Positions 1 through 64,000 of a DNA stretch of 64,000 bases are shown in pieces. A program made the position numbers and the translations under genes. Numbering within the stretch: position 1 is the stretch's first letter; every line of letters begins with the position of its first letter. A model generated the notes under the pieces. That model worked only from the letters and a program-made list of their open reading frames with translations. It was not told where the DNA came from and did no database searches. This stretch comes from Escherichia phage FFH2. The stretch lies in the sequence record KJ190158. One strand, 5' to 3'.

Positions 1-30
1 TTTGCTACCGGATTGTTCATTAAGCACCCC

Positions 31-609
31 TCAGCGTTCATAGTAAATCTTATTTAACATTACCTCATCCTTTGCAGAAAGGATATCTAGATATGCATCA
101 CCGAATCTACCTGCAACAACCTCTGCATGATACATCACTTCGTTAATATCGTCAAGAGTGATAACTGGATGACCGTATCTCTCTGAGTATTGTCTCAGAG
201 TGCGATGTAGGGAGTCATCATCATAGGCAGACTTTTTAATATCACAAACACGACGAATAGCCTTGATGTCGAAAAACCCTGTACGATACCAACCAAGAAA
301 AAGGTTTCGTGCAGTGTCAACATCTACATCAATACCATTAAGAACCTTATCTACAAGATAGCTGTCATCCTTTGGACCAGCTTCCTTAGTGCGAATGTAG
401 TTGCCATCTTTTCCAGGTGACATCTCCTTCTCATCACCAACCTGCATGCCATCATTTGGCGGTGTTAGCCACTTATCCGGATGCTTACGATCACGAGCGT
501 TAGAATGATTACGCTGGAAACCAGGCTTCCACTTGAAAGTTTTCTCCATCTGTTCTTCATTCTGATAACGTTTTGCAATCTTTTCACGGTCATCTTTGCG
601 TGAACCCAT
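31..609 (-). CDS. hypothetical protein (192 aa)
   Basis: Long ORF at window edge; no recognisable motif. Confidence 0.4.
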   Translation of the reverse strand: MGSRKDDREKIAKRYQNEEQMEKTFKWKPGFQRNHSNARDRKHPDKWLTPPNDGMQVGDEKEMSPGKDGNYIRTKEAGPKDDSYLVDKVLNGIDVDVDTARNLFLGWYRTGFFDIKAIRRVCDIKKSAYDDDSLHRTLRQYSERYGHPVITLDDINEVMYHAEVVAGRFGDAYLDILSAKDEVMLNKIYYER

Positions 610-1012
610 AGCTGCCTCCTCTTCAAGTTATAGAAAAACTCACTGTATCACTTTGTAACGAGCTTTTCTATCAAACTGGTGCGATTGCATTACCTGGTAT
701 AGTTTATATAGCTGTGGAGCGATTTAGGGGCCTTCTTGTCAGTTTCCACACATAAACTTCATCCAAGCTCGCGCGGGAGACTCTCAACCGACTCCTTACT
801 GCGCTGGCAAGCTTTCGTCGGTGGTCCACATCAGTGCTCGGCCTTTGGCCTGCGCTATCGCTTCGCTCCCACACATGTTAACAGACCTGCATGTATGCAC
901 TTCTGTTATTGTGTGCACCAAGGAGGCCCGGCATCTCGCCCCTCGTAGGCGAGTGCCAATGAAGGGCCGACACTACCTATAGTAAGTAATAATTTTAAAA
1001 CATGGTACTTAG

Positions 1013-1084
1013 GATCTAGTATATTCTACATAAGTTAAGTATATGTACTTAGTATCATAAGTACTAGATCTTTTATTTTTTATT
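1013..1084 (+). terminator. putative intrinsic terminator (nested inverted repeats followed by T-run)
   Basis: gatctagta(1013-1021)/tactagatc(1062-1070) outer stem, inner stem gtactta/taagtac, then ttttattttttatt. Confidence 0.45.
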
Positions 1085-1113
1085 ATTTAGTTATTTTAGT
1101 TATATTCTTTATG

Positions 1114-1172
1114 TGTCCGTATTACGGGCAGATGTGTCCGCGTGACGGACAGTAGTGTCCGTATCACGGACA
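1114..1172. promoter_or_regulatory. three tandem palindromic operator-like sites (TGTCCG-N5-CGGACA) with 21-bp periodicity
   Basis: tgtccgtattacgggca / tgtccgcgtgacggaca / tgtccgtatcacggaca read directly at 1114, 1135, 1156. Confidence 0.5.
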
Positions 1173-1247
1173 GTTACTGACCTCTGTTCCAGAGCGAACA
1201 TAAAACATACGAATCCTTATAGTACAGATATTTAAGTTTTTACTGGT

Positions 1248-1598
1248 CTAACCAGTTGTTGACATTCGAATAACCTCTTCTGGTGGCAAAACTTTGGAAA
1301 ATGTACATCTTTTACCTCTCCCTTGTGTGGATATTTCAACCACTCCTGCACATTCTAAAGTTTTAACGCACGCTGCTGCTTTTGTTTTCTTTATCCCAAC
1401 ATCTGCTGCAATTTTCCTTGTGCTTGGTGTGAAGCGTGAATTTCCTCCAAGCTTATACCAGTTGTGCAGGTAGCAGTATACGATCTTGTCATATAAGTCA
1501 AGAACAACAACCTCCCCAGTTGTGTCATTCAAAACTTTTGACATAGACAGTATTTCAAGGGGGACTTTAAGATATAGCAGCTTATCCCCATCTTTCAT
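1248..1598 (-). CDS. hypothetical protein, possible DNA-binding (HTH-like segment)
   Basis: 116-aa ORF; basic segment IAADVGIKKTKAAACVKTLECAG resembles an HTH; lies next to the operator-like triplet. Confidence 0.3.
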   Translation of the reverse strand: MKDGDKLLYLKVPLEILSMSKVLNDTTGEVVVLDLYDKIVYCYLHNWYKLGGNSRFTPSTRKIAADVGIKKTKAAACVKTLECAGVVEISTQGRGKRCTFSKVLPPEEVIRMSTTG

Positions 1599-1645
1599 AT
1601 CTCCTGATTCTCCTTGTGTGGCAATTTTCTTTAAAATAGCAGGGA

Positions 1646-2200
1646 TTACTCCCCGCTGTCAATAGCAAGACTCATTGCAATACGGTATGCCTCTTCTAAT
1701 GGTAAGAGTCTCCCCCACACATCCCAACCGACATCAAACTGCCTGCCAAACAACTGCTGTGTGGTTCCGTGAGCATGACCGAACAGTTGGACTGATCCGT
1801 GAGGCTTTCTGTTCCACTTTGCAAACTGGTAATGGCTCATACAGATCAAATTCTTGTTGTGGCGAAGCTCGTAATAATCTACAACCTCATGACCGAACTC
1901 TTTCATAATTCTGACAGTCGTCCTTGTGTCATGGTTACCACGAACAAGAATAATATGTCCGTTCAACATATTTAGAACATCTGGGAGCAATTTGTTGATA
2001 TTCTTATCATTAGTGCACGCAATATCTCCCAAGTGAAACACAGTGTCTGCAGGTGACACAACAGAGTTCCACTTGGTGATGATTCCCGCATTCATACTGT
2101 CAAGATTGTGATCATACTGAGATCTGTGTTTTTGACATGAATCGAACTCCATGACCCGCTGGTGGAGAAAGTGTGTGTCGCTTGTTACAAAGTATTTCAT
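1646..2200 (-). CDS. calcineurin-like metallophosphoesterase (putative RNA 3'-phosphatase of the repair module)
   Basis: Motifs SDTHF (DxH), HLGDIA (GD), GNHD; start reassigned to ATG at 2198-2200 (MKYFVTSDTHF), 7 nt after the kinase stop. Confidence 0.7.
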   Translation of the reverse strand: MKYFVTSDTHFLHQRVMEFDSCQKHRSQYDHNLDSMNAGIITKWNSVVSPADTVFHLGDIACTNDKNINKLLPDVLNMLNGHIILVRGNHDTRTTVRIMKEFGHEVVDYYELRHNKNLICMSHYQFAKWNRKPHGSVQLFGHAHGTTQQLFGRQFDVGWDVWGRLLPLEEAYRIAMSLAIDSGE

Positions 2201-2207
2201 ACATTCC

Positions 2208-2618
2208 TCATTTAAGTTTAATGCAGTTTTTAAGCTGGCGTTCCATACGATCCACAACCCTGTCTGGAACATCATGAATGCTTTTATTACCATGGCGGTT
2301 TTCAACCACGATCACGGTATAACTATACCCATGACTGATCGCCATGTCAATATATTCTTGCACATATTTTTCTTTTGTAAACGTATTACTTACCACGATA
2401 CGGTCGTATCCCATACGCATCATATCTTCTACGTTATCTTTGCACCATTTTGCTGCAAGTGTTACTTTACTTGCATCCCAGTTATAATTTCCATCATCAT
2501 CGTACCAGAACATGTCGTTCTCAAAATGTGGATACAGACCTTCTAAAGATAGCGCATTTGCCAGTGTTGATTTGCCAGACCCTGGCAGACCACGCACGAT
2601 ATATAGCATTTTAGACAT
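2208..2618 (-). CDS. P-loop polynucleotide kinase-like protein (T4 Pnk kinase-domain-like)
   Basis: Walker A GLPGSGKST near N-terminus; start reassigned to ATG 2616-2618 with GGAGG SD 6 nt upstream; directly upstream of the phosphatase. Confidence 0.65.
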   Translation of the reverse strand: MSKMLYIVRGLPGSGKSTLANALSLEGLYPHFENDMFWYDDDGNYNWDASKVTLAAKWCKDNVEDMMRMGYDRIVVSNTFTKEKYVQEYIDMAISHGYSYTVIVVENRHGNKSIHDVPDRVVDRMERQLKNCIKLK

Positions 2619-2718
2619 AGCAATCCTCCGTTTTAATTTTAATGATAGTATACCTAACTGTTTTGTTAATTTCAAGTGTTGACACTAGGTTATTTGTGTG
2701 GCAGGATAGACTGACAAA

Positions 2719-3654
2719 ATGACAAATGAGGAACGTATGATGAAGTATTTTAATGCAGATGACCTAGTAGACAAAGGTCTTGTAACCAGTCGGTATTATC
2801 CAGATCTTGGATTAAAGATCTATAAATATGCCAGAAAAGTATTCTACAACAATCTGTGGCATTTGTCTCCGCGTTTACTGGAGTGCCGAGGTATTGTTGT
2901 TGGCAATGAGGGGAATGTTGTGGCATGGCCTTTCACAAAAGTATTCAACTTAGGAGAAAACTCCACCAATCTACCGGACAGTAAACTTGTTACTGCGGTA
3001 GAGAAAAAGAACGGATTCCTCGGTGTGGTATCATCTCATAAAGGTGAACTATTGTTCTCAACAACCGGGTCTCTTGATTCCCCATATTGTAACCTCGCAA
3101 AAGAAACCATCAGGGAGCAATGTGGTAATTTAGATCTTATCAAGAAGGTTATGGGCAATGAAAACATGACATTCATGTTTGAAATTTGCCACCCTTCAGA
3201 TCCGCATATTGTTCAGGAAGATCATGGCGCATATTTGATAGGTTGCAGATATAATGATTCTGGAATAATGCTACCAGAAGCAGCTTTAGATGGGATTGCC
3301 AAATACCTTGGTGCAAAACGTCCTCACACTGTGCGTGAAATTCCGTTCAGCTATGCAAAAGAATTAGCTGCAGAAACAAGAGGTGAAGGGTATATGATTC
3401 GTAAGCCTTACTACCCTTATGATCTGCAGCTGAAGATCAAGTCTCCATACTATCTGGCACGGAAGGCAGTAATGAGGGGTAAAGCTTGGAAGATTTGGGA
3501 TGATGATATCTTTAAACGTGTTGACGAAGAGTTTTACGGTATGGTAAAATTTATTCGTAGCAACTATACAGAAGATGTGTGGAATTGCTTATTAGAGCAG
3601 GAGCGTCGTGAGATACTGGACTACTATTTCCACAACGAGGACTATATGCAATGA
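2719..3654 (+). CDS. rnlA: RNA ligase, T4 Rnl1 (gene 63) family
   Basis: LLECRGIVV, KVFNLGENS and nucleotidyl-lysine motif VEKKNGFLGVVSS match T4 Rnl1 (ECRGIMF, KFFNLNENP, ILTKEDGSLVS) as recalled. Confidence 0.8.
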   Translation: MTNEERMMKYFNADDLVDKGLVTSRYYPDLGLKIYKYARKVFYNNLWHLSPRLLECRGIVVGNEGNVVAWPFTKVFNLGENSTNLPDSKLVTAVEKKNGFLGVVSSHKGELLFSTTGSLDSPYCNLAKETIREQCGNLDLIKKVMGNENMTFMFEICHPSDPHIVQEDHGAYLIGCRYNDSGIMLPEAALDGIAKYLGAKRPHTVREIPFSYAKELAAETRGEGYMIRKPYYPYDLQLKIKSPYYLARKAVMRGKAWKIWDDDIFKRVDEEFYGMVKFIRSNYTEDVWNCLLEQERREILDYYFHNEDYMQ

Positions 3655-4001
3655 AGAAGTGGATTGTGTGGCTTGATGATTTTAGAGATCCGTCAGATTA
3701 TGGACTCCCAGACGCTCTGTGGCTAAAGAATTCTTCTGAGTTTATGGATTTTCTTAATGATAAGAGAAAGCTCTACAGACGCGTATCTGAGTGGTATTTT
3801 GACAATGATCTAGGTGAAGTGCTTGAAGGGTACGACTGCTTCTCTGCGCTAGAGGAGAAACTTGTATTCGGAAAGCCACCACTTATTGACAACGTGATTA
3901 TTTTCGTGCATACTTCTAATCCATCGGCAGCTCGTAAATTTATGCTTGCTGCTGACTCATTCAAGAAGTTTGGAATAGAGATTAAACAAAACATCTACTG
4001 A
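3651..4001 (+). CDS. hypothetical protein (116 aa), translationally coupled between rnlA and the sirtuin
   Basis: ATGA overlap with rnlA stop; 8 nt before sirtuin start; no recognised motif. Confidence 0.45.
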   Translation: MKKWIVWLDDFRDPSDYGLPDALWLKNSSEFMDFLNDKRKLYRRVSEWYFDNDLGEVLEGYDCFSALEEKLVFGKPPLIDNVIIFVHTSNPSAARKFMLAADSFKKFGIEIKQNIY

Positions 4002-4009
4002 GGACACTT

Positions 4010-4771
4010 ATGCGACGACTGATTATTATCTCCGGTGCTGGTTTGAGCGCTGAATCTGGTATTCCCACTTTCCGATCTGGTAGCACTGCAATGTGGGAGA
4101 ATTTCAGCATCGATGAGGTGTGCAACATCCACACCTTTGCCAAGAACTACTATAAGGTGCATGACTTTTACAATGCACGTCGTGTAGCTCTGGGCAGTGT
4201 TGATCCTAACCTTGCACATCTTCGGATCGCTGAGTGGTATTCCCGCTGGTCTGGTCGTGTGATCAACCTTACCACCAATGTAGATGATTTGCTGGAGCGT
4301 GCTGGTGTAAAACATGAAGATATTTTACATGTCCACGGGTATTTGCCTGAAATCACCTACGAAGATGCTGAAGGTAATGATGTAATTAAAAATATCGGAT
4401 ACACGGAGGTAGATACAGGCAAGTATACCTGGGTTAAGCCCAATGTAGTGTTCTTCGGTGAGGTTGCTCCTAAGTATACAGACATGTATGACCTGTTGAC
4501 ATCTCTCACAAGCAATGATATGGTGATCCTAGTAGGTTGTTCTAACACAGTTATTAATTTTAACTGGGAATTGTTTCCTGCTACTTGTAAAGGCACAAAA
4601 CTGCTGATTGTAAACAAGTATGACTCGCAGAGTGCAGATGGAAGTGGCATTTCACGTAGCGACCTTTATCAATATGAGGATCGCGGGATCCCTGTATGGT
4701 TTAACGGTGCTGTTGACGCTTTCTCTGATAAAGCATTTATTGAAACTGTAGAAAACTTTATGGAACTTTAA
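4010..4771 (+). CDS. Sir2/CobB-family NAD-dependent deacylase (sirtuin)
   Basis: GAGLSAESGIPTFR, FYNARR, PNLAHL, TTNVDDLLERAG, catalytic HVHG, VVFFGE; near-collinear with E. coli CobB as recalled. Confidence 0.8.
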   Translation: MRRLIIISGAGLSAESGIPTFRSGSTAMWENFSIDEVCNIHTFAKNYYKVHDFYNARRVALGSVDPNLAHLRIAEWYSRWSGRVINLTTNVDDLLERAGVKHEDILHVHGYLPEITYEDAEGNDVIKNIGYTEVDTGKYTWVKPNVVFFGEVAPKYTDMYDLLTSLTSNDMVILVGCSNTVINFNWELFPATCKGTKLLIVNKYDSQSADGSGISRSDLYQYEDRGIPVWFNGAVDAFSDKAFIETVENFMEL

Positions 4772-4784
4772 AAGGAGACCTTTA

Positions 4785-5498
4785 ATGCTGAATACTAAAC
4801 TGATCGACAACCTGGAAAAACTGTCTCAGCCTGAAAACTACCTTTGGTCTGCCAACTGGGTGGAAAACTGGAACCGTGTGGCAGCTAAAGTGAAAAAATC
4901 ATACACACCATTCGAATTACAGCTTAGCTTCATTGAGGAAGAGTTCAATGAGGTTTTGGAAGAGCTGGAGAAAGGTGATGGTGGAGATCACCTGCTAAAA
5001 GAGGCCTGCGATCTTCACGTTGTCACAAGTTATGCCGCTTATCTTGTTAATGATAATCACGAAAAGTGGTCAAACCTGTTTGATAATCCACGAGGTCTTA
5101 AGTTCAAGATCGGTGAGTTCTATGATACACTGATCGCTGCGAAAAACACATCCAAGCAAAGAGCGTCAGCTTACCGCTTAGCGGAGTTGTCAACAGCTTT
5201 GCTGTTCCAGCTTCGCGGCGATGTGTGTGGGATGATGCGGAAGGTTCTCAAATCGAATGACAGCAAGTTTGCACGGGTCAACCATCTACGGTATTCACAC
5301 GGTGCCAGTGCAGATATGCCTGCTGAACAACTCATCGAGTTGGAGATTAAAGATCTTGAGCGACGCTTTGATGGTCGATATGAAGGTTTTGTTGCTAAGG
5401 AAGAATTCTACAACGGTAATAAAGTTATCATATTCCTTGACAGTAAAGGTAAGATCATGAAGCCTTCAAGCTTCAAGGATGTAACAGAGTATATTTAA
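4785..5498 (+). CDS. hypothetical protein, possible MazG-like all-alpha NTP pyrophosphohydrolase
   Basis: Acidic EEEFNEVLEELEKGDGGDHLLKEACDL segment resembles the MazG/HisE E-x-x-E ... D motif; weak. Confidence 0.3.
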   Translation: MLNTKLIDNLEKLSQPENYLWSANWVENWNRVAAKVKKSYTPFELQLSFIEEEFNEVLEELEKGDGGDHLLKEACDLHVVTSYAAYLVNDNHEKWSNLFDNPRGLKFKIGEFYDTLIAAKNTSKQRASAYRLAELSTALLFQLRGDVCGMMRKVLKSNDSKFARVNHLRYSHGASADMPAEQLIELEIKDLERRFDGRYEGFVAKEEFYNGNKVIIFLDSKGKIMKPSSFKDVTEYI

Positions 5499-5538
5499 CA
5501 ACATAGCCGGGGATCACCCGGCTTTACTTGTTGTACAA

Positions 5539-5862
5539 GTGAGGCAGATAGTTATGTACAAGCACTCTAGAGATCTTGAAAACGATGCTGTGTTTGGAGA
5601 TCAGATGAAAGAGTTGGTTAAACTCATAGGCAGGATAGAGGATAAGTTTGACACTAAGATCTACATCGACAGCAAAGTATTCAACCACAAAATATGGACA
5701 AATCTGTGTGTTGGACTCCATGGAGATAAAGATGTGGTAAATTTAGTTGTAATTAAGTTCATAGTGTGGCAGAATAAAACTATAAATTATTACGATCCAC
5801 ACCTGCTTGTTTACCCGATAAAAGACCTATTAGATAAGGAGGACTGCAATGCCGTTATTTAA
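5539..5862 (+). CDS. hypothetical protein (107 aa)
   Basis: Co-oriented ORF in operon context. Confidence 0.3.
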   Translation: MRQIVMYKHSRDLENDAVFGDQMKELVKLIGRIEDKFDTKIYIDSKVFNHKIWTNLCVGLHGDKDVVNLVVIKFIVWQNKTINYYDPHLLVYPIKDLLDKEDCNAVI

Positions 5863-6118
5863 TCTTGCTAAACCTGTAGAAGCACACCAGTTTGATGGAA
5901 GCTCTTCATCAGTATCTGATCTGCAACGGTGGATTGATACAGGTGTGTTTACATCGTCACCTGTTCGGACCAGAGATATTCGTCGCATGTGTGAGCTTGT
6001 CGAGCCGTTTGGTAACCTGGTCTTGTACCAGGGAGATTGGTTAGTTGACTTTATGGGAGACTGGTTGGTAATGAGTAAAGAAGAGATGTTTAACATTTTT
6101 AAGGAAGAGGCCGAGTAA
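5849..6118 (+). CDS. hypothetical protein (89 aa)
   Basis: Co-oriented ORF; stop overlaps ligase start. Confidence 0.35.
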   Translation: MPLFNLAKPVEAHQFDGSSSSVSDLQRWIDTGVFTSSPVRTRDIRRMCELVEPFGNLVLYQGDWLVDFMGDWLVMSKEEMFNIFKEEAE

Positions 6119-7401
6119 TGCATCAGATCAAAACAACACTGTACGCACTGAACAAAGATGGCAGCTACCAACAGTGGAAAGTATTCACGGATGGTGATAA
6201 GGTTATCGTAGAGTTTGGCAAGCTTGATGGTAAACTGCAATACAAAGAGACGATCTGCACACCTAAGAACGTGGGTCGCGCCAATGAAACTACAGCTGAG
6301 CAACAGGCCGAGCTGGAAGCGATCAGTAAGTGGGAAAAACAGGTCCGACTCGGGTACGTGGAGAGTATGGAAGATTGTGAGCAAGGTGTTGATCTTTTAC
6401 CCATGTTGGTGCATGACTACCTGAAGCGTGGCAAGGCACTTAAATTACCTTGCTGGATCTTGCGTAAGTTAGATGGCCTTCGTCTACTTGTTGTTTTCCA
6501 GAATGGTGAGCCTAAATTTATTTCCCGTGGTAATAAGTCCTACCCTATTCAAGGGAAGCTTCTGGAGCAACTTCGCTCTTTCCACCTAACCACCGGGATT
6601 AAACAGCTCGACGGAGAGCTCTATATTCATGGTCTGCCTCTGCAGAAAATAGTGTCTCTTGCTAAACGGTGGCGCACACAGGAAGAAATTCAGGCCGAGA
6701 TCGATAAAGACTACAAGGCAGATAAAAAACGCCGTCAGGCTGCTATTAAAGCAGGTTTAGCAACATACAAAAACTTCAACAAGATGGACATTCCTGTTGA
6801 TGTTGAGCCTGTTCGTGATGATTTGCGTTACGGAGGGTACTGCAGCTACGACTTAGAGTATCATATTTTCGATATTCCTAGCGATAAGGTGTGGTGGGAT
6901 CCTGAAACAGAGTCTGGACGCTGTAAGGATCTTATGGAGGCAAATGGTGCTATTGCTTCTTTGATGCTTGATCATATTAAGGTTGTTGATGCAGAGCTTG
7001 CATACACAGTTGATCGGTGCGAAGAGTCTGTTGGTATATTTATGTCTGAGGGATATGAAGGTACCATTATGCGTAACTTCTGTGGTAAATATGAGTATGG
7101 TCAGCGAACATCTGAAGCATTGAAATGGAAAAAGTTCAACGACGCAGAGGTGAAAGTTATTGACGTTGAGAAAGATAAGAATGATGAAGGTGTTCTTATC
7201 TGTGTTGACAAGGAAGGTGTTATTGTTAAAATGAAGATGAAAGGCACGCACGAGGAGCGTAGCTATGACAGGATGCAGGAAATGATCGGCAAGTTTGTCA
7301 CCTTCAAATATCAATCAAGGACAGAAGACAACAACTACCAATTCCCTGTCGGTATCTGCGTCCGAAATGTTAACCCAGACACTTGGGAGGTGCTGGAATA
7401 A
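6118..7401 (+). CDS. ATP-dependent DNA ligase
   Basis: Motif I KxDGxR (RKLDGLR), motif III (QLDGELY), motif IV (EGTIMRN), motif V (KWKKF). Confidence 0.75.
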   Translation: MHQIKTTLYALNKDGSYQQWKVFTDGDKVIVEFGKLDGKLQYKETICTPKNVGRANETTAEQQAELEAISKWEKQVRLGYVESMEDCEQGVDLLPMLVHDYLKRGKALKLPCWILRKLDGLRLLVVFQNGEPKFISRGNKSYPIQGKLLEQLRSFHLTTGIKQLDGELYIHGLPLQKIVSLAKRWRTQEEIQAEIDKDYKADKKRRQAAIKAGLATYKNFNKMDIPVDVEPVRDDLRYGGYCSYDLEYHIFDIPSDKVWWDPETESGRCKDLMEANGAIASLMLDHIKVVDAELAYTVDRCEESVGIFMSEGYEGTIMRNFCGKYEYGQRTSEALKWKKFNDAEVKVIDVEKDKNDEGVLICVDKEGVIVKMKMKGTHEERSYDRMQEMIGKFVTFKYQSRTEDNNYQFPVGICVRNVNPDTWEVLE

Positions 7402-7543
7402 TTTAGGTATGTTTAGTAGCCAATTGAATAAGTGTTTTCAATTTGCACCTACATATGCCCTGATGTATGAACTGTGCAACCTAGCCACACCACACAGTGG
7501 TGCTGATCGGGGCTCGTTATGAGTGAACTGGAGAGTATGAAAA

Positions 7544-8014
7544 ATGAAACTTGATAAAAATGTTCAACGAAAGGCTTTCTTGGATATGATCGCATATTCG
7601 GAAGGCACAGATAATGGTAGACAACCTACCAAGGATCGGGGATACGATGTCATAGTCGGAGGCAAGCTGTTCAGCGATTACAGCAAGCATCCCGGTGTTT
7701 ACGTTAAGCTAAATGCTAAACTTACCTCCTCCGCTGCTGGGCGTTACCAGGTTTTGGAGAAGTTTGCTAAACACTACATGGAACAGTTAGGATTGCCAGA
7801 TTTTGGCCCTGCCAGTCAGGACAAGATTGCGTTGCAACTGATCCGTGAGTGCAAGGCTCTCGCCGACATTGACGAAGGGCGTATCCACGAGGCTATCCAT
7901 AAATGCCGTTCCCGCTGGGCTTCGTTGCCTGGTGCTGGATATGGTCAGCATGAACAGAAGATTGAGAAGTTGATCGAGGTGTTTAAAAAGGCAGGCGGTG
8001 TTGTCCTTGATTGA
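7544..8014 (+). CDS. endolysin, lambda R-like lytic transglycosylase
   Basis: QRKAFLDMIAYSEGTDNGRQ...GYDVIVGG...AGRYQ...WASLPGAGYGQ is near-collinear with lambda R as recalled. Confidence 0.85.
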   Translation: MKLDKNVQRKAFLDMIAYSEGTDNGRQPTKDRGYDVIVGGKLFSDYSKHPGVYVKLNAKLTSSAAGRYQVLEKFAKHYMEQLGLPDFGPASQDKIALQLIRECKALADIDEGRIHEAIHKCRSRWASLPGAGYGQHEQKIEKLIEVFKKAGGVVLD

Positions 8015-8077
8015 TCATTGACATAACCACACGGACGTGGTATTGTTACCTCATAAAATGTTTAGGAGGGTTTAACC

Positions 8078-8284
8078 ATGAAAGACTTTCTGTTGGCAAT
8101 TTTGTTCATGGCAGCATGTCTGGCCTGTGGTGTCGTGTTTGCAGGTGAAACAGCGTATCTTGTCGATGTATATCGGGACAATGGTAAACGTATTTGCCTT
8201 TATGAGACAAGTCAAGGTGAGCTCTACGAGCTTGTGAAACAAGGCGAGGCTGGATCTTGTCCTCGCACCCATTTCTTTGAGTGA
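8078..8284 (+). CDS. small secreted/lipoprotein-like protein (possible lysis accessory)
   Basis: N-terminal hydrophobic segment with Cys (LFMAACLACG); immediately downstream of the endolysin. Confidence 0.35.
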   Translation: MKDFLLAILFMAACLACGVVFAGETAYLVDVYRDNGKRICLYETSQGELYELVKQGEAGSCPRTHFFE

Positions 8285-8293
8285 GGAGAATAC

Positions 8294-8758
8294 GTGGAAG
8301 ACGGACGTTTAATGAAGTCTGAACGCAGGCTTATTGTGCAACTGATCCCAGAAACAGCTTGGTATAATAACCTCCGAAACGCTGTGAAGAAGAGTGAGTG
8401 GGATAAGATCCGCAAGAAGTGCTATAGAGAAGCCAACTACACCTGTGAGGTGTGCGGCGGTAAAGGAAGCAAACACCCAGTGGAGTGTCATGAACTTTAC
8501 ACTTTCGAAGAGGGAGTGATCCGGCTTGTCGGACTGATAGCGTTGTGCCCAGATTGCCACACATCGGTGCATCCTGGGTTAGCAAATATCCGTGGAAAGT
8601 ATGCTCAGGCAGTTAATCAGTTGGCTAAGGTGAATAAGATCACCAAAGGTATGGCAGAGGCGTATTACCGAGACTGCTTTGCAGAGTGGCGTGAGCTTAG
8701 TAAAGTTCCAGAATGGAAGACTGACTTTTCGTGGATAGAGGGTTACCTTGATGGCTAA
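8294..8758 (+). CDS. HNH-type zinc-finger nuclease-like protein
   Basis: CEVCGG ... ECHELY ... CPDCH..VH cysteine/histidine pattern. Confidence 0.45.
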   Translation: MEDGRLMKSERRLIVQLIPETAWYNNLRNAVKKSEWDKIRKKCYREANYTCEVCGGKGSKHPVECHELYTFEEGVIRLVGLIALCPDCHTSVHPGLANIRGKYAQAVNQLAKVNKITKGMAEAYYRDCFAEWRELSKVPEWKTDFSWIEGYLDG

Positions 8759-9041
8759 GAGACCTGTAAAAGAGAAATTCGATAAGACAGCTTTTGTATT
8801 CGATACACCTCTGGACGATATCATCAGAGGTATGCAAGCCTTGTATAGGAAGGCTGAATCTGAGCAGTTGTCTGAATCAGAACTTTACTGGCTTGGTTGG
8901 TGGGAGTTAAACCTGCCTAAAGCTGAAAGTTCTTGTCTGAGAACTGTTAAAACGTGCGCCCAAGAAAACGCTGCACTTGGAATCTACCACAAAAGGAAAA
9001 GATCAACAAAAAGCTCTCCAAGAAAGACTAAAAAGTCTTGA
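8748..9041 (+). CDS. hypothetical protein (97 aa)
   Basis: Co-oriented ORF. Confidence 0.3.
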   Translation: MMAKRPVKEKFDKTAFVFDTPLDDIIRGMQALYRKAESEQLSESELYWLGWWELNLPKAESSCLRTVKTCAQENAALGIYHKRKRSTKSSPRKTKKS

Positions 9042-9067
9042 CAAAAGTGTTATTAATCTGATATTAT
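9038..9067 (+). promoter_or_regulatory. sigma70-like promoter (TTGACA-18-TATTAT)
   Basis: Hexamers read directly; upstream of ORF 9101. Confidence 0.45.
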
Positions 9068-9100
9068 CGGTCAGATATCTATAAACTAGGAGAACTAGAT

Positions 9101-9409
9101 ATGCTTAAAATTTTTATTATTGAAGATAAAGATATTGTCCAGTTGTATGCAAACGAGAATCATAAAGGTATGATTCTGAAGAAGGCAAGCAACCTTCATG
9201 AAAACACAATTCAACCTGGCGATGTAATTAAGATCTGTGGTTATATGATACCAGACTCCTTGATGAAAATAACCCACCACTGGGGGTCTAATCCGTTCCT
9301 TTTTGAAAAGTATTGGGATGTTGAGTCACTTATTGCAGAGAGTGATGATGCATTCCATTACAGCATTCAACCATCTTGCAGAATAACTAACAGGAGGGTC
9401 TTTGAGTAG
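9101..9409 (+). CDS. hypothetical protein (102 aa)
   Basis: ORF with AGGAG SD. Confidence 0.4.
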   Translation: MLKIFIIEDKDIVQLYANENHKGMILKKASNLHENTIQPGDVIKICGYMIPDSLMKITHHWGSNPFLFEKYWDVESLIAESDDAFHYSIQPSCRITNRRVFE

Positions 9410-10541
9410 AGAATATCCACTTATTGAGTCCATAGATTGTCTGGCTGATCTTCTTGAACCTGACGCTATAGTTTATTATGACTTCGATCAGGTTGCATAT
9501 CAAGCTGCAGCAAGTTGTGAAAAAAGGACAATTGAGGTAACACACAAAGCCTCCGGACGTAAGAAGATGTTTAAAACACGAACAGAGTTCTGGGGGCGGC
9601 AGAAGAACACCGTTGGTGGTTGGTTAAAAGCTGAGAATACCAACCGTGAAGCTGCATGTAAAAAGGCTGGCAAGGAGTTTATTCCGTGGACACGGGAAGA
9701 TTTTGATGTCTTGGATATCCAAACCCCTGATCCTGTAGAGAACTGCTTGCACACAATTAAGTGTAAAGCTAATGCAGTCCTTAATTATCTCGGTATTCCG
9801 GAAGATCGGTGCGTGGGGGTACTTGGAGGCACAGGTAATTTCAGACTAGATCTTCCCATGCCGGAAAGATATAAAGCCAACCGTAACAATACTCTTCGAC
9901 CACTGCTGCTTGGAGATGCAAGACAGTATCTCCAAAAGCAGTATAATGCTCAAGTGATCAACGGTATCGAGGCTGATGACTGGTTAGCTATCCAGCAATT
10001 TGAAGGTTGGAACCACTACCAAAAAACAGGTAAGTTCAACAAGTTTATTATCTCTATTGATAAGGACCAAAGAACACTACCGGGGCTTGTGTTCGATCCC
10101 ATGCGAAACGATAAGGGAGATTTTGTAAGGGAAACCCCTATGCTGATCGATAACGGTATGGGTAACATCTTCATGAAGCCTAATGGAGAGGTTGGTGGTT
10201 ACGGAATGCTGTTCTTCGGATACCAAATGCTGTGTGGTGACTCTGCTGACAACATCAAGCCGTATCAAGGACTTATCGGTAAGGGTAAGTTCGGGGATGC
10301 CTCAGCATTCTACCTGCTGTCTCAGTGCAGCACTCCAAAGGAGATGTGGGTGGCTATTATTGATCAGTACAAGAAGTGGTTCCCGAAAGGTGTTGTTAAG
10401 TATACTGATTTCAATGGTATTGATCGTAGAATTTCCGTAGGTCAGTGGATGAGTATAATTTTTGACTGTTTGTATATGAAGCGAACATTCAATGATCAAA
10501 CAAAACTTGTTAACGTTCTTAGAAATGTTGGAGCAATTTGA
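9402..10541 (+). CDS. 5'-3' exonuclease / flap endonuclease (FEN, RNase H-like)
   Basis: ERYKANR and GIEADDWLA match the YKxxR and G-EADD motifs of 5' nucleases; TTG start with AGGAGGG SD. Confidence 0.65.
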   Translation: MSREYPLIESIDCLADLLEPDAIVYYDFDQVAYQAAASCEKRTIEVTHKASGRKKMFKTRTEFWGRQKNTVGGWLKAENTNREAACKKAGKEFIPWTREDFDVLDIQTPDPVENCLHTIKCKANAVLNYLGIPEDRCVGVLGGTGNFRLDLPMPERYKANRNNTLRPLLLGDARQYLQKQYNAQVINGIEADDWLAIQQFEGWNHYQKTGKFNKFIISIDKDQRTLPGLVFDPMRNDKGDFVRETPMLIDNGMGNIFMKPNGEVGGYGMLFFGYQMLCGDSADNIKPYQGLIGKGKFGDASAFYLLSQCSTPKEMWVAIIDQYKKWFPKGVVKYTDFNGIDRRISVGQWMSIIFDCLYMKRTFNDQTKLVNVLRNVGAI

Positions 10542-10873
10542 TGACTAAAAACTCTGTAGATAGTGCAATTATGGAAGCTGTTTTTGAGGATGATCATACA
10601 ACAGGGGCCATTAAAACAAAAAATACATTCGTTGTTGCCACAGGTATGTGGCGGTTGTATGAAGATGACACCATTTCATACATCCTGTACACAGATGATT
10701 ACGCAGATGACCGTGTATGGTCTGCTGTTTTAAAAGAGGATTGTGAGTTGATTGAGGGCGAGCGGTTATGCATGTTCACCAGTGTGGAAACAGATGTTAA
10801 GCTTTGCTCTCTCGTCTTGTTCAAAGATAAGGCTTATGCTCCTGATGAAGGAGAGGAGGATGAGGAAGCATGA
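10538..10873 (+). CDS. hypothetical acidic protein (111 aa)
   Basis: Overlapping start/stop with neighbours. Confidence 0.35.
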   Translation: MMTKNSVDSAIMEAVFEDDHTTGAIKTKNTFVVATGMWRLYEDDTISYILYTDDYADDRVWSAVLKEDCELIEGERLCMFTSVETDVKLCSLVLFKDKAYAPDEGEEDEEA

Positions 10874-11499
10874 GAGAGCGTCTATTATCCATAGACCAGT
10901 CGTTGACACACACAGCTTGCGTTGTATGGGACGATGGAAAGCCTGTTCATAAGGTTGTGTTACGAACTCAAAGCTCATCTGCAAAAGAGAAGAAACCAGG
11001 GACGGTTTCTTTTGCAACAGCTGCTGAGCGTATTGACTGGATCTGCAAACAGGTCAGATATTATATCCACACGCATCACGTTGACACCGTGGTTATGGAA
11101 GGGCTTTCCTTTGGATCACGCGGGGATGCCACACGTGAACTGGCTGGGTTGTTTTACGGTCTTGAAATTATGCTTTGGGATGCCTTAGCTGATTGTGAAA
11201 ATGACGGCCTGTTTAAGGTCCACACAGTGACACCAACAACTGCCAAAAAGTTTGCTCGTAGTCATCTTCCTGAAGAACTTGCTTTTGAGGAGAAGAAAAA
11301 GCTTGACAAAAAGACAGGTAAAGAGCATACTGTGAAGAAACCTGTTACAATGGATAAAAAGTTGATGGTTAAGGCCTGCGAAGTATCTGAACCTGGGTTC
11401 CTAGACGGGATCAATTTGGTACAAGGTAAGGCCGATCTCGCAGATGCTTATTGGATAGGCAGGGCTCATCTGGAGGGATTATCGCAAAGCGTAAAATAA
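10870..11499 (+). CDS. putative RuvC-like Holliday junction resolvase
   Basis: N-terminal SIDQSLTHTACVV resembles the RuvC GIDPG...G.. strand-1 motif; weak. Confidence 0.4.
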   Translation: MRERLLSIDQSLTHTACVVWDDGKPVHKVVLRTQSSSAKEKKPGTVSFATAAERIDWICKQVRYYIHTHHVDTVVMEGLSFGSRGDATRELAGLFYGLEIMLWDALADCENDGLFKVHTVTPTTAKKFARSHLPEELAFEEKKKLDKKTGKEHTVKKPVTMDKKLMVKACEVSEPGFLDGINLVQGKADLADAYWIGRAHLEGLSQSVK

Positions 11500-12056
11500 G
11501 AAAGAAAGCTGTCAAAGCCCCAGTTCATAACGGGTGGTTAAAAGATTCTAAGGACATAGCCAACTTTCGAAAAGAATTGTCAGAGGAGCAGGATGGTCTT
11601 GATCCGATCTTGTGCGAGCCACTTCGTAAGCCTTGTTTAGATCATGATCATCTGACTGGTCGTTGCAGGGGTGTTTTGTCTCAATGCACTAATACCTTTG
11701 AGGGGTATGTGCTTAAATACTGGATGAAATACTGTAACGAGTATACAGATTGCAGTTTATCAGAGGCGTTGCGCCGGATGGCTGACTATTTGGAGAAAGA
11801 CTACAGCGACTTCCCGCTCCACAAAAACTACAGAGATGATATGACAAAGTTCTTGAGGAGATGCTCTAAAGCTACGATTATTGCACGAGCAGAATCAGAT
11901 CTCAATCTTGTCATTGATCCGGAGTGCACCAAGCATGAGGCTATTGAGTTCTACATGCAAGAGTTTATAAAGAAAACTGAGGAGAGAGATTTCTATGGGG
12001 ATGAAAAAGGTATTCAATCCTTGCGACTCGGTCCTGATCAGGATGAAATACCGTAA
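11451..12056 (+). CDS. endonuclease VII-like (T4 gp49 family) protein
   Basis: CLDHDHLTGRCRGVLSQCTN matches the Endo VII Zn/HNH-like core (DHDH.TG..RG.LC..CN); annotated start overlaps upstream gene. Confidence 0.55.
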   Translation: MDRQGSSGGIIAKRKIRKKAVKAPVHNGWLKDSKDIANFRKELSEEQDGLDPILCEPLRKPCLDHDHLTGRCRGVLSQCTNTFEGYVLKYWMKYCNEYTDCSLSEALRRMADYLEKDYSDFPLHKNYRDDMTKFLRRCSKATIIARAESDLNLVIDPECTKHEAIEFYMQEFIKKTEERDFYGDEKGIQSLRLGPDQDEIP

Positions 12057-12216
12057 CTGGAAAGGTGTTGTTGCAGATCGCTGCGTTACTGAGCCTAATT
12101 TATGGTTTGGCTCTACAGAGTATCATAAAGAAGAGCAGTGGTTGATGCGTGCCTTCGATGTAGACAAGGGCGAATATCGTGACTTCGCTTTAAAAGACAT
12201 TCTTCAGTTTTACTAA
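11995..12216 (+). CDS. hypothetical protein (73 aa)
   Basis: Co-oriented ORF. Confidence 0.3.
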   Translation: MGMKKVFNPCDSVLIRMKYRNWKGVVADRCVTEPNLWFGSTEYHKEEQWLMRAFDVDKGEYRDFALKDILQFY

Positions 12217-12228
12217 GGAATCTTAACG

Positions 12229-13212
12229 ATGATGACAAAGTTAACTCTTGAGCAAATTTTAACACTAAAGCAACAGGGATACACTAATAGACAAATTGCT
12301 CGTGAATTTTTAGGCCGTGAGTCACGTGAGAGCTGGATCCGACTGCAGCTTAAACGTGCACAAGAGAATATGTCAGAGATTGTAGGAGAAGCAACGGAGC
12401 GCTTCCTTGAAGAGCACAAAGGTGCTAAAGTTTGGGTGTATGATACAGAGACATCTCCAACAAACGGCTGGTTCTTTGGGCACTATAAGACCAACATTCA
12501 AACCTGCGGTATTGAAATTATGCCATATATGCTAACTTTCGCAGGTAAGTGGTTAGACAGTCCTAGTGTGGTTGACTGCGCTCTTCCTGATTATAAAATG
12601 TGGAGCGAAGATATTCACAATGATCTTGAATTGATTCAGGACTTGTGGTATTATCTTGATAAATGCGATGTAGCAGTAGCCCACAATTCAGGTTTTGACT
12701 GTGGGTGGGCCAACCAACGATTTGCATTTCACGGGTTGCCTCCAACAAGCTCCTACAAAGAGGTTGACACCCTTAAAATGATCAAGAAGGCATTCCGTTT
12801 GAATGCAAACACTTTAGAGTATGCATGCAAATACTTCCAACTGGCCCGACAGAAACTGATTGACCACACATTTGAAATGTGGATCAAGTGTGTCCATGGC
12901 GATCTTGAGGCATTTAAACAGATGCGGGAGTATAATGTTGGTGATATCCTGTCTCTGGAAGGCTTGTATTTGCTGGCTCGCCCGTTTGCTAAGCAGCACC
13001 CAAACATGTCATTGTACTACCAGGACGAGGAGCCAAAGGTTCGTTGCCCACGCTGTGGTGGAGAACACCTTCACGAGGAAGAAGCTTTGGCGTATACTCA
13101 GCTGAGTGCATTTAAAACATACCGCTGCGAAGGTTGTGGATCTGTTGTTCGTGATCGTAACAACATCCGTACCAGAGAAGAGATGAAAAACACCCTGATT
13201 CAGATAATCTAA
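12229..13212 (+). CDS. DEDDy 3'-5' exonuclease with N-terminal HTH and C-terminal zinc ribbon
   Basis: Exo I VYDTETS, Exo II HNSGFD, Exo III YNVGD; CPRCGG...CEGCG. Confidence 0.6.
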   Translation: MMTKLTLEQILTLKQQGYTNRQIAREFLGRESRESWIRLQLKRAQENMSEIVGEATERFLEEHKGAKVWVYDTETSPTNGWFFGHYKTNIQTCGIEIMPYMLTFAGKWLDSPSVVDCALPDYKMWSEDIHNDLELIQDLWYYLDKCDVAVAHNSGFDCGWANQRFAFHGLPPTSSYKEVDTLKMIKKAFRLNANTLEYACKYFQLARQKLIDHTFEMWIKCVHGDLEAFKQMREYNVGDILSLEGLYLLARPFAKQHPNMSLYYQDEEPKVRCPRCGGEHLHEEEALAYTQLSAFKTYRCEGCGSVVRDRNNIRTREEMKNTLIQII

Positions 13213-13216
13213 CAAG

Positions 13217-13248
13217 TAGAGGGAGGCTTGCGCCTCCCTTTTCCTTTT
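13217..13248 (+). terminator. intrinsic terminator-like hairpin (GGGAGGC ttgc GCCTCCC + T-rich)
   Basis: Read directly; overlaps the annotated non-ATG start of the next ORF. Confidence 0.45.
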
Positions 13249-14076
13249 GGAGGCACTTTGAGCAAGAAAGAGTCTAACGACAAATACTACACAAACCCTG
13301 AGTATGCAGAATATCTTGTTGGTAGAGTAAAAGACAAGTATGGGAATTGTGCATACGTTGAGCCTTCTGCTGGAAGGGGTTCTTTTTCAAAACTATTTTC
13401 AGAGATACTGTCGTACGATCTAGTACCAGATCCTGAATTTGAAGGACCAACACCGTGCATTCAGGCAAACTTCTTGGAGGTGCATCCCAAGGCAGATGTC
13501 TTCATAGGTAACCCACCATTTGGCAAGAATTCATCTTTAGCTTGCAAATTCTTTAACCATTGTGCATCGTTGCTAGATCTTGGCGGGGCTATAGCCTTCA
13601 TCTTGCCACGGACATTTGAAAAAATATTTTTTGCAAACAAACTGGACATGTCTATGCACCTTGTCTACAGCGAAAGGTGCCCTAAGAACTCGTTTTTACT
13701 TAATGGCAAACCTTATGACGTGCCATGTGTTTTCCAAATTTGGGAGAAAAAGGCGTGCAATAGGGATCCTGTAGAGATTGGAGAGAATAGGTTATTTTCT
13801 TTTAGCACACCAGATGACTACGACTTCTGTGTAAGACGTGTTGGGTATAATGCTGGAAAAGTATTGGGTGATGATGACCCAAAATCTAAAGAATCTACAT
13901 ATTTCATAAAATCTTTAGTTGACGGTGTTGACAGAGTGTTTGCTGAATGCTATTCTTCTTTTCAAGAAGAAGCAGGTAAGACTGCTGGAATGAAGAGTAT
14001 AGGCAAGAAAGAACTACAATACATTTTGGAGACCCGGTATGATCAAAAGTATAGACTTGACCAAAGAACTTACTGA
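13228..14076 (+). CDS. N6-adenine DNA methyltransferase-like protein
   Basis: AdoMet motif VEPSAGRGSF and catalytic NPPF (FIGNPPFGKN); non-ATG start, exact start uncertain. Confidence 0.6.
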   Translation: MRLPFPFGGTLSKKESNDKYYTNPEYAEYLVGRVKDKYGNCAYVEPSAGRGSFSKLFSEILSYDLVPDPEFEGPTPCIQANFLEVHPKADVFIGNPPFGKNSSLACKFFNHCASLLDLGGAIAFILPRTFEKIFFANKLDMSMHLVYSERCPKNSFLLNGKPYDVPCVFQIWEKKACNRDPVEIGENRLFSFSTPDDYDFCVRRVGYNAGKVLGDDDPKSKESTYFIKSLVDGVDRVFAECYSSFQEEAGKTAGMKSIGKKELQYILETRYDQKYRLDQRTY

Positions 14077-14497
14077 TGCAAAAGCTTTTGGTGAGACAGC
14101 AGTACAAAGGGGGCAGGCGATGGGACTGGCACTACCTTTCGTCTTAAAAGAGCACTTTACAGATTTTCAACTTATCAAGGGTGATAAGGGAATGCTTATC
14201 CTGGAGCATAAGTTGAGTAAGAAACGCTATAAAGTTGTTTTTAATTCTAAAGCTCCAACAAAACTGGGATTCAGAACTTACAATCTTAACCCATCCTACA
14301 CTAAGGGTGTTGGAAGGGTAGAACAACAGCATTTCAGTGCCAGAGCTTCTTTAGCCCCTTTGATGCTAAATTTCTCAGGGGTGGCTTTAGGATACCTTGA
14401 TAAGAAAAGAGTTCTTCATGTCCGTTTCACAGACTTTGTAACGCTCTTAGCTAACAACGAGGTTGATGAAAAGGGACGTGTAAAAACAAACTTCTAA
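14039..14497 (+). CDS. hypothetical protein (152 aa)
   Basis: Co-oriented ORF. Confidence 0.35.
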   Translation: MIKSIDLTKELTDAKAFGETAVQRGQAMGLALPFVLKEHFTDFQLIKGDKGMLILEHKLSKKRYKVVFNSKAPTKLGFRTYNLNPSYTKGVGRVEQQHFSARASLAPLMLNFSGVALGYLDKKRVLHVRFTDFVTLLANNEVDEKGRVKTNF

Positions 14498-14512
14498 TAA
14501 CGCATAGTATGA

Positions 14513-14716
14513 TTGGAGACCGAAATGACACTAAAGTTAACAATTCCAGACAGCTTTTCAGAAAACTTTATCCCAGAAATGATGAGTAAGATGCGATCAT
14601 TGCTTGATCAGATTGAGGAGGCTGTTTGGGAAGACGATGCTGTAGTGGCTAACGAGCTGGTAGATAAGTGTAAAAGTATTATTGATGCAGTTGAAGAATA
14701 CCACGGAGGTTTTTGA
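14513..14716 (+). CDS. hypothetical protein (67 aa)
   Basis: ORF; ATGA overlap with next gene. Confidence 0.35.
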   Translation: METEMTLKLTIPDSFSENFIPEMMSKMRSLLDQIEEAVWEDDAVVANELVDKCKSIIDAVEEYHGGF

Positions 14717-15330
14717 TGGATATTATTGTTCTTAACGCCCCACCCAGCAGTGGTAAGGATCACATTGCAGATCTCTTGTTGGAAGCTATTCCTAACTCAC
14801 ACCACCGCGAGGTTAAGGAGATGCTCTTTAGTGTGGCAATTAAGGCAGCTGGTGTAACTCCTCAACTCTGGAATGCACTTTATGACCGCCACTACAAAGA
14901 AGAGCCTTGCCCTTTCTTAATGATAGACGGCAAGCATGTTTCTCCGCGAGAATGGATGATCCATTGTAGTGAAAATCTGATTAAACCTATCTTTGGTGAA
15001 GATGCTTTCGGTAAAGCCGCAGTCGCATCTTTGAAGAAAGATTTCCCTAAAGGTAAAGGGGTTGTTGTTTACTCCGATGGTGGATTCAAAGAGGAGCTGG
15101 CATGCCTTAGCGAGTACGCATACAGCACAGGTGGAGATCTGTTGTTGTTCCGTATTCACCGTGTCGGATATGACTGGGGAAATGATTCCAGAACCTATCT
15201 AAGTCTGGAAAAGAACGGAATAAAAGGAATTGAGTTTGATGTTGTAAACCCTGAAGGTGCACCTTGGGAATGTGCATCGGAGATTGTGTGCAAGTATATT
15301 GATGCTAAAGAGGCCCAAGAAGAATGTTAA
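14713..15330 (+). CDS. deoxynucleoside monophosphate kinase-like P-loop protein
   Basis: N-terminal IIVLNAPPSSGKDHIADLL resembles the T4 gp1 dNMP kinase P-loop (SGKD..AD). Confidence 0.5.
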   Translation: MMDIIVLNAPPSSGKDHIADLLLEAIPNSHHREVKEMLFSVAIKAAGVTPQLWNALYDRHYKEEPCPFLMIDGKHVSPREWMIHCSENLIKPIFGEDAFGKAAVASLKKDFPKGKGVVVYSDGGFKEELACLSEYAYSTGGDLLLFRIHRVGYDWGNDSRTYLSLEKNGIKGIEFDVVNPEGAPWECASEIVCKYIDAKEAQEEC

Positions 15331-15917
15331 TCGGAATTGATGTAGATTTGACACTGGTAGATTCAGGAACAGCATGGTGGGAGTGGTTGGAGCGTTTGTA
15401 TGGTCCAGCCAGTAAGACAGTCGCTAAACCTTCTAATGGACTGATGTATTACGATCTGTCAAAGTATTGGCCTGATCGCCCCAAAGAAAACATCATAGGG
15501 CCTTTTGATTTCTGGAGTGACCCATTCCTCTACGACTTTCTTAAGCCTGAAGAGGGGGCTATTGAGGTTATGAAAGATTTGGTGGCTCGTGGTCACAAGC
15601 TTGCATTTATCTCGGTATGCAAGAAAGGTCACCTTGCATCTAAATCAAGGTTCTTAAAGCGTTGGACCAGTGATTTTATGGATCTGGACGATCACACCCA
15701 GGGTCACGGCTTCTACGCCACACATTTCAAAGGAAATGTGGCTGTAGATGTTATAATTGACGACAGGCATGAATACCTTAACCAATTCGCTTCACGACCT
15801 GAAGTTATTAAAATCCTAAAAGATACGCCTTATGAGCAATTCGAGGAGTTAAAGGTCAGTGTTGACTATACCGCTAATAGTTGGTATAAAATAGGAAAGT
15901 TTTTAGAAGGTATTTGA
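15324..15917 (+). CDS. HAD-superfamily phosphatase (putative 5'-deoxynucleotidase)
   Basis: N-terminal DxDxT motif (GIDVDLTLVD). Confidence 0.45.
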   Translation: MLIGIDVDLTLVDSGTAWWEWLERLYGPASKTVAKPSNGLMYYDLSKYWPDRPKENIIGPFDFWSDPFLYDFLKPEEGAIEVMKDLVARGHKLAFISVCKKGHLASKSRFLKRWTSDFMDLDDHTQGHGFYATHFKGNVAVDVIIDDRHEYLNQFASRPEVIKILKDTPYEQFEELKVSVDYTANSWYKIGKFLEGI

Positions 15918-15918
15918 A

Positions 15919-16119
15919 ATGGGCAGATGTTCTAAAGGTGGCGATCCTGTAGTCAGATACGGTGACTGGCTGGAGGTATATGATCTGGGGGGTAAGCTAG
16001 TGTATGCCTCCAGGATCACCCAAGATATGTGCTCTGATATGTTTAACAGATACCTTGCATTTAAGGCCAATATAAACCCAGACGAAATTTCCAAAATTAA
16101 AACAAGGAGAGCTAAATAA
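15919..16119 (+). CDS. hypothetical protein (66 aa)
   Basis: ORF abutting thyX. Confidence 0.3.
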   Translation: MGRCSKGGDPVVRYGDWLEVYDLGGKLVYASRITQDMCSDMFNRYLAFKANINPDEISKIKTRRAK

Positions 16120-17102
16120 TGCTAAAACTGTGCACTGCAAAGATCATTGCTGACAGCATTTCCGAGAAAGGTAAGCGTATCACCACTTTTGAACTAGAGT
16201 ATCCTCGAATTATTCACTCAGAGCTTATGACGCACCGAGTATTCAGCCGAAACGCCATGTCTTCCCGTGCAGTGCCTGTCGGCAAGATGCTGCAGCAGAT
16301 TGTGGAGAATCCGGCAATGCCAGTTCGCTTCGGTGTAAATAAGCGAGGGATGGAAGATGGTGGGGAACACGATCAAAAGATCCGTGTAGAGTACACTGAC
16401 ATGGAGCTAACCCCTGAAGAGTTTTGGAAAGAAGCTGCAAAAAACGCCGCTTGGCATGCAGAGAAGTTCGCCCTTGCTGGTTACCATAAACAAGTATGTA
16501 ACCGCTTAGTGGAGCCGTTTCAGCGCATGAAAACAGTTGTAACAAGCACAGAGTGGAATAATTTTTTCCATCTCCGTTGCTGGCACGATGCGGATCCTAC
16601 GATTCAGATGTTGGCTAATTGTATGTGGGAAGCTCTTGTGAATAGCACTCCTGAAATCCTTAAACCAGGTCAATGGCACACTCCATATGTAGAGCACGTT
16701 TATTTGGACGGAGAGTTTAACTACGCTGTACGTGACACAGAAGGAAAGCTCTGCATTCTTGATACTAAAGAAGCTCTGTCTATTAGTGCTAGTTGCTGTG
16801 CACAAGTATCTTATCGAAATATTGACAGCACGTTTGAAAAGGCAGACAGTGTGGCTAAAAAATTGATTGGTGGGGATCGTATTCATGCAAGCCCTTACGA
16901 ACACCAGGCAACACCTATGGATCATGATAACGCAATGGAACGTTTAAACTACTACCTATCTTCATGTGAAATCACACAAGACATTAGTACTTGGCAGGAA
17001 GGTGTAACCCATCAAGACCGTGATGGTAAATTCTGGTCTGCCAACTTTTGTGGGTGGGTTCAGCACAGACAACTGCTTAATAACCACTTCGTGAAAGGTT
17101 AA
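16119..17102 (+). CDS. thyX: flavin-dependent thymidylate synthase ThyX
   Basis: ThyX signature RHRxxSxxxxSxR present (THRVFSRNAMSSRAV). Confidence 0.85.
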   Translation: MLKLCTAKIIADSISEKGKRITTFELEYPRIIHSELMTHRVFSRNAMSSRAVPVGKMLQQIVENPAMPVRFGVNKRGMEDGGEHDQKIRVEYTDMELTPEEFWKEAAKNAAWHAEKFALAGYHKQVCNRLVEPFQRMKTVVTSTEWNNFFHLRCWHDADPTIQMLANCMWEALVNSTPEILKPGQWHTPYVEHVYLDGEFNYAVRDTEGKLCILDTKEALSISASCCAQVSYRNIDSTFEKADSVAKKLIGGDRIHASPYEHQATPMDHDNAMERLNYYLSSCEITQDISTWQEGVTHQDRDGKFWSANFCGWVQHRQLLNNHFVKG

Positions 17103-17131
17103 TCCTATCACAGCGATAGGTAACTTTTGTG

Positions 17132-17160
17132 TTGACTAATAGTATCAGATAATCTATAAT
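17132..17160 (+). promoter_or_regulatory. sigma70-like promoter (TTGACT-17-TATAAT)
   Basis: Read directly; immediately upstream of ORF 17162. Confidence 0.5.
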
Positions 17161-17161
17161 A

Positions 17162-17662
17162 ATGGCTCACTTTGTTGGTGAGCCAGAAATGGAGACAGAT
17201 ATGAGTAATGTTATGATTCCTAAAAAGACATTTATTTCAGTTACTTTAGATTTCCTAGCTACCGTCCCTGGGTTTAACGTTCGCACACGAAACGGTCTCC
17301 GAGCTGCACTCTTCGCCGTAGGGTTTGATTTAAAAAATATTGATGTTCTTCGTGGAAAAAACGTTAGATGCAAAAATAAGCCAACCCATTATCGAAAGGC
17401 AGATGTATTTGCTGGTGTCATGCGTGCAGACTTTAGATACCCACAAATGTATAACGGTGTAGATATTTTAGATGTAGATAAAGCACCTGGTGAGGCAATG
17501 CTTGTTCAAGATCTTCCGTATGATATCCCTGTAGAGGATCGTGTTAATGTAAGAAAGTATACAAAACAATCTGAAAAGGCTGAAGATATTCATATTGTTG
17601 ATGAACCTTTCAATTTTGAAGATCTGCATCGCCTAGAAAAATTATTCGGTATTGAAAGCTAA
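17162..17662 (+). CDS. hypothetical protein (166 aa)
   Basis: ORF downstream of consensus promoter. Confidence 0.4.
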   Translation: MAHFVGEPEMETDMSNVMIPKKTFISVTLDFLATVPGFNVRTRNGLRAALFAVGFDLKNIDVLRGKNVRCKNKPTHYRKADVFAGVMRADFRYPQMYNGVDILDVDKAPGEAMLVQDLPYDIPVEDRVNVRKYTKQSEKAEDIHIVDEPFNFEDLHRLEKLFGIES

Positions 17663-17903
17663 GGTGGTGAAGATGAGTCATAACTCCAAGTGGAAGGATC
17701 TTGGTTTTGCAAGTCGGGCAGAATATGTTGGCTGGCTTTGGTTCAACGGCCTGACAAACGATATTAAAATGTATGATGATGTTTATTATGACGAGTATAC
17801 AGGTAAAATTATAAATATCTCTGTAGAAGAGGATACCTTTGTCCAGCAAGATACTGATACCTGCCTTGATAAATACGTTAATGAAGCGGAGGAAGCAAAT
17901 TGA
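17652..17903 (+). CDS. hypothetical protein (83 aa)
   Basis: ORF overlapping nrdA start. Confidence 0.35.
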   Translation: MKAKVVKMSHNSKWKDLGFASRAEYVGWLWFNGLTNDIKMYDDVYYDEYTGKIINISVEEDTFVQQDTDTCLDKYVNEAEEAN

Positions 17904-20215
17904 TCACCAAGGTAATTAAAAGCAACGGATGTGAAGTGGCATTCGATCCAGAACGTTTAAATAAGGCAGCTATTTTCGGTGACGACGGTAACGGCAATTG
18001 GTCACACATTGCACTGGATGCATACAAACGACTGTATGATGGATGTACAACCAAAGAAGTTAACCAAGCTATCATAGACTCCTGTGTTAGCCGTAAAGAC
18101 GAAGCACATTCCCGTATGGCTGGTCGTGTTCTTATTGGTCAGATTTATAAAGAGGCTTTTGGAGGGTTTACAAAGATCCCTTCCTTACCATCATTCTACA
18201 ATACCATGGTTGAGAAAGGGTATTGGGAGGATATGGGCTATAGCTTTACCGAGCTAAACACTTTAGACGCTGTTATTGACCACAGTAAAGATCTCGGTTA
18301 TGGCTATGCAGTCCTTAAACAGTTTCGCGACAAATACGGGATCAAGGATACTCTTAAAGACACCTTGTTTGAATCTCCCCAGATGATGTTTATGGGGATA
18401 GCAATGGCTGTCATGAAGAATATGCCGAAAGAACGTCGTATCAACGATGTTGTAAAATTATACACTTATCTGTCCGACTTAAAGATCAATGCCCCGACAC
18501 CGTACTTAAACGGGCTGCGCACAGGTAAGACAGGGTATGCATCTTGTTGTGTAATAAAAGCTGATGATACAGCAAAATCTATTGGTGTGGCACGTGAAGT
18601 TGCGTACACAATGACGGTTAACCAAGCAGGTATCGGCTACTATTTATCATCAAGATCTGCAGGCGATGGTGTTCGTGGTAACACTATTAAACACATGGGT
18701 AAGATTCCATATTATCGAGGTATTGATGCTGGGGTTAAGGAGAACAGACAACAATCACGTGGCGGTTCTGCAACAGTATCATTCCTTGCACTAGACCCGC
18801 AGATTGATGAGCTAATCCGTTTGAGAAACCCTATGACTGTTGCTTCAAAAAGAATCAACACCATGGACTACTCTATAGGTATTAATAGGTCGTTTATCAA
18901 CCGTGTGGCTAAGAATTTAGATTGGATGCTTGTTTCTTATAAGCACGCGCCTCAACTGCATGAAGGTATCTTCACCATGTCTATGGAGGAGTTTGATGCA
19001 GAGGTTGATCGTATCGCTAAAGATGACAGTATTCCTAAAACATGGATCCGAGCTAGAGATCTTGCTGTTGAACTGCTCACGCAGCGTATTGAGGTTGGAA
19101 GGCTGTTCGTATACTGGACAGACGAGATGAATAGACATACACCTTTTAAAGATGTGATCTATTCAAGTAACCTGTGTGCAGAAATAGCCCTCCCGACAAA
19201 AGGCTATTCAGATATGCGTAATATCTTCAAGCACGATGTTGATGATGGCGAAGTTGCATTGTGCTTCCTGTCATCACTTGTAGCTGGAAGGGTTACCCCA
19301 GAGGAGTATGAGGATGTTGCATATTACACGGTGCTTATGATTGACAATGTTATGGAAATCATGACATATCCGTATGAAAATATGGAGAGCACTGTTAAAA
19401 AACGCAGATCCATCGGAGTTGGCCTTACCAATGTTGCACATTTTATTGCCAGCCACAAGGTTACTTACGGATCTCCTGAAAGTAAACAGCTTGTTCACGA
19501 TCTTGCAGAACTTCACAGCTACAGCTTGCATAAGGCAAGTTTACGGTTGGCAAAAGAGCGTGGTGTCTGCGAGTGGATGCATAAAACAAAATATCCAGAA
19601 GGTTGGTTACCAATCGACACCTATAACAAAGAGGTCGATAGCGTGGTGAAAGATCCTTCTCTTAAACAGGATTGGGAAGGGTTACGTAAAGAAATCATTG
19701 AAAATGGTGGGCTACGTAATAGCGTTCTTGAAGCATATATGCCTAATGAAAGCTCTTCGCTGGCAACAAACACCACTAATGGGGTTTATCCTGTCCGTGA
19801 GCACATTATCTTTAAAAAATCGCCACAAGGGCAGGTGCTGTTTATCGTTCCTGACTATGATGAGTTGAAAGAGTATTACACCTCGGCTTGGGACGTTGAT
19901 ACTAACGACATGATCGATATGTATGCTGTGATTCAAAAATTCACAGGTCAGGCAATCAGCGCGGATTTATACATAGACTACACCAAGTTGAAAGATGGTA
20001 AAATTTCAATGAAGGAGCAGCTAGGGTATCTTATCCGTGCCACTAAATTCGGGATGAAGACATGGTATTATTTAAACTCCAGGGTTGGTGCTGGTGACTC
20101 CTTGGCAGAGGAACTTCATGCCAAGAAACAGGCTGAAGATGAAACCAGAAAGAACTATCCTTTGATTGCAGATAGTTCAGTTGAAGATCCGTATTGCGAA
20201 AGTTGTGCACTATAA
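17900..20215 (+). CDS. nrdA: ribonucleotide reductase class Ia alpha subunit
   Basis: 771 aa; N-terminal ATP-cone (VIKSNGCEVAFDPERL); C-terminal Cys pair (CESCAL); TTG start with GGAGGAAG SD. Confidence 0.88.
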   Translation: MITKVIKSNGCEVAFDPERLNKAAIFGDDGNGNWSHIALDAYKRLYDGCTTKEVNQAIIDSCVSRKDEAHSRMAGRVLIGQIYKEAFGGFTKIPSLPSFYNTMVEKGYWEDMGYSFTELNTLDAVIDHSKDLGYGYAVLKQFRDKYGIKDTLKDTLFESPQMMFMGIAMAVMKNMPKERRINDVVKLYTYLSDLKINAPTPYLNGLRTGKTGYASCCVIKADDTAKSIGVAREVAYTMTVNQAGIGYYLSSRSAGDGVRGNTIKHMGKIPYYRGIDAGVKENRQQSRGGSATVSFLALDPQIDELIRLRNPMTVASKRINTMDYSIGINRSFINRVAKNLDWMLVSYKHAPQLHEGIFTMSMEEFDAEVDRIAKDDSIPKTWIRARDLAVELLTQRIEVGRLFVYWTDEMNRHTPFKDVIYSSNLCAEIALPTKGYSDMRNIFKHDVDDGEVALCFLSSLVAGRVTPEEYEDVAYYTVLMIDNVMEIMTYPYENMESTVKKRRSIGVGLTNVAHFIASHKVTYGSPESKQLVHDLAELHSYSLHKASLRLAKERGVCEWMHKTKYPEGWLPIDTYNKEVDSVVKDPSLKQDWEGLRKEIIENGGLRNSVLEAYMPNESSSLATNTTNGVYPVREHIIFKKSPQGQVLFIVPDYDELKEYYTSAWDVDTNDMIDMYAVIQKFTGQAISADLYIDYTKLKDGKISMKEQLGYLIRATKFGMKTWYYLNSRVGAGDSLAEELHAKKQAEDETRKNYPLIADSSVEDPYCESCAL

Positions 20216-20254
20216 TTTTAAAGGGGCTTCGGCCCCATTTTAGAGGTTAGAATA

Positions 20255-21343
20255 ATGGCTGTATTTAATGCTGAGAACACCGCTCATAAAACTGGTGACT
20301 ATCCGCTGTTTCTAGGACAGCAAATGGGTATGTACGACTCTATCAACAAAAAATATCCACAACTGTTTGAACTATACAAAAAACAAAAAGAACAAGACTG
20401 GGCAGAGGATGAAGTGGATTTGTCGCAATCTATTTCAGATTTTGTAACATGCTCCAAGTCAACTTATGATGTGATGGTGCAGACCTTGATGTGGCAATGG
20501 GAGGCTGATAGCGTTGCGGCAAGATCGATCATCTGCCTCTTTTCACCATTCATCACTAATAGTGAGCTTTTCACTCTATTGATGAAACAGTCAGAGATTG
20601 AAGTTCTTCACGCACTAACTTACTCAGAGATTGTTAGACAATGCCTCCCCAATGCCCGTGAGATTATAGAAGAGATTCAGGAAAACCAAAACGTTCTGAG
20701 CAGATCTGGCGTTATTGTCAAATACATGCAAGAGCTTGAGGTTATTGGTGCAAAATACCGACTGGATCCTTCTAGTGTTAAAGAAGATATTGTGCGGAAA
20801 TGCATTCTTAGAGCGCTTTTTGCACTTTTAGCCCTGGAAAGTATTGAGTTTATTGCAAGTTTTGCATGCACTTTCGCAGTAGCTGAACAGGGTATTTTTG
20901 TTCAGGTGGCGCAGCTTGTTCAAAAAATCATGCTTGACGAAATGCTACACTCGAAAGGTGATTTTGCCATCATTGATATCCTGCTTAATGATCCGGCATG
21001 GGAGAAAAGCTTCCTTGAGATAAAAGGGGAGTTAAAAGAGATTCTTGATGAAGTACGAACCAAAGAGTACGGTTGGAGTGACTATATTTTCAGCGAAGGA
21101 AGAGCGATTATAGGTCTTAACTCACCGTTGCTTAAAGAATGGGTTGACTATAACTGCTCACCAATTTATGATTACTATGGCATCGACAAAGACTTTGTGC
21201 CGCCAACAAAGGACCCTCTACCGTTTATGCAGGTGTGGATGAAACCTTCATTGCAACAGACGGCGAACCAAGAAATGTCGAACACTGACTACCGCGTCAA
21301 CACAACTGTTAACGACGCTGAAGAAGAAATTTGGGAGTTTTAA
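20255..21343 (+). CDS. nrdB: ribonucleotide reductase class Ia beta subunit
   Basis: 362 aa directly after nrdA; ExxH iron-ligand pairs (EVLHA, DEMLH). Confidence 0.82.
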   Translation: MAVFNAENTAHKTGDYPLFLGQQMGMYDSINKKYPQLFELYKKQKEQDWAEDEVDLSQSISDFVTCSKSTYDVMVQTLMWQWEADSVAARSIICLFSPFITNSELFTLLMKQSEIEVLHALTYSEIVRQCLPNAREIIEEIQENQNVLSRSGVIVKYMQELEVIGAKYRLDPSSVKEDIVRKCILRALFALLALESIEFIASFACTFAVAEQGIFVQVAQLVQKIMLDEMLHSKGDFAIIDILLNDPAWEKSFLEIKGELKEILDEVRTKEYGWSDYIFSEGRAIIGLNSPLLKEWVDYNCSPIYDYYGIDKDFVPPTKDPLPFMQVWMKPSLQQTANQEMSNTDYRVNTTVNDAEEEIWEF

Positions 21344-21346
21344 TAT

Positions 21347-21625
21347 ATGAGCTGTGAAAAATCTTTTTTCTTTATTATTTACGGTAAAGATAACTGCCCA
21401 CATTGTGTAAGAGCAAAAGAATTTGCAGTCAGTAAGGGTCTGCCTTTTGTATATAAGACACTTGGCGAGGGTTACACAAAAGAAGAGCTTATTGAGAAGT
21501 GCAGTCCAATCGTACCCAGAACGTTGCCGCAGATCTTCTTAGAAAGTAATCTTGAAAGTGTCCATATAGGCGGTGCCGACGATTTCATCTCTTTTGTTAA
21601 AAATGGTTTTGGAGAGAAAAAGTGA
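21347..21625 (+). CDS. glutaredoxin/NrdH-like redoxin
   Basis: CxxC motif (DNCPHCVRAKEF); between nrdB and nrdD. Confidence 0.6.
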   Translation: MSCEKSFFFIIYGKDNCPHCVRAKEFAVSKGLPFVYKTLGEGYTKEELIEKCSPIVPRTLPQIFLESNLESVHIGGADDFISFVKNGFGEKK

Positions 21626-22482
21626 AAGTTGTAAAACGGGACGGTAGAGAAGAGTTCTATAACGGAATTAAGGTGATCAAGGCGGCAGAGTCCGCCTTAC
21701 TTGAGTCTGGACATACTGAAGAAGAAGCTTACCGGATCGCCTGCGCGGTTAATGAAGTTGTTGCTAACAATCTACCAACCGACCAGTGCACGATCTCTGT
21801 AAAAAATATCCATATCCTTGTTGAAGACGCTCTTATGGATATGGGTTTAAAATGTGCAGCCAGAGAATACATCCAGTATAGGCAGACAAGAGATAATAAC
21901 AGAGAGGCAGGTGGAAAACTGCTTGCAGATATTAGTGGCTTCTTGGATCGCACTTGTGATGAATTTACAAAAGAAAACGCAAATAAGCCTACCAATCATG
22001 TACACACTCATCGTGACCTGCTTGCAGGCATCCTTAGCAAACACCTTGCATCAACACAGATCCTGACAGACCGTGTCTCAGAAGAGCACAATAAAGGCTT
22101 CATCCATGTGCATGATCTTGACTACTTGATCAGTCCGTTAACAAACTGTTGTTTGGTAAATTATCCAGATATGTTGGAAAACGGATTCAACATTGGTAAC
22201 GCCCATGTCAGTAAGCCGAAGTCAATAGGGGTTGCAACAACAATCCTTAGCCAAATCTCTAGTGCAGTAGCTAGTGCTCAATATGGAGGTCAGACTATGA
22301 GCCATATTGATCATTATCTGGCACAGTATGCTGAAGCGACCTATGAGAAGAACCTTAAATTTTGCCAGGAACATTGGTTGCCAGATGCTGAGACTGTTGC
22401 AATGCAAATGACAGATAAAGACGTATTTGACAGCATGCAGACTTTGCTCTATCAAATCAATACGTTAACCTCTGTCAACGGT
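21622..22482 (+). CDS. nrdD: anaerobic ribonucleotide reductase NrdD, exon 1
   Basis: ATP-cone N-terminus (VVKRDGREEFYNGIK); reading frame ends ...SVNG then stop at the proposed 5' splice site (exon ends in U). Confidence 0.75.
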
Positions 22483-23280
22483 TAACAAACTGGCCGTTGT
22501 AAAACTCTCCTAACCTCATAAGAGGGGTCGGTAAATCCGGCTAACGGGGAACGCTAAGGCGAAAGCTATGCCAATCCCGTGACTAGTTCTTACAGGAGTT
22601 GGAACGGTTGTAACGACTAACGAAAGGCAGAGATGCTTGACAAACATTTCTGAACCAAGTAGTGTAGAGGTTAGTTGAAATACTAACTTCGAAATGGAGA
22701 GGCTCTATGAAAAAGATCATTCTTAATGGTGAAGAATCAAACTATGTGATTGATGAGGTTGGAAACGTATACGGAAAACGTGGAATGCTACACCCAATAT
22801 TGTGGGGAGGTTATGGAAAAGGTAACAAGCATGTTAAACGCCGTTATATGTACTCTTTCAACCACAAAGGTAAAAAGATTCGAATCCAAACCTCAAGGAT
22901 TGTTGCCTTGTATTGTTTGCCAGATGTCCCAGAAGACCCTGAAAACTGGGAAGTGAATCATAAAGACGGCAATACATTGAATGATCATCCGTCTAACCTA
23001 GAGTGGGTTTTGCCGGAAGATAATAAGAGACATGCTTTCCGAACAGGGCTTTGCCCAGGCAAGTGCTATAGGAAAGTGCAGGCATACAAAGGGAAAACCT
23101 TGGTGGGTGAATATCCTTCACTCTATGCCTGTGCAAAAGCCTTAAATTTGAACGTAGGTAACGTTCATAGGGCTATCGAAGGAAATGCCGAAGGTAAGCA
23201 TCTCACAATAAAGGGTTATTATCTTATTGAAGTAGAGTAAGAGATAGTCTGGCCCTGTGGAAACACAGGGGAGGAGACAG
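22483..23280 (+). mobile_element. putative group I intron interrupting nrdD, with internal HNH endonuclease ORF
   Basis: 798-bp insertion; splicing after T22482 and G23280 joins ...SVNG to QTPFITLSLG in frame; structured GC-rich flanks. Confidence 0.6.
22707..23240 (+). CDS. HNH homing endonuclease (intron-encoded)
   Basis: EVNHKDGNTLNDHPSNLEWV HNH motif; sits in the nrdD gap. Confidence 0.7.
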   Translation: MKKIILNGEESNYVIDEVGNVYGKRGMLHPILWGGYGKGNKHVKRRYMYSFNHKGKKIRIQTSRIVALYCLPDVPEDPENWEVNHKDGNTLNDHPSNLEWVLPEDNKRHAFRTGLCPGKCYRKVQAYKGKTLVGEYPSLYACAKALNLNVGNVHRAIEGNAEGKHLTIKGYYLIEVE

Positions 23281-24543
23281 CAGACTCCATTCATCACATT
23301 AAGTTTAGGACTGGATACCTCGGTCTTTGGTAGAATGATTACCAAAAATTACTTGAAAGTCCACAAAATGGGTCTTGGTGAAGAACGTATCACACCTGTG
23401 TTCCCTAAAGTGCTGTTCTTCCTAGAAGAGGGTGTCAACATGAACCCTGGAGATCCTAACTATGATTTGAAAAGATTGGCTCTGGAATGCTCTGCAGAGC
23501 GGATTTATCCTGACTTTGTTTCTGTTCCACTAAATCGTAAAGTGACAGGCTCGACAGATGGTAAAGTAACGAGCATGGGTTGCCGGAGTTTTCTTAGCAA
23601 ATACAATGACTTGGAAACAGGCGAGGAGAAATACCTTGGCAGATTTAACTTAGGCGTTGTTAGCCTTAACCTGCCAATGATTGCGGCAAAAGCTAAAACG
23701 GAAGGTGTTGATTTCTTTGCAGTTCTTGACGAATACTTGGATCTTGCATACGAGGCTCACCTTGTAAGGGTTAACCGTCTAAAAGGAACAAAGGCAGGGC
23801 AGAACCCTATCATGTGGTGTGAAGGCGCTCTTGCTCGCCTGGATCCTGAAGAGAGTATTGATAAACTCTTCTATGACGGGTACGCTTCCATCAGTATTGG
23901 GTATATTGGTGTGTATGAAACCTGTCAGATTTTGGGCAGAGAGGGTGACAAGGCTTTAGCTCTTGGAATCCTTCAGCACATGAAAGATGCTTGTGAGCGA
24001 TATAAGAAGGAAAGTGGACTAGCATTTAGCTTGTACGGCACCCCTTCTGAGAGTTTATGCTATAAAGCTGCAACCTGTCTGGATCGTGAATATCCAGAAG
24101 TGTTGAAGCACGAGCATGAATACCTCACCAACAGTTTCCATCAGCCAGTATGGATCAATAGTTCACCTTTTGATAAGTGGAAGTATGAAGAAGGTTTTGC
24201 TATGATCTCTTCTGGTGGCAACATTGGATATATAGAGACACCTAACCTGAAAAACAACCTGGATGCTTTAGAGGCTCTTGTTGACTTCGGGTATAAACAC
24301 ATTATGTATTTTGGTATTAACCAACCTGTGGATAAATGTCTCAAGTGTGGTTTCTCTGGTGAGTTCAGTGCAACAGCTAAAGGCTTTGTATGCCCAGAGT
24401 GTGGAAACCATGAAGAGGGAACGATCAGTGTAATTCGACGTGTGTCCGGATACCTTTCCAGTCCTAACTCCCGTCCTTACAATAAAGGTAAGCAAGCGGA
24501 AGTTATCGAGCGAGTTAAGCACTATGGAAGTTGTAGTTGCTGA
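23281..24543 (+). CDS. nrdD: anaerobic ribonucleotide reductase NrdD, exon 2
   Basis: C-terminal glycyl-radical motif RVSGY and Zn ribbon CLKCG...CPECG. Confidence 0.78.
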   Translation, partial: QTPFITLSLGLDTSVFGRMITKNYLKVHKMGLGEERITPVFPKVLFFLEEGVNMNPGDPNYDLKRLALECSAERIYPDFVSVPLNRKVTGSTDGKVTSMGCRSFLSKYNDLETGEEKYLGRFNLGVVSLNLPMIAAKAKTEGVDFFAVLDEYLDLAYEAHLVRVNRLKGTKAGQNPIMWCEGALARLDPEESIDKLFYDGYASISIGYIGVYETCQILGREGDKALALGILQHMKDACERYKKESGLAFSLYGTPSESLCYKAATCLDREYPEVLKHEHEYLTNSFHQPVWINSSPFDKWKYEEGFAMISSGGNIGYIETPNLKNNLDALEALVDFGYKHIMYFGINQPVDKCLKCGFSGEFSATAKGFVCPECGNHEEGTISVIRRVSGYLSSPNSRPYNKGKQAEVIERVKHYGSCSC

Positions 24544-24606
24544 TACTTGACAAAAGCTACAAGGATGTGGCATATTATTGACACACAGTGAGCTAGGAGG
24601 TACAGT

Positions 24607-24723
24607 ATGTCTACAGGTATTTATAAAATTTGCAAGTGTGGTTGTCGTTGCAATCTTCGTTGGTGCAAGGCACTGGACGATTTTATTTGGCATTGCCCTA
24701 AATGTGATGCGGAGTATCTATGA
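24607..24723 (+). CDS. small Cys-rich zinc-ribbon-like protein (38 aa)
   Basis: AGGAGG SD; CKCGCRC ... CPKC; ATGA overlap with nrdG start. Confidence 0.4.
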   Translation: MSTGIYKICKCGCRCNLRWCKALDDFIWHCPKCDAEYL

Positions 24724-25193
24724 ACATTGCCGGATACACAGAAATATCTTACACCGAAGGACCAGGTATTAGAACTGCCTTATGGGTATCTGGGTGCCCA
24801 CACGCTTGCCCTGGTTGCTTTAATCAGGCATTTTGGTCAAAAGATAAGGGGAGAGAGTTTACTGAAGAAGATTTGCAAAAAATCTTGTCAGATTTAGATA
24901 ACCCGTCTGTGTGCGGTATCTCTCTGCTGGGTGGAGAACCATTAGCATACTATAATGAGCCAGATATTATTAGCCTGATGGAGAAAATTAAGGAAAAATT
25001 TGGTGACAAGAAAACTATTCTTGTATATACTGGGTTCACATTTGACCATATCTCTAGTGATGTTCTTAAACTGGCTGATATCATCATTGACGGTAAGTAT
25101 GTAAAAGATTTACCAACCAAGAAACCGTTCCGAGGTAGCGATAACCAAAGAATGTTTAAAAAAGTAGCAGGCGGTTGGGTTCAGGTAGACTAG
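24720..25193 (+). CDS. nrdG: anaerobic RNR activating protein (radical SAM)
   Basis: CPHACPGC (CxxxCxxC) in GPGIRTALWVSGCPHACPGCFN. Confidence 0.85.
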   Translation: MNIAGYTEISYTEGPGIRTALWVSGCPHACPGCFNQAFWSKDKGREFTEEDLQKILSDLDNPSVCGISLLGGEPLAYYNEPDIISLMEKIKEKFGDKKTILVYTGFTFDHISSDVLKLADIIIDGKYVKDLPTKKPFRGSDNQRMFKKVAGGWVQVD

Positions 25194-25196
25194 TTG

Positions 25197-25226
25197 TTGA
25201 CAAAGCTTTGTTTAGATAGGTATAAT
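25197..25226 (+). promoter_or_regulatory. consensus sigma70 promoter (TTGACA-18-TATAAT)
   Basis: Perfect hexamers read directly. Confidence 0.55.
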
Positions 25227-25257
25227 TATCGTAAAATGAAAGAAGAGGGGGTGCCAA

Positions 25258-25371
25258 ATGGCTAAAAAAGCCTTGAAGAAGGCGTACAAAAAAGAGATTG
25301 CGCTTGAGCTTAAGAAAAAACACAAGCGTGAAAAGAAATATCATGAGGATGAAGAGGGGGTGCAACAGTGA
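25258..25371 (+). CDS. small lysine-rich protein (37 aa)
   Basis: Below ORF-track cutoff; SD present; stop overlaps the GTG start of the next gene. Confidence 0.35.
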   Translation: MAKKALKKAYKKEIALELKKKHKREKKYHEDEEGVQQ

Positions 25372-25718
25372 CACAAGAACGTATCGATTTGGCTAATAAG
25401 TTTGTAGATCTCATTTTGCCACGGTTAGTTACTCAACATGCAGATGCTATTTCTACTAATCTTGATGGCTTACGTCTAATGCTGAATCGCACAGATGACC
25501 CTCGTATTCGGGCTGATTTAGAAGCCTCTGCCAACAAACTGGAAAAGTTCTTGCAAGTGGACACGCAAGAAGCCTTGCACAAGATCATGGTGGAAGGTTT
25601 CTCTAAAGAATTTACCGTTAAAGAGCTTAAGGAGCTGATCCACCAAGAAGAGATGAATATCCGAGTTCAGGCTGTTGCAAGCAGCATGGAAGCGGCTATT
25701 GAAAAACTGTTGCAGTAA
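25368..25718 (+). CDS. hypothetical protein (116 aa)
   Basis: Co-oriented ORF. Confidence 0.4.
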   Translation: MTQERIDLANKFVDLILPRLVTQHADAISTNLDGLRLMLNRTDDPRIRADLEASANKLEKFLQVDTQEALHKIMVEGFSKEFTVKELKELIHQEEMNIRVQAVASSMEAAIEKLLQ

Positions 25719-25756
25719 AAGTACTTGGCACATCTCAATCTGAAAGGAGTCCCAAC

Positions 25757-26545
25757 ATGGGTCGAGCTAAAGAAACAAAACGCATGCGTGATGAAGCTAG
25801 AGAGGCTCGCAAATCTGATCGCCTGCGTAAGGCTGCTGAGAAATTTGCTGACGAAAGAGAGCACACTGCTCCAGCTCTCCGACCAATGAATAAGAAGCAG
25901 CAAAAGTATCTTGATTATCTAGGGTCACGTAAGATTATTATTGTAAACGGTGTGTTTGGATCCGGTAAGACGTTCATGGCATCTGCATATGCAGGTGATC
26001 TTCTGCGTAAGAACGAGATTGATAAGATCATTGTTGCACGTCCTTACGTTCAGACAGGAAAGACTTCAGGATTTAAACCTGGAAATGCAATGCAGAAACT
26101 GTGGCCCTATCTTCGAAGCATGATGGACACGATTTGTCGTCGTGTTGGCAAAGGTGCTTTTGCCGCAATGCTGGGAGACGGTCAGAACAGCCGTATCGAG
26201 ATTTGTGAGGTTGAAAGCATTCGTGGTCGTAGTTTCGATGAGCGATGCTTTGTCCTGATTGACGAGGCACAGCAAACTAACCCTGAAGAAATGTTGTCAA
26301 TTATCACAAGGATCTCTGATCAGGCCACCCTTGTAATTATGGGCGATAATAGCCAACGTGACATCCCTGGTAAATCTGGCCTTGCATGGGTGACGGATTT
26401 CTTTACTCGTCATCCAGATCCTGAGGTTGGAATGATCAGCTTTGATAGTCCAGACGATGTTGTTCGTTCCGGGTTGGGTCGTCAGATTGCACTCAATCTT
26501 ATTGAGGATCGTGCAAATCATATTTGGACCCCTGTTTCCGAGTAA
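25757..26545 (+). CDS. phoH: PhoH-like ATPase
   Basis: Walker A GVFGSGKTF; PhoH-like length and layout. Confidence 0.8.
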   Translation: MGRAKETKRMRDEAREARKSDRLRKAAEKFADEREHTAPALRPMNKKQQKYLDYLGSRKIIIVNGVFGSGKTFMASAYAGDLLRKNEIDKIIVARPYVQTGKTSGFKPGNAMQKLWPYLRSMMDTICRRVGKGAFAAMLGDGQNSRIEICEVESIRGRSFDERCFVLIDEAQQTNPEEMLSIITRISDQATLVIMGDNSQRDIPGKSGLAWVTDFFTRHPDPEVGMISFDSPDDVVRSGLGRQIALNLIEDRANHIWTPVSE

Positions 26546-26589
26546 TACAGAAGGGTGGTTATTCCACCCTTAGATATCTAAAACAGCTG

Positions 26590-26618
26590 TTGACAAACAG
26601 GTAAGATTTAGATATTAT
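26590..26618 (+). promoter_or_regulatory. sigma70-like promoter (TTGACA-17-TATTAT)
   Basis: Read directly. Confidence 0.45.
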
Positions 26619-26648
26619 TACCGGACAAGACAAGGAGAAGGAGATAGT

Positions 26649-26960
26649 ATGGCTACAATACAAGAGAGGCTGAATAAAATATACTGCCTGTTTGTCTATA
26701 ACGGCGAGACAATTTTGGCATATAAAGGATCCAAGAATGTATGGATCAAGGACAGTGGTGGTAATATAATCAACTTAGCGTTGCTACGTGAGCGCCGACA
26801 CAGATTCTTTATCGAGTCTCGGATTATTGAAAGCAACACCTGCTACAGAACAGGCGATAAAGTGATTGTTGACAATGATACGTGGTATGTGGTAGACTGG
26901 CAATCATTGAGCTGTGATGCTTCTGACAATCGTAAGTATTCCCTAGTGATTGCTAAATAA
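26649..26960 (+). CDS. hypothetical protein (103 aa)
   Basis: ORF with GGAGAAGGAG SD. Confidence 0.4.
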   Translation: MATIQERLNKIYCLFVYNGETILAYKGSKNVWIKDSGGNIINLALLRERRHRFFIESRIIESNTCYRTGDKVIVDNDTWYVVDWQSLSCDASDNRKYSLVIAK

Positions 26961-27020
26961 AGGTAAATGTGAATCAGGTTTAAATAAATAGCTTTCAACT
27001 TCCAATATTAAGGATTTCTC

Positions 27021-28070
27021 ATGAATTTAACACCTCGCAGCACCATGGTACACGGCATGAAAGAAAAACAGAACGGTTTCGAACCTATGAGTAATAAAAT
27101 GTTTGGTATGCCGGGTGGTATTATGGAAACATACAGCTACCCAACACCTGTTGTTGACCACGTTCTTTATATCGACGATTTGGAAGACTTACAAGATCAT
27201 ATGTCTCGTCTGCAGACGATCCGTATGGCTCAGCCGGAAGAAAGCATTCGGGTGATCATCAATAGCCCTGGGGGTTGCGTGCACATTGCAATGGCTTATC
27301 TGCAGGCATTCCGCGAGTCTCAGGCAAGCGTTGTTGCACATGCCGAAGGGATGTGTTGCTCTGCTGGAACAATCTTATGGCTTGGTTGCAAAGAACGTAC
27401 TGTGGCTCCGGACACAGAATTTATGTTCCACTACTATCAAGGTGGCACTTATGGTAACGGTGTGAACATGAATACTCAGGTCAGCTACTGGAAAAAACGT
27501 TTTGAACGCCTGATCGAAAAATACTACGGTGGGGTGCTGACAGAAGATGAGATCGCATCCATCACAGCTGGTGGCGAAGTGTGGTTGGACGGAGAAGAGC
27601 TGGCAGCACGCACTGGAGCTATTATTCTGGATGAAGGCAACATACAACGCATCCAGAACGGACAAAAACCGAAAAAGCTTCTGGCAAAAGGTGATGAGGA
27701 AGGCGTGTTAGGTGAAGCAGGTCTTCCGGAGATTCACCAGTGCACATCTTTAGATGAGTTAGTTCATGCTGTTGAATCTGCAAAAGCGGGCGGTTCGAAA
27801 GGTGATGTTCACACCGTGTTCCTGAACCTGCAGATGGAAAGTGGCGAGACCGTCAGAATTGCCCTGGGTGAAATTACTTCAGAAGATCTGCAGAGATTCT
27901 CTGTCGTTGAACTTCAGGATATTCTGTCTCAATTGAAGACTACTCTGAACGGCGGTGAAGAGGTTAAGGTGAAAGATAAGACTCGCAAGCGTCTGGTGGA
28001 TAATATTATTAAAACAGCAAAAGAGCTCAATGAAAAAATCCTGGGTGCAGGAATTGTCGAAGAAGTTTAA
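27021..28070 (+). CDS. ClpP-family serine protease with C-terminal extension
   Basis: INSPGG, active-site Ser context GMCCSAGT, His context MFHYYQGG parallel ClpP. Confidence 0.7.
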   Translation: MNLTPRSTMVHGMKEKQNGFEPMSNKMFGMPGGIMETYSYPTPVVDHVLYIDDLEDLQDHMSRLQTIRMAQPEESIRVIINSPGGCVHIAMAYLQAFRESQASVVAHAEGMCCSAGTILWLGCKERTVAPDTEFMFHYYQGGTYGNGVNMNTQVSYWKKRFERLIEKYYGGVLTEDEIASITAGGEVWLDGEELAARTGAIILDEGNIQRIQNGQKPKKLLAKGDEEGVLGEAGLPEIHQCTSLDELVHAVESAKAGGSKGDVHTVFLNLQMESGETVRIALGEITSEDLQRFSVVELQDILSQLKTTLNGGEEVKVKDKTRKRLVDNIIKTAKELNEKILGAGIVEEV

Positions 28071-28082
28071 ACATTAATTCTA

Positions 28083-28106
28083 AAGCCCTCTTCGGAGGGC
28101 TTTTAT
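28083..28106 (+). terminator. intrinsic terminator (AGCCCTC ttcg GAGGGCT + TTTT)
   Basis: Read directly after the protease gene. Confidence 0.7.
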
Positions 28107-28121
28107 GATCTGGAGATTTGC

Positions 28122-28655
28122 ATGACTTGTGCTAGAAAACCTGATGAACAACGTAACGCCTACGATGAGTATGTGACACCGGAGTGGTGTGCAGAAGGGC
28201 TGTATGACCTTATTCCGTTCCCAGAAGACTGGACCTACTTAGAGCCTTGCAGGAATAGTGCCTCAGGTGTGTTCTACTCCCGTATGCCGTTAGGATCTGC
28301 ATGGGGAGAAATCCAAGAAGGTGTTGACTATCTGAATACAGAATACAACCATGTTGACTGTATTATCACCAACCCACCATACAGCTTGGCTCGTGAGTTT
28401 GTAGACAAGGCGTTGAAAGATGCTGACGTAGTTATTATGCTTTTACGTCTTAATTTTCTGGAAAGCAAAGCCAGATTTGAATGGTGGCTTGATAATGCAC
28501 CTACCACTGTGATCACAATATCTAAGCGTCCATCATTTCAATCAAATGGTAGAACTGACGGGCAAGCATATGCATATTTTGTATGGGACAAGAAAAACCG
28601 TCTAGACTTGCCGCCATTTATGTGGTTGGCACCACCAGAGGCAGATTTGAAATGA
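28122..28655 (+). CDS. small N6/N4 DNA methyltransferase-like protein
   Basis: DCIITNPPY (DPPY catalytic motif) and EPCRNSASGVF (motif I-like). Confidence 0.55.
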   Translation: MTCARKPDEQRNAYDEYVTPEWCAEGLYDLIPFPEDWTYLEPCRNSASGVFYSRMPLGSAWGEIQEGVDYLNTEYNHVDCIITNPPYSLAREFVDKALKDADVVIMLLRLNFLESKARFEWWLDNAPTTVITISKRPSFQSNGRTDGQAYAYFVWDKKNRLDLPPFMWLAPPEADLK

Positions 28656-28936
28656 AAATGAGTGCTAAGGACAAGTTGCACCAGTTAGCGCTAAAACGTC
28701 CTGTAACGCTCCCTGACGAGCTTAACTCCATTTATGATGCGATTGTAGGGGAGATACAAAATAAAGCGTTAGCAGGCTTTCTGGGATGCGGATTTTCGAT
28801 AAATCTACCCTCGCATCTCTCAGATTACTTCCCGCACATTGTTGGGGATTTGAGGGCAGGAGGTCTGCAGGTGGATGTTGTTGGCATCTCTCCGGAGAAA
28901 AATAACACAGTTGCCTACTTGACAGTGACCTGGTAG
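28651..28936 (+). CDS. hypothetical protein (about 95 aa)
   Basis: Start reassigned to ATG overlapping the methyltransferase stop (ATGA). Confidence 0.35.
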
Positions 28937-28938
28937 TA

Positions 28939-29211
28939 GTGTATTTTGTTTTCAACAAGAGGGGGTCATTTATGTACAAGTCATTCTCAATCTACTCAAG
29001 ACAGGCGAAACACTACACAGAGATCCTGATCACTCAGAAAAAGTCTGTAGAAGGTGAGTGGGAGTATCACCATAAAATGTTGCGTCCAGATTGGGTTTTT
29101 GATAGACTTATTGCTATGATCCCTCTTGGAGAAGTATACCCTCTGACAGGTCATAGGGATGCTTGGGATTTAATTGATTACATAGATTCATTTAAGGAGC
29201 CCAGTGTATGA
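28939..29211 (+). CDS. hypothetical protein (90 aa)
   Basis: Co-oriented ORF. Confidence 0.35.
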   Translation: MYFVFNKRGSFMYKSFSIYSRQAKHYTEILITQKKSVEGEWEYHHKMLRPDWVFDRLIAMIPLGEVYPLTGHRDAWDLIDYIDSFKEPSV

Positions 29212-29606
29212 AGATTGAGATCACTAAAGAAGGTAAGAAAGTGTCTGGAGACTATGCAACAGTAATTCGAGATTTAATGTTTGAAACCACCAAGTTCGGC
29301 ACATCTAAAGTTGGTCAAACTGTTAGTGTGCAAGGCAATATCACCACAGGGGAGAAGATAATCATCGTGATCAAAGGACAAGATCCTGTGGAAGGAACAG
29401 TGGGCCGAGGAGGCTACCTGTGCATTTCTGAAGAACCGCGCATGCTGGTTGCTGATAACTCCACAGGTAAAAAGCGGGTATGTAACACGGACGAGGTGAT
29501 GATTATCTATCCAGTCAATCCAGATGATCCGGCAACATGGATTGTGGGAAATGAAATCTTCTCTTTAGAAGAGTTATCCTTTCCAGCTCCGCGCTCTGTT
29601 CAGTAA
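29208..29606 (+). CDS. small protein in the acidic small-gene array (MKIEIT N-terminus)
   Basis: N-terminus MKIEIT like ORFs 36728 and 40177. Confidence 0.4.
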   Translation: MKIEITKEGKKVSGDYATVIRDLMFETTKFGTSKVGQTVSVQGNITTGEKIIIVIKGQDPVEGTVGRGGYLCISEEPRMLVADNSTGKKRVCNTDEVMIIYPVNPDDPATWIVGNEIFSLEELSFPAPRSVQ

Positions 29607-29645
29607 TAATTTATCTTACCAGGGACGGTAGAAGTAGGAGGTAGC

Positions 29646-29879
29646 ATGAAAGTTAAATTTCTTACAGATTTAGGGTACCCTTCCTTGGTTGACTGCATTG
29701 GTAAAATTGTGGAAGCAAAACGGCTATCTGCAAACGATAATGTTGTCATGGTTAAGGGAAAAGATTTATTAGCTGCAGGTGCAGAGTCTGGCAGGATCTC
29801 TCCTGACTATACATATTACTTATCTTTAAGTAATCTACCAGAACGAGGCGGCAAAGGCCTTGAAGTTGTGGAGGAGTGA
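29646..29879 (+). CDS. small acidic protein, paralogue group A (MKVKFL ... GKDLLAAGA ... VVEE)
   Basis: Shares motif layout with ORFs 33306 and 33523. Confidence 0.45.
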   Translation: MKVKFLTDLGYPSLVDCIGKIVEAKRLSANDNVVMVKGKDLLAAGAESGRISPDYTYYLSLSNLPERGGKGLEVVEE

Positions 29880-30421
29880 CAGGTATGCTTCTGATTAACT
29901 GGGAAGACCTCTATGGGGACAAAGACCCTGTTGCGTTTGTTGATCGTAGATGGAGATACACTGAAGAACAACTGGCTGCAAAAAATTTAACTGCGAAACG
30001 CAGAAAGATCATCCAGTGCAAGTACAAATACGCACAATTTGCTGCAAAAGTGTCTCCACAAATCGAGAGTTTTGTACTTAAATTGTATGACGAATACCTC
30101 AAGTTCAAATTGGATTTTGTACAGGTGTACCGTGCACAGGTACGCCCAGATACCAACATATGTAGATGGAAGGTTGTTTGTGACGGTAAAGATTTGCCGC
30201 TCAGCTTGACAATTGAGTGGCGTTATGGGTATCATGAGTGTGGTCTGTATGATACTTGGGATGTCATTGTAGATCCTGCTAAGTACCTGAACACAGAGGA
30301 GCTGGAATATATCAATAAGGTTATTCTCGATATGTTTTTCAGATACACCCGTGAAAACTCTGAGAAAGAACGGGATGATTTTCTTGACACCATCAGCAAC
30401 CATCTGCAGTATACAATTTAA
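29876..30421 (+). CDS. hypothetical protein (181 aa)
   Basis: Co-oriented ORF. Confidence 0.4.
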   Translation: MTGMLLINWEDLYGDKDPVAFVDRRWRYTEEQLAAKNLTAKRRKIIQCKYKYAQFAAKVSPQIESFVLKLYDEYLKFKLDFVQVYRAQVRPDTNICRWKVVCDGKDLPLSLTIEWRYGYHECGLYDTWDVIVDPAKYLNTEELEYINKVILDMFFRYTRENSEKERDDFLDTISNHLQYTI

Positions 30422-30439
30422 CCTACAAAGGGAGGGCTA

Positions 30440-30664
30440 ATGAGTATAAATGTTGTGCTAATAGGCTACCTGGTAATAGCCGTTATAACAGCGGTATTCT
30501 TGACAGGTATATGCATCGTGTCTAGACGAAAGGTGAAGTTTGATGATTTTATCACCATCATCACTGCTGCACCTTTTTGGCCTATTGTTATCTTCATCGT
30601 AATAATGTGCCTAGTTGATTACTACAAGAATATTCGTAAGGAGAAAAAGGAGAGTAGGGATTGA
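30440..30664 (+). CDS. small membrane protein (74 aa)
   Basis: Two hydrophobic helices. Confidence 0.4.
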   Translation: MSINVVLIGYLVIAVITAVFLTGICIVSRRKVKFDDFITIITAAPFWPIVIFIVIMCLVDYYKNIRKEKKESRD

Positions 30665-30877
30665 GACCGCACCTAAAACTGTTTATACTGTTCTTAAAGA
30701 GATTGCGTTCTACGCAGATCTTAGCCAGGCACCTTTATGGGAAAAGAGCATGTATTTAAAATGGTGCGTTAATTTAGGGAGACCTTCCAGTGTTTCAAGC
30801 CATGTTTATTGAGATGCTATCTGGGGTATTGTTACTGGTAGCCATCTTAGGTGGTGCAGTTCTGATGTATAACTATC

Positions 30878-31081
30878 TTGAAAAAGGAGACAGCAATGGC
30901 AAAAAATAAATCTTTAGAGCAGGCTGAAAACCTTCTCCACGAGCTGGTAAAGGAGTGGAAAGTTGAATACTCAGATTTTAATGCACGAGAGGGTGAAGAT
31001 TATTGGCCTACGGAGCGCTCAGAGGGCGAATGGTATCAAGATTTTATAGAGTGGTTATATCAGACGTGCGATGAGGGGTGA
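30878..31081 (+). CDS. hypothetical protein (67 aa)
   Basis: ORF with GGAGA SD. Confidence 0.35.
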   Translation: MKKETAMAKNKSLEQAENLLHELVKEWKVEYSDFNAREGEDYWPTERSEGEWYQDFIEWLYQTCDEG

Positions 31082-31539
31082 CGATGTTTGTTAAATATGT
31101 AAAAACGTGCCTCAACAGTCTTGGCAGAGAGCATTGGTACACCTTACTTGAAAAAGGAGAAATTTTAACAAAATCTGGAAAGATAACTTTGATACCCTTG
31201 GACGATAAAGACCCGTCACTCCTTGTCATAGATGATTACGTTACAGGTGTGTCGTACGAGGTCTCTGTGGAGAGGTTAATACGCAGAGCTGGCGGCCCTT
31301 GTGATCAAAGAGAGTATGTTTTCGATTCCGTTACAGAGAGGGATCATCCGTCTTTAATGTTCAGGATGGTAATCAGGGATATGAGGTCATCTATAGATAG
31401 GATCGTAAAGGACATTAAGGAACCTTTTAGGGTAAAAGTTAAGAAGTTTTTTGATTCTAAGATTAACATACTTGCTGTTGTGCTAGGCGTAATTCAACTT
31501 CTGTTAATTTTGCACTATTTTGAACTGTTGTTTAAGTAG
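31078..31539 (+). CDS. hypothetical protein with C-terminal membrane anchor (153 aa)
   Basis: C-terminal hydrophobic helix. Confidence 0.4.
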   Translation: MTMFVKYVKTCLNSLGREHWYTLLEKGEILTKSGKITLIPLDDKDPSLLVIDDYVTGVSYEVSVERLIRRAGGPCDQREYVFDSVTERDHPSLMFRMVIRDMRSSIDRIVKDIKEPFRVKVKKFFDSKINILAVVLGVIQLLLILHYFELLFK

Positions 31540-31599
31540 TGTGCAACAAGGCACAAAGGATGTGCCATAATTAAACAAATTAAGAAAGAGGTAGAGAGA

Positions 31600-31947
31600 A
31601 TGTCAAAGATTAAATCGATATTAATGTGGGTAGCTGTTGTGGCTTTTGTAGGATACTGGACTTGGGAAACTGAATTAAAAGATATCGGATATACCAGTCT
31701 TGAGAGCAAGGCATGCATTGGCATAACCGATGCATTCAGGCAAAATGCTATGGATCACGAATGTGTCGATGCAGATATAGATGAGAAACTGTCTAAGGAC
31801 AAGGATTTTTACCATGGTCATGCCTTGCTTGATAGTGGTGACACTGTAGAATTCTGGTCGTGGTTCCGTGAAGATGGAACAATAAAGACAGCAGTAAAGA
31901 TTTCCAACAAAGAGTTAATGCTGTTGCAGCAGAAGGAGGTGCAATGA
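31600..31947 (+). CDS. hypothetical protein with N-terminal membrane anchor (115 aa)
   Basis: N-terminal hydrophobic helix. Confidence 0.4.
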   Translation: MSKIKSILMWVAVVAFVGYWTWETELKDIGYTSLESKACIGITDAFRQNAMDHECVDADIDEKLSKDKDFYHGHALLDSGDTVEFWSWFREDGTIKTAVKISNKELMLLQQKEVQ

Positions 31948-32231
31948 TTTGGATATCCTACACTGATGGCACCATGCTGTATACTGCAGGTACTAGGTAT
32001 GAAGTTCAGGAGGACGATAAAAAATTTATCGTAAAAACATTTGACAAGGACGACAACCTTTTGTTAGAATTGACTTACAAGGTTGGGGAGGTATCTAGCA
32101 TCCAATTGGATTGCGGTCATAAAGATAACCCGCTCAAGAAACCTGGGGTAGGTAAAGCTTCAGAAGAACGCCTGTCTCGTATTGCAGAAAGCGTTTCTGC
32201 ACAAAAATCTAAGAAGAGGATTAGAAAATGA
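31944..32231 (+). CDS. hypothetical protein (95 aa)
   Basis: Overlapping start/stop. Confidence 0.35.
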   Translation: MIWISYTDGTMLYTAGTRYEVQEDDKKFIVKTFDKDDNLLLELTYKVGEVSSIQLDCGHKDNPLKKPGVGKASEERLSRIAESVSAQKSKKRIRK

Positions 32232-32428
32232 GTGACAAAATTCTTAAATTTAATACCTACTATGAGAATGATTTGAACGATCTGTATTATATAGTGCGTA
32301 GCGAAAACCCAAATGTAGTACTGTTTTGCCGAGAACCTTTCAAAAAAGAGGAGATTGAATCTACCATGGATGTGGATCAGATTTCACACCTGCTGCTCCT
32401 TGGATCATTAAAAGAGGCAGTATTCTAA
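32228..32428 (+). CDS. hypothetical protein (66 aa)
   Basis: Overlapping start/stop. Confidence 0.3.
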   Translation: MSDKILKFNTYYENDLNDLYYIVRSENPNVVLFCREPFKKEEIESTMDVDQISHLLLLGSLKEAVF

Positions 32429-32447
32429 ACCAGGATGGAGGGTTTTT

Positions 32448-32633
32448 ATGAAGCACTATTGTCTGTCTGGTAGAATGGGTGCAGATTGTGATTGGGTTTT
32501 CTTAAAACTTGTCAGCATTCGAGAGTCCATTTCAGAGGAAGAGCAAGAAAGTGAGCTAATGTCCTGGATCAACCATTACGGTAACACTTTTCGGCATGTT
32601 AAGGTAGAAGAGTTGCCAAGTGAGGCTGATTGA
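32448..32633 (+). CDS. hypothetical protein (61 aa)
   Basis: Co-oriented ORF. Confidence 0.3.
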   Translation: MKHYCLSGRMGADCDWVFLKLVSIRESISEEEQESELMSWINHYGNTFRHVKVEELPSEAD

Positions 32634-32728
32634 CTATGATTGCATCAATATTAACGTTTATGGGTGGCGTGGCATTCGGATTCATTGTTTGCCTGTTTAT
32701 AGTGATTATGTCTATGCGAGGCTGAATT

Positions 32729-33025
32729 ATGAAACTTTTTGAGTGGTTTAAAAAGTTTAAATATAAAGCTGTAGCCATCGTGCCGTGGTCCATTCAGTGG
32801 GTTGATGAAGGTGGTCTACCAATACCTGGTGACAAAGATACTGGGTACTGGATTATGATGGAGAACGGGTTTGGAAAGCGAAAGTATACGTGCACAAACT
32901 CTACTCGATCTGCGCTTAATAGAGTGCCTGGTTACAAACTTATGGTTGTGTGGAAAATGTCAGGCGTGCCTCCAGCTAATGCTCAATTTCTTACTGACAA
33001 TCCGACCACGGTAGAGGAAGATTGA
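32729..33025 (+). CDS. hypothetical protein (98 aa)
   Basis: Co-oriented ORF. Confidence 0.35.
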   Translation: MKLFEWFKKFKYKAVAIVPWSIQWVDEGGLPIPGDKDTGYWIMMENGFGKRKYTCTNSTRSALNRVPGYKLMVVWKMSGVPPANAQFLTDNPTTVEED

Positions 33026-33309
33026 TAATGAAAAAGATTAACAGTGGTGAAGTTGAGTTTAAACTTGTCGGGAAAGGCACTTACTGGGAAGTTCGTCAAA
33101 AGGTATATTTGTTCGGTCTTATTCCCTATTGGTCTAAATTCTACTGGGGAGCTAACGAGTGGGGAAGATACGCCACCAAATCAATGGCACTTATTGGTAT
33201 AGCAGAGTACATTGCAGCCAGAGATAGGGTTGGAGACACTTATTACTATACTGCGGACGATATTCGTAACAGTGTTTACGTCCCACAACCACCTGATGGA
33301 GACCGTTGA
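33022..33309 (+). CDS. hypothetical protein (95 aa)
   Basis: Overlapping start/stop. Confidence 0.35.
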   Translation: MIMKKINSGEVEFKLVGKGTYWEVRQKVYLFGLIPYWSKFYWGANEWGRYATKSMALIGIAEYIAARDRVGDTYYYTADDIRNSVYVPQPPDGDR

Positions 33310-33533
33310 TGAAAGTTAAAGTTTTAGATTCAAGCTTCTATATTGGTCAGGAGCCTTTAGTAGGAAAAGTGTTTACTGCTGTCCCTAACGAAGATTACCC
33401 TGACCTTTTAAAAATAAAAGGAGCAGATCTTATTGCCGCTGGTGCATCTCAGGAATGCTTTGACAGTCAGTGGACCTACAACTTTGCCCTAGGTGAGGAT
33501 GTAGAGGTAGTGGAGGACGATCATGAAGGTTAA
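33306..33533 (+). CDS. small acidic protein, paralogue group A (MKVKVLD ... GADLIAAGA ... VEVVEDD)
   Basis: Clear paralogue of ORFs 33523 and 29646. Confidence 0.5.
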   Translation: MMKVKVLDSSFYIGQEPLVGKVFTAVPNEDYPDLLKIKGADLIAAGASQECFDSQWTYNFALGEDVEVVEDDHEG

Positions 33534-33777
33534 AATTCTTGATTCTAACGTCTACTTGGGACAATCCTTCCTGAATGGAAAGGTCGTTCCTGCGGTATAC
33601 TTTGAAGGGTTGCCGTGGGATGATCCTGTGCGGCAACATCACAGTTATGTAGGCCACAACGTGGTGTTTATCTTGGGATCAGACCTGATCACCGCTGGTG
33701 CACCTGAATATTATTTCGGGGAAGAGTCCTACTATGCCTTTGGGGTAGGGTCAGATGCAGATATTGTAGAGCTGTGA
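33523..33777 (+). CDS. small acidic protein, paralogue group A (MKVKILD ... GSDLITAGA ... DIVEL)
   Basis: Tandem duplicate of ORF 33306. Confidence 0.5.
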   Translation: MKVKILDSNVYLGQSFLNGKVVPAVYFEGLPWDDPVRQHHSYVGHNVVFILGSDLITAGAPEYYFGEESYYAFGVGSDADIVEL

Positions 33778-33789
33778 TGGGTAACCGTT

Positions 33790-34188
33790 GTGAAAAATAA
33801 ACTGTTTAAAGTTACAATGAAAATTCGCGGGGCTTGGAGCGTAAAGCAAGGGCGTATTCCAGAATTTGAGAAAGACTTCTACGTAGTCTCCACCTCGGAG
33901 GAGGCTGCATGCTGGCAGGCTGGCTATGCCTATGCAAGAACCTGGTACGAAGGGTACCAGACTGGGGGCTATGACGGAGAAATTATCAGCAAGGGTGTAG
34001 AAGAAATTAATGTGTTGACAAGTGAAAAAGTTTTTGTTATAGTGCATCCAGATTCCAGAGTGAAGCATTACTGGAATGCCAGAACAAAAACTTGGACACC
34101 GTTTGCAGATTCTGCTACGCCACTTTTAAACCAGAAAGCTCTTGACTCTGCCCCAAGTTATGGGGTTGTTGAAGAAAAGCTAAACTGA
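33790..34188 (+). CDS. hypothetical protein, paralogue group B (HP.S...YW...WTP)
   Basis: FVIVHPDSRVKHYWNARTKTWTP parallels FVMRHPHSNIAYYWDVLNNEWTP in ORF 35995. Confidence 0.45.
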   Translation: MKNKLFKVTMKIRGAWSVKQGRIPEFEKDFYVVSTSEEAACWQAGYAYARTWYEGYQTGGYDGEIISKGVEEINVLTSEKVFVIVHPDSRVKHYWNARTKTWTPFADSATPLLNQKALDSAPSYGVVEEKLN

Positions 34189-34205
34189 AACAGTGAGGTG
34201 TCACC

Positions 34206-34496
34206 ATGATGGATTTAATTCTAAATATTGATAACGCAGGAGAGTTTAAAGACGATGGTGTAACAAGCATGGACAAACCCTGCTCTGCTAAGGTTGACTC
34301 AAAATGGACCTACAAGTTTGACGGAGAGATCTTCGCAAATGATGAGAAGGTTGTAGATGCTGCAGCCATTTTAAACGCTCTAGGGTACGACCCTGTGAAT
34401 TCTTTGATCAAGGATCCTGTTGAGTTTGCAGAGTATGTTCGAAAAATGGCAGATCTTGCTGTGGATATTTTAAAAACTATCGACAACAAGCTGTAA
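34206..34496 (+). CDS. hypothetical acidic protein (96 aa)
   Basis: Co-oriented ORF. Confidence 0.35.
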   Translation: MMDLILNIDNAGEFKDDGVTSMDKPCSAKVDSKWTYKFDGEIFANDEKVVDAAAILNALGYDPVNSLIKDPVEFAEYVRKMADLAVDILKTIDNKL

Positions 34497-34502
34497 AAAC
34501 TG

Positions 34503-34531
34503 TTGACACAACGCTTCAGATTTAGTATCAT
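34503..34531 (+). promoter_or_regulatory. sigma70-like promoter (TTGACA-17-TATCAT) for the HPF-like gene
   Basis: Read directly; followed by 5' UTR hairpin GAGGGtttggttCCCTC. Confidence 0.45.
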
Positions 34532-34578
34532 TGTTTTCAAAGAGGGTTTGGTTCCCTCTTCTTTAAAAGGAACACGTT

Positions 34579-34896
34579 ATGCAAATTGAAATCACTGGCA
34601 ACGTAGAAATCACTGAAGGTATGGTGTCTTTCATTTCCCACAAAATGTCTAAGCTGGAGCGTTTGCACCCCTCTGCCAACTATGCACGTGTGAGTGTAAA
34701 AGTTGAAAATGATCACCAGGAAGTTATGGCGCTCATTTTTGACAATTCTGGAAAAGAAGTTATTGCCAGGGCTAAAGGTAGTGATGCTTACGAGGCAACT
34801 GACCGTATGGTAGATGTTGCAGCACGTCAGCTGGCTAAATGCGGTGGAAAGAAAGGTAAGGGGAAAGGCAAAGTAAAGATTGACTTTGGAGAATGA
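34579..34896 (+). CDS. hpf: ribosome hibernation promoting factor / RaiA (YfiA) family protein
   Basis: MQIEITGNVEITEGM...KLERLH...VSVKVEN...GKEVIARAKGSDAYEATDRMVDVAARQLAK parallels bacterial HPF/YfiA (MQLNITG.NVEIT...KLE.....V.V.....HA...D.Y.AID...KL.RQL.K) as recalled. Confidence 0.75.
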   Translation: MQIEITGNVEITEGMVSFISHKMSKLERLHPSANYARVSVKVENDHQEVMALIFDNSGKEVIARAKGSDAYEATDRMVDVAARQLAKCGGKKGKGKGKVKIDFGE

Positions 34897-34905
34897 GGTG
34901 CTACA

Positions 34906-35007
34906 ATGGGCGTGATTAAGAAACTAGTCCCAAATGTAGAGATTGCATGCTTTGAAATTATGTTTGCAATCGCAGTTGTAGTTAATGTGTTAGGTTACGG
35001 CTATTAA
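34906..35007 (+). CDS. small hydrophobic peptide (33 aa)
   Basis: Below cutoff; GAGGTG SD; single transmembrane-like helix. Confidence 0.25.
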   Translation: MGVIKKLVPNVEIACFEIMFAIAVVVNVLGYGY

Positions 35008-35033
35008 TATCAAATAATTGAGGAGACCTCTAA

Positions 35034-35303
35034 ATGAAAATTAAATTATTCAAAACTGAGCTGGCAGACAAAAACTGTGGACTGGTTGAAGGCATGATTG
35101 TCGAAGCACGACCAGTTGACTATATGAAGGTGGTTCGTGATGCCCTGGGTGAAGGTTTTGATCTGATGGAGCCAGCTCTGCGAGAAGATGTTATCGAGAT
35201 GGCTAAAAAGCACACACCTGAAGGAATGGTGGTGTTTGTTGCACCAGGTAACGGAGAAGAGTTGATTGTAACTCCGGATGTGTATGAGATTGTAGAGGAA
35301 TAA
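35034..35303 (+). CDS. small acidic protein in array (MKIKLFK ... EIVEE)
   Basis: Similar termini to neighbouring small acidic ORFs. Confidence 0.4.
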   Translation: MKIKLFKTELADKNCGLVEGMIVEARPVDYMKVVRDALGEGFDLMEPALREDVIEMAKKHTPEGMVVFVAPGNGEELIVTPDVYEIVEE

Positions 35304-35394
35304 TCCTGCTTGGATTAGCATACTTCCTCGACAAGGAAGGTTTGTAATTATTTGTGGGAAAGGAATCCCAATCTCTTACCATAGGTGATACTAT

Positions 35395-35658
35395 ATGATT
35401 GTTTATTTTAAAACTTCAGGTGGATACCCTGATTCTCAAAGCTTGATCGGAAAAACGTGCACAGCATACTCACCTCTTGATGAGGAGGTAGGCGATATTC
35501 TACGAAATATGTATCGGATTGATCCCCAAGAAGCCTTTGATCAAAACCTTGTATTTGTCAAGGGCTCAGACATGAAGTCTTTGGGAGCATTCCCTGAAGC
35601 AGATGATGATGCCGTTTATTCGTTCATGACCCCTTTTGAAGCTATGGTTGTCGGGTGA
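35395..35658 (+). CDS. small acidic protein in array (YPDSQSLIGK ... VFVKGSDMKSLGA)
   Basis: Resembles ORF 29646 (YPSLVDCIGK ... VMVKGKDLLAAGA). Confidence 0.45.
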   Translation: MIVYFKTSGGYPDSQSLIGKTCTAYSPLDEEVGDILRNMYRIDPQEAFDQNLVFVKGSDMKSLGAFPEADDDAVYSFMTPFEAMVVG

Positions 35659-35995
35659 TAATATGAAAGTACGCTTTATTGGTGAAACAATTCCTGTGCA
35701 TCTCCGGTCGCCTGAAGATTCTGCAGATCTTGCATCTCAGAAGGCGAGAGGTTATGATAAGAAAGTAATCTCAACCGATGTAGAACTTGAGGCTACTAGT
35801 CTACCTGACCCTGCTGCATTCTTTAATCATTATGGATACTATTTCAGCAATCTGATGAATATCGGTGAGCTTGTGTTTATTAGTGGTGGAGAAATTGTTA
35901 GCAAGCTTGGCGGCGATCCGGATGTCTTTCATGAAACCTGTCCTTTTGCATTTGTGGTAGGTTCAGATGTGGAAGTTATTGAGGAGGTGCGGTAA
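35636..35995 (+). CDS. small acidic protein in array (119 aa)
   Basis: C-terminus VVGSDVEVIEEVR like group A tails. Confidence 0.4.
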   Translation: MKLWLSGDNMKVRFIGETIPVHLRSPEDSADLASQKARGYDKKVISTDVELEATSLPDPAAFFNHYGYYFSNLMNIGELVFISGGEIVSKLGGDPDVFHETCPFAFVVGSDVEVIEEVR

Positions 35996-36390
35996 TGGTA
36001 AGCCTATACCGTGTTGAGTATAGCTCAGATACTGTGTACAACGTAAGAAGCAAAGATCGCAGCGACAGAGTGCAAGAAATGTATGTTCTTGCCGACAGTC
36101 CGTTATCTGCAGCGTTCAAGGCAGGGGCTCTTGCATCTCGTTGGAAATTTGAAGGCGGATCTTTCTATGAAGAAACCCTTGAAGATTCTGTTGTTATTTC
36201 TTCTGTAGAGGTTTCAGATGACTACGAAGGGAAAAAGTTCGTAATGCGGCACCCACACAGCAACATTGCGTACTACTGGGATGTTCTGAACAACGAGTGG
36301 ACCCCAGATCTTCAGAAGGCTACTGTGCTAACACCGTTTTTGGCAGATAAGTTCCCACCAGAAGGTAATTTATCCGCACTGTTTCAGTAA
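35995..36390 (+). CDS. hypothetical protein, paralogue group B
   Basis: Paralogue of ORF 33790. Confidence 0.45.
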   Translation: MVSLYRVEYSSDTVYNVRSKDRSDRVQEMYVLADSPLSAAFKAGALASRWKFEGGSFYEETLEDSVVISSVEVSDDYEGKKFVMRHPHSNIAYYWDVLNNEWTPDLQKATVLTPFLADKFPPEGNLSALFQ

Positions 36391-36408
36391 TTTTCTTGCA
36401 CACAGGTG

Positions 36409-36437
36409 TTGACAACACCAACCCTGTGTGAAATAAT
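36409..36437 (+). promoter_or_regulatory. sigma70-like promoter (TTGACA-17-AATAAT)
   Basis: Read directly. Confidence 0.35.
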
Positions 36438-36466
36438 ACCTTCATCTTAACAAGACGGGAGACTGA

Positions 36467-36727
36467 TTGATGAAGATTAAACTGAAAAACCTTGAAATGG
36501 CAGAGATTCAGGATGGTGTTGATTTCCGCTCTAAAGATGGTGACATCTTAGAGGTAAATCTTCCAACCTACGAGCTGATTAAAGGTTTTGGCAACGTTCA
36601 GGAAGAGGATATTCCAGAAATTCTTATGATGTTGATTCTTGACGGAACTGTGTTTGTAGGTGAAGGTGAGAACGCTATTGCAATCCCAGGCCATTTTTAT
36701 GAAGTAGTTGACGAAGAGGTGCTGTAA
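36467..36727 (+). CDS. small acidic protein in array (MKIKLKN ... EVVDEEVL)
   Basis: Acidic C-terminus. Confidence 0.4.
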   Translation: MMKIKLKNLEMAEIQDGVDFRSKDGDILEVNLPTYELIKGFGNVQEEDIPEILMMLILDGTVFVGEGENAIAIPGHFYEVVDEEVL

Positions 36728-37078
36728 ATGAAAGTAGAAATTACCGGTTTTGATGTGAATGTGGTTCCGGAAGATATTTTAGCTAAACTTCCAGAAGGTT
36801 TTGGTAACGGCGTTGTGGTGGATGCTGTTCCTCCTACCAAAGACATTCTGCTGCAGTATGGTGTAGCAGAGGAAGATGTCGATAAAGTTCTTACAATGAT
36901 GGCAATCGATCGTGTTGTCGTTGTTAAAGGTCTCGATAATTTTGAGAGTGATCCACTGATTATTCGTGGAGATGACTACAAAATCATCGATAATGAAGGC
37001 CAAGAGTTCTATGAGCCTTGTGCAGAAGATATTCTTAACTTATTACTGGAAGCAGGCACCGAAGAGGAGGACGAATAA
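36728..37078 (+). CDS. small acidic protein in array (MKVEITG ... TEEEDE)
   Basis: Acidic C-terminus. Confidence 0.4.
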   Translation: MKVEITGFDVNVVPEDILAKLPEGFGNGVVVDAVPPTKDILLQYGVAEEDVDKVLTMMAIDRVVVVKGLDNFESDPLIIRGDDYKIIDNEGQEFYEPCAEDILNLLLEAGTEEEDE

Positions 37079-37407
37079 TGAAGATTGACCCGTTACTGAA
37101 GGCTCGTGCAGAAAAAGCGTACACCATTAAGTTGACCAACTTGGTTCCTACTTGTCATCCGGATGTAGGTTGGCCCGAAGGTTTGGTGGAGGGAACTGTA
37201 ACAGCTGCATACCTTCCTAACATCAAATACCTCATGGAAATCTTGGAGCTGGATGAGGAAACGGCAGAAGAGTTCCAGTTGGACATGAAACAAAGTGGGA
37301 CTCTGGTTATTCACGGGTGGTATAATACTAAAGATGCAGAAGACCCTCTGGTAACTTCTAATCTGGCATATGAAATCTTAGGGCCTTTGAACCTGGAGGA
37401 AGACTAA
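37078..37407 (+). CDS. small acidic protein (109 aa)
   Basis: Overlapping start/stop. Confidence 0.4.
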   Translation: MKIDPLLKARAEKAYTIKLTNLVPTCHPDVGWPEGLVEGTVTAAYLPNIKYLMEILELDEETAEEFQLDMKQSGTLVIHGWYNTKDAEDPLVTSNLAYEILGPLNLEED

Positions 37408-37694
37408 TGAAAGATCTGGTTAAGATTAAGATTAAAGATACCAATGGAGAACTCAGTCATTTTGGAATTAATGATGGTGACGAGCTGATCGCACACCTGC
37501 CTACCAAGGAGGTTGTAAGCAAAGCAGTTGCCGGAGAAGAAGCTGCAATGCAGGCTGCAGGTGTGGATGAAAACTATGTAGCTATGTGCATGTGCCGAGA
37601 TCAGGTTGTTCTGTATAAAGCGTATCGACCAAACGGAGCCACGGAGTGGCTTGTATTCCGACCCGAAGGATATGAAATCTTAGAGGCACTATGA
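37407..37694 (+). CDS. small acidic protein (95 aa)
   Basis: Overlapping start/stop. Confidence 0.4.
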   Translation: MKDLVKIKIKDTNGELSHFGINDGDELIAHLPTKEVVSKAVAGEEAAMQAAGVDENYVAMCMCRDQVVLYKAYRPNGATEWLVFRPEGYEILEAL

Positions 37695-37783
37695 TAAATC
37701 TTGCCAAGGTTGCAACGGCACTGTTAATTATTTGCTGGTCAGTAACCTTAACACTGTGTCTTGTATTTCAGTGAGGTGCTTGT

Positions 37784-38047
37784 ATGAACATCCTGATGTG
37801 GGTTATAGCAGTGGCGTTTGTTGCATGTTTTTGCTGCTGGGTTGCGGTGAGGATTTCTGTAGCTACCCTTCGGAAGTTGGGGTTCTCAGAATGGGATATT
37901 AATATCCTTTCTTTTCGCAATGAAACAATCTCAGCCGCCCTGCTTTGTAAGAAATTTAAGTGGGAACCTTGTGAGGTCATGAGCTATCTAAGAACAGGCG
38001 ATATCCCTGAAAGATTTAAAAAAGTTCTTGACGGCAAGGATAAATGA
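37784..38047 (+). CDS. small membrane protein (87 aa)
   Basis: N-terminal transmembrane helix. Confidence 0.35.
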   Translation: MNILMWVIAVAFVACFCCWVAVRISVATLRKLGFSEWDINILSFRNETISAALLCKKFKWEPCEVMSYLRTGDIPERFKKVLDGKDK

Positions 38048-38202
38048 CAGTATAGTGACTAACAAGAGGTGAGGGGTGACTGATTTTACTGAAGCTTTAA
38101 TGATGGCCTTGTCTGTTTTAGCGCTATCGGTGTGTTTTGGGGCGTTATTCACATCTCTGGTTAAAGTTTTACATACAGTATTATTACCCAAGGAGCGCAG
38201 TA

Positions 38203-38454
38203 ATGACGAAGATTGACTTGAATGCTGGTGATCATGTTGTTGTCAAATGCATTGGAGATTATCTTGGATTCACAATCGGCAATACTTACGAGGCGGTAGT
38301 GGCGAAGGTTTATCATGATAAAGTCCTCAGTCTTGTATTTGACTGTGATGATGACGGAGATGACCGTTACGTCTGTGAGGTGCTGGCTCGTGACGATAGT
38401 GAAGACCAGAAATTCCTGGTTATTGAACTGAACGGTATTTTTGTAGAACGTTAA
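38203..38454 (+). CDS. small acidic protein (83 aa)
   Basis: Start reassigned to ATG 38203 with AGGAG SD. Confidence 0.4.
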   Translation: MTKIDLNAGDHVVVKCIGDYLGFTIGNTYEAVVAKVYHDKVLSLVFDCDDDGDDRYVCEVLARDDSEDQKFLVIELNGIFVER

Positions 38455-38482
38455 TTTAAAACAACATAAGGAGACTCTTACT

Positions 38483-38788
38483 ATGGCTAAATCTAAAGTT
38501 GAACTGTTCACCTCTCTTCCTTCTGACACTGCAGAGCGTGATCGCCTTCGCAAAACAATCGAAGAACTGGTGGAACTCCAACTTCAGATTAAAGATCTGA
38601 AAGATGCCATTAAGGATATCATTCTCGTTGAGAAGCAGGATCACCTGTATTCTCCTAAATTCATCAAATCTCTGGTTGCTACCGAGTTTGATATTCGCTA
38701 TGAGGCTGAAAAACGTCGAGCTAAAATCGAAGAAGAGGTTGAGCACATGTCCGAGGCAGACATTCTGTTCAAACGCTCTGTAGAATAA
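38483..38788 (+). CDS. hypothetical coiled-coil protein (101 aa)
   Basis: ORF with AGGAGA SD. Confidence 0.4.
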   Translation: MAKSKVELFTSLPSDTAERDRLRKTIEELVELQLQIKDLKDAIKDIILVEKQDHLYSPKFIKSLVATEFDIRYEAEKRRAKIEEEVEHMSEADILFKRSVE

Positions 38789-38793
38789 TGACA

Positions 38794-38822
38794 AAGAGGG
38801 GGGCTTGGGCCCCTCTTTTTAC
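38794..38822 (+). terminator. intrinsic terminator (GAGGGGC ttgg GCCCCTC + TTTTT)
   Basis: Read directly. Confidence 0.6.
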
Positions 38823-38843
38823 TATCTATGGAGGAGATTTAAG

Positions 38844-39176
38844 ATGGGTATACCGATCACTGTAAAAGAATTGAATGAACGTGATGCAGGTGGTCTATGG
38901 CCTGCACGAAAAATACGCTGCATCCGTATGAAAGAGAACCTTGAGCATCTTGAGCAACAGAAACGGATTGAGGTTGGCGATATTTTCGAAGTATTTTATT
39001 CTGATCGCCGTAACTGGGAAACCATTCAACCTTCCGGTTTTGTTCTTGCTAAGCTTGACACTGGAGAAGTGATTGTTCCTGGGTTGGATATTGTCTTCGA
39101 AATTATACAGGAGTGGGATCCGGACAAGATTAGATACGAAGAGCTATTCGGTGAAGGTATTATCAAACCTGTGTGA
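38844..39176 (+). CDS. hypothetical protein (about 110 aa)
   Basis: Start reassigned to ATG 38844 with GGAGG SD. Confidence 0.4.
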   Translation: MGIPITVKELNERDAGGLWPARKIRCIRMKENLEHLEQQKRIEVGDIFEVFYSDRRNWETIQPSGFVLAKLDTGEVIVPGLDIVFEIIQEWDPDKIRYEELFGEGIIKPV

Positions 39177-39484
39177 GGTGGATTATGTCTACAAAGGCGG
39201 CTAAATACTCCTATATGCCATCAACCTCTGCAGAGGTAGACTTTAGTTTCGATGTGTTTCCACTGTTTGAGGTGGTTCTGGCATACCCAACAATACTATC
39301 TACTCCTGAATCACTTGTGCCTGTTAAGTTGCAGAACGCTATGCATTACATGCACTACAACAACAAATGTAGGCACAGATGGTGTCAGGACGAGGAAAAA
39401 GATTTGGATAGTTTGAGAGATTTTGACAGTCACCTTTTGACACCTTTCAGCTACTCCAACCTTGATAAGCCCTCGTGGGTATAG
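39173..39484 (+). CDS. hypothetical protein (103 aa)
   Basis: Overlapping start/stop. Confidence 0.35.
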   Translation: MRWIMSTKAAKYSYMPSTSAEVDFSFDVFPLFEVVLAYPTILSTPESLVPVKLQNAMHYMHYNNKCRHRWCQDEEKDLDSLRDFDSHLLTPFSYSNLDKPSWV

Positions 39485-39506
39485 CAAAATATCAAATTTA
39501 AGACAC

Positions 39507-39535
39507 CTAGGACGCTCTGTGGCGTCCTTTTCTTT
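39507..39535 (+). terminator. intrinsic terminator (GGACGC tctgtg GCGTCC + TTTTCTTT)
   Basis: Read directly. Confidence 0.6.
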
Positions 39536-39844
39536 ATCTGGTGCACGATTGCATACCTTGGGTAGTTAATCTCATTACAGAGCGTTTAAGAGCTCCCTAC
39601 AAACAACTCCATATTTCGAGCGTAGCGAGAACGCACGTCCGTTTTGACCCAAATCACCATACGCTCGGATTTTAACCAAACCCTCGCGGCGTTTCTGTGG
39701 ACACATTACCGATCCAGTGATAGTATCCACACATAGTTTGTAGAATATGGAGTACACAATGAGAACATTGTCCGAAGTTTTAGTGGTGATCCTGATGATC
39801 ATTACGTCCATAGCGGCTGTTGCCGGAATACTCACGGGTGGAAC

Positions 39845-40057
39845 ATGATCAACACACATGCATCTGAAGAGACATCCGAAGGAGTTACCATCTGTCCCTT
39901 GGCTGAGCCAGTGAAAGAGGAAAACTTCGATTCTGAAGATTATCCATCTCCGTCCCAGGTAGATCCTGAGGCTGATGACCTAACGTGGGAAGACATCGTA
40001 GATATCTGGTTCTCTATTATGCCTGAGCACGAAGAGTTCAGGGGTGGTAGACTATGA
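39845..40057 (+). CDS. small acidic protein (70 aa)
   Basis: Start overlaps (ATGA) the stop of a 33-aa hydrophobic mini-ORF at about 39749-39850. Confidence 0.35.
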   Translation: MINTHASEETSEGVTICPLAEPVKEENFDSEDYPSPSQVDPEADDLTWEDIVDIWFSIMPEHEEFRGGRL

Positions 40058-40176
40058 AGCACCGAGCCCACACAGGTTCCTCATACTAAAGCATGGCCTG
40101 AAGAGGCAAACGTGCATAATTCCTGCGCATTTGGACGTATAATCCTGTTCACACTCTCATTTCCAGAGGAGATTTT

Positions 40177-40392
40177 ATGAAGATAGAAATATTTGGTGGA
40201 GCTGACAACACTCGTGGCCTGATTTACCTTGAATTTGATGAATCATACCTGCCAGAGGTGTTAAATATAGACTCTGTTGCTGAGGCTTTGGGAGTAAACC
40301 CTAAAGAACTCCACTCTTGTGCTGAGATCGATGGTTGGGAAGAGACCATGAACATTGATTTCAGTGAAGTAGAGGATGAACCGCTGGACTGA
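40177..40392 (+). CDS. small acidic protein (71 aa; MKIEIFG N-terminus)
   Basis: GGAGA SD; last gene of the rightward block. Confidence 0.4.
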   Translation: MKIEIFGGADNTRGLIYLEFDESYLPEVLNIDSVAEALGVNPKELHSCAEIDGWEETMNIDFSEVEDEPLD

Positions 40393-42805
40393 CACACAAT
40401 TAGCTGCCCGGCTAAAGTGCTGGAAGCACCTATAACACATCTTTCAACTAAATTTCCTACCACCACAATCACTTACCTCCCACACATGACTGTTTGCTTG
40501 TTTAGTGAGCAGTCATGCCTTGACATTCTTGCCTATCCTGATAAAATTAAGTTCTTCTCTTTTCTTTTACCGAGTAATTCGGGTTTTCTGTTCTCTTCGG
40601 TTTGAAGGGGTATAGAGATACACCTGAGTGAACAGGGTGAACAACCGAACATTTGGCTATGGCATTAGCATGGCGAAGCGGACGGGTGACGAAAGAGGGG
40701 CCGGAGGACACCAGTCACTGCCATATGATATATGGGTGATAACCTGAAGAGTCTGAATAAGTGTTTAAGTACCAGTCAGAGGAAAAGGTGAATGGTAGCC
40801 GAAGGGGGAGGGGGGTTTCTTGTATCTTTAATTTGTATATTATGTATACACTTGTAAACCAATCTCATCTGAATTTGTTTACCACACAAAGTGGATAGGG
40901 ACAAATATTACCTATTAAACTTGAATTATTTATAGAAATACCACAACACCACTTAAGTCTTTGATTTTACACACAAATCCTACAGATATTCACCCTCCAT
41001 ATTTAACATACCTGTAACATATTCCATACCCTACCTGACCGATCAATTCACCCAACTACATCCCCATATTTTCCCTGTCTGTACTACCCCTGCCCCGCCG
41101 GGAGTCCCGTCATATCTGGCTTTCCAGCAAATATCACACCCACAAATATCATTGCCTGAAGAGGGTTTCATCCCATAATACATGCCTTACCTGAAGAGCG
41201 CTTCATACACCACGTAAATTTTTTAATTGACCCCCTCCCCGCCGCCGGAGAGGTTGGCTTTTCCCACACAGACCTGAAGAGTCAGCCAGAAATATCTGAA
41301 CAGGTCCAGCTATGCCACGATTTTGTGCTTGTCCTACAGGAGTGCCTCCCTGTCAGGAGCCGGTAGCGACTGGAGTGCTGCCAGGCGGACGAAATGGGAA
41401 TCATTCTCATTCTTATAACAATTCTCAAATATCGAGGCAGTGAGGCAAATTAATAGGTGAGGCCGTTCACACAATGGCACAACATTTGCAACCTATCTTG
41501 TGGGAGTGAATGAGAATACCTATCATTGTGAGAATAGTTATCATTACGGGCAATTTAACATAATACCCATTATGCGCACCACTGGCGATCCATACAGGGA
41601 TTGATAACATGGGTTACTGTTTACACACATAACAATTATATTTCTTACTATTTGTGTGGGATATAGTTAGCAGCCGATAGATTAGATATTGACCTGTAGA
41701 CTTCCAACCGTCCAGACGTCTAAACGCCCACACAACAAGGGTTATACATACACAACTGAATGTAAACAGGGCCGCAAAAATGCTACCATACAAGCTTGTA
41801 AATTTTTCATGCAGCACTTGACAAAGAGGAGGAAAACTTGTCTGACACTTTAGACACAATAGTGACATAATATGACATAATGGTGACACTGAACATAATT
41901 GACATGCCTGACTGTTTACATAGCTAACTATTCATACAGAAATGATAAGCCATGCCATTCGTTTGCATGATAATAATTAACTTGTTTACAATAGATGACA
42001 TAATATAAAAGCAGGGCAACTATTAGAAGATCTATAGTTGCCTTGCTTGTTATGTCATGATTAACTAAATACAAGGCAACTATGATCTGATTAATAGTTT
42101 GCAGACAAACTATCACGGGGGTGATGGTTACTGCTTTTATATTATGTCGCGACTCCGTCGCGCCATGCCATTCGTTTGCATAGTTGCCTTATTGTTACAG
42201 ATAAAATAATTGTATTGTTAATTATTTCTTATCTTTCTCTTAGTCATCTAATGATTCCAGTCAGTATAGTAATGTACAGTAAACATTAGACGACTAAAGA
42301 TTTCTCTGTTTATTATAACTTACCGTGACAATTTCAGGCTGTTTACGAAAAATGTTGACACCTGGGCCGATTTATGTTATGCAGTTTACACGAATAATTA
42401 TTTTATGCAGGTATTGACTATTCCGTTATTCTATGGTTGGAATAAATACTTAGCAGACTATAGAATGGTGAGCGTACGTAAATTCTGAGATCTGGCGGCT
42501 ATAGTTATACTCGATTTTTCACGTAGAACACGCTTTTGTTAGTGTGTAAGTGTATGACTTATAAAGATTTTTAGTTGTTGACAAGATATTGAAGATGTGC
42601 ATCAGGTTAAATTTTGTGCAATAGCGGCATTACGTGCAATTTTGAGAGAGAAAACGGGTAAAAATGGCCTTGCTATCACACAATGAAAAATTATGCAATA
42701 GTTATTTTACATGTATGTTTGTACAGTGTGTGGGATTGATGGCTAGTCAATTATTCCACTTGCCAGGCTGGGCCGTTTGTGGTAGGAGAAATACAGACAA
42801 AAAGA

Positions 42806-42830
42806 AAGGGGCCTTTTAAAGCCCCTGATA
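42806..42830 (-). terminator. intrinsic terminator for the leftward block (GGGGC tttaaaag GCCCC + T-run on minus strand)
   Basis: Read directly just downstream of the stop of ORF 42845..43264. Confidence 0.55.
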
Positions 42831-42844
42831 GTTTAGTTAAGAAA

Positions 42845-43264
42845 TTATAATGATTCGTATATTTCATAGATTCGATTTGCCAGGTCGTTACGGTAGCGGA
42901 ATTTTTCCTCACGTTTGATCATCAGATCTTTAAAGCCATATTCTTTAAGCACTTCATTAACTTTATGGCGGCATACCTTCATATTATCCTGTGCGTCACC
43001 AATAAACCTGTTGCTATGGTGCATGGCTTTAATTTCTTCTTCCAGGACCAGAGCAACTATGCGGACCGGATCAAGCTGATAGGCGGTAACATCCATGCGG
43101 CATTGTAAACGACTTTTTACGTCTGCCACCGGATATACTGCAACCTCTTCCCCGTCAACATTGACAATAATTAGTTTACCATCGATTTCGAATCCTTTCG
43201 CCGCCGGACCGTGACAAAAAGCGTTATCAAAGCTATATGCCGGATTATTAGATTTAATGTTCAT
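42845..43264 (-). CDS. hypothetical protein (139 aa)
   Basis: AAGAGG SD; promoter TTGACA-17-TATATT upstream. Confidence 0.45.
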   Translation of the reverse strand: MNIKSNNPAYSFDNAFCHGPAAKGFEIDGKLIIVNVDGEEVAVYPVADVKSRLQCRMDVTAYQLDPVRIVALVLEEEIKAMHHSNRFIGDAQDNMKVCRHKVNEVLKEYGFKDLMIKREEKFRYRNDLANRIYEIYESL

Positions 43265-43410
43265 GGTGTTTTTACCTCTTAGTTAATTTTCTTACAACTT
43301 CCCTTCAAAAAAGAATATAGCAAAACTGCCGATCCTTGTCAACCAAGGATAGCATAATTTTTATGTGATCAAGGGGCTTTATTGCCCCCCTGATCGTGCA
43401 ACTTGTTGTA

Positions 43411-43674
43411 TTATTTGTTGCTCATCCAGTTTTCCCAAGCTGCCTGATAATCTGCCTCACTGCGGCGGATCTCTTCTTGTTCTTCAAGCCGGATCTCTTC
43501 TTCCAGGTACCCCAGGATATCGGCTTTTTTGGTCTGGCGTAACATCCAATCATCTTTTTTACGAGTAAAGATCTTATAAGCTTTCTCGCAAACCTCTTTT
43601 TTGCTACCTTTTTGGACTTCAAGAACACGATAAGCCATATATTGAACTAGTTTGAGCTGGTCAAGACGTTTCAT
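43411..43674 (-). CDS. hypothetical protein (87 aa)
   Basis: Strong SD. Confidence 0.4.
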   Translation of the reverse strand: MKRLDQLKLVQYMAYRVLEVQKGSKKEVCEKAYKIFTRKKDDWMLRQTKKADILGYLEEEIRLEEQEEIRRSEADYQAAWENWMSNK

Positions 43675-43734
43675 AGTGTTTTCCTCTTTGTGCGGTTCTG
43701 ATTAGTGGGCCTTTTGGCCCGTGTCATTATCTTA

Positions 43735-44007
43735 TTACTTATGGCGGCAGAATTCAAGCGTTTTTAATTGATAATCTTCCTCAGCCTGGAGTACTACCGC
43801 CTCGATCATTTCGTTGGCATTGTTAAAGCCATAACCTTTAGCGAACTCATCCGCGCCACCTTCGTGATCATGTTCTGCGTTCATCGCTTCCACAAAATGG
43901 AATTCCAAATTGTTGAGGTAGGGGCTTGATGTTCCGTCCTCTTTTTCGATGAGATCCCAGATAGCATTAAAACGTGATTCGACTTCTTGATTAATCCAGC
44001 TTGACAT
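43735..44007 (-). CDS. hypothetical acidic protein (90 aa)
   Basis: Promoter TTGACA-17-TAACAT and 5' hairpin upstream. Confidence 0.4.
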   Translation of the reverse strand: MSSWINQEVESRFNAIWDLIEKEDGTSSPYLNNLEFHFVEAMNAEHDHEGGADEFAKGYGFNNANEMIEAVVLQAEEDYQLKTLEFCRHK

Positions 44008-44218
44008 AATGTTTTCCTCTCTTCTGGTTGTTGTGTGGGCACTTTTGCCCCTTCAAGATAAATGTTACCCCACCCCCTGGCAGATGTCAACGGTTTTTAT
44101 AGTTCTTATATGACAGGCAGGCCCGGTGATTGTCTCCCCCCGTCGCCAGGTGCCTGCCGTTGAATAAGTATAACAAAAAACAGGACCATTGCAAGCCCTG
44201 TTTTCTAGTCAATAAGGA

Positions 44219-44410
44219 TTATATTTTTTCGCCTATGTAGTCCGGTCGGTTTTTCTCTGTCATGCGCTTTAGCAATTCTTGCATGTTACTTATGGCTTGT
44301 AGTGTATCCCCTTCCAGGCTTGAATCAACATAATCAGGATCGTCTATGACCTTTCTATGATTATGATAACGCAGTACCGCTAATACCTTTCTAACTTGTT
44401 CGATATTCAT
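44219..44410 (-). CDS. hypothetical protein (63 aa)
   Basis: ORF followed by terminator-like hairpin. Confidence 0.35.
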   Translation of the reverse strand: MNIEQVRKVLAVLRYHNHRKVIDDPDYVDSSLEGDTLQAISNMQELLKRMTEKNRPDYIGEKI

Positions 44411-44559
44411 TTTTACCGCTCTTTAAAACAAGGTGCCAACCGTTTCCAATAGATCACTGACTACCAGGACAATACTGATCAGCACATACCTAACCATAAG
44501 GGGAAAGAGCGCCAGCGATCCCGCCACAATCCCCAAGGTGATGATTATCTTTCTCATGG

Positions 44560-44844
44560 TTAACGGTTTACGTAAGCTTTACCGTTTACGGTGATGGGCA
44601 GATCTTCCAGGTCTGGATCTTCCTTAAGGTCGCGAGCAAGCTCACCGCACCGGATACCCTCGAATCCGTAGTACTCTGTCGTGCCGTCCTGGAAAGTTTT
44701 AGCGGCAAGGCATAAGCGATAAGTAACCCCGATTTGATTGACGGCATGAATATCCGTTAGATTAACCTCTTTTGCCAGCTCTTTAGCCATTACAGGCGCA
44801 TTAAGTCCAACAACCAGGGCAACCACTGCGATCATCTTTTTCAT
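44560..44844 (-). CDS. secreted small protein with signal peptide (94 aa)
   Basis: N-terminus MKKMIAVVALVVGLNAPVMA. Confidence 0.45.
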   Translation of the reverse strand: MKKMIAVVALVVGLNAPVMAKELAKEVNLTDIHAVNQIGVTYRLCLAAKTFQDGTTEYYGFEGIRCGELARDLKEDPDLEDLPITVNGKAYVNR

Positions 44845-44935
44845 TGTGTCTATCCTCTTTCTGCTACGTTTAAGGCGGCGGTAACCGCCTGTTTATGCTT
44901 TGTTGGTTAATTTTCGGGTATCGGTATAAATTAAA

Positions 44936-45151
44936 CTATGCTGTACGCTCAACTATAACAACGGTTTGGGGGATCTCCCCTTCCACCACTAGTAAGGCCT
45001 TTTTCTGCGTGATAGATATCTTTACCCGTTGCAGCGTGGCGGTGAAGTCTTTCATTTCGTCACGTGGTGTTTTAGTGCAATGCCAGATTTCAGGCTTGCC
45101 GATCTGTAAGTTGCGTAAAAATTCTGTTTTTCCTGTTTTGTTAGTGATCAT
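44936..45151 (-). CDS. hypothetical protein (71 aa)
   Basis: Co-oriented ORF. Confidence 0.35.
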   Translation of the reverse strand: MITNKTGKTEFLRNLQIGKPEIWHCTKTPRDEMKDFTATLQRVKISITQKKALLVVEGEIPQTVVIVERTA

Positions 45152-45160
45152 TTGTCAACC

Positions 45161-45265
45161 TCACCCGATACCGTTGGAAGACAAGATCACATTAGCCATG
45201 GTTGCAATCAGGCCAATACCTAAGGCAATAACCAGGATCACAGCATCAATTAATTTTTGTTTCAT
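45161..45265 (-). CDS. small hydrophobic peptide (34 aa)
   Basis: Below cutoff; AGAGAATAAACACC-ATG SD context shared with neighbours. Confidence 0.3.
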   Translation of the reverse strand: MKQKLIDAVILVIALGIGLIATMANVILSSNGIG

Positions 45266-45342
45266 GGTGTTTATTCTCTTCTGTTAGTAACCTTATTCAT
45301 GGGGCCGTAGCAGCGGCCCCAGGGTAAGGCGGCTATATGCTT

Positions 45343-45588
45343 TTAGTGTTTCATTCCAACCATCGCGGCACGGATCGCCGTAGTGCTGTACTTGAAGCCG
45401 TCCGGGGTCTTATCTTGTCCGGTTAGCTCCAGAAAAAGCATCATATCCCGCGCCGCATCATTACGATTAGCATTGGCGTTAATAAAGCCTTGGGCCAACC
45501 GGTACAATGACTCATCGTTATTAATCCAAAGGCTTACATTCCAATGAGTTTTGTTTTTGTAACCGTTATAACCTTTATTGCTTTTCAT
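45343..45588 (-). CDS. hypothetical protein (81 aa)
   Basis: Strong SD (AAGAGGTAAACACC). Confidence 0.4.
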   Translation of the reverse strand: MKSNKGYNGYKNKTHWNVSLWINNDESLYRLAQGFINANANRNDAARDMMLFLELTGQDKTPDGFKYSTTAIRAAMVGMKH

Positions 45589-45679
45589 GGTGTTTACCTC
45601 TTCTTTGTTCCAGGTGGCGGATCATTCTACCACCTTATGTATTATGCTTTGTTAGATGGTTGTTTGTTGTCAAACTATT

Positions 45680-45859
45680 TTAACGATAATCATCATATGC
45701 TTTATTGACCTGGCGAATATAACATTCAAAAGCTAGATCAATAGATTTATATTCACGGATATATTCACCGTAGGAAACCACATACATTTCTATAGCTTCC
45801 TCATATGCGAGTAGAATAGAATCTAAGCCTACGATCTCAGTCTTTGCAATAATAGCCAT
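45680..45859 (-). CDS. small protein (59 aa), below ORF-track cutoff
   Basis: AAGAGGA SD; fills an otherwise empty 346-bp gap. Confidence 0.3.
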   Translation of the reverse strand: MAIIAKTEIVGLDSILLAYEEAIEMYVVSYGEYIREYKSIDLAFECYIRQVNKAYDDYR

Positions 45860-45934
45860 GATTTTTATCCTCTTTGTGGTTGGTGGGGCTTGTTGCCCCC
45901 TTTGATTTATATATTACAGTCTTATATGGTCATG

Positions 45935-46168
45935 TCAACTATTTTCAAAAAATTTTTCTGCTGTGATATTCTTCCCGGTAGGGTTCGCTACTTTCAAAAT
46001 TTTATCATGCACTGGACGCCCAAAAGAATAAGCGCCGTACACAGTAAACCAATAATCGCCGTCAGGTTGTACTATTACCGCCGCATATGGTACGCCTTTT
46101 TCGTTTTTGCTGACAAAATAGATCACATTGCCATTAATAGCCTCAGCGCGTTTAATTTGTTCCATCAT
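45935..46168 (-). CDS. hypothetical protein (77 aa)
   Basis: Strong SD. Confidence 0.4.
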   Translation of the reverse strand: MMEQIKRAEAINGNVIYFVSKNEKGVPYAAVIVQPDGDYWFTVYGAYSFGRPVHDKILKVANPTGKNITAEKFFENS

Positions 46169-46222
46169 GATGATTTACCTCTCTTTATTTTCATAATTGG
46201 GGCCTTTTCGGCCCCGCCAGGT

Positions 46223-46507
46223 TTATTTATTGATAGCGTGCAGTGGGAAAGGTACGCCAGGTTGATAAATAACCTTTACAACCTCATCAGGACAAAAGAA
46301 GTTGCAGAACTCACCGCAATATGCCTCATCCTCTTTCAACTCTTCATCAACATACTCAAAAAAGTAGTCGATGCTTGGATAATCCTGGCCGGGATTATAG
46401 TCAACCATCGTTAATAATAACTCTTGATCATTCCGTAGGATGTGCATACCCGCTTTTAAGTATTTTGCTTCCATTTCTACTACATCGCCAGCGGTAACAA
46501 TAGCCAT
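46223..46507 (-). CDS. hypothetical acidic protein (94 aa)
   Basis: ORF with GGAG SD. Confidence 0.4.
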   Translation of the reverse strand: MAIVTAGDVVEMEAKYLKAGMHILRNDQELLLTMVDYNPGQDYPSIDYFFEYVDEELKEDEAYCGEFCNFFCPDEVVKVIYQPGVPFPLHAINK

Positions 46508-46637
46508 GATTTTAACTCCTATCTATCTGGTCAACGATTGGGGGCCTCCCCCTCGACAACTCTTATTATCCATATTGTCGGGAATGATGCAAGTACTTCT
46601 TTAAAAATTTTTTAAGCGCCCCGTATGCCGTTGTAAC

Positions 46638-46673
46638 GCCAAAATAATAAAGGCCATGCGGTTGCATGGCCTT
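46638..46673 (-). terminator. intrinsic terminator (GGCCATGC aacc GCATGGCC + TTTATTATTTTGG on minus strand)
   Basis: Read directly. Confidence 0.6.
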
Positions 46674-46709
46674 TATGTGATTATATTGCTGCAGGCCCTG
46701 CTAGGGGCC

Positions 46710-47060
46710 TTATTTTGCATTCTTGCCTGTATTGCCGCCACGGTACCAGCGTCTGCGGTGAAAATGGTAATAATCACCCTCGGCATTAAACATCAGATGA
46801 TTTTCAATAACCAGCTTACGAAGGTAGGCCGGATCTTGTTCCATTCTTGCCAGATTCCAGCGGCTGTTACGTAAGCGTATAAATTCCATATTCAGGCCGT
46901 TGATTGCAGTATGGATGTCAAAGTAACCACCTTTGAGACGTTCACGCATGGCGTTAAGCTCAACACAATATACAGATTTCTCACAAATCAAGGTATTAGC
47001 TATGGCGCGGACCTGGGCAAGGGGGTTAAGCTCATTAAGGTAATATAGTTTTATTTTCAT
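46710..47060 (-). CDS. hypothetical protein (116 aa)
   Basis: Co-oriented ORF. Confidence 0.4.
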   Translation of the reverse strand: MKIKLYYLNELNPLAQVRAIANTLICEKSVYCVELNAMRERLKGGYFDIHTAINGLNMEFIRLRNSRWNLARMEQDPAYLRKLVIENHLMFNAEGDYYHFHRRRWYRGGNTGKNAK

Positions 47061-47077
47061 AAAATCACCTGCTGAAA

Positions 47078-47386
47078 TTAGTTTGAGAAAACATCGTTCA
47101 CAATAGCGATCACAATGCCGCCCACCTTGTCACGGTCAACAACGCACAAATCACCATAGATCATGCGGTAGTCTGGATGATCTTTCACAGAATAGTCAAT
47201 AAGTGTTTTCTTGTCGTCCAGCTTCGTAACTTCCATTCTCATAACGATATGAGAATCATCAAAGGCATTATTCCGAAAAGTCATAGCCTGACCGCCAGGG
47301 CACCCGGTGATCTCCACTTCCACACCATCTACGATCTGACCATCAAAGAAATAAAGATTATTAGCCTGGATAAACATGTCTATCAC
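47078..47386 (-). CDS. hypothetical protein (102 aa)
   Basis: Preceded by the conserved promoter-hairpin repeat. Confidence 0.4.
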   Translation of the reverse strand: MIDMFIQANNLYFFDGQIVDGVEVEITGCPGGQAMTFRNNAFDDSHIVMRMEVTKLDDKKTLIDYSVKDHPDYRMIYGDLCVVDRDKVGGIVIAIVNDVFSN

Positions 47387-47424
47387 TCCTTGTTAACTGC
47401 GTGGTCTTTTAACAGGGTTTAAAT

Positions 47425-47470
47425 TTACTTTATTGATGGCCCTGAAGTCAAGGCCATCTAAAAATAAATT
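47425..47470 (-). repeat. conserved 45-bp promoter-associated hairpin element, copy 1
   Basis: tttactttattGATGGCCctgaagtcaaGGCCATCtaaaaataaatt; minus strand carries TTGACT in the loop and TAAATT 18 nt downstream. Confidence 0.5.
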
Positions 47471-47671
47471 TTACAGGCCTACAATCTCTTTGATTCGTTT
47501 AACCGCCGCCTCAGCGCCTTGGGGGTAAAAATTATGGTAACCAATCACGCGAGTGATACTAATCGCCGTTTGATGATCTTCATAGTCGCCCTTGAAGATT
47601 TCTTGACCGTCAATCAGCACGGCAATTTTTTCTTCTTTTTTGAAGTTAATAACGCGGATATTGTTGCTCAT
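47471..47671 (-). CDS. hypothetical protein (66 aa)
   Basis: Strong SD. Confidence 0.4.
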   Translation of the reverse strand: MSNNIRVINFKKEEKIAVLIDGQEIFKGDYEDHQTAISITRVIGYHNFYPQGAEAAVKRIKEIVGL

Positions 47672-48149
47672 TTTTGTTTCTCCTTTCTGGTTTTTGTGTT
47701 GGTGGGGATGTTTCCCCGTTGATTGTTATTATCCATATTGCGGACCAGATTGCAACACCCTGGAAGAAAAATTTTTTGAAAAAGTTAAGCCCCCATGATC
47801 GGGGGCGTTATCAGTTACTTATAGCAATAAAGTACATTCCTACCCCTAACAATATTTCAAGGGCGATGATCTCAAGCCATACCATAACACGGCGCACCTT
47901 ATCAGCGCATGGCTTATCCTTGGTTGTCATCGTCTCCCCCTTCCCTCCTGTTAGTAGTGACGTGGTTTACAATGGCCCCCAGGAGTCCTATCACCACGCA
48001 CACCACAAGAAAAATTATCTCCGCTGTTGTTCGATCCATTGTTATAAAATTCCTCAAGATCAGGCCTGAAAATAAAGCGTTCGTTATTGAATCCGTCACG
48101 CCAGGCGGCTGGCTTCAAATCTTCACTAAAGGGATTAATTAACGTGACG

Positions 48150-48521
48150 TTATTTAAACGGCTGGTCCACATATTTTCTATTCCTCTCAAATAGGCGATC
48201 CGCCTCAGTTAAACATATCTCATGGGCTTGGTCTCTGGTTTTAGCCTCATCAAAAACCTGTTGTGCCAGGCTGCAGCGTAGGGAGACTGGAAGATCACTA
48301 TAATAGGCGTTGACAAACGTTTGTGCGTCATACAGGTCGGAAAACACTTTACCCTTTCTATTATCGCCCTTGTCAACAATTGCAAGGATAACCAATACAA
48401 TAGTTGCAACCACTCCCAGGAAAATAGATATAACAAACCATAGAAAAGCGGATCTACCTATCTTGCCAGCGATCCAGGCGTTGAACAAGGCAACTACTAC
48501 AGCCAAAATAATAAATTCCAT
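48150..48521 (-). CDS. small membrane protein (about 123 aa)
   Basis: Start reassigned to internal ATG 48519-48521 with AAGAGG SD; 2-3 hydrophobic helices. Confidence 0.4.
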   Translation of the reverse strand: MEFIILAVVVALFNAWIAGKIGRSAFLWFVISIFLGVVATIVLVILAIVDKGDNRKGKVFSDLYDAQTFVNAYYSDLPVSLRCSLAQQVFDEAKTRDQAHEICLTEADRLFERNRKYVDQPFK

Positions 48522-48585
48522 TCTATGTACCTCTTTTGCAGTTCTGTTTAACAATAAGGCGGCAAATATGCCGCCTGTTACCTGA

Positions 48586-48966
48586 TTAAAAATTATCGCC
48601 GTAAATCTTTCCGCTTTCTGCCCACACCACCACGCGGGGCATGTTATCCCATACATCTTGTTTCAGATTTAACGCGTGCAATTCTTCGGTGGTGCTCATA
48701 CCAGGCACGGGCTGATTGTATACTGCAAAACGACCACCTGCATAATCATAGGCCAGGGTTAAATCACACTGAATCATCTTTTTGATCATGGCGTTGAGCA
48801 TAGCGTTAGCCGCATACTGGTCACGTTTTAAAGGCAACTCTTTGATTAGTTTGCGATAGTTTTCAATGTGATCGCACACTGTTTCACGTGGAAGATCTTT
48901 CATATCCTCGCGAAAGGTAACCAGGTTAAACATAACGGTGTCAATAGCTTTAGTAGTGTTTTTCAT
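48586..48966 (-). CDS. hypothetical protein (126 aa)
   Basis: Promoter TTGCAA-16-TATATT and 5' hairpin GGGGGCAAGacgtttGCCCC upstream. Confidence 0.4.
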   Translation of the reverse strand: MKNTTKAIDTVMFNLVTFREDMKDLPRETVCDHIENYRKLIKELPLKRDQYAANAMLNAMIKKMIQCDLTLAYDYAGGRFAVYNQPVPGMSTTEELHALNLKQDVWDNMPRVVVWAESGKIYGDNF

Positions 48967-49055
48967 AATGTTTTCCTCTTTGTTTTGTGTGGGGCAAACG
49001 TCTTGCCCCCTTGAGTTTTAATATAGCAGGTTTTTAGATTATTGCAACACTTTAT

Positions 49056-49679
49056 TTATGAAAAACTCATCTCTCCATATTCATCTACATCAAACCGCCA
49101 ATCATTGGCCTCAATAAGGCCGATCAGGTTTTCGGTAGTGAACTGCTCTAGATAGGCCTCCTCCAGGTCTACGTAAACCTTGCGGGATAGCTCCCGTACC
49201 GTCTCGGTGATCAGCTCTTCCAGGTCTTCCACTTTGTTTTCTTGTTTGGCGGTCAGATCTAGCCAGGTGGTATCAATGTATCCGCTTACAGTGTTTTCAT
49301 GGCTGTAATGGCTGTACTTGTCGCGTTCAATACTGGCTGATAACTCGCCATCGTGCATTGTGCCGAACAAGTGACGAATTGATCGGAACTTGGTCAGGGC
49401 CTTTACTTTACGCAAGAATTTTTCTAAATCCACGTTTTCAGCACTGATTGACGCGCCGTCACCCTGGCACCAAAAGCCGGACCAATGTACATCGGTATCT
49501 TCAAGGCCGTACTCTGGAAAAACTTGTTCTTTATAATATTCAATTACACTTTCTGCGAAAAAATCCTCTCCGCTGTGTTCTTCTCTTTCGCGGACCATTT
49601 CAATAGCTTTTTCTTTTTGTTCGTCGGTCAGCACGTCGAAAGATAAATTGCAACCTGTGGTAATGTTAACGGTGGTCAT
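49056..49679 (-). CDS. hypothetical acidic protein (207 aa)
   Basis: Promoter TTGACA-16-TATAAT and 5' hairpin upstream. Confidence 0.45.
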   Translation of the reverse strand: MTTVNITTGCNLSFDVLTDEQKEKAIEMVREREEHSGEDFFAESVIEYYKEQVFPEYGLEDTDVHWSGFWCQGDGASISAENVDLEKFLRKVKALTKFRSIRHLFGTMHDGELSASIERDKYSHYSHENTVSGYIDTTWLDLTAKQENKVEDLEELITETVRELSRKVYVDLEEAYLEQFTTENLIGLIEANDWRFDVDEYGEMSFS

Positions 49680-49736
49680 GATATTTTCTCCTGTTTTCTT
49701 TGTTAGTGGCGGGAAGTTTTCCCGCCTGTGTGTTTA

Positions 49737-49764
49737 ATTATACTTATTGAGATTTACTTGTCAA
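49737..49764 (-). promoter_or_regulatory. sigma70-like promoter (TTGACA-16-TATAAT) followed by 5' stem-loop GGCGGGAAaactTCCCGCC (49708-49726)
   Basis: Read directly on minus strand. Confidence 0.5.
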
Positions 49765-50014
49765 CACTATTTTTTAAATTATTGTGGCGCAAAATGTTTA
49801 AAATCTCTTCAACGTCATCAACACGGCGGCAATTTTTAAACGCTACCAATTGCCCCATGATTTTAATCACTGGGCGGCCTTGCCAGTGCCCCTGGAGAAA
49901 GCGCGCCTTGACTTTATCGGTGGGACTATCACGCCACCAAATGGCCTTGTTATTGCAGTAGTAAAAATTATTCAGGACAATATCAACTTTATCAAAATTT
50001 TTTAATTTACGCAT
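49754..50014 (-). CDS. hypothetical protein (86 aa)
   Basis: Co-oriented ORF. Confidence 0.35.
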   Translation of the reverse strand: MRKLKNFDKVDIVLNNFYYCNNKAIWWRDSPTDKVKARFLQGHWQGRPVIKIMGQLVAFKNCRRVDDVEEILNILRHNNLKNSVDK

Positions 50015-50259
50015 AGTGTTTACTCCTTCCTTCTTGCTTTGATGTGGTTAGTATATCCGGACTATTCCAAGGTGTCAAGCTTTAAATAAAATCACTGTCA
50101 ATGATATTTTTAACACCATAAAACGGCCCTAGGCGATGTTTTCAGGTTAATAAAGGGGATTGCATAGGTAGGGGCTTTTGTGGCGTTTGTGGGGCCAACC
50201 AGGGGCGCTATTCGTAGGATAGAAATAAAAAGCCCCGCACAATGGCGGGGCGTTGGTTG

Positions 50260-50481
50260 CTATTTGTCTTTGTGGCGGTATCGTTCCGCCTGTCGTTCAC
50301 GTTCCAAAAGCAGGCCCGGTAATTTGCGATCATAGTGATTTCTCCAGATCTTCCCGAACCTTTTCGGTTTATTCAGTTTATTGTTACGCTGGCGGCGTTC
50401 CGGCAGCTCTTCGGAATCGTGGGGGCGCTTTACAATTTTTTCGAAATTAATTTTCATAAACGCCCCCTTTACTGATCTCAA
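50260..50481 (-). CDS. small highly basic protein (73 aa)
   Basis: Arg/Lys-rich; possible nucleic-acid binder. Confidence 0.35.
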   Translation of the reverse strand: MRSVKGAFMKINFEKIVKRPHDSEELPERRQRNNKLNKPKRFGKIWRNHYDRKLPGLLLERERQAERYRHKDK

Positions 50482-50818
50482 TATTTGCCTGAATCGCCCG
50501 GATACGACGTTTTATAGTCTCCTGATCCTTGCAATCATATCCCCAAAAGTCTACGATTTTTGCGCCGCCAGCCTTTAAGCGGTATAATGTTTCTTGCATC
50601 TTGTAAGCTGGGATCGGTCTCGGTGTTACCTGGTCCCCTTTCCCATCCTTGTACTTGATAATGTAGTCTTCGTTGTCGTTGAATACCCAAAATGGGTATT
50701 CTGTAAGCGCGTTGCTCTCTTTTTCGTTTTTGGATTGGATCTTGTTTACAATTAAAGCCGTAGCAATAGCGCCAATAATAAAACTTGCCCCGCTGATCAT
50801 GTTACTTTCTCCTTTCAT
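50447..50818 (-). CDS. membrane-anchored protein (123 aa)
   Basis: N-terminal hydrophobic helix. Confidence 0.4.
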   Translation of the reverse strand: MKGESNMISGASFIIGAIATALIVNKIQSKNEKESNALTEYPFWVFNDNEDYIIKYKDGKGDQVTPRPIPAYKMQETLYRLKAGGAKIVDFWGYDCKDQETIKRRIRAIQANIEISKGGVYEN

Positions 50819-50876
50819 TGTGCTGATAAACTATCTTTATAGATGGCCCTGCCACCAGGACCACCGAAAAAACAGT

Positions 50877-51122
50877 TTATTTGACGATACCGACAAAACA
50901 GATCCCGCCTTCCCCTATATAGGCAATATCGGTAATTTTATAATTTGTCAAGATCCGCGTGTTCAGATCATTAATAAAATCGGTCATCGCGTTGGTGTAG
51001 TTGTCTTCCGTGTCTAAGGCATAATCCCAGGTGTAAACCTTTTTACGTCCGAAGCCTTTTACCATGATACGGGCGCTTTTGGTGTTGGTAGGGGCATAAT
51101 ATTTGGTAATTAGTGCGGCCAT
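50877..51122 (-). CDS. hypothetical protein (81 aa)
   Basis: Preceded by conserved promoter-hairpin repeat copy 2. Confidence 0.4.
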   Translation of the reverse strand: MAALITKYYAPTNTKSARIMVKGFGRKKVYTWDYALDTEDNYTNAMTDFINDLNTRILTNYKITDIAYIGEGGICFVGIVK

Positions 51123-51165
51123 TGTTTTAACTCCTCTATATTAGTTCAGTGTTAACAGTGTAAAG

Positions 51166-51213
51166 TTTACTTTATTGATGGCCCTGGAGTCAAGGCCATC
51201 TAAAAATAAATTT
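51166..51213 (-). repeat. conserved 45-bp promoter-associated hairpin element, copy 2
   Basis: Near-identical to copy 1 (ctggag in place of ctgaag). Confidence 0.5.
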
Positions 51214-51553
51214 ACTCGTTTTCTTCCAGTTCTGCAAGCTCTTCTTTCACTTCTTCAAGCTCTGTCTGTAATTCTTGGTATTCTTCATCGTCCTCAATAT
51301 CCAGGCTGTCGATGTAGTCGCTAAATCCGCAGCGGTAAGCGATAGGATCTAGCTCCTTGAGGATACGCGACGGAAGAAAAGAAATGTTTCCGATCATAAT
51401 TTCGCCGTAGATCTCGTCTAACCATTCATCATAGTTTTCGTCGTACTTGTCCTCGTCGATTTCAAAGTTATCGATCTTATTCTCAAGGTCTGCGATCTGT
51501 TTTTTCAGCGCGGCGATCTGCATGGCTTTTTCTGCGGCGGTCATAGTAGTCAT
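51212..51553 (-). CDS. hypothetical acidic coiled-coil protein (113 aa)
   Basis: Promoter TTGACA-18-TACTAA and 5' hairpin upstream. Confidence 0.4.
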   Translation of the reverse strand: MTTMTAAEKAMQIAALKKQIADLENKIDNFEIDEDKYDENYDEWLDEIYGEIMIGNISFLPSRILKELDPIAYRCGFSDYIDSLDIEDDEEYQELQTELEEVKEELAELEENE

Positions 51554-51631
51554 GGTGTTTTCTCCTTTTGTGTGTTCTGGGAAGTTTTCCCGTTTATGTG
51601 TTTAGTATACTGATCTAAGTTAGCTTGTCAA

Positions 51632-51751
51632 TTAAAAGTTTAAGAAAAATTTTGCGATACCGTTGGCGCTACCCATCAACATTTGCGCCAGGATGTAACC
51701 AATGATGCAAACGATAATAGTTACCTTTGTGTGCTGGCGTGTAGTACTCAT
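51632..51751 (-). CDS. small hydrophobic peptide (39 aa)
   Basis: Below cutoff; AAGGAGG SD; downstream of promoter-hairpin repeat copy 3. Confidence 0.3.
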   Translation of the reverse strand: MSTTRQHTKVTIIVCIIGYILAQMLMGSANGIAKFFLNF

Positions 51752-51783
51752 CTTCAAGCCTCCTTTTAGCTTAACTGGGATTA

Positions 51784-51830
51784 GTTTACTTTATTGATGG
51801 CCCTGGCGTCAAGACCATCTAAAAATAAAC
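51784..51830 (-). repeat. conserved 45-bp promoter-associated hairpin element, copy 3
   Basis: Near-identical to copies 1 and 2. Confidence 0.5.
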
Positions 51831-52226
51831 TTAGTAAGTTTTCAGTACTTTCCCGTCCAATCTGTCAAGCTGGATCTCGATAGCTGCAGAAAACCTATTA
51901 TAAACCACATCGCCCATGGAGTCCAGCCAATCTATGACGTTATACACCTGCTCTTTATTCTTGCAAGTCCGGATCCGTTTCATTACGTAAGACGGATCAA
52001 TATTAGTGCTCTCGTTGTTGTGGTCATGCGCCTGGCCTGCTGCATTAGTTATAGATTTTACAACCACCTGAAAGGGCTTTAAGGTGCCTTTTGCGTTCAT
52101 CTCACGCGCTTTTGCGGCGCGGTTGTTATATGTTACACAACGGCGGCAAATGTTGACCAAATGCATATCAATAATTTTTTCATCGTTTGCCAGTTCGTTC
52201 ATGATGCGGCGTACGTTCTTATTCAT
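51831..52226 (-). CDS. hypothetical protein (131 aa)
   Basis: Promoter TTGACA-16-TAAACT and 5' hairpin GGCGGGAAtgttTCCCGCC upstream. Confidence 0.4.
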   Translation of the reverse strand: MNKNVRRIMNELANDEKIIDMHLVNICRRCVTYNNRAAKAREMNAKGTLKPFQVVVKSITNAAGQAHDHNNESTNIDPSYVMKRIRTCKNKEQVYNVIDWLDSMGDVVYNRFSAAIEIQLDRLDGKVLKTY

Positions 52227-52312
52227 GATCTTTTTCCTTTGTGTTGGCGGGAAACATTCCCGCCTTTTGTGCCCAGTTTACTTTAATTTTGCAGCGTGTC
52301 AATAATTTTTTT

Positions 52313-52711
52313 TTATTCGTGGGCGCATGTCACAATGTGCTTTTTATACCCCAGGTGGGCAGCAAGTGCTGACAAAAACTCATCTTCATAGATCCAGCCG
52401 TTGGCAGTGATCCCCATAGCATTTAACGCGCTTTCAAGTGCTGCATTGGCCTTATCATAACCGTGACCGCTCGCCTTGCCACCAGTATAACCGTACTTGT
52501 TGTTCTTGCTGTCGTGCATCCAAAAGACGCAATAATGAGTGTTACCGCTGGAGGCGGCATAGTACCGGATCTCCGCTACTTCGTGCAAATTATTATCATC
52601 GTCCAGGCCAACCAGATTATAAGCCTTGTAAAATCCACGATCACGGCGGCAGTTCTTGACATCAGAAAAAGAGAAGTCGGCATTGTCAAAATTAAAGGTT
52701 GTGGTTTTCAT
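52313..52711 (-). CDS. hypothetical protein (132 aa)
   Basis: Co-oriented ORF. Confidence 0.4.
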   Translation of the reverse strand: MKTTTFNFDNADFSFSDVKNCRRDRGFYKAYNLVGLDDDNNLHEVAEIRYYAASSGNTHYCVFWMHDSKNNKYGYTGGKASGHGYDKANAALESALNAMGITANGWIYEDEFLSALAAHLGYKKHIVTCAHE

Positions 52712-52775
52712 GATTTTATCCTCTTAGTGTCTTTTGTGATTTCAGTATATTTTGTGTCGGGGCGTATGTCAATAC

Positions 52776-52973
52776 TTATTTTTTATTAAACCAGTGATTG
52801 ATCTGACCTTTTGTCAGGGCGCAACGATTAAGTTGGTGCCGGGTATAGCTCTGACCGCGACGGAATTTATAAAGGCCTTGCCCGTTGTTGATGGTTACGT
52901 CCACCTGGCAAACCATTTGATCGGTGACCACCTGGCGAGCGTTGCGACGTACTTTGATTCCGTAGGCGTTCAT
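52776..52973 (-). CDS. small basic protein (65 aa)
   Basis: Co-oriented ORF. Confidence 0.35.
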   Translation of the reverse strand: MNAYGIKVRRNARQVVTDQMVCQVDVTINNGQGLYKFRRGQSYTRHQLNRCALTKGQINHWFNKK

Positions 52974-53058
52974 GATTTTTTATCCTCTCTGTTAATTAGT
53001 GTGGTGTTGTTCACCTTGCGAGGATAAGAATAACAAGAACTGTCCGAGCTGTCAACTA

Positions 53059-53235
53059 TTAGTTAAAATTATTTTTTGGGCGGAATTCTCCAGCCGCCGC
53101 CCCTGCCAGGTTAACCATCATTTTTTCGTACTCTTCTTTATATTCCAACGCTCCCGCTATAGCCTTTTCAACCAGGGCGATAGCCTCAGCGTCATTAATA
53201 GCTACATTTTCCAGGGGGATCATATTACCTTTCAT
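53059..53235 (-). CDS. small protein (58 aa), below ORF-track cutoff
   Basis: GAGGAGG SD; Ala-rich. Confidence 0.3.
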   Translation of the reverse strand: MKGNMIPLENVAINDAEAIALVEKAIAGALEYKEEYEKMMVNLAGAAAGEFRPKNNFN

Positions 53236-53394
53236 TTTTGTACCTCCTCTTCAATTGTTACCTATCCTATAGCATAGGCCCACCAGGTTTACAAGCCTTC
53301 ATTCTCTCCTACCTGGTCAGTTAGGTCCTGCCAGGCTGGCCCCACTAGGTTGCAGCGGTTAGTGCATCAGGTTAGAAAAATTTTTTGAAAAGTG

Positions 53395-53520
53395 TTGACA
53401 GCGGCCCCGCCAGGTGGCACAATATACCTATCGAAAGGACGGCAGGCACCGGTGACGGGGGAGACAACCACCGGGGATGGGCGCTGCATAAAATGAGAAC
53501 GGTTATCATTATCATTTAAA
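53395..53520 (+). ncRNA. candidate small RNA unit 1 (promoter, GC hairpin with GGGAGACAACCACCGG, then GAGAACGGTTATCATT tail)
   Basis: TTGACA at 53395; shares hairpin and tail motifs with unit 2. Confidence 0.3.
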
Positions 53521-53538
53521 AATTTATGCAAAAAATCC

Positions 53539-53660
53539 TTGCTTTCTTTGTCCTGTGTGATACTATAATAACAAGCCGGGGCAACAGGGGCCGGGAGACA
53601 ATCACCGGGCCTGCCCGTTATTCTGCAAACGAGAATGATTATCATTCAAAATTCTAAATG
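53539..53660 (+). ncRNA. candidate small RNA unit 2 (TTGCTT ... TATAAT, GGGAGACAATCACCGG hairpin, GAGAATGATTATCATT tail)
   Basis: Tandem to unit 1 in a non-coding island. Confidence 0.3.
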
Positions 53661-53762
53661 AGAACTCCTCGCATTTAATAAATTTAATTAGCACGCTAAT
53701 TACACTCCGTAACAATTTACTATAAAATAGTATCCACTAAAATATTCCCATATAGAAATTTT

Positions 53763-53950
53763 AAAAATCCATTTCTGAAAACGAAAAATCGATTTCGTCC
53801 CTAAAAATTTCAGGCCTAGATCCGGAACGATTTCCAGAAAATCCGATTCAGAAAACGAAAAACAGATCGAGTACTGAGAAATTTATCGAGAAAAATTTTC
53901 AGAAAATCCAAGCCCTGAAATGAAAAGTAGATCGAGTACCTGGAAAGCTG
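53763..53950. repeat. three degenerate tandem direct repeats (about 65 bp each; core AGAAAATCC ... CTGAAAACGAAAA ... GATCGAGTAC)
   Basis: Read directly; inverted partial copies at 54112-54215. Confidence 0.55.
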
Positions 53951-54251
53951 CACCGCAACTTCAAGATAGTGGTTAGATTGTTACCATAGAAGGTCAAGGG
54001 TAAGTGGAGGAAGTTCTAGTAGAGGGAGGTTAGCATGTGTGGGAAATCTATAATGGTGGCCTGGAATATAGTGCAAACGATAGGATGAGTTATTCAGCTT
54101 GTCGCGCCTACTCTGAAAAATCCATTTTAGTTTTCGATCCATTTTCTGATTTTCTAAGAATTTTAAAATATCCGGCCCGGTGAAATATCAAAAGGAGGAA
54201 ATCCATTTTAGAAATCCCCCTTATACTTGATATGCCAGGAATTTTCAAGTA

Positions 54252-54581
54252 TCAGCTGTCTTTGTTTTTAGGTTTGTACATGCGCAGAGGTATGGTCTTT
54301 GTAACATTCCATTTCCTCAACCCTTCCCAGCTCCAGTTGTGGGCGTGATACCCGGTTATGCATGCACTGCTGGCGTGATCATAAGCATAAGAGAACGCTA
54401 TGTGCACCAGGTGGGGCCAGTCCTTCCACGGCTGTGGACCGTAAGCCTTTCTCCAACACCGACACAAACTAATTGTCTCAAGAATAGGGAGAATAACAAT
54501 TCCATATACCACCACCAGAATGGTCAGTGCAATGATTGTCAGGAACACATACCCTGCAGTTGAAATGATGATCTCTGTCAT
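54252..54581 (-). CDS. membrane protein (109 aa)
   Basis: Two hydrophobic helices. Confidence 0.4.
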   Translation of the reverse strand: MTEIIISTAGYVFLTIIALTILVVVYGIVILPILETISLCRCWRKAYGPQPWKDWPHLVHIAFSYAYDHASSACITGYHAHNWSWEGLRKWNVTKTIPLRMYKPKNKDS

Positions 54582-54781
54582 TTGTCGTCCCCTTTCTTAC
54601 GAATATAGATGTGAGAGCCTGCCTGTATATAAATTTCTCGACCATCCTCTGCAAAGATATGAAATACACGATCACCTTCGTACTCGATACGAGATATCTT
54701 CATAATGGTCTTTCCACCTGGGATACGGATCTCGTCCCCCACAGCGATGTTCCATGCAGATTTAAGCTTAAACATCTGCAC
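54578..54781 (-). CDS. hypothetical protein (67 aa)
   Basis: Overlapping start/stop. Confidence 0.35.
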   Translation of the reverse strand: MQMFKLKSAWNIAVGDEIRIPGGKTIMKISRIEYEGDRVFHIFAEDGREIYIQAGSHIYIRKKGDDK

Positions 54782-55013
54782 CCTCCTTTGGGAACTTGAA
54801 CTCTGGCATAGCCATATACGCTACAACAGGGTTGTGATCAAAGTAGAACTGACCGTTAATTATCCCGGTTTTGTCCACATAGTTACCAGATCCTGCAAGA
54901 ACAACCTCGCAAGCTCCGAAATCCACATTGCCATTCTCATCTGCCATGGCTACAATATACTTTCCTAGAGGCATGTTTTTAACGCCGTCTACAAATGTCC
55001 ACCCTTTGTTCAT
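54768..55013 (-). CDS. hypothetical protein (81 aa)
   Basis: Co-oriented ORF. Confidence 0.35.
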   Translation of the reverse strand: MNKGWTFVDGVKNMPLGKYIVAMADENGNVDFGACEVVLAGSGNYVDKTGIINGQFYFDHNPVVAYMAMPEFKFPKEGADV

Positions 55014-55034
55014 AACTTTATCTCCTGGACTTTC

Positions 55035-55367
55035 TTAAGGTAACCAGTAAACAATTTCGCCTTTCAGTTCCATGTCGTTACCGACATAGATTTTCCAGCC
55101 ATCCATTTTAGCCACTGCAGGAGTGAAGTCCGAAGAACCACTAACCTCTTTCCAAGTCCCGTAGTCAGGTTGCCAGATATAGAATCCACCTTCCTTGTCC
55201 CATGCTCCATATACCACATCGAGCAGGTTGCCCATTGCAACAATAGTAGGCCGTGGGAACAATGCATCTACAGATGCGCCACAATATCTAGTATCTTTTA
55301 AATTGCACTCCCAAAAGATGTCTGCCAGTGTGGCGGCGATAGCTTTACGTCTTTCTAATGTTACCAT
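55035..55367 (-). CDS. hypothetical protein (110 aa)
   Basis: Co-oriented ORF. Confidence 0.4.
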   Translation of the reverse strand: MVTLERRKAIAATLADIFWECNLKDTRYCGASVDALFPRPTIVAMGNLLDVVYGAWDKEGGFYIWQPDYGTWKEVSGSSDFTPAVAKMDGWKIYVGNDMELKGEIVYWLP

Positions 55368-55374
55368 ATCATAC

Positions 55375-55566
55375 TCACTTGTTGTTGATAAGTTCTAAAA
55401 CTTTCTGTCTTACTTTGTCAAGGTCTGTGGATTCAAAAACTGTACGATATCCCCAACTTTGCCCATAGGAGTGACTGCAATCCCCGTAGCACCATTGCTC
55501 AATTTGATAGTATTCAAGGAACGGGTGCTGTCTAACTATGATACCATCCCGGTTAAAAATTACCAT
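55375..55566 (-). CDS. hypothetical protein (63 aa)
   Basis: Co-oriented ORF. Confidence 0.35.
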   Translation of the reverse strand: MVIFNRDGIIVRQHPFLEYYQIEQWCYGDCSHSYGQSWGYRTVFESTDLDKVRQKVLELINNK

Positions 55567-55629
55567 AATACATCACTCTCTGTTAGTTTATGCATATATT
55601 ATACACTGCAGTTTTCAGATGTCAATCTT

Positions 55630-55881
55630 TTACAGGTTACTCCAGTATAATCGGCATTTACATTTTGGGCAATAAGGTTCTTTTATGTAATAACCATCAG
55701 TCTTTGGAACACTTTTTGGTGCAGTTTTAAGATTGTACCTGGTAAAACATCGGAAGCAGGTTACCTCTCCCACCTGTTGATCGTTGATCCACTCACCAGA
55801 GTAAAGCTCTTTCTTGTTTCTCATAATTCTCTCCCAAATCCTCTGCAATCTTATACCAAAATCTCCAGCCAGAAAGCACAC
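55630..55881 (-). CDS. small Cys-containing protein (possible zinc ribbon; start uncertain)
   Basis: CFRCF ... CPKCKC. Confidence 0.35.
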   Translation of the reverse strand: MCFLAGDFGIRLQRIWERIMRNKKELYSGEWINDQQVGEVTCFRCFTRYNLKTAPKSVPKTDGYYIKEPYCPKCKCRLYWSNL

Positions 55882-56074
55882 GGGAACACTTTGAGGATTG
55901 AATCTTTACTTGGCTCGGAAGTTCTTTTTCCGTATGGTAGGTAGAAATACCCTCCTGCAGACTCTAACACAGCCCCTTCGGTTGTATCTATCACAGCCAG
56001 AATTAAGATTTTAGTCTCCATAGTGCTCCCTCTCTCAATCGTTGTGGTGACTATACCATCTCAAAAACCAGCTG

Positions 56075-56614
56075 TCAACACTTTTTGTACTCCACCACGA
56101 TAATATCCATATCAAAAGTGGCAAGGTTAATAACGTCCTCTACGTGCTCCCACTTCAAACCGCCTATGCCGCACCCGATCTTAGGGATGTAGAATGGTAA
56201 AGTCGATCCACTGAATACCTCATTGACTAGCTCAAAGCCTTTCAGGATTGAGAAATATTCAGCATTAGGTCCTGGGTAGAACTGAGTATACAGATTGATT
56301 CCGTAGACAATACCTCTCGGAGATAAGTGCTCCCATCGGGAGAACGCACCCAGTTTACTTAGGCAACCATGTCTGGTCTCTTTGTCAGCTGCCAATGCTT
56401 GAGGGAACTCACGGGCAATCTGTTTTGCTATCCCCTTGCCCATTGTGTGGAAGCAGTTACAACCGTGGATCAGGTGACCAGCACCACTCTTAAAAAGGGA
56501 GATTAAATCTCCCTCTACAGTATCAATAATCACGGTATGCCAGCTCCTCTTCCACAATTTCAAAAAACTCATCCCAACCTTGTGGCATATTTGAGTTACC
56601 GAAGTGGCTTTCAT
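56075..56614 (-). CDS. macro-domain protein, Poa1p-like (ADP-ribose derivative phosphatase/hydrolase family)
   Basis: HGCNCFHTMGKGIAKQIAREFP and IPKIGCGIGGLKW match the Poa1p-like macro signatures (N-C ... MG.GIA and GCG.GGL.W); start uncertain (possible GTG near 56533). Confidence 0.65.
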   Translation of the reverse strand: MKATSVTQICHKVGMSFLKLWKRSWHTVIIDTVEGDLISLFKSGAGHLIHGCNCFHTMGKGIAKQIAREFPQALAADKETRHGCLSKLGAFSRWEHLSPRGIVYGINLYTQFYPGPNAEYFSILKGFELVNEVFSGSTLPFYIPKIGCGIGGLKWEHVEDVINLATFDMDIIVVEYKKC

Positions 56615-56948
56615 AGTAAAGGTTCTTACCGCTAGGAAGGTAGAAATCTGTTACCTCATAAAATCCACAATCGTCGCACTCACCTTCTTCAAACTTGGCC
56701 TTAACCTTAATACCGAGGAAGGTGAAAAGTTTATGGACATCTTCAGTTTCGAACTCCCAGGGAATGTTGTTTTCCGCATCGGTGTAGAACTGGATCAGCA
56801 GACCATTGTCCAGTTTACCAAAATACTCTGTGAAGTAACTTCCTTCCCAGAAATCTTTATGACAAATAATATCCATGCGTTTGCCCATAATAATGGTGTG
56901 AGCGTTTTGGGCATCGTCACGAATCAGTTTTGGCATTTCATAGATCAT
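56523..56948 (-). CDS. hypothetical acidic protein (141 aa)
   Basis: Co-oriented ORF. Confidence 0.4.
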   Translation of the reverse strand: MIYEMPKLIRDDAQNAHTIIMGKRMDIICHKDFWEGSYFTEYFGKLDNGLLIQFYTDAENNIPWEFETEDVHKLFTFLGIKVKAKFEEGECDDCGFYEVTDFYLPSGKNLYYESHFGNSNMPQGWDEFFEIVEEELAYRDY

Positions 56949-57016
56949 CTTAGTTCTCCGGGTTCAACAGGTGGTGGCGCTACAGGAAGATCATAAAACA
57001 TAGCTATCACAGTCTC

Positions 57017-57214
57017 TTACACAGGAATTGCTTCAAACAGGCCGTTATCTATACCGTCCTTCAGATAGAGATTATATTCTATGTCGGTATCTGTGTAAAG
57101 GGCAGCATCCAGCATTCTATCTGTGAGTCCATCCATTGGGTGGAGAAACCACCACCCACGCCAGTCAAAGTAACAGCCTGGTGCATCTTCTCTTACACGG
57201 ATTCGATAAATCAT
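57017..57214 (-). CDS. hypothetical protein (65 aa)
   Basis: Co-oriented ORF. Confidence 0.35.
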   Translation of the reverse strand: MIYRIRVREDAPGCYFDWRGWWFLHPMDGLTDRMLDAALYTDTDIEYNLYLKDGIDNGLFEAIPV

Positions 57215-57310
57215 GGGCAGTGGCCTCCTGTTAGTTATACATCCCAGTTTTCTTCGTTCATCACGTCCTCCCGTTCTATGAAGTTATAATTGCACACCTT
57301 TCAACCTGTG

Positions 57311-57727
57311 TCAACAGAAAACTTCAACAAATTCTTCCACAGTTTTAATGTCGTGGGAAAAAGGTTTACGGCTATAACGGGCAATAGCACTATCAACCAC
57401 CGCCCGGTACTCTAAATCTTCAGAGTATTTCATGAAGCATTGTAGCGTCTCTGGACAGATAGCTAAATAGCTCCACCACCCCTCTTCAGATTGGTAGTCG
57501 AATCCCATACTCTCCAACCATGAAGCGTACACACCTGCACCCTCTAGCCAGTGGGTATTTTCATCAAGAAATTTATTCACCGACATGTGTGCTTCCAGGC
57601 ACTCGTCAAGCTCTTTTCCGTTAACCAGCCATGCACTGACTGTGGCGCATCCGAGGTCTACAGATTGAGTTGACAGGTTGTATTGGTCATAGTTCTCAGG
57701 TTTAACAATGATATCTTCTAATGTCAT
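57311..57727 (-). CDS. hypothetical acidic protein (138 aa)
   Basis: Co-oriented ORF. Confidence 0.4.
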   Translation of the reverse strand: MTLEDIIVKPENYDQYNLSTQSVDLGCATVSAWLVNGKELDECLEAHMSVNKFLDENTHWLEGAGVYASWLESMGFDYQSEEGWWSYLAICPETLQCFMKYSEDLEYRAVVDSAIARYSRKPFSHDIKTVEEFVEVFC

Positions 57728-57789
57728 TTTTCAGATCTCCTTATACAAAAATGCCCCACCCTTTCGGGCAGGGCTATGTTAACTAGATG

Positions 57790-59016
57790 TTAAAACGGTA
57801 TGTCATCATCAAAGGCGTACTGTGCTGGATTCTGATCCATCGGGTCATCTTCCTCATCATTTACAGGAGGAGCGTCTACAGTGTTTTGCTGTGGAGCTGC
57901 TTCCTGTTTGGCAGCCTGAGGTTCTTGATGGTCAGTTGACCCAGCACCGTTCTTGATCCAATCGTACAACGGCTCAGCCAGATTAGTCAAGACATCTTTT
58001 GCTTCTGCAGTAATTGCCACTGCAAAATCATCAACTTTCGTTTTCTTGTCAATACGGCGACAAGCGTTCAACACCGCATTACCGACACTGGCACCTACTT
58101 CATCTTCAGTTCGGTTGGTGGCTTGAGCATACTCTTTCTTAAGCTCAATGGTGACTACGTGCAGTGTTTTAGCCACTCCCAGTGGGTCGTCTACCTTAAA
58201 CCCGCGATCCAGGATGATCTGCAACGCATTGATGCTATGCCCCGTTTCCACACCGATAGGGTCGTAAGAGGATTTACGCTTGCCACCAGATCCTTGAGTG
58301 CCGTTCTCTGCCTTAGGGGGATAGGCCTTGAAACCACTGATAATGTTTCCGGTGTCTTTGTCAACAATGGCTGCAACACGACCACCTACCACCAGGTCTT
58401 TAAGCTGCTCATCAGTTACAACCATAGCACCTTCGCCAATCTTGTGGTCATTAACAGTAACCACGTTGCCAACAATCTGAGTCACATCACCATAGATGCG
58501 TAAAACGTCCTGATTGGCATTCTGCTGAGGTTTCTGCTTCTGGCCTTGTGATTGTGCACCTTGTTGCTGTTTTTGCTGCTGAGTCGCTGCTGGAGCCTCT
58601 CCTGCACCCAGCTTAACCATCTTAGCCAGTGAGCCCTTGTAATAGGTCTTACCGTTATGCTCGTTTGCCTTCAAAGGGATATTTACGATCCATCCTGGCG
58701 TTACGGTTTCCCACTTGTCATCAATCTTAACAGAGACAGAGTCTTGATGACCTGGTTTAAGCAGCTTATCACCCATGCTGATCCAGACTTCTTCACCACC
58801 TTGAAGCAGGTTATCAGAGGAATCCAGTTCAGAAATCAGTAAAGAGATGGTGTGGCTGGATTCAATTTTCTTACCTTGCCACACAGTGGTTTTAATACCT
58901 GTTGTAGGATCAGCACCTTTAATAGGCTTGATGCTAACACGTTTAATCATGCCGTGAGCTAGTAAAACAGTTTCACGCGGATTCATTGGGTTAGCGAATT
59001 GTTGAATAACGCTCAT
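57790..59016 (-). CDS. putative ssDNA-binding protein with bacterial SSB-like C-terminal tip (DDDIPF)
   Basis: C-terminus ...AFDDDIPF matches the E. coli SSB acidic tip; Gln/Gly-rich linker; sits in the replication cluster near the DNA polymerase. Confidence 0.55.
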   Translation of the reverse strand: MSVIQQFANPMNPRETVLLAHGMIKRVSIKPIKGADPTTGIKTTVWQGKKIESSHTISLLISELDSSDNLLQGGEEVWISMGDKLLKPGHQDSVSVKIDDKWETVTPGWIVNIPLKANEHNGKTYYKGSLAKMVKLGAGEAPAATQQQKQQQGAQSQGQKQKPQQNANQDVLRIYGDVTQIVGNVVTVNDHKIGEGAMVVTDEQLKDLVVGGRVAAIVDKDTGNIISGFKAYPPKAENGTQGSGGKRKSSYDPIGVETGHSINALQIILDRGFKVDDPLGVAKTLHVVTIELKKEYAQATNRTEDEVGASVGNAVLNACRRIDKKTKVDDFAVAITAEAKDVLTNLAEPLYDWIKNGAGSTDHQEPQAAKQEAAPQQNTVDAPPVNDEEDDPMDQNPAQYAFDDDIPF

Positions 59017-59381
59017 TATTTGTCTCCTTGTTCTTCGTTAGTGCTTGCCGTGTGTGCGAACCCTGCTTGAATTAATTTGTCCTGAACTTGAGCCAACAGG
59101 CCCATTGCAAAACTTGTGGTCCCAGAGAGGGCCATCAGCATATCCCGTTGTTGAGCTACCCAACCTAAGGCATAGTCCAAACGACGATATTTTTCTTCTT
59201 CACGCAGAGCCTGAAATAATTGTTCAGCCTCCGGTTGTTGTGTGAGCTCCTGAAGTCTTCCCATGAAAGAAGAAAGCACTAGCAAAAGAGACACTTGATC
59301 TTTACTTAACCCTAAGAAAAATTCTTGAGGTTGTTCTTGCTCGTTCATCGCAACCGACTCTTGATCGTTCATTTGTTCCAT
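59016..59381 (-). CDS. hypothetical protein (121 aa)
   Basis: Start/stop overlap with neighbours. Confidence 0.4.
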   Translation of the reverse strand: MEQMNDQESVAMNEQEQPQEFFLGLSKDQVSLLLVLSSFMGRLQELTQQPEAEQLFQALREEEKYRRLDYALGWVAQQRDMLMALSGTTSFAMGLLAQVQDKLIQAGFAHTASTNEEQGDK

Positions 59382-59464
59382 TATGGAATCTCCGATTTTA
59401 TTTGAACAACATAGAAGGAGACACTATTTTAGCATCCCCTTCTGTAAATTACAATAGGTATTTG

Positions 59465-59710
59465 TTAGCCAATCACTTCGAAAGTTCCCCAATTCCCGTC
59501 CAGCAGGCAGGTGATCGGATCCCCATCGTCGTCAAAGATTTCAAAGTTTTCAGCATCCAGGATGTGGCCCTCGAACACAATACTTTCGTCGCCACCACCA
59601 GAGATAACAGCGTATTCCTTACCTTGAGTCAAGTTTTGACACCCTTTGCCACCAAAACCTACTTCAACACAACGTACTTTCTGTCCTGCGCGAGCAACTA
59701 CTTCAGTCAT
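59465..59710 (-). CDS. hypothetical protein (81 aa)
   Basis: Co-oriented ORF. Confidence 0.35.
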   Translation of the reverse strand: MTEVVARAGQKVRCVEVGFGGKGCQNLTQGKEYAVISGGGDESIVFEGHILDAENFEIFDDDGDPITCLLDGNWGTFEVIG

Positions 59711-59727
59711 CTTAAGGTCTCCTGATA

Positions 59728-60048
59728 TTAATCGTCAAGTTCAAAATAGATTTTAACAGCTTCATCGAAGATTGGAATCCCGATGTTGTTGATAAGCTGC
59801 CAAACTACCATATCTTTACCTGGATCTGGGAGAATGTCAACCTTTCTCCATGCGCTGTATACCCAGTTCGGACCGCCTTCTGCACTAACTGGCAGATTTT
59901 CACCAGCCTCCTGTAGATACTTATACAGCAAAAGATATTCTGGATACTCCAGAACACTGTCCTCTGTAGTATATAGCAGTTCACGGTATACTTTTAAGAA
60001 CCCTGCTGGGGTGATGTTTTCAGTCTTCATTTGCTGCTTCTCCTGCAT
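59728..60048 (-). CDS. hypothetical protein (106 aa)
   Basis: Co-oriented ORF. Confidence 0.4.
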   Translation of the reverse strand: MQEKQQMKTENITPAGFLKVYRELLYTTEDSVLEYPEYLLLYKYLQEAGENLPVSAEGGPNWVYSAWRKVDILPDPGKDMVVWQLINNIGIPIFDEAVKIYFELDD

Positions 60049-60409
60049 TCATCAGATCTGCCATAGCGTCACCCACGAAGAGAACAACCACATCGTTTAC
60101 CGCGTCAGCATCATCTTTGTTGACGTTGCTGAATTTAGGACACACAGCAATAATCATATAGACACCGTTACCCACCTGAACTGTCCGTGTGGTGCACATC
60201 ATGGCGGTATTTGTGCCTTCTTTGAAGGCGAAGCCTTGAAGACGCTCCTCTAGAGTGTTACCGGTAGACTTCAGAAGCGCCAGCTCGTCCAAGGCATAGA
60301 TGATATCTCCGGAAGTTAGTGTTGCCTTGCCATCAGACACCATAATCACTCCATCAGCACCGTCAAGCTTAGAGGCTTCAAAGATATCAATATCCCAAAT
60401 ATTTTTCAT
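60020..60409 (-). CDS. hypothetical protein (129 aa)
   Basis: Co-oriented ORF. Confidence 0.4.
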   Translation of the reverse strand: MKNIWDIDIFEASKLDGADGVIMVSDGKATLTSGDIIYALDELALLKSTGNTLEERLQGFAFKEGTNTAMMCTTRTVQVGNGVYMIIAVCPKFSNVNKDDADAVNDVVVLFVGDAMADLMNAGEAANED

Positions 60410-60741
60410 TACGCTTCCTCGTCGTCTAAGTAATCATCAAGAGAGGTGAAGATTTCACCGAAGTATTCTAAGATTTCTAGCTCACGTGTGGTGCAGCAAA
60501 CATAATCGCCTTGGTCGTCCTTAATAGTGGCCTCTTTACCCAGAATATCTACTTCAAGTTCATCGTTCAACAGGACGGCCCCTGTGTAAACTTTGTCAGC
60601 TGTGCAGTCCCGAAAAGCAGAGTCCTTCTCCAGATAGTCTGGCTTAACCTTGGCTTTAATTCGTTGGTATTGTTTGGTCATTGTTGTGGTCCCCTTTCGT
60701 TTTGATAGGACCATTGTATTAGGTCCTATCGCTGTTGTCAA
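60409..60741 (-). CDS. hypothetical protein, tandem paralogue with 60745..60999
   Basis: KPDYLEKDSAFRDCTADKVY vs KPECVANDRAFKDCTVGAIY. Confidence 0.45.
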   Translation of the reverse strand: MTTAIGPNTMVLSKRKGTTTMTKQYQRIKAKVKPDYLEKDSAFRDCTADKVYTGAVLLNDELEVDILGKEATIKDDQGDYVCCTTRELEILEYFGEIFTSLDDYLDDEEA

Positions 60742-60744
60742 GTA

Positions 60745-60999
60745 TTAATGTTCAGGTTTTACAAAAACGACTTCATTAACAGTGCACCAGACAGAGTCTC
60801 CTTCATCATCTTTAAAGGTAAGGCACTGTGCTGAGTTTTCCAGCTCATCGATCTCTTCTTGTGATAAAGGGGCCCCTTCTTCCAGAAGGGCTTTTACCAG
60901 AGGGTTCTCACAAAACTCTGCTTCATAAATTGCACCGACTGTGCAATCTTTAAAAGCTCGGTCATTTGCAACGCATTCTGGCTTCAAAGTAATTTTCAT
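60745..60999 (-). CDS. hypothetical protein, tandem paralogue with 60409..60741
   Basis: Shared motif and acidic tails. Confidence 0.45.
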   Translation of the reverse strand: MKITLKPECVANDRAFKDCTVGAIYEAEFCENPLVKALLEEGAPLSQEEIDELENSAQCLTFKDDEGDSVWCTVNEVVFVKPEH

Positions 61000-61075
61000 C
61001 TTGGCAGTCTCCTTAGTTATTTAAAAATCACCGATCTGTTTGTGTGAAGCATCTTATATCTAATCTTACTTCTTG

Positions 61076-61474
61076 TCAATGGCTATTTTCAATCAGCCAC
61101 ACAGGGTCGAGGTAAATTTGTTGGCGTGTTGCCCAATGACAAACTTCATTGTACATCTGAATCTCTTTGTCCGTCAGTTCACGAATAGGCTCATCTATAC
61201 CCTCATTTTTGTGGTAATCCCAGTCGGCATCGATTTCCCACAGCCATGACTTGTTGTCACCACGCTTACGCACACAGAAGTCACCGGGACGGCCTGCCAA
61301 TGCATTTAAGAACTCGTTCTCCGCTCGCTCTTGGAGAATACTAAGGAGCAAAACGTTAGAACATGACCGTAGAATATGCTTCAGCTCACAATCATCAATC
61401 TCAACTTCAATACGTTGTTTGACTGTGTGGGTACCTTTTACTAACATCCTACCTCCTCTAAACGAACTCTGCAA
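61076..61474 (-). CDS. hypothetical protein (132 aa)
   Basis: Co-oriented ORF. Confidence 0.4.
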   Translation of the reverse strand: MQSSFRGGRMLVKGTHTVKQRIEVEIDDCELKHILRSCSNVLLLSILQERAENEFLNALAGRPGDFCVRKRGDNKSWLWEIDADWDYHKNEGIDEPIRELTDKEIQMYNEVCHWATRQQIYLDPVWLIENSH

Positions 61475-61652
61475 GGGTTGTGTTGTTCACTGCACCGCAG
61501 TAAATGGAGTATCCCAGCCCATTAGAGTGCAGAAACCACGGCGTTCCGAAATTATCTTTCACGTAGACATCGCCGTTGCTTGTAAAGGGCCAATATTCTT
61601 CGCCAAGGGTAAAATACCTACTCATACCTTCAGCAAGATACTTTACTTTCAT
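61458..61652 (-). CDS. hypothetical protein, tandem paralogue with 61649..61876
   Basis: GTPWFLHSNGLGYSIYCGA vs GIAWFISHLANGEYHIYGT. Confidence 0.4.
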   Translation of the reverse strand: MKVKYLAEGMSRYFTLGEEYWPFTSNGDVYVKDNFGTPWFLHSNGLGYSIYCGAVNNTTLAEFV

Positions 61653-61876
61653 AGGTCCTCTTCTACAGCTACAAACTTGGCAAGCAGGGTGGTTCCGTAG
61701 ATATGATACTCACCGTTTGCCAGATGGGAGATAAACCAGGCAATCCCTTCCTCGTCTTTAATCATCTTGTTTGCACGATTTTTATCGTAATAAACCTCGT
61801 AGGTCTTTCCTTCTTTAAAGAATGACAGGTCTGTCATCTTTTCTTCTACAAAAGTAGCTTTAACCAAAGTTGTCAT
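61649..61876 (-). CDS. hypothetical protein, tandem paralogue with 61458..61652
   Basis: Shared motif. Confidence 0.4.
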   Translation of the reverse strand: MTTLVKATFVEEKMTDLSFFKEGKTYEVYYDKNRANKMIKDEEGIAWFISHLANGEYHIYGTTLLAKFVAVEEDL

Positions 61877-62190
61877 TGATCGGTCTCCTTCTTGTTAAGT
61901 CTGAATACTGCAATAATAACATTCCCAAGGTGCAGTGTCAAATCATTTCCAAGATACCACAACATTCCACGGTCATCTTTGATGAAAGGGTAACAATCTG
62001 GTGCCTTCCAGACATTGTACACTTTCCCAACCTGAAAGAAATCAGGCCCTGTTGGGATTTTGGTACCAGGCCACACTTGAGATACCTGAACACACTCCAC
62101 CTGCATAATAACAGGGATAGTCATAGATGTAAATGTTTTTGTTGGTTCTACTACCATAAAAGTCTCCTCTTTGCTCAACAACACTTCCAT
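61873..62190 (-). CDS. hypothetical protein (start probably internal ATG after polymerase stop)
   Basis: Annotated ORF overlaps the polymerase 3' exon by 40 nt; internal Met gives a non-overlapping start. Confidence 0.3.
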   Translation of the reverse strand: MEVLLSKEETFMVVEPTKTFTSMTIPVIMQVECVQVSQVWPGTKIPTGPDFFQVGKVYNVWKAPDCYPFIKDDRGMLWYLGNDLTLHLGNVIIAVFRLNKKETDQ

Positions 62191-62206
62191 GTGTTGATAG
62201 TTTACA

Positions 62207-62560
62207 TTAGTGACAATCACCCCAATTACGACCACACAAGTATTCACCTGTGATCTGGAACGGGACTCCCATCATTTTAGAAGCTTGCCAGAAGCAATGT
62301 ACCACCATTTCGCCCACAGGACTCCAGATAAGTTCAAGCTTTCCGTCATCGTTCAAGATAGGATCGTACACCGTGTTTCCGTCTCTGTCAACCACTTCGT
62401 TTCCGTCCTCATCCTTGCGTGCCTTTTTGTACTTATGACCGTCGAACACATGAAGTTTGGCCTCCTGCTCTGCCTTAAATGCTTCCAGTTCTTCGATTGT
62501 GTCGAAGGTGTACACAGTCTTATACTTCGGTGTGTCAGGGACTTGAAGCTGATATTCATC
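62207..62560 (-). CDS. family A (T7-like) DNA polymerase, 3' exon (motif C to C-terminus)
   Basis: Spliced junction reads YYH/DEYQLQV (motif C HDE); C-terminus ...GRNWGDCH parallels T7 gp5 ...GPNWAICH as recalled. Confidence 0.7.
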   Translation of the reverse strand, partial: DEYQLQVPDTPKYKTVYTFDTIEELEAFKAEQEAKLHVFDGHKYKKARKDEDGNEVVDRDGNTVYDPILNDDGKLELIWSPVGEMVVHCFWQASKMMGVPFQITGEYLCGRNWGDCH

Positions 62561-63403
62561 CATCTGTTCAGGTAGGTCGTTAAGCTACCCCGCACCATTA
62601 CGTGCATAGCCATACAGTTTCCTGTATGGATCGGACTACCTCACTGCCTTGGTAACAAGGCACCTCCCATTTCGACCGCACTTGCTGGCCTACTCTACTC
62701 GCTTCTTCACACCAACCTATGTTGGAGCTATGCTTTCGATAGTCTCTGAACGTTACTACCAGGTGTAGTTTTTAGAGATATGTTTCCACTGTCTTCTTTG
62801 CTTTATAGCCCTGACGGTCTCATAAGGATATCCAAGATCCCTAATCTCGCATTGTCGTAGACCACTCTGCAACAGTTCGCAAATCTCTATTACCTCATCT
62901 TCTGTCAGCACAGCGTTAGCATTATACTCACCAACTGGCCTTACTCTGAGGTCATTATCATAGGCGTGCTTGATATTTCCACCAGGGGTGGTCCATTCTA
63001 GGTTCCAGTATGCATTGTTGTACTTATTCCCATCCTTATGGTTCACCCATGTGAGTCTTTCAGGATCTGGGTTTGATACAAAGCATTCAGCAACCAGGTG
63101 GTGGACACCTTTTGTGCACTGCTTCCCCTCGATTAGCATGGTTACGCAAAGGTAACCTCTACCATTATCAAAACAAAACATTGTTGTATGATCACGTTTC
63201 GATAAAGGTATTGTTCCATCATCAAACACGGTATACCCGTGATAATCAGCTGTTCTAGCCATTTTAACTACACCCCTTTAGTCTTCGCTGCGGATTAGCA
63301 TATTGAGCTTTTACCATACTCAGGTGTAAAAGTCAACTTAGCTTCCCCGTCAATTAAAGAGGTTATTCGACATAGATTACTCTATGAAGCCACAATGTTA
63401 TTT
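62561..63403 (-). mobile_element. putative group I intron in the DNA polymerase gene, carrying an HNH homing endonuclease
   Basis: 843-bp insertion exactly before motif C; upstream exon ends in U (CAT), intron ends in G; the upstream frame stops immediately after the junction. Confidence 0.6.
62756..63262 (-). CDS. HNH homing endonuclease (intron-encoded)
   Basis: VNHKDGNKYNNAYWNLEWT HNH motif, similar to the nrdD-intron endonuclease. Confidence 0.7.
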   Translation of the reverse strand: MARTADYHGYTVFDDGTIPLSKRDHTTMFCFDNGRGYLCVTMLIEGKQCTKGVHHLVAECFVSNPDPERLTWVNHKDGNKYNNAYWNLEWTTPGGNIKHAYDNDLRVRPVGEYNANAVLTEDEVIEICELLQSGLRQCEIRDLGYPYETVRAIKQRRQWKHISKNYTW

Positions 63404-63997
63404 ATGGTAATAAATAATACGACGAACACCTTCATCGTACCACCCACGCTTCACCATTTGGTGGTGCATGAGTATCCCAACTAAGTCACACAACGATGCA
63501 CCACCATTTTGTTGGTATGCATTAAGTAAAGAGTGTTTAGATCGGGTCCAGATGGCATGACCATCAAAAGAGTAGATAAACTTCTTACCCGTTGCTTCCC
63601 AGAATTTCTCCAGATCCTCTTTACGGCCCTTAAGACCAGGGTTGGCATCCCAAAGCGCATCGATTACCCTTTGTCCCAACTCTGGAGAGATGTCCAGCAT
63701 ATCTGCAACTTTATCTTTTTGTGCCCCGTACATAACCCCATACGTGATAGGTTTACCGTCGTTACGGGACACCTCTCTGCCTGCTACTTTTGTATATGCC
63801 TCAGCATTGTTTTGGTGTGCGTCTCCGTTACTTACAACATCATAATACAAGCCGTTGTCGAACTCAAAGGCACCCCAAGCCCCGATAAGCTGCTCTAAGT
63901 TGGACCCGTCAATACCGATCTCAAAGTATCCAGGAGGAACACCCCACAGACTACGCATCTCTTTACCCATAACCACTTTAGGAGATGGTTTAGGCAT
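63404..63997 (-). CDS. family A (T7-like) DNA polymerase, 5' exon fragment (motifs A and B); N-terminus lies beyond window end
   Basis: GIDGSNLEQLIGAWG...FDNGLYYDVVSNGDAH (motif A region) and RNDGKPITYGVMYGA (motif B) parallel T7 gp5 GLDASGLELRCLAHF...RDNAKTFIYGFLYGA as recalled. Confidence 0.75.
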
Positions 63998-64000
63998 GTT

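What the first reader, a model, noticed from the sequence alone, without database searches (positions are those of the whole stretch)
40393..42844. 2.4-kb repeat-dense convergent intergenic region with iteron-like and palindromic arrays
Both gene blocks end here and nothing convincing is coded (track ORFs 41614..41889 and 41928..42116 lack SD and lie in repeats). Directly visible: the 9-mer CCTGAAGAG five times (40098, 40745, 41155, 41190, 41268); paired copies of CCCGCCG..GGAG...GGCTTT(T)CC (about 41090 and 41235); GAGAAT..TATCATT motifs at about 41393-41545 shared with the 53.4-kb island; a symmetric module at 41950-42190 with a 19-bp direct repeat CCATGCCATTCGTTTGCAT (x2), a 17-bp inverted repeat GACATAATATAAAAGCAG, and four GGCAACTAT/ATAGTTGCC sites in alternating orientation; TGACA(T) words at about 10-bp spacing around 41860-41900. 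This looks like dense protein-binding architecture: origin, partition or operator sites, or ncRNA genes.
Basis: seen in the sequence. Interest (0 to 1): 0.7.

Follow-up and report, generated by a model that had tools for sequence, protein, structure and literature searches.

The report
Phage genome ends plus hidden RNA gene
This 2.45-kb gene-free stretch is where the linear DNA of an rV5-like coliphage begins and ends: it holds the 459-bp terminal repeat with repeat arrays that probably guide DNA cutting and packaging, and also a previously undescribed, promoter-driven structured RNA gene.

Summary
The window comes from a Vequintavirus (rV5-like coliphage). Region 40393-42844 is the "non-coding" box of the rV5 paper.

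The 459-bp direct terminal repeat (DTR) reported for phages Gotham, HdK5 and EdH4 maps without gaps to 41384-41842. The DTR has almost no indels but sits between two hypervariable, indel-rich arrays. A ~10-bp-phased TGACAY array starts at the first base after the right cut. A phapecoctavirus from another subfamily has a 328-bp DTR in the same place with the same motif geometry.

Two elements are more conserved than the neighbouring genes:
- **RNA gene, 40553-40820 (+):** a sigma-70 promoter drives a ~270-nt RNA supported by compensatory base changes and absent from Rfam.
- **Palindrome, 41997-42148:** a ~150-bp nested palindrome holding the four GGCAACTAT sites, found in nearly all relatives but deleted in FV3.

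Best reading: a DTR concatemer junction with packaging signals plus an ncRNA gene. Origin function is not excluded; partition and coding are unsupported. The DTR was already published; the anatomy and the RNA appear new.

The parts
40393..42844 (.). Whole gene-free terminal region (concatemer junction as seen in a circularly assembled genome). It equals rV5 104014-106617, the 'non-coding' box.
40097..40105 (+). First of five oriented CCTGAAGAG 9-mers. The others are at 40743-40751, 41155-41163, 41190-41198 and 41273-41281. All are on the + strand, and their positions are conserved in the distant sister clade.
40487..40518 (+). Hairpin CATGACTG-N16-CAGTCATG just upstream of the promoter. The sister clade has a completely different sequence that still forms a hairpin (ATACCTAC..GTAGGTAT).
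40520..40547 (+). Sigma-70 promoter TTGACA-16-(TG)ATAAAAT, matching 11 of 12. The sister clade has TTGCAA-17-TG.TATAAT.
40553..40820 (+). Candidate structured ncRNA of ~270 nt. From 5' to 3': polypyrimidine tract, hairpins P1 (40570-40582) and P2, invariant CUGAGUGAACAGSGUGAACAWCCGAA, helices P6/P8, a helix enclosing invariant GUUUAAGUACCAG, and a G5-A-G6 tract (40804-40815). The conserved block ends about 40817-40820.
40821..41072 (.). AT-rich spacer (GC 0.317) that is variable among relatives.
41073..41300 (+). Duplicated C-rich module (CCCCGCCGGGAG..GGCTTTCC..CCTGAAGAG). The first copy, 41073-41171, is conserved at 76-79% in the sister clade.
41301..41365 (.). Hypervariable, indel-rich stretch left of the DTR, with (A/C)NNGGAG(T/C)GC words. 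Mean pairwise identity is 0.76.
41366..41383 (.). Conserved 18 bp just outside the left cut, including AGTGCT at 41374-41379. The same word lies 7 bp outside the left cut of phapecoctavirus Mt1B1_P17.
41384..41842 (.). 459-bp direct terminal repeat (one copy here, two in virion DNA).
- Inside: palindrome 41393-41411
- ACAATTCTCAAATATC at 41418-41433
- Tandem TGAGAAT-N3-TATCATT at 41511-41545
- AAGAGGAG at 41824-31
41843..41905 (+). Phased array of TGACAY / RRACAY words about 10.5 bp apart, starting at the first base after the right DTR boundary. Word content and phasing are kept in relatives while the sequence between words varies.
41906..41944 (+). TRTTYACR (ACTGTTTACA-type) word array. Copy number varies from 1 to 7 among relatives: 1 here, 7 in rV5.
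41949..41968 (+). 20-bp direct repeat GCCATGCCATTCGTTTGCAT. The second copy is at 42162-42181. FV3 has a deletion running from one copy to the other.
41997..42148 (.). ~150-bp nested palindrome.
- 18-bp outer arms.
- Three of the four perfect GGCAACTAT sites lie inside it (42015+, 42034-, 42075+). 42015 pairs with the degenerate copy ATAGTTTGC (~42095), and 42034 pairs with 42075. The fourth perfect site (42180-) lies outside it.
- An extra hairpin at 42108-42129.
- Fold z-score of -12 on both strands.
- The 41995-42200 block is 98.1% identical among relatives.
42201..42800 (.). AT-rich (GC 0.342) non-coding stretch at the left genome end. The island 42495-42604 is conserved at 71% in the sister clade. 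No convincing promoter was found.
42807..42826 (-). Intrinsic terminator of the minus-strand gene block (AGGGGCTTTAAAAGGCCCCT followed by a T run). The sister clade has a different stem at this position.

Best explanation
The region is the terminal region of a phage that packages unit-length DNA with a short direct terminal repeat.

**Layout.** In a replicating concatemer, or a circular assembly like this window, it reads in this order:
- right-end unique DNA (40393-41383)
- one copy of the 459-bp DTR (41384-41842)
- left-end unique DNA (41843-42844)

**Shown.** The DTR coordinates, its sharp conservation boundaries, and the placement of the repeat arrays around the two cut sites.

**Inferred.**
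- Terminase recognises conserved words placed at fixed distances from the cuts. These are AGTGCT about 10 bp outside the left cut, ACAATTCYCAAATATC about 34 bp inside it, AAGAGRAG about 18 bp before the right cut, and the helically phased TGACAY array that starts at the first base after the right cut.
- Terminase then cuts at 41383/41384 and 41842/41843.
- The repeat is duplicated during maturation, as in T7-type phages.

**Two further conserved elements.**
- A sigma-70-driven, ~270-nt structured ncRNA (40553-40820, + strand) is probably made early by host RNA polymerase. Its function is unknown.
- A nearly invariant ~150-bp nested palindrome lies 155-305 bp inside the left unique DNA. It most likely acts as a multi-site binding platform or cruciform/hairpin element. 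It is helpful but not essential, since FV3 lacks it.
For: **Termini.**
- The DTR of Gotham and HdK5 (identical copies at both record ends) maps ungapped to 41384-41842 at 94.8% identity.
- Five records shown end at query position 1450, which corresponds to 41842. Two shown records begin at query position 992, which corresponds to 41384. For Gotham, HdK5 and bov11CS3 these ends were mapped directly onto the window.
[quoted passage not shown] They also report 458-bp terminal redundancies (PMC6563267).

**Conservation pattern.**
- The DTR has only 2 indel columns in 14 genomes.
- The 65 bp and ~100 bp just outside it are the most variable parts of the locus, at 0.76 and 0.68 identity with many indels.
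- Conservation resumes 18 bp outside the left cut and stops 6 bp outside the right cut.

**Arrays.** The TGACAY cluster is non-random and phased. It begins at 41843 in every relative.

**Cross-subfamily check.** Phapecoctavirus Mt1B1_P17 has an exact 328-bp DTR in the homologous place. It carries the same four motifs at nearly the same distances from the cuts.

**ncRNA.**
- The promoter is conserved.
- Pairwise identity is 98.8%, against 90-95% for the neighbouring genes.
- 99.6% of cells are paired, and 8 of 17 pairs changed on both sides. No shuffle of 500 reaches this, and slid controls reach only 20-49% paired.
- There is extra covariation within the sister clade.
- The G-U pairs work only for the + strand.

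**Palindrome.** Fold z-score of -12 on both strands. At least 80% of the 256-bp module query is covered in 116 of 118 matching records.
Against: - No sequencing reads or end-mapping exist for this particular isolate. The termini are assigned by homology.
- One paper infers headful packaging with partial permutation for another Vequintavirus, using PhageTerm on a phage-cocktail assembly (PMC13211470).
- No terminase-binding data exist, so the roles given to the motifs are inference from position and conservation only.
- The covariation for the RNA rests on essentially two lineages, and the alignment was fitted to the proposed structure.
- No canonical terminator follows the RNA, and no expression data were found.
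- The palindrome is absent from FV3, so whatever it does is dispensable.
Confidence: 0.72

Rival explanations
1. The region, or part of it, is a replication origin. One version has iteron-like words plus AT-rich DNA unwinding at 41843-42800. The other has an R-loop origin in which the promoter-driven G-rich RNA (40553-40820) stays hybridised. It would then prime DNA synthesis into the adjacent AT-rich 40821-41072. This could coexist with the terminal-repeat function.
For: - AT-rich blocks (GC 0.32-0.34) lie next to repeat arrays.
- The structured RNA has its own promoter. It ends in G5-A-G6 directly before an AT-rich block.
- ColE1 RNA II and the T4 oriF/oriG R-loop origins work this way (own knowledge, not tested here).
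Against: - There is no DnaA-box cluster. Only single-mismatch hits appear, no denser than elsewhere in the window.
- No initiator gene is next to the arrays. Seven of the eight flanking ORFs fall in PHROGs of unknown function and one in a transcriptional-regulator PHROG.
- Cumulative GC skew peaks here rather than reaching a minimum, and the rV5 authors tied skew shifts to transcription direction.
- The 41950-42190 module is deleted in FV3.
- The word arrays vary 1-7 fold in copy number.
Confidence: 0.2
2. The region is only a convergent transcription-termination zone and spacer. The hairpins and palindromes would be terminators for the two gene blocks, and the rest would be drifting filler.
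For: - The rV5 authors expected bidirectional terminators here.
- A good terminator ends the minus-strand block at 42807-42826. A terminator-like hairpin sits at 40570-40582.
Against: - Filler would not be more conserved than the neighbouring genes. The RNA block is 98.8% identical and the palindrome block 98.1%, against 90-95% for the genes.
- It would not keep phased words at fixed distances from the cut sites across two subfamilies.
- It does not explain the experimentally reported termini.
Confidence: 0.05
3. The phage uses headful (pac) packaging with permuted ends. The record ends at 41384/41842 would then mark only a preferred pac cut or a shared convention among annotators.
For: - A PhageTerm call of headful packaging was made for Vequintavirus BpE1AUH.
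- rV5 was originally treated as circularly permuted.
Against: - Independent groups report defined repeats of 458-459 bp.
- Both record ends carry identical 459-bp copies.
- Both boundaries coincide with sharp conservation edges.
- A related subfamily has an exact 328-bp DTR at the same place.
Confidence: 0.07
4. The region encodes small proteins, as several GenBank records annotate (up to 16 'hypothetical proteins').
For: Automatic annotations in NHEP1, Mangalyan, MiataMamis and PMBT16.
Against: - The ORFs are not conserved and are interrupted in most relatives.
- They show no codon-position bias.
- Indels are not multiples of three.
Confidence: 0.03

Closest known systems
Published terminal repeats of Vequintavirus phages Gotham, HdK5 and EdH4 (PMC7471380, PMC6563267)
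   Same: The same 459-bp sequence block at the same place. The boundaries map base-for-base to 41384 and 41842.
   Different: Those papers give only the repeat length. They do not describe the flanking arrays, the conserved cut-site geometry, the palindrome or the RNA gene.
T7/T3 concatemer junction: short terminal repeat flanked by short-repeat arrays, with transcription pausing at its right end to start packaging
   Same: - A short exact DTR, present once in the concatemer.
- Repeat arrays on both sides of the DTR.
- A promoter near the right end pointing at the repeat.

The link between T7 polymerase pausing at the junction and terminase is cited in PMC3276506. The rest is my own knowledge.
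   Different: - This is a myovirus of ~137 kb with no phage RNA polymerase reported.
- The repeat is 459 bp, against 160 bp in T7.
- Both terminal gene blocks are transcribed toward the ends.
- There is no sequence similarity.
- Terminase relatedness was not tested.
Lambda cos (cosQ-cosN-cosB) and P1 pac (phased hexamer arrays flanking the cut)
   Same: Short words in helical phase next to a specific terminase cut. Oriented upstream elements, as the CCTGAAGAG copies might be (own knowledge).
   Different: Lambda makes cohesive ends and P1 packages by headful. Neither makes a 459-bp DTR. No binding data exist here.
Phapecoctavirus Mt1B1_P17 terminal region (MT496970.1)
   Same: - An exact DTR in the homologous position.
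- The same AGTGCT, ACAATTCYCAAATATC, TGAGAAT-N3-TATCATT and AAGAGRAG motifs at near-identical distances from the cuts.
- A repeat-rich, AT-rich left end followed by the same 139-aa gene.
   Different: - The DTR is 328 bp, not 459 bp.
- The rest of the sequence is not alignable.
- The right-end genes are not convergent.
- The RNA gene's signature motifs were not found in the other phapecoctavirus locus searched (phiWec188, L013). Mt1B1_P17 itself was not searched.
ColE1 RNA II, T4 oriF/oriG R-loop primers and phi29 pRNA (possible analogues for the RNA)
   Same: - A promoter-driven, structured non-coding RNA.
- A G-rich 3' part followed by AT-rich DNA, as with RNA II.
- A gene sited at a genome end, as with pRNA.

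All from my own knowledge.
   Different: There is no sequence or Rfam match to any family, pRNA included. No evidence exists for priming or for a motor role.

Membership tests
Short direct-terminal-repeat (T7-type) genome ends | The same sequence is present at both ends of virion DNA | tested here: met
   The Gotham and HdK5 records carry identical 459-bp copies at both ends, and these map ungapped to 41384-41842. This rests on homology, not on reads of this isolate.
Short direct-terminal-repeat (T7-type) genome ends | Fixed, sequence-specific termini shared by independent isolates | tested here: met
   Seven records shown start or end at query positions corresponding to 41384 and 41842. Three of them (Gotham, HdK5, bov11CS3) were mapped directly onto the window. 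Both boundaries coincide with conservation edges.
Short direct-terminal-repeat (T7-type) genome ends | A 2x read-coverage plateau with sharp read starts and ends over the repeat | not testable with these tools
   No reads were available. This is reported for Gotham in PMC7471380.
Short direct-terminal-repeat (T7-type) genome ends | The large terminase groups with DTR-type terminases | not tested
   The terminase gene was not located in the window and no phylogeny was run.
Replication origin (DnaA / iteron type) | A cluster of DnaA boxes or 17-22-bp iterons next to an initiator gene | tested here: not met
   TTATNCACA gives only one-mismatch hits, no denser than elsewhere in the window. The repeated words are 6-10 bp and vary in copy number. 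No initiator gene is recognisable among the flanking ORFs: seven fall in unknown-function PHROGs and one in a transcriptional-regulator PHROG.
Replication origin (DnaA / iteron type) | An AT-rich unwinding element | tested here: met
   GC is 0.317 at 40821-41072 and 0.342 at 42201-42800. This feature is weak and non-specific.
Replication origin (DnaA / iteron type) | Supports autonomous or phage-dependent replication | not testable with these tools
   This needs a cloning or replication assay.
Any Rfam RNA family | A covariance-model match at or near the gathering score | tested here: not met
   There are no gathering-level hits in 64 kb. Only chance-level hits appear at E<=10 over 40530-40850.
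Structured non-coding RNA gene (generic) | Its own promoter, conserved across lineages | tested here: met
   TTGACA-16-TG.TAAAAT here and TTGCAA-17-TG.TATAAT in the sister clade.
Structured non-coding RNA gene (generic) | Helices kept through compensatory changes | tested here: met
   99.6% of cells are paired and 8 of 17 pairs changed on both sides. No shuffle of 500 reaches this, and slid controls have 0-2 such pairs. Manual counts agree. Caveat: there are only two main lineages, and the alignment was fitted to the model.
Structured non-coding RNA gene (generic) | A defined 3' end or terminator, and a detectable transcript | tested here: inconclusive
   Conservation stops just after the G5-A-G6 tract, about 40817-40820, but no canonical terminator follows. 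No transcript data were found.
Fur box (E. coli iron regulator site) | Match to the 19-bp consensus GATAATGATAATCATTATC | tested here: inconclusive
   The site at 53495-53513 matches 16 of 19, against 0 expected. By my own hand count the DTR copies match only 13-14 of 19. No binding test was possible.
Miniature transposable element (for the 41949-42181 module) | Multiple copies, with target duplications directly abutting the terminal inverted repeats | tested here: not met
   Almost every matching phage record has a single place (119 places in 118 records) and E. coli genomes have none. The direct repeats lie 28 and 13 bp away from the inverted repeats.
Plasmid/prophage partition site | A centromere array next to parA/parB-type genes | tested here: not met
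   None of the eight flanking ORFs has a Pfam hit. Seven match PHROGs of unknown function and one a transcriptional-regulator PHROG. This is a virulent phage family.

The most novel reading that the evidence does not exclude
The ~270-nt RNA at 40553-40820 would be a new family of phage structured RNA that acts on the genome end beside it. One possibility is a primer or R-loop former that starts replication at the right end. Another is a cofactor or timing signal that couples transcription to terminase cutting of the terminal repeat. The oriented CCTGAAGAG words and the phased TGACAY array would then be parts of the same end-processing machine.
Probability: 0.2. Interest if true: 0.75.

Novelty: new variant of a known kind. 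Interest (0 to 1): 0.5.

Why it matters
- **Annotation.** rV5-like phages are widely isolated and proposed for therapy and food safety. Most of their GenBank records are opened arbitrarily, and some fill this region with spurious 'hypothetical proteins'. Knowing the true ends (41384 and 41842 here) fixes genome orientation and annotation.
- **Packaging experiments.** The conserved words at fixed distances from the cuts, shared with a second subfamily, give a concrete and testable packaging signal for a large group of myoviruses. That is useful for engineering and for transduction-risk assessment.
- **The RNA.** The RNA gene is the most conserved element of the locus and matches no described family. 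It is a clean candidate for a new phage RNA function.

Tried and rejected
- **Known RNAs.** Rfam at gathering and at permissive thresholds, and ARAGORN, found nothing.
- **A wrong lead.** The PhageMaP paper on Bas63 turned out to concern a Felixounavirus, so it is irrelevant.
- **Wider DNA homology.** The region is not alignable outside the genus. Only the 139-aa gene matches in phiWec188 and A7_1. The RNA's signature motifs are absent there.
- **Pattern scans.** Scans of viral, metagenome and genome collections found only two clades with the RNA. All other hits were chance matches.
- **Mobile element idea for the palindrome.** Rejected, because it is essentially single-copy in the matching phage records and absent from E. 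coli genomes.
- **Promoter for an sRNA inside the palindrome.** Rejected. In 7 of the 13 close relatives (navn, rV5, C15, NHEP1, A135, C7, Murica) a 42-48-bp insertion splits the putative -35 and -10 boxes.
- **Host target for the RNA.** No E. coli match was found, even at E<=10.
- **DnaA boxes.** No cluster.
- **Structure-aware alignment.** mafft-qinsi is not installed. I used a covariance model built on the close clade instead.
- **Literature.** Searches for Vequintavirus transcriptomes or ncRNAs returned nothing relevant.
Full report
**1. Identity of the window and check of the observation**

The region 40393-42844 matches 120 phage records at 88-99% identity. All are rV5-like myoviruses of the genus Vequintavirus, including about 19 records labelled 'Campylobacter phage'. 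In rV5 it corresponds to 104014-106617, between ORF163 and ORF164. The rV5 paper drew this stretch as a grey 'non-coding' box and noted a skew change there that it tied to transcription direction.

The + strand gene block ends at 40392. The - strand block ends at 42845, with a good terminator at 42807-42826.

The ORFs inside the region are not genes. In 13 close relatives they are interrupted by stops or frameshifts and show no codon-position bias. The neighbouring real gene 40177-40392 is intact in 13 of 14 aligned genomes (the L010 copy aligns 10 nt shorter, with no stop) and varies 9/5/33 by codon position.

**2.

In the distant BLAST listing, five records end at query position 1450 and two begin at position 992.

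- Phage Gotham annotates repeat_region 1-459 and 136567-137025.
- The two end copies are identical in Gotham and in HdK5.
- The 459 bp map without a gap to window 41384-41842 at 94.8% identity. The first and last 60 bases of several records land exactly on those two positions.

The literature agrees. [quoted passage not shown] One later paper infers headful packaging for another member from PhageTerm on a cocktail assembly (PMC13211470). I count that as weak contrary evidence.

So the window shows the concatemer-junction form: right-end unique DNA, one DTR copy, then left-end unique DNA. Both terminal gene blocks are transcribed toward the ends.

**3. Anatomy around the cuts**

I aligned 14 close genomes and found a sharp pattern.

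- The DTR has only 2 indel columns and 93.8% mean pairwise identity.
- The 65 bp to its left (41301-41365) and the ~100 bp to its right (41849-41944) are the most variable parts of the locus. They show 76% and 68% identity and are full of indels.
- Conservation resumes 18 bp outside the left cut and stops 6 bp outside the right cut.

The right-hand variable stretch has an internal order.

- It begins at base 41843, the first base after the DTR, with TGACAY.
- RRACAY words then continue at about 10.5-bp spacing (41843/52/63/73/84/91/900).
- Five exact TGACAY in 58 bp was reached by none of 300 shuffles.
- Relatives keep the words and the phasing while the sequence between words changes.
- A second sub-array of TRTTYACR words follows, with 1 to 7 copies depending on the phage.

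Helical phasing next to a specific cut is what one expects of a terminase recognition array. That role is inference, not shown.

**4. A second subfamily has the same geometry**

The 139-aa gene next to the region is about 91% identical in phapecoctaviruses, which belong to the subfamily Stephanstirmvirinae. The record of Mt1B1_P17 carries an exact 328-bp repeat at both ends, about 0.9 kb from that gene. The sequences are otherwise not alignable, yet four motifs sit at nearly the same distances from the cuts.

| Motif | Position relative to cut | Mt1B1_P17 | This window |
|---|---|---|---|
| AGTGCT | bp outside the left cut | 7 | 10 |
| ACAATTCYCAAATATC | bp inside the left end | 35 | 34 |
| TGAGAAT-N3-TATCATT (palindromic) | inside the DTR | present | present |
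| AAGAGRAG | bp before the right cut | 12 | 18 |

This supports the position of the termini. It also makes these words the best candidates for the packaging signal.

**5. A promoter-driven structured RNA at 40553-40820**

A distant sister clade, known only from metagenome contigs of 121-140 kb (for example L011, L024, L026), shares just islands of similarity with the region.

The strongest island starts at a sigma-70 promoter. Here it is TTGACA-16-TG.TAAAAT, matching 11 of 12. In the sister clade it is TTGCAA-17-TG.TATAAT.

The ~270 nt downstream are 98.8% identical among close relatives. That is higher than the flanking genes at 90-95%. The conserved block ends abruptly just after a G5-A-G6 tract.

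Between the two clades the sequence differs by about a quarter, but the helices are kept:

- **P1:** CCGA/UCGG becomes CCAGAA/UUCUGG.
- **P6:** one G-C to C-G swap.
- **P8:** GUGAC/GUCAC becomes GUUGG/CCAAC.
- **Helix around GUUUAAGUACCAG:** UCUGA/UCAGA becomes CAAUAGCA/UGCUGUUG. Two further compensatory changes occur inside the sister clade.

I built a covariance model on the close clade alone and used it to align the sister clade. On that alignment 99.6% of cells pair and 8 of 17 pairs changed on both sides. None of 500 shuffles reaches this, and slid controls give 20-49% paired with 0-2 such pairs. RNAalifold on the full length adds a long polypyrimidine/polypurine closing helix and hairpin P2. 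Several kept pairs are G-U, so the fold works only for the + strand RNA.

Caveats: there are effectively two lineages, the alignment was fitted to the structure, no canonical terminator follows, and there are no expression data. Rfam has no match. The region matches nothing in E. coli genomes. I rate a real ncRNA gene at about 0.65. Its function is open.

**6. The 'symmetric module'**

The stretch 41997-42148 is one nested palindrome. The 18-bp outer arms enclose two inner arm pairs built from the GGCAACTAT sites and a degenerate copy, plus an extra hairpin. The fold z-score is -12 on both strands.

The 41995-42200 block that contains it is 98.1% identical among relatives, although insertions occur at two points inside the block. 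In 116 of 118 matching records at least 80% of the 256-bp module query is covered. It is essentially single-copy in those records and absent from E. coli genomes.

FV3 lacks it. The deletion runs from one 20-bp direct repeat to the other, which is the classic way palindromes are lost. The module is therefore selected for but dispensable.

The sRNA promoter suggested by a pattern scan is split by an insertion in 7 of the 13 close relatives.

**7. Other repeats**

- **CCTGAAGAG.** The five copies are all on the + strand. Their positions relative to the RNA gene are kept in the sister clade. The three further copies in the window are in-frame Pro-Glu-Glu codons inside genes. Their role is unknown. 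Oriented words upstream of a terminal cut recall lambda cosQ, but that is analogy only.
- **TGAGAAT-N3-TATCATT.** This motif also occurs twice in the 53.4-kb island. One copy there matches the E. coli Fur-box consensus at 16 of 19. The DTR copies match less well, so this stays a lead only.

**8. Origin, partition and coding readings**

- **Origin.** There is no DnaA-box cluster and no recognisable initiator or partition gene among eight flanking ORFs. Cumulative GC skew is at a maximum here. An origin cannot be excluded, especially an R-loop type using the RNA and the AT-rich block after it, but nothing positive supports it.
- **Partition** has no support.
- **Coding** is refuted.

**9. Verdict**

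The region is the DTR-containing terminal region of the genome, which is already published for this genus in outline. The new parts are the detailed cut-site geometry shared across two subfamilies, the phased array at the right cut, the conserved but dispensable palindrome, and an undescribed structured RNA gene.

Noticed in passing
window 53380-53650: Two sigma-70-like promoters on the + strand: TTGACA at 53396, and TTGCTT..TACTATAAT at about 53540-53570. Each is followed by a ~70-nt GC-rich hairpin stretch sharing GGGAGACAAYCACCGGG. Each ends in TGAGAAYGRTTATCATT, and 53495-53513 matches the E. coli Fur-box consensus at 16 of 19. This may be a pair of small RNA genes or regulated sites. There is no Rfam match.
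   Followed up: partly
window 53746-53946: Three imperfect ~62-nt direct repeats spaced 65-74 bp apart (GAAAATCC..GAAAACGAAAAA..GATCGAGTAC) in the same non-coding island.
   Followed up: no
window 50817-50879, 51152-51214, 51771-51833: Three copies of a 63-nt element containing the hairpin GATGGCCCTGG..CAAGGCCATC followed by an A/T run. They look like repeated bidirectional terminators between minus-strand genes.
   Followed up: no
window 42845-43264 (-): The 139-aa protein next to the left genome end is about 91% identical in phapecoctaviruses, a different subfamily. It is absent from Gotham and HdK5. This suggests gene exchange near the genome end.
   Followed up: partly
GenBank records MG0656xx ('Campylobacter phage', UNVERIFIED): About 19 records labelled as Campylobacter phages are ordinary vequintaviruses, 88-95% identical to this coliphage region. 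The host labels are doubtful.
   Followed up: no
window 41824-41870: A strong Shine-Dalgarno-like AGGAGG, followed 5 nt later by TTG, opens a 10-codon mini-ORF that crosses the right DTR boundary. It is probably coincidental, since AAGAGRAG is also the conserved word before the cut.
   Followed up: no
loci L011, L024, L026, L031, L032, L042 (metagenome / IMG-VR contigs of 121-140 kb): A sister clade of vequintavirus-like phages shares about 73-78% DNA identity in conserved islands with this window. The DNA search of the terminal region returned only records at about 88% identity or above, so this clade did not appear among GenBank phages. It is useful for comparative work on this family.
   Followed up: partly

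Follow-up and report, generated by a model that had tools for sequence, protein, structure and literature searches.

In both of its non-coding control islands, an rV5-like coliphage carries arrays of 19-bp boxes that are, going by their sequence, very probably complete operators of the host protein Fur, and we infer, with fairly high confidence, that Fur binds them in vivo. The best overall explanation, which we consider somewhat better than an even bet, is that these would be genuine Fur operators giving iron-dependent gating of transcription. The stretch of DNA analysed here (the window, 64 kb) is from a Vequintavirus, an rV5-like coliphage, and about 120 rV5-like coliphages of that genus share 90-98% nucleotide identity with the regions around both motif sites. 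Island 1 is an ORF-free gap at about 40900-42845 (roughly 2 kb) between rV5 gp158 and gp159, where converging + strand and - strand gene blocks meet; its counterpart is labelled just 'non-coding' in the rV5 genome paper. Island 2, at about 53236-53980 (roughly 750 bp), is a gap within a long - strand block of small early-type genes. Both islands are A+T-rich and also rich in repeats.

The motif GAGAAYNNYTATCATT matched four times in the 64-kb window, always on the + strand (41512-41527, 41530-41545, 53495-53510 and 53631-53646), against 0.13 matches expected, and none of 100 shuffles reached four. A fifth, degenerate copy (GAGAATGATTCCCATT) is inverted, occupying - strand positions 41393-41408, and 18 bp off, at 41411-41426, it has a weaker partner. 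The motif is non-random and real, and its recurrence in both non-coding islands, first pointed out in the initial annotation, was borne out. That annotation placed the island 1 copies to within 2-4 nt, whereas its island 2 coordinates were 7-18 nt too low: the ATGAGAA put at 53477 starts at 53493, the second copy, put at 53621 as ATGAGAA, reads ACGAGAA and starts at 53629, AATGATTATCATT lies at 53634-53646 rather than at 53626, and TTATCATTATCATT at 53503-53516 rather than at 53492. The copy at 41393 is indeed in inverted orientation, but the TTATCATT half attributed to it is absent there. The boxes and the elements around them are as follows, with scores in bits from the Fur matrix described below.

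41393-41411, GAGAAT half on the - strand: predicted Fur box F1, AATGGGAATCATTCTCATT, 21.7 bits (third best in the window); conserved, at 16.2 bits, in phages navn and rV5
41411-41429: weak partner of F1, TCTTATAACAATTCTCAAA, 9.1 bits; the motif with 3 mismatches on the - strand
41509-41527: predicted Fur box F2, AATGAGAATACCTATCATT, 19.0 bits; exact motif copy and first unit of an 18-bp tandem annotated as repeat_region in navn
41527-41545: predicted Fur box F3, TGTGAGAATAGTTATCATT, 20.1 bits; exact motif copy; 23.9 bits in navn
53395-53423, + strand: promoter-like P_A, TTGACA, 17 nt, CACAAT, with TG extension; 10/12 consensus match in a promoter scan (consensus only)
53459-53475, + strand: leader block copy A, GGGAGACAACCACCGGG; direct repeat D5, 94% identical to copy B; a non-Fur site
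53492-53510, with +6 subsite at 53498-53516: predicted Fur box F4, AATGAGAACGGTTATCATT, 23.9 and 15.5 bits; 26.3 bits in rV5
53539-53566, + strand: promoter-like P_B, TTGCTT, 16 nt, TACTAT, with TG extension; read from the sequence, consensus match only
53593-53609, + strand: leader block copy B, GGGAGACAATCACCGGG, followed by TGCCCG; a non-Fur site
53628-53646, with +6 subsite at 53634-53652: predicted Fur box F5, AACGAGAATGATTATCATT, the subfamily-wide box 1, 25.9 (best in the window) and 11.6 bits
53657-53675: degenerate second array box, AATGAGAACTCCTCGCATT, 29 bp past F5, 11.2 bits here

We built a symmetric 19-bp weight matrix solely from 14 Fur sites of E. coli K-12 that had been validated by footprint or gel shift, taking site positions from Chen et al. 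2007 (PMC2189734) and the promoter sequences from E. coli K-12. The validated sites align as AATGATAAT-N-ATTATCATT and score 17.7-28.1 bits when each is left out in turn. Among the roughly 64,000 positions of the window, the five boxes took the top five ranks: 53628 (25.9 bits), 53492 (23.9), 41393 (21.7), 41527 (20.1) and 41509 (19.0). The sixth best position, at 15.5 bits, is the +6-shifted subsite within F4. Sites of at least 17 bits numbered 5 in 64 kb, where composition-matched random sequence would give 0.19, and matches to the 7-1-7 core with at most 3 mismatches numbered 21 against 5.9 expected. A matrix scan of the whole rV5 genome put all six top matches inside the two islands; strong sites number five to nine per genome.

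The fine structure of the boxes is also that of Fur sites. F4 and the footprinted fecI operator (TATGAGAATGGTTATCATT) are identical at all but 2 of 19 positions, and GAGAAT/ATTCTC halves are ordinary in validated sites, occurring in fecI, gpmA, ryhB, fhuA, exbB, oppA and fepB. In Fur clusters, sites characteristically overlap in a register of 6 (or 3) bp (PMC2189734). The window has this register, with +6 subsites at 53498 (15.5 bits) and 53634 (11.6 bits) and with F3 abutting F2 at a distance of 18 bp, or three Fur hexamers; the overlapping +6 pattern is found in relatives and in T5 as well. The 18-bp spacing between F1 and its partner mirrors that of the F2/F3 pair. Gel shifts have confirmed Fur binding for predicted sites of 12-26 bits (Chen et al., PMC2189734). 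The initial annotation spoke of a half site; by sequence the boxes are instead complete 19-bp operators that match the 7-1-7 core at 11-12/14 positions in the window and, for box 1 of other genera, at 13/14. Its Fur reading is strongly supported at the level of sequence and was understated; the scores of the predicted operators equal those of validated E. coli Fur sites. On the strength of the matrix ranking, the scores, the +6 subsites, the enrichment and the rV5 genome scan, we read the boxes as full operators confined to the islands.

Chance similarity in A+T-rich non-coding DNA, the initial annotation's own condition for refutation, draws on the A+T-rich and repeat-rich nature of the islands and has next to no probability given four motif copies against 0.13 expected, five sites of at least 17 bits against 0.19, and conservation across genera and in other phage families.

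Conservation differed between the islands. Island 1 could be aligned within the genus only, and its boxes are conserved no better than their flanks (both at 92-96% identity at genus level), so that conservation there is uninformative. The F5 part of island 2 was detectable by nucleotide search throughout Vequintavirinae (Seunavirus, Mydovirus and Certrevirus) and in Phapecoctavirus, which belongs to another subfamily. Five genera share one order of elements: a sigma-70-like promoter (TTGCAA, 17 nt, TATATT), a leader of about 60 nt, then box 1 at 24-29 bits (24.0-28.7 bits for the F5 orthologues of other genera). Box 1, some 60-70 nt downstream of the conserved sigma-70 promoter in all five, is the best-conserved element of island 2. 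P_B is the homologue of this promoter; its -35 TTG and its -10 region align across the 5 genera, and in this window it falls under the promoter-scan threshold. Leader block copy B is near-invariant across Vequintavirus, Seunavirus, Mydovirus, Certrevirus and Phapecoctavirus, and the leader shared by all holds a near-invariant GGAGACAAnCACCG...TGCCCG. A further, RNA-like block found upstream in other genera, ACGCCACCCCACGGCGAAAAGGCGGGGCTAAC, is absent from the window.

In relatives, box 1 starts arrays of 2-4 boxes with a centre-to-centre spacing of exactly 29 bp:

phiTE: boxes at 1538, 1567 and 1596
ESCO13: boxes at 1101, 1130, 1159 and 1188
GAP31 and Mydo: boxes at 1029 and 1058

The +29 box scores 19.5-21.9 bits in GAP31 and Mydo and 17.0 bits in rV5. 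In the window it has decayed, and instead the promoter-leader-box unit is duplicated (P_A with F4). On a Mydovirus-like contig, strong boxes cluster again about 10 kb away from island 2, an echo of island 1. In relatives, for which the initial annotation proposed a motif scan, the boxes are kept from genus to genus, and other phage families have them too.

The exact 16-mer was found in over 120 viral contigs from metagenomes, the majority of which are unrelated. Across 121 distinct metagenomic contexts, the density of further strong sites up to 150 bp from the seed was 38 times that found elsewhere. The seeds lie mainly in non-coding DNA, with 20% of them inside long open frames, compared with 72% of random positions. 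A synthetic two-box query (BLAST, not a matrix scan) hit 904 GenBank phage records, T5-like phages best, with hosts that are mainly gamma-proteobacteria (Escherichia 352, Salmonella 243, Klebsiella 104, Vibrio 24, Aeromonas 18, and others). The 21 'Campylobacter' records among them resemble mislabelled Vequintavirus. Matches listed for other hosts, such as Listeria and Pelagibacter phages, were single and short with chance-level E-values. This BLAST survey indicates, if indirectly, that the boxes are restricted to hosts with this Fur specificity.

Two phage groups outside the rV5 relatives, T5-like and Plateaulakevirus phages, carry the same arrays. T5 (AY692264) has boxes of 22.1, 28.7 and 23.3 bits at 9552-9715, in the untranslated Repeat Region 3, which is annotated as the injection stop signal. 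This array lies a short way in from the terminal-repeat end and has DnaA boxes and a LexA-like box as neighbours. In Aeromonas phage 4L372D, from an unrelated genus, ten sites of the canonical GATAAT type, scoring up to 28.5 bits, lie in a non-coding palindrome of about 1.4 kb.

No box in the window clearly covers a good -10/-35 pair. F4 and F5 lie at about +58 to +76 from the inferred starts of P_A and P_B, an unusual spot for a repressor, and only weak promoter candidates overlap F1-F3 in island 1, the candidate there losing its -10 T in rV5. In some genera a further TTGACA promoter follows the island 2 boxes at about 20 bp. Across the 121 metagenomic phage contexts, promoter-like sites were 2.6-fold denser near boxes, with no fixed distance from box to promoter. 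No iron-related gene adjoins either island; genes neighbouring the islands had no Pfam matches, and PHROGs gave just 'unknown function' plus one transcriptional regulator, phrog_639, encoded 2.6 kb upstream of island 1.

In the mechanism that we propose, the boxes would be host Fur operators, grouped into arrays in both non-coding control islands of the phage. In an iron-replete cell, Fe2+-Fur dimers would sit on the two abutting sites and the one inverted site of island 1, and in island 2 Fur would occupy one strong site with its overlapping subsite behind each of the two tandem promoter-leader units. Most likely, it would then act as a repressor or roadblock for sigma-70 transcription that starts beside the arrays or crosses them: with Fur active, transcripts from P_A and P_B would be truncated, and when iron is scarce they would be read through. 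Provided that Fur binds, transcriptional gating as the purpose of the sites has a probability approaching, and at most reaching, an even one. Since T5-like and other large virulent phages have arrays like these, phages with the boxes probably read or exploit the iron status of the host. The island 2 unit may have another primary function, since the conserved non-Fur block beside box 1 is unexplained by Fur.

The same operators could also serve as a Fur sponge, in which replicating phage DNA, with hundreds of high-affinity sites, would titrate Fur, de-repress the host iron-uptake regulon and feed iron-dependent ribonucleotide reductases. Five to nine strong sites per genome, outside obvious gene promoters, would suit such a role, as would the NrdAB and NrdDG enzymes encoded by rV5; multicopy Fur boxes do titrate Fur, which is the principle of the Fur titration assay. 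Nevertheless, a cell contains several thousand Fur molecules, beside which these site numbers are modest, and a sponge has no need for a fixed position behind a conserved promoter and leader. T5, moreover, shares these arrays, and since it destroys the DNA of its host within minutes, de-repressing host genes would be pointless there. We consider this use of the boxes unlikely.

An architectural role, in which Fur, alone or with other proteins, would build a nucleoprotein complex for replication initiation, packaging or ejection pausing, seems to us similarly unlikely; its model is the injection-stop region of T5. The regular 29-bp spacing suggests an ordered complex, and several settings look suitable for one: the T5 array stands in the injection-stop Repeat Region 3 beside DnaA boxes and a LexA-like box, the boxes of the Aeromonas phage lie within a palindrome of about 1.4 kb, and boxes in the window and its relatives precede three GATC-bearing repeats of about 65-74 bp. 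However, DnaA and LexA boxes are not enriched in the window (8 DnaA boxes against 8.6 expected, just one of them at an island edge and none in pairs), T5 replication origins map elsewhere, and rV5-like genomes are reported to be circularly permuted, with no known two-step injection. We also know of no report that fur mutants block these phages.

Somewhat less probable still is that the operators belong to a phage-encoded DNA-binding protein of Fur-like specificity. The phage boxes are somewhat richer in GAGAAT, with G at position -4 in 53% of them against 25% of E. coli sites, and the phrog_639 regulator near island 1 would be a candidate. It was found only in Vequintavirinae-type records, however, and not in T5-like ones, although T5-like and Plateaulakevirus phages share the arrays, and the Aeromonas phage uses canonical GATAAT boxes. 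Sites of 19-29 bits should in any case bind Fur; binding to predicted sites of 12-26 bits was confirmed by gel shift (Chen et al.). A host factor is the economical reading, because phage families with different proteins share the site and phrog_639 was found only in Vequintavirinae-type records.

That the boxes act in the transcript, as a 3' hairpin or module of small RNAs from P_A and P_B, we regard as very unlikely. The initial annotation had named a conserved sRNA 3' module as an option, and the position it implied was right: the island 2 boxes are 3' of two + strand promoter-leader units. The supposed sRNAs would have promoters of their own, with P_A at 10/12 and the P_B hexamers conserved across genera (consensus matches only). 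The RNA of unit B folds modestly better than shuffles (z = -2.66), with an upstream UUAUUCU pairing with the left half of the box, and in 90% of cells across genera this leader/box hairpin could form. As an RNA element, on the other hand, the module did not hold up. The RNA of unit A folds at chance level (z = -0.94), Rfam at gathering and permissive thresholds gave nothing credible for the window and six related loci, and no intrinsic terminator was found at 53000-54300 on either strand. The RNAalifold consensus fold for 14 sequences from 5 genera reached just -5.03 kcal/mol with no covariation, 61 of 500 shuffles reached the covariation score of a hand-built three-helix model, and the leader/box hairpin showed no two-sided change across genera. 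The GAGAAT...TTATC asymmetry would leave a G-A mismatch in the box hairpin that is never compensated, and island 1 and other phages have boxes in both orientations without a leader. A tRNA scan of the window found none.

The predicted Fur operators of the phage islands resemble E. coli chromosomal ones (fecI, gpmA, ryhB and fhuA; PMC2189734) in their 19-bp 9-1-9 palindrome, AATGA(T/G)AAT-N-ATT(A/C)TCATT, in score range, in overlapping +6 subsites and in a contiguous 18-bp register. They differ in placement, since 83% of E. coli clusters overlap the -35/-10 of the repressed gene (PMC2189734) and the phage boxes do not clearly do so, lying instead in predicted transcribed leaders or between promoters and, in relatives, forming 29-bp periodic arrays. 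Cryptic lambdoid prophages of K-12 have strong Fur sites at nohA, nohB, ydfK and ynaE, that at nohA being confirmed by gel shift (PMC2189734, Table 4). Those sites and the present ones are alike in being high-scoring Fur operators on phage-derived DNA with no iron function attached. The prophage sites, however, are single clusters in temperate or defective phages, in contrast to the conserved multi-site arrays of virulent phages described here, and homology between the two is limited to the box.

The nearest parallel in a virulent coliphage is Repeat Region 3 of T5, a large conserved untranslated region whose array consists of boxes of the type AAATGAGAATCATTATCATTTGCA at 22-29 bits. The repeats and palindromes of this region have been catalogued, their function being called impossible to guess and Fur going unmentioned (Davison 2020, bioRxiv 10.1101/866236). 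Unlike the boxes of the window, those of T5 stand at the inner end of the terminal repeat, at spacings of 35 and 69 bp, without the conserved promoter and leader. A Fur box on a phage-borne promoter has a precedent in the iron-regulated stx1 promoter of Shiga-toxin phages, and at ftnA several upstream Fur sites act by displacing H-NS, not by occluding RNA polymerase. In contrast to stx1 (one operator and one cargo gene in a temperate phage) and to the chromosomal ftnA, the boxes here form a conserved array in a non-coding island of virulent phages.

The Fur box is itself a known type of element; conserved Fur-operator arrays in virulent phages are without a prior description in the literature that we covered, namely the rV5 paper, the T5 papers, and searches on phage Fur boxes, on Vequintavirinae transcriptomes and on Fur with T5-like phages. 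So far, Fur boxes have been known for bacterial iron genes and a few prophage cargo genes, and in the non-coding islands of the virulent subfamily described here, the feature conserved best consists of predicted operators that match the best chromosomal ones in strength. If Fur does bind, either iron status would be an input to lytic development or Fur would be a recruited host factor, which bears on phage therapy in iron-limited host tissues. The boxes also bear on the old question of which factor acts on the injection-stop region of T5, whose repeats have so far lacked an assigned function.

More tentatively, and with appreciably less than even confidence, Fur-operator arrays might be a general, so far unremarked trait of control regions in large virulent gamma-proteobacterial phages, which would co-opt the host iron sensor as a cofactor. 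Were this true, the arrays could provide iron-timed early development, anti-silencing of A+T-rich control DNA, or the holding of DNA during entry. The groups on which this generalization rests are Vequintavirinae, Phapecoctavirus, the T5-like Demerecviridae (injection-stop region) and Plateaulakevirus.

Other types of element were considered for the same DNA and rejected. Coding function was excluded because indels between genera break the frame: the conserved block has indels of 1, 2 and 3 nt, and the frame that opens with ATG in Seunavirus is out of register in ESCO13 and lacks the ATG in Certrevirus. Neither the - strand ORF over island 2 (rV5 gp193) nor the small + strand ORFs are credible. 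For a pseudo-ToxI element, the homologous place in phiTE has only a 'terminator' annotation and no ncRNA feature, and no link to an escape locus was found. LexA boxes showed no enrichment in the window. Replication-origin iterons were rejected for the boxes, which are palindromic and occur in both orientations, with DnaA boxes not enriched. The three GATC-containing repeats of about 65-74 bp that come after the boxes, in the window and in relatives, are separate from the motif and are still a candidate for an iteron-like element.

Island 1 (about 40900-42845), the non-coding gap that carries the predicted host-Fur operators F1-F3, contains densely packed promoter-like words and two kinds of long repeat, and its structure therefore exceeds the Fur boxes. 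The following features were located in the window:

41086-41130 and 41230-41275: pair of hairpins rich in G+C that resemble each other (ACCCCTGCCCCGCCGGGAG...; ACCCCCTCCCCGCCGCCGGAGAGG then TTGGCTTTT)
41840-41910 and 41949-42200: densely packed promoter-like words, TGACAYAAT (ranges given jointly with the repeats)
41949 and 42162: 20-bp exact direct repeat, GCCATGCCATTCGTTTGCAT
41997-42014 with 42131-42148: 18-bp perfect inverted repeat

The two hairpins lie within repeat units of ~150 bp, where the + strand gene block ends, and probably act as terminators in tandem. No terminators could be found at this end of the + strand block in the rV5 paper.

In island 2 (about 53236-53980), which holds boxes F4 and F5, the promoter, leader and Fur box form a unit present in two copies, and further repeats lie immediately to the right of the boxes:

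53459-53475 and 53593-53609: leader block GGGAGACAAYCACCGGG, then TGCCCG; not a Fur site
53746-53946: three direct repeats of ~65-74 bp each, AAAAATTTT...GAAAACGAAAAnnnGATCGAGTAC, each with a GATC

The leader block is almost unchanged in five genera. The layout of three GATC-bearing repeats beside the boxes is also kept in the Seunavirus, Mydovirus and Certrevirus loci, and the repeats have the appearance of iterons or of repeats that bind a protein, such as those of an origin, a pac site or a regulator. Other genera have a further, strongly conserved block 5' of the box-bearing unit:

L005-L010 (loci from other genera), about 800-960 (for example, L007 825-915): block ACGCCACCCCACGGCGAAAAGGCGGGGCTAACGTACC...GGTCGGAAGGTGGATCGCCGGTAG, with its own promoter

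This upstream block is RNA-looking; an Rfam search with it returned zero matches, and it was not found in the 64-kb window.

Fur-type sites also occur in the following regions of other phages:

Aeromonas phage 4L372D, locus L225, 170-1520: near-perfect palindrome of ~1.4 kb
T5 (AY692264), locus L221, 2250-2560 (genome 9400-9715): string of host-factor-like sites

The 4L372D palindrome is inside a non-coding region that exceeds 2 kb and lies some 8-11 kb in from the left end of the record, and ten symmetric sites (maximum 28.5 bits) are spread across it when scored with the 19-bp matrix built from 14 validated E. coli K-12 Fur sites. The T5 injection-stop region has, in order, a LexA-like palindrome (CTGTATAAATATACAG), DnaA boxes, a Fur-box array, a terminator-like hairpin and GTGCAAATCCGACA repeats, a run of apparent host-factor sites at the end of the terminal repeat. 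On one IMG/VR contig (L033 and L090), at least seven tandem GAGAAT hexamers run straight into GAGAATGATTATCATT, as would be expected of an expandable site if Fur recognises repeated hexamers.

Approximately 16-21 GenBank records (MG0656xx) named 'Campylobacter phage', host Campylobacter jejuni, have 92-100% identity to the window's E. coli Vequintavirus and are probably mislabelled or contaminant assemblies. Several Vequintavirus records (MT884008.2, MH752840.1 and MN850612.1) start at most a few hundred bases from island 1. These starts may be only a convention, a permuted genome being opened in its largest gene-free gap, or they could reflect a mapped terminus; one record starts 9 nt before box F1.

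Follow-up and report, generated by a model that had tools for sequence, protein, structure and literature searches.

Cassettes of the small early genes

The window, that is, the whole 64-kb stretch of DNA analysed here, comes from a Vequintavirus, an rV5-like coliphage with 93–96% identity to known isolates. Between 43.7 and 52.3 kb its minus strand carries about 17 small early genes of unknown function, and PHROG families of unknown function were the sole matches for all 20 encoded proteins tested. These genes are served by standardised cassettes, in which an A/T-rich upstream tract is followed by a host sigma70 promoter, a GC-rich stem-loop, an unpaired leader, a strong Shine-Dalgarno sequence (SD) and the ATG. 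We call this layout class 1 (the gap is the distance from the -10 box to the hairpin):

52224–52302, minus strand: cassette of gene 51831–52226; promoter TTGACA-16-TAAACT (52275–52302; rV5 counterpart P194), gap 10 nt, hairpin GGCGGGAAtgtTTCCCGCC (52246–52264; flipped in relative L003), leader aacacaa, SD AGGA (52235–52238), ATG (52224–52226); the minimum free energy fold contains nothing but the 5' hairpin (z = -2.9)
51551–51631, minus strand: cassette of gene 51212–51553; promoter TTGACA-16-TATACT (51604–51631; rV5 P192), weak hairpin (C)GGGAAaacTTCCC (51578–51592), A/C-rich leader, SD AGGAG (51562–51566); shares a 38-nt repeat (family D12) with the cassette at 49679
49677–49764, minus strand: cassette of gene 49056–49679; consensus promoter TTGACA-16-TATAAT (49737–49764, 12 of 12; rV5 P185), gap 10 nt, hairpin GGCGGGAAaacTTCCCGCC (49708–49726), SD AGGAG (49688–49692); fold z = -3.95
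48964–49047, minus strand: cassette of gene 48586–48966; promoter TTGCAA-16-TATATT (49020–49047), hairpin GGGGCAAgacgtTTGCCCC (48991–49009; stems altered yet paired in orthologues, exact flip in L017), leader acacaaaacaaa, SD GAGGA (48974–48978)
47669–47755, minus strand: cassette of gene 47471–47671; promoter TTGCAA-16-GATAAT (47728–47755), hairpin GGGGAaacaTCCCC (47704–47717; relatives keep the stem and have the loop replaced), A/C leader of 19 nt, SD AGGAG (47680–47684)
46505–46592, minus strand: cassette of gene 46223–46507; promoter TTGCAT-16-GATAAT (46565–46592), gap 12 nt, hairpin GGGGGaggCCCCC (46540–46552; compensatory change from GGGGG/CCCCC to GGAGG/CCTCC in L003), SD AGGAG (46516–46520)
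45857–45938, minus strand: cassette of gene 45680–45859; promoter TTGACA-16-TAATAT (45911–45938; rV5 P174), hairpin GGGGCaacaaGCCCC (45885–45899), leader accaaccacaaa, SD GAGGA (45868–45872)
45586–45673, minus strand: atypical cassette of gene 45343–45588; TTGACA (45668–45673) and CATAAT (45641–45646) with a 21-nt spacer (17 nt in L010 and L017), gap only 5–6 nt, hairpin AGGTGGT…GCCACCT (45612–45635), SD GAGG (45597–45600)
44005–44090, minus strand: cassette of gene 43735–44007; promoter TTGACA-17-TAACAT (44062–44090; rV5 P168), gap 11 nt, hairpin GGGCAaaagTGCCC (44037–44050), A/C leader, SD GAGGA (44015–44019)
43672–43757, minus strand: cassette of gene 43411–43674; weak promoter TTGAAT-17-TAAGAT (43729–43757, overlapping the end of the upstream gene), gap 8 nt, hairpin GGGCCaaaaGGCCC (43707–43720; loops AAAA, GGGA and GAAA among relatives), SD GAGGA (43682–43686)

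The original prediction, made from the letters alone, had put a sigma70-like promoter before each hairpin. This is true of most of them, with scores of 9–12 of 12 in a consensus scan, and the same promoters were predicted earlier in rV5 itself. For three of the conserved hairpins we recognised no promoter:

46166–46215, minus strand: leader of gene 45935–46168; hairpin GGGGCCgaaaaGGCCCC (46199–46215; no T-tract after it, fold z = -2.85, flipped and lengthened in L013), SD GAGG (46178–46181)
45263–45321, minus strand: leader of gene 45161–45265; hairpin TGGGGCCGctgctaCGGCCCCA (45300–45321; flipped in relatives, which also have transitions that preserve pairing via G·U), SD-like GAGA (45275–45278)
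44842–44890, minus strand: leader of gene 44560–44844; hairpin AGGCGGttaccgCCGCCT (44873–44890; same stem and different loop in L013 and L016), SD GAGGA (44853–44857)

All of the hairpins listed by the original prediction exist within a few bases of where it placed them, including those of the GGGG(C)…(G)CCCC type (43707–43720, 44037–44050, 45300–45321, 45885–45899, 46199–46215, 46540–46552 and 48991–49009), and we found others beyond that list at 47704–47717, 51578–51592, 45612–45635 and 44873–44890. The hairpins at 49708–49726 and 52246–52264 share the form GGCGGGAA-n3-TTCCCGCC, so their loops have 3 nt and not the four first reported. The proposed modularity of the genes is also borne out, most having their own sigma70-type promoter and a strong ribosome-binding site. 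The SD (GAGGA, AGGAG or GAGG) is followed by an A-rich spacer of 7–9 nt (for example aaacacc, aaacatt or aaaatatc) leading to the ATG, but the common SD sequence that had been described is similar among genes rather than identical; a 23–24-nt translation-start repeat occurs in four to five copies. The leaders consist of 58% A, 26% C, 10% G and 6% T, and are predicted to fold into the 5' hairpin only, leaving the SD and AUG unpaired.

To assess the statistical significance of this arrangement, we compared the minus strand of 43265–52310 with 200 dinucleotide shuffles. There are 25 GC hairpins in this block as against 5.0 ± 2.2 in the shuffled sequences, and 13 layouts of a hairpin, then an SD, then an ATG, as against a mean of 0.26 and a maximum of 2. 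In the whole window only one such layout lies outside the block, at 62645–62662.

A 63-nt repeat around the -35 box

Some genes are preceded by a different element, which we call class 2. It had been described as three near-identical 45-bp elements, and these are real, with 0–3 mismatches among the three copies where 0 such repeats are expected by chance; the true unit is 63 nt long, however, and the window also holds a fourth, degenerate copy:

51771–51833, minus strand: copy 1, ahead of gene 51632–51751; T-rich tract tttattttta, hairpin GATGGTCTTGacgcCAGGGCCATC (51796–51819), promoter at 51783–51812 with -35 TTGACG inside the hairpin, 18 nt, -10 TAAACT
51152–51214, minus strand: copy 2, ahead of gene 50877–51122; hairpin GATGGCCTTGactcCAGGGCCATC (51177–51200), promoter TTGACT-18-TAAACT (51164–51193)
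47410–47472, minus strand: copy 3, ahead of gene 47078–47377; hairpin GATGGCCTTGacttCAGGGCCATC (47435–47458), promoter TTGACT-18-TAAATT (47422–47451)
50817–50879, minus strand: degenerate copy 4, ahead of gene 50447–50800; hairpin GGTGGTCCTGgtggCAGGGCCATC (50842–50865)

The stem is 7 bp long, as first described, and reaches 10 bp if one G·U pair is allowed; TTGAC lies in or beside the loop. Copy 4 has lost the -35 box and retains the 10-bp stem through three substitutions that preserve pairing; among 10 relatives only its loop bases vary. Because the class-2 hairpin surrounds the -35 box and thus lies upstream of its own start site, it cannot cap its own transcript. The proposal that the hairpins cap the mRNAs is reasonable for class 1, whose hairpins lie in the transcribed leader at a set 10–11 nt from the -10 box, and impossible for the mRNA of the 45-bp element itself; taken with the promoter-less hairpins, this means that 5' capping is not their sole role.

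Conservation and gene exchange among relatives

A lack of conservation in related phages had been named as grounds for rejecting the prediction; this does not apply, since the hairpins are retained by 10 Vequintavirus relatives and by phages of three other genera. Across the 10 relatives, divergence is 3.8% in stems, 17.3% in loops, 8–9% in spacers and 9.9% at codon position 3. The hairpins survive loop replacement, one compensatory change from G-C to A-U, and four whole-hairpin flips (at four of 13 sites), and true compensatory double substitutions are few among orthologues. When hairpins that we selected and registered by hand were compared across 13 cassettes in four phage groups, pairing was present in 98% of cells and both sides had changed in 15 cells, a result reached by none of 500 shuffles. 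The same layout and spacing are seen in Phapecoctavirus ESCO25, phi92 and Seunavirus PVP-SE1.

These comparisons bear on the suggestion that an RNA-binding protein or RNase recognises the hairpins, such as a translational repressor like RegA, an antiterminator of the N/boxB kind or a nuclease whose processing times the expression of the early genes. Their constant position near the 5' end is consistent with this, as are the A-rich or GNRA-like loops of several cassettes (GAAAA, AAAA, GGGA, GAAA) and the conserved TAGGGCGG motif with which most phi92 and ESCO25 hairpins begin. However, the loops are the fastest-changing part, they have been swapped outright or reverse-complemented by flips with the element retained, and stem sequences vary between cassettes. 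We saw no boxA-like partner motif and no Rfam family matching the hairpins. We judge this reading very unlikely, and sequence-specific recognition of the class-1 hairpins, as originally proposed, is correspondingly unlikely.

Comparison of relatives also revealed three indels joined within cassettes or within the 63-nt repeat. In phage ime, precisely the stretch that separates class-2 copies 1 and 2 is missing and one hybrid copy remains. The two other indels have crossovers in the SD–ATG segment. Relatives L012, L013 and L015 lack gene 45343–45588, and the junction falls in this segment. In phage ime the 43672–43757 cassette is joined to a different, inserted gene. More broadly, 27 of 33 breakpoints are intergenic or at most 15 nt from a gene end as against 33% expected, an excess that selection alone would partly produce. 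The genome comparison shows that repeated cassette sequences act as recombination substrates, and that through recombination between them genes are gained, lost and swapped at cassette boundaries.

Such events raise the question of whether the inverted repeats work in DNA, as cruciform or recombination sites or, for class 2, as an operator for a dimeric phage regulator; the palindrome GATGGCC-N10-GGCCATC over the -35 box could be an operator that turns the class-2 promoters off. A flip is a DNA-level event, one indel falls exactly between two class-2 repeats, and class-2 stems are invariant in four copies across 11 genomes while class-1 stems vary. A specific stem-loop-binding protein was also raised as an idea by the authors who described the PeSL cassettes of T4-like phages (PMC2839356). 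We nevertheless consider action in DNA quite improbable. Two of the three resolved junctions are in the SD–ATG segment, outside the hairpin, and none of 10 larger early-region proteins of the window has a recombinase or DNA-binding Pfam match. Class-1 stems differ between cassettes, so there is no single recognition sequence. Furthermore, in all five class-2 stem transitions the sense strand stays paired only through G·U (p ≈ 0.03, roughly), which breaks the symmetry of the palindrome; this strand bias is clear for class 2 only, class 1 being mixed (22 vs 16).

Possible roles of the hairpins

In seven of seven strong-promoter cassettes the gap is 10–11 nt, although the gap sequences differ among cassettes. 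Since E. coli RNA polymerase starts transcription 7–8 nt past the -10 box, we predict that a hairpin downstream of a strong sigma70 promoter sits 2–6 nt from the 5' end of the mRNA.

This position would be incidental if the hairpins were attenuators or terminators insulating each cassette from upstream transcription. That role was proposed for the PeSL stem-loops, one of which, inserted upstream of lacZ behind a promoter, lowered expression to about the same degree as rrnB T1 (PMC2839356). It would also suit the three hairpins without promoters, and the class-2 hairpin and promoter-less copy 4, which can act only on read-through RNA; the record of phage Murica labels the 45-bp elements 'terminator' (copy 3, 47410–47472). 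The region does contain intrinsic terminators:

50232–50251, minus strand: canonical intrinsic terminator, GC hairpin then TTTTTATTT
48557–48576, 47789–47806, 46647–46676, 44174–44207 and 43373–43388: other intrinsic terminators

All six have T-tracts, and rV5 terminators t177, t181 and t184 were predicted earlier. In contrast, no class-1 or class-2 hairpin is followed by a T-tract on the gene strand (tails include aacacaaa, actaacaa, accaacac and aataaagt). An insulator also has no need of a fixed distance from the -10 box, yet the gap is 8–13 nt in 27 of 29 promoter-plus-hairpin pairs from four genera while its sequence diverges. We therefore regard insulation as a rather unlikely explanation. 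Termination of antisense (plus-strand) transcription, with T-rich sequence following on the plus strand, seems to us extremely improbable: several hairpins look terminator-like on that strand in a consensus scan (for example 52246–52264, then TTTTGTG), but an unbroken T-tract is present in a single case, and most of the T-richness reflects the A-rich gap and -10 box on the other strand. Moreover, the sense fold is better on average (-11.9 vs -10.7 kcal/mol), and plus-strand promoters are few in the block.

Protection of mRNA ends is the most likely role of the hairpins. The transcript would open with 2–6 free nucleotides and the hairpin would come immediately next, where it would hinder RppH and 5'-end-dependent entry of RNase E, and would also prevent pairing between the leader and the ribosome-binding site. 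Structures at 5' ends stabilise mRNA because RNase E and RppH require single-stranded 5' ends (PMC3997798). These enzymes need at least 2 unpaired nucleotides and prefer at least 3 (PMC8833179); with canonical start sites we predict 2–6 (median 3–4), so protection would be partial. A rationale for shielding phage mRNA comes from rV5 gp11, probably a homologue of Srd, which in T4 stimulates RNase E (PMC4980113). We found no mapped start sites for rV5-like or phi92-like phages in the searchable literature. Under this mechanism, any gene placed in a cassette would gain a stable, strongly translated mRNA. On RNA reading through from an upstream promoter, the same hairpin would flank the upstream cistron on its 3' side, where it could stop 3' exonucleases or attenuate read-through; this would account for the promoter-less hairpins and for the class-2 hairpin around the -35 box.

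Taking the anatomy and the proposed mechanism together, we think it reasonably probable that this part of the Vequintavirus genome consists of PeSL-type expression cassettes in series, each a self-contained unit for an early gene. The closest precedent is the PeSL cassettes of T4-like phages, in which a GGGG…CCCC stem-loop is combined with a sigma70 promoter, an AT-rich tract and an SD. Some PeSL subclasses have the stem-loop over the -35 box and others have it after the -10 box, and crossovers fall in the interval that separates the -10 box from the SD (PMC2839356). The original prediction had missed both this precedent and the cassettes as junctions of gene gain and loss. On this reading, a non-T4 lineage has its own PeSL-like system of regulatory cassettes.

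Two promoter-hairpin layouts in a block of small leftward genes

The 9-kb region matches about 70 Vequintavirus (rV5-like) coliphage genomes at 93–96% identity, and in the record of one of its relatives, phage Murica, the block is annotated as a series of small leftward hypothetical genes. All 20 of the encoded proteins that we tested matched only PHROG families of unknown function. Gene content varies among the 10 close relatives compared, and the block behaves as a variable set of accessory genes. We presume that these genes are early, since each is read from a host promoter of the sigma70 type. No tRNAs were found, and scanning 43-53 kb against Rfam at E ≤ 1 brought up a single sub-threshold chance match. 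By reading the minus strand and listing every upstream region, we found two recurring layouts, which we call class 1 and class 2.

Features of the block
43.7-52.3 kb, minus strand: class-1 cassettes (sigma70-like promoter, GC hairpin, SD, ATG)
46199-46215, minus strand: hairpin without a recognisable promoter
45300-45321, minus strand: hairpin without a recognisable promoter
44873-44890, minus strand: hairpin without a recognisable promoter
51771-51833: class-2 repeat, 63 nt
51152-51214: class-2 repeat, 63 nt
47410-47472: class-2 repeat, 63 nt
50817-50879: degenerate fourth copy of the class-2 repeat

Class 1 opens with an A/T-rich tract and a sigma70-like promoter; after a short gap come a GC hairpin (stem 5–8 bp, loop 3–6 nt), an A/C-rich leader, an SD (GAGGA, AGGAG or GAGG, 7–9 nt from the ATG) and the ATG. 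The promoters, with A/T tracts upstream, consist of TTGACA or TTGCAA, 16-17 nt and TAnnnT, and score 9-12 of 12. The original prediction had described this arrangement accurately, with all coordinates correct to within a few bases. The rV5 paper predicts the same promoters and lists the terminators of the region, and is silent on the downstream hairpins and the 63-nt repeat. A mechanical scan found 13 hairpin-SD-ATG layouts on the minus strand at 43.7–52.3 kb and one more on that strand in the whole window, compared to 0.26 expected (maximum 2) in 200 dinucleotide shuffles of the region. GC hairpins are themselves in excess there (25 observed, versus 5.0±2.2 in 200 dinucleotide shuffles). Hairpins located 5' of plus-strand genes are ordinary terminators.

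The position of the hairpin is nearly constant: in all seven strong-promoter cassettes, 10 or 11 nt separate the last base of the -10 hexamer from the first paired base, and the gap sequences differ. With a start at the usual place, the 7th–8th base after the -10 box, the mRNA is predicted to have 2–6 (median 3–4) unpaired nucleotides before the hairpin. The leader from hairpin to SD is 7–20 nt long and is composed of 58% A, 26% C, 10% G and 6% T. Predicted leaders fold into the 5' hairpin as essentially their sole structure, with the SD and AUG open, and the 13 class-1 and four class-2 hairpins have ΔG values of -5.5 to -17.8 kcal/mol.

Some promoters and intergenic regions in the window have features of their own. 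The promoter of gene 45343-45588 (window 45641-45673) has a 21-nt spacer, compared to 17 nt in two relatives (L010 and L017), due to a 4-nt indel, and may be weakened in this phage. Gene 49754-50014 has two tandem TTGACA boxes upstream (window 50050-50110), in a promoter without a hairpin, and a 23-bp indel removes one of these boxes in Murica (L001) and three other relatives (L014, L016 and L017). A gene-free gap of about 600 bp (window 53650-54250) is dense in repeated AAAATGGATTT and TTTTCGTTTTC(A/T)GAA-type motifs and contains three degenerate 62-nt repeats (53746-53946); it is iteron-like in look and may be an origin or a regulatory region. An early protein of 165 aa (window 56075-56572) has a partial Macro-domain match (E = 2.4e-6).

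The 45-bp element predicted to be present three times is there (0–3 mismatches, 0 expected by chance), as part of the 63-nt class-2 repeat, which also has a degenerate fourth copy. The repeat starts at the upstream gene's stop codon, with tttattttta. Its hairpin, GATGGCCTTG-acnn-CAGGGCCATC, surrounds a TTGAC(T) -35 box, and a -10 box (TAAACT or TAAATT) lies 18 nt beyond that. The stems are invariant in all copies and genomes, and variation is confined to the two bases of the loop that follow TTGAC. In the fourth copy the -35 box is lost and a 10-bp stem is kept through three pairing-preserving substitutions; this copy too is conserved, with variation in the loop only. On the gene strand, all five transitions in class-2 stems leave a G·U pair (roughly P ≈ 0.03), a test that is decisive for class 2 only, the G·U strand bias of class 1 being not decisive. 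Searches of IMG/VR by protein gave two rV5-like contigs, after which we drew the relatives for comparison from GenBank phages; the class-2 pattern found the same two contigs, and class 2 appears to be confined to rV5-like phages within IMG/VR. In Murica, the equivalents of the class-2 elements (7352-7396 and 10739-10783) are annotated as terminators in GenBank, probably a mis-annotation because no T-tract follows the hairpin on either strand.

Conservation of the hairpins within and beyond the genus

We aligned ten relatives with 86–96% identity and measured their divergence from the window by compartment.

Divergence from the window among ten relatives
Stems: 3.8%
-35 box: 3.4%
-10 box: 5.7%
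Spacers: 8–9%
Codon position 3: 9.9%
Loops: 17.3%

Hairpin folding is retained in every orthologue, with changes that include replaced loops and lengthened or shifted stems. Among the relatives, the hairpin at 46540–46552 has a compensatory change from G-C to A-U, and the stems of the 45588 cassette (that of the gene starting there) are replaced outright. Four of the 13 hairpins are the exact reverse complement of the window version in a close relative, with unchanged flanks.

Hairpins flipped between the window and a relative
52246-52264, minus strand: flipped versus L003
48991-49009, minus strand: flipped versus L017
46199-46215, minus strand: flipped versus L013
45300-45321, minus strand: flipped versus L011 and L017

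These flips account for much of the high loop divergence. Since they preserve the arms and invert the loop alone, the sequence of the loop cannot matter much. Structure is thus maintained over sequence, as seen in the contrast between stems (3.8%) and loops (17.3%), the stem replacements, the flips and the compensatory changes. RNAalifold found almost no covariation in short orthologue sets, because MAFFT misaligns short, indel-rich hairpin segments.

Related cassettes are present in the genera Seunavirus, Phapecoctavirus and Justusliebigvirus. In ESCO25 (Phapecoctavirus) and phi92, of the Stephanstirmvirinae, they consist of TTGACA, 16–17 nt, a -10 box, about 10 nt ending in …cacgta, and GGGCGG…CCGCC; the hairpin of the Seunavirus PVP-SE1 is GGCCGGGGAA…TTCCCCGGC, in the same layout. 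This layout is more regular still in the other genera than in the window. Across four phages the gap is 8–13 nt in 27 of 29 promoter-plus-hairpin pairs, and when the criteria were tightened, 18 hairpins were found no more than 60 nt from a strong promoter, each of them 8–13 nt from the -10 box. Because the gap is fixed while its sequence diverges in four genera, the hairpin is tied to the start site and not to the end of the upstream gene. We infer that 10 nt is about the closest that a GC stem can come without entering the melted region of the open complex.

An initial mixed alignment of 22 hairpins was not structure-consistent, and we turned to 13 cassettes of these phages that could be aligned without gaps. 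In this alignment 98% of cells are paired, a fraction inflated by our selection and registration of the hairpins, and 15 are changed on both sides. Its covariation score is 0.50 versus 0.21 in shuffles, none of 500 shuffles reached 0.50, and slid controls scored far lower. There are no such cassettes at the IMG/VR loci with distant homologues of the 207-aa protein (L004-L009). We found no description of these cassettes in the literature on rV5-like, PVP-SE1-like and phi92-like phages, and no start-site or transcriptome data for Vequintavirinae, phi92 or PVP-SE1. The feature is real, conserved and statistically solid.

Cassettes at recombination junctions

We listed indels and replacements by BLAST of the window against its relatives, and resolved three of them base by base. 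In the related phage ime, exactly window 51211–51782 is missing, i.e. the DNA between two 63-nt repeats, and one hybrid repeat is left. In three of the ten relatives (L012, L013 and L015), gene 45343–45588 and the next hairpin are missing, with the crossover in a shared …AGAGG-aaaca-ATGAAA segment. Also in ime, the 43674 cassette (that of the gene starting there) has its promoter, hairpin and SD in front of a different, inserted gene. These three junctions are all within the 63-nt repeat or the SD-ATG segment. Among 33 breakpoints, 27 are intergenic or ≤15 nt from a gene end, compared to 33% expected; selection against broken genes contributes to this placement.

Parts of the block are also found in unrelated coliphages. 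Gene 45343–45588 (81 aa, phrog_871) has 84-86% identity, in the coding sequence only, to genes in the jumbo phages PBECO4 and G17, and it appears to have been horizontally exchanged. Going beyond passive homology, the cassettes could be the recognition sites of a dedicated mobilising activity, integron-attC-like or template-switch, that excises, flips and inserts promoter-equipped genes and exchanges them between the unrelated groups Vequintavirinae, Stephanstirmvirinae and jumbo phages, with the invariant class-2 palindrome as the preferred site. A Pfam scan of ten larger early proteins found no recombinase, and we regard such an activity as very improbable.

Hairpin function and comparison with known systems

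In E. coli, mRNAs are known to be stabilised by a 5'-proximal hairpin whatever its sequence, because RppH and RNase E require a 5' end that is single-stranded (PMC3997798). We propose that transcription would start just before the hairpin, that the hairpin would shield the 5' end of the mRNA from RppH and RNase E, and that the G/T-poor leader and strong SD would complete a context-independent expression unit. Protecting phage early mRNA would make sense, since T4 Srd stimulates RNase E (PMC4980113) and rV5 encodes a probable Srd homologue. The predicted overhang is at the limit of what blocks RppH and RNase E, for which 2 unpaired 5' nucleotides are the minimum and 3 or more are preferred (PMC8833179). 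With 5' ends modelled in this way, the case for 5'-end protection as the main function of the hairpins is evenly balanced. On read-through RNA the hairpins would follow the upstream cistron and could act there as barriers to exonucleases or as weak attenuators. For the hairpins that lack a promoter and for the class-2 hairpin, this 3'-side role is the only possible one, so the original suggestion that the mRNAs are capped by hairpins holds only in part. If the hairpins do protect mRNA ends, this has a bearing on how phage messages survive during host mRNA degradation.

The hairpins share a GC stem of 5-10 bp, a short loop and a location in intergenic RNA with intrinsic terminators and intercistronic 3' stabilisers. 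The hairpin at 48557-48576 in the array and five others nearby are true terminators; all six have a T-tract and pass the terminator scan. In contrast, class-1 and class-2 hairpins have no 3' U-tract: tails are A/C-rich, the T-rich tract of class 2 is on the wrong (5') side, and resemblance to a terminator is found on the opposite strand only. As read from sequence, this argues against canonical termination. Antisense terminators were rejected because T-tracts are lacking.

The possibility that the hairpins are protein or RNase recognition sites, raised by the original prediction, is unlikely for class 1. Lambda-type nut sites (N-boxB) were rejected because loop sequences are variable, with replacements and flips from one relative to another, and there is no Rfam match; the upstream regions and repeats have no shared linear motif beside the hairpins that could be a boxA partner. 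RNase III needs stems longer than 5-10 bp, so the stems here are too short to be its sites. As full sigma70 hexamers are found here, we set aside N4-type hairpin promoters as improbable.

The ompA and T7 gene 10 leaders are classic 5'-hairpin mRNA stabilisers. Like these and the papA 5' UTR (PMC3997798; Emory/Bouvet/Belasco 1992), the cassettes have a simple hairpin, here predicted to be near the 5' end, in which structure prevails over sequence; an unstructured leader comes next, with a strong SD, and the nucleases are the same, RNase E and RppH of E. coli, the host of this phage. In the ompA type the hairpin is expected within about 2-4 nt of the 5' end; 5' ends here are predicted and the 2-6 nt overhang is at the edge of the protective range; the device here is also repeated before many genes and serves as a recombination module. 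Lambdoid morons (promoter, gene, terminator) are similarly autonomously expressed accessory genes inserted between other genes, but they have no conserved flanking recombination cassettes, whereas the cassettes here are repeated and have related versions in other phage genera.

The closest likeness is to promoter-early stem-loop (PeSL) units, known from RB49/phi1, PST/T4 and nt-1/KVP40 (Arbiol et al. 2010, PMC2839356; Comeau et al. 2014, PMC4122927). A PeSL comprises an AT-rich tract, a near-consensus sigma70 promoter, a GGGG…CCCC stem-loop with G·T pairs, an SD and the ATG of an ORFan; stem-loop position defines five subclasses, among which are those with the stem-loop on the -35 box, on the -10 box or downstream of it, and PeSLs are concentrated in hyperplastic regions, with crossovers between the SD and the -10 box (PMC2839356, PMC4122927). 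Excision of the genes between PeSLs as mini-circles is also attributed to this class. Likened by layout, the cassettes here are also composite intergenic units, with a near-consensus sigma70 promoter and AT-rich upstream tract, a GC stem-loop in or beside the promoter (downstream of -10 in class 1, around -35 in class 2, enclosing -10 at gene 59381), and at the 3' end an SD with, 7-9 nt further on, the start codon of a small ORFan. They form dense arrays in a variable early region, a hyperplastic cluster in which indels between close relatives have crossovers inside the cassette. The -10-enclosing hairpin (window ~59395-59425, upstream of the gene starting at 59381) consists of GAAGGGGA, 13 nt including TAAAAT, and TCTCCTTC; others are found in ESCO25 and PVP-SE1 (gene starts at 12066 in L021 and 17347 in L023), and together they form a putative second PeSL-like subclass. 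Because the window is from a Vequintavirus, not a T4-like myovirus, and related cassettes occur in Seunavirus, Phapecoctavirus and Justusliebigvirus, we file the cassettes as PeSL-like and not as members of the T4 set. We consider this assignment highly probable, and with moderate confidence we favor, as the best explanation overall, PeSL-type early-gene cassettes whose hairpins protect mRNA ends.

Protection of mRNA ends is a plausible role for the hairpins. The PeSL principle of expression units that double as recombination linkers extends from T4-like phages to the rV5/PVP-SE1/phi92/phAPEC8 group, a large group that includes therapeutic and biocontrol coliphages, and the cassettes help to account for the mosaic early regions of these phages. 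By the rule that the hairpin starts about 10 nt past the -10 box, the 5' ends of dozens of early mRNAs can be predicted. The comparison also flags the probable annotation error by which 45-bp elements became terminators in a GenBank record, and the cassettes are compact natural parts for expression in E. coli.

The cassettes differ from PeSLs in lineage (Vequintavirinae and Stephanstirmvirinae, versus T4-like phages) and in the position of the hairpin: the stem-loops of RB49/phi1 are mostly between -35 and -10 or over -10, whereas the dominant position here is fixed about 10 nt downstream of -10, in the transcript. One PeSL stem-loop was a strong terminator in a reporter assay (PMC2839356), whereas terminator activity is doubtful for the hairpins here, which have no T-tract.
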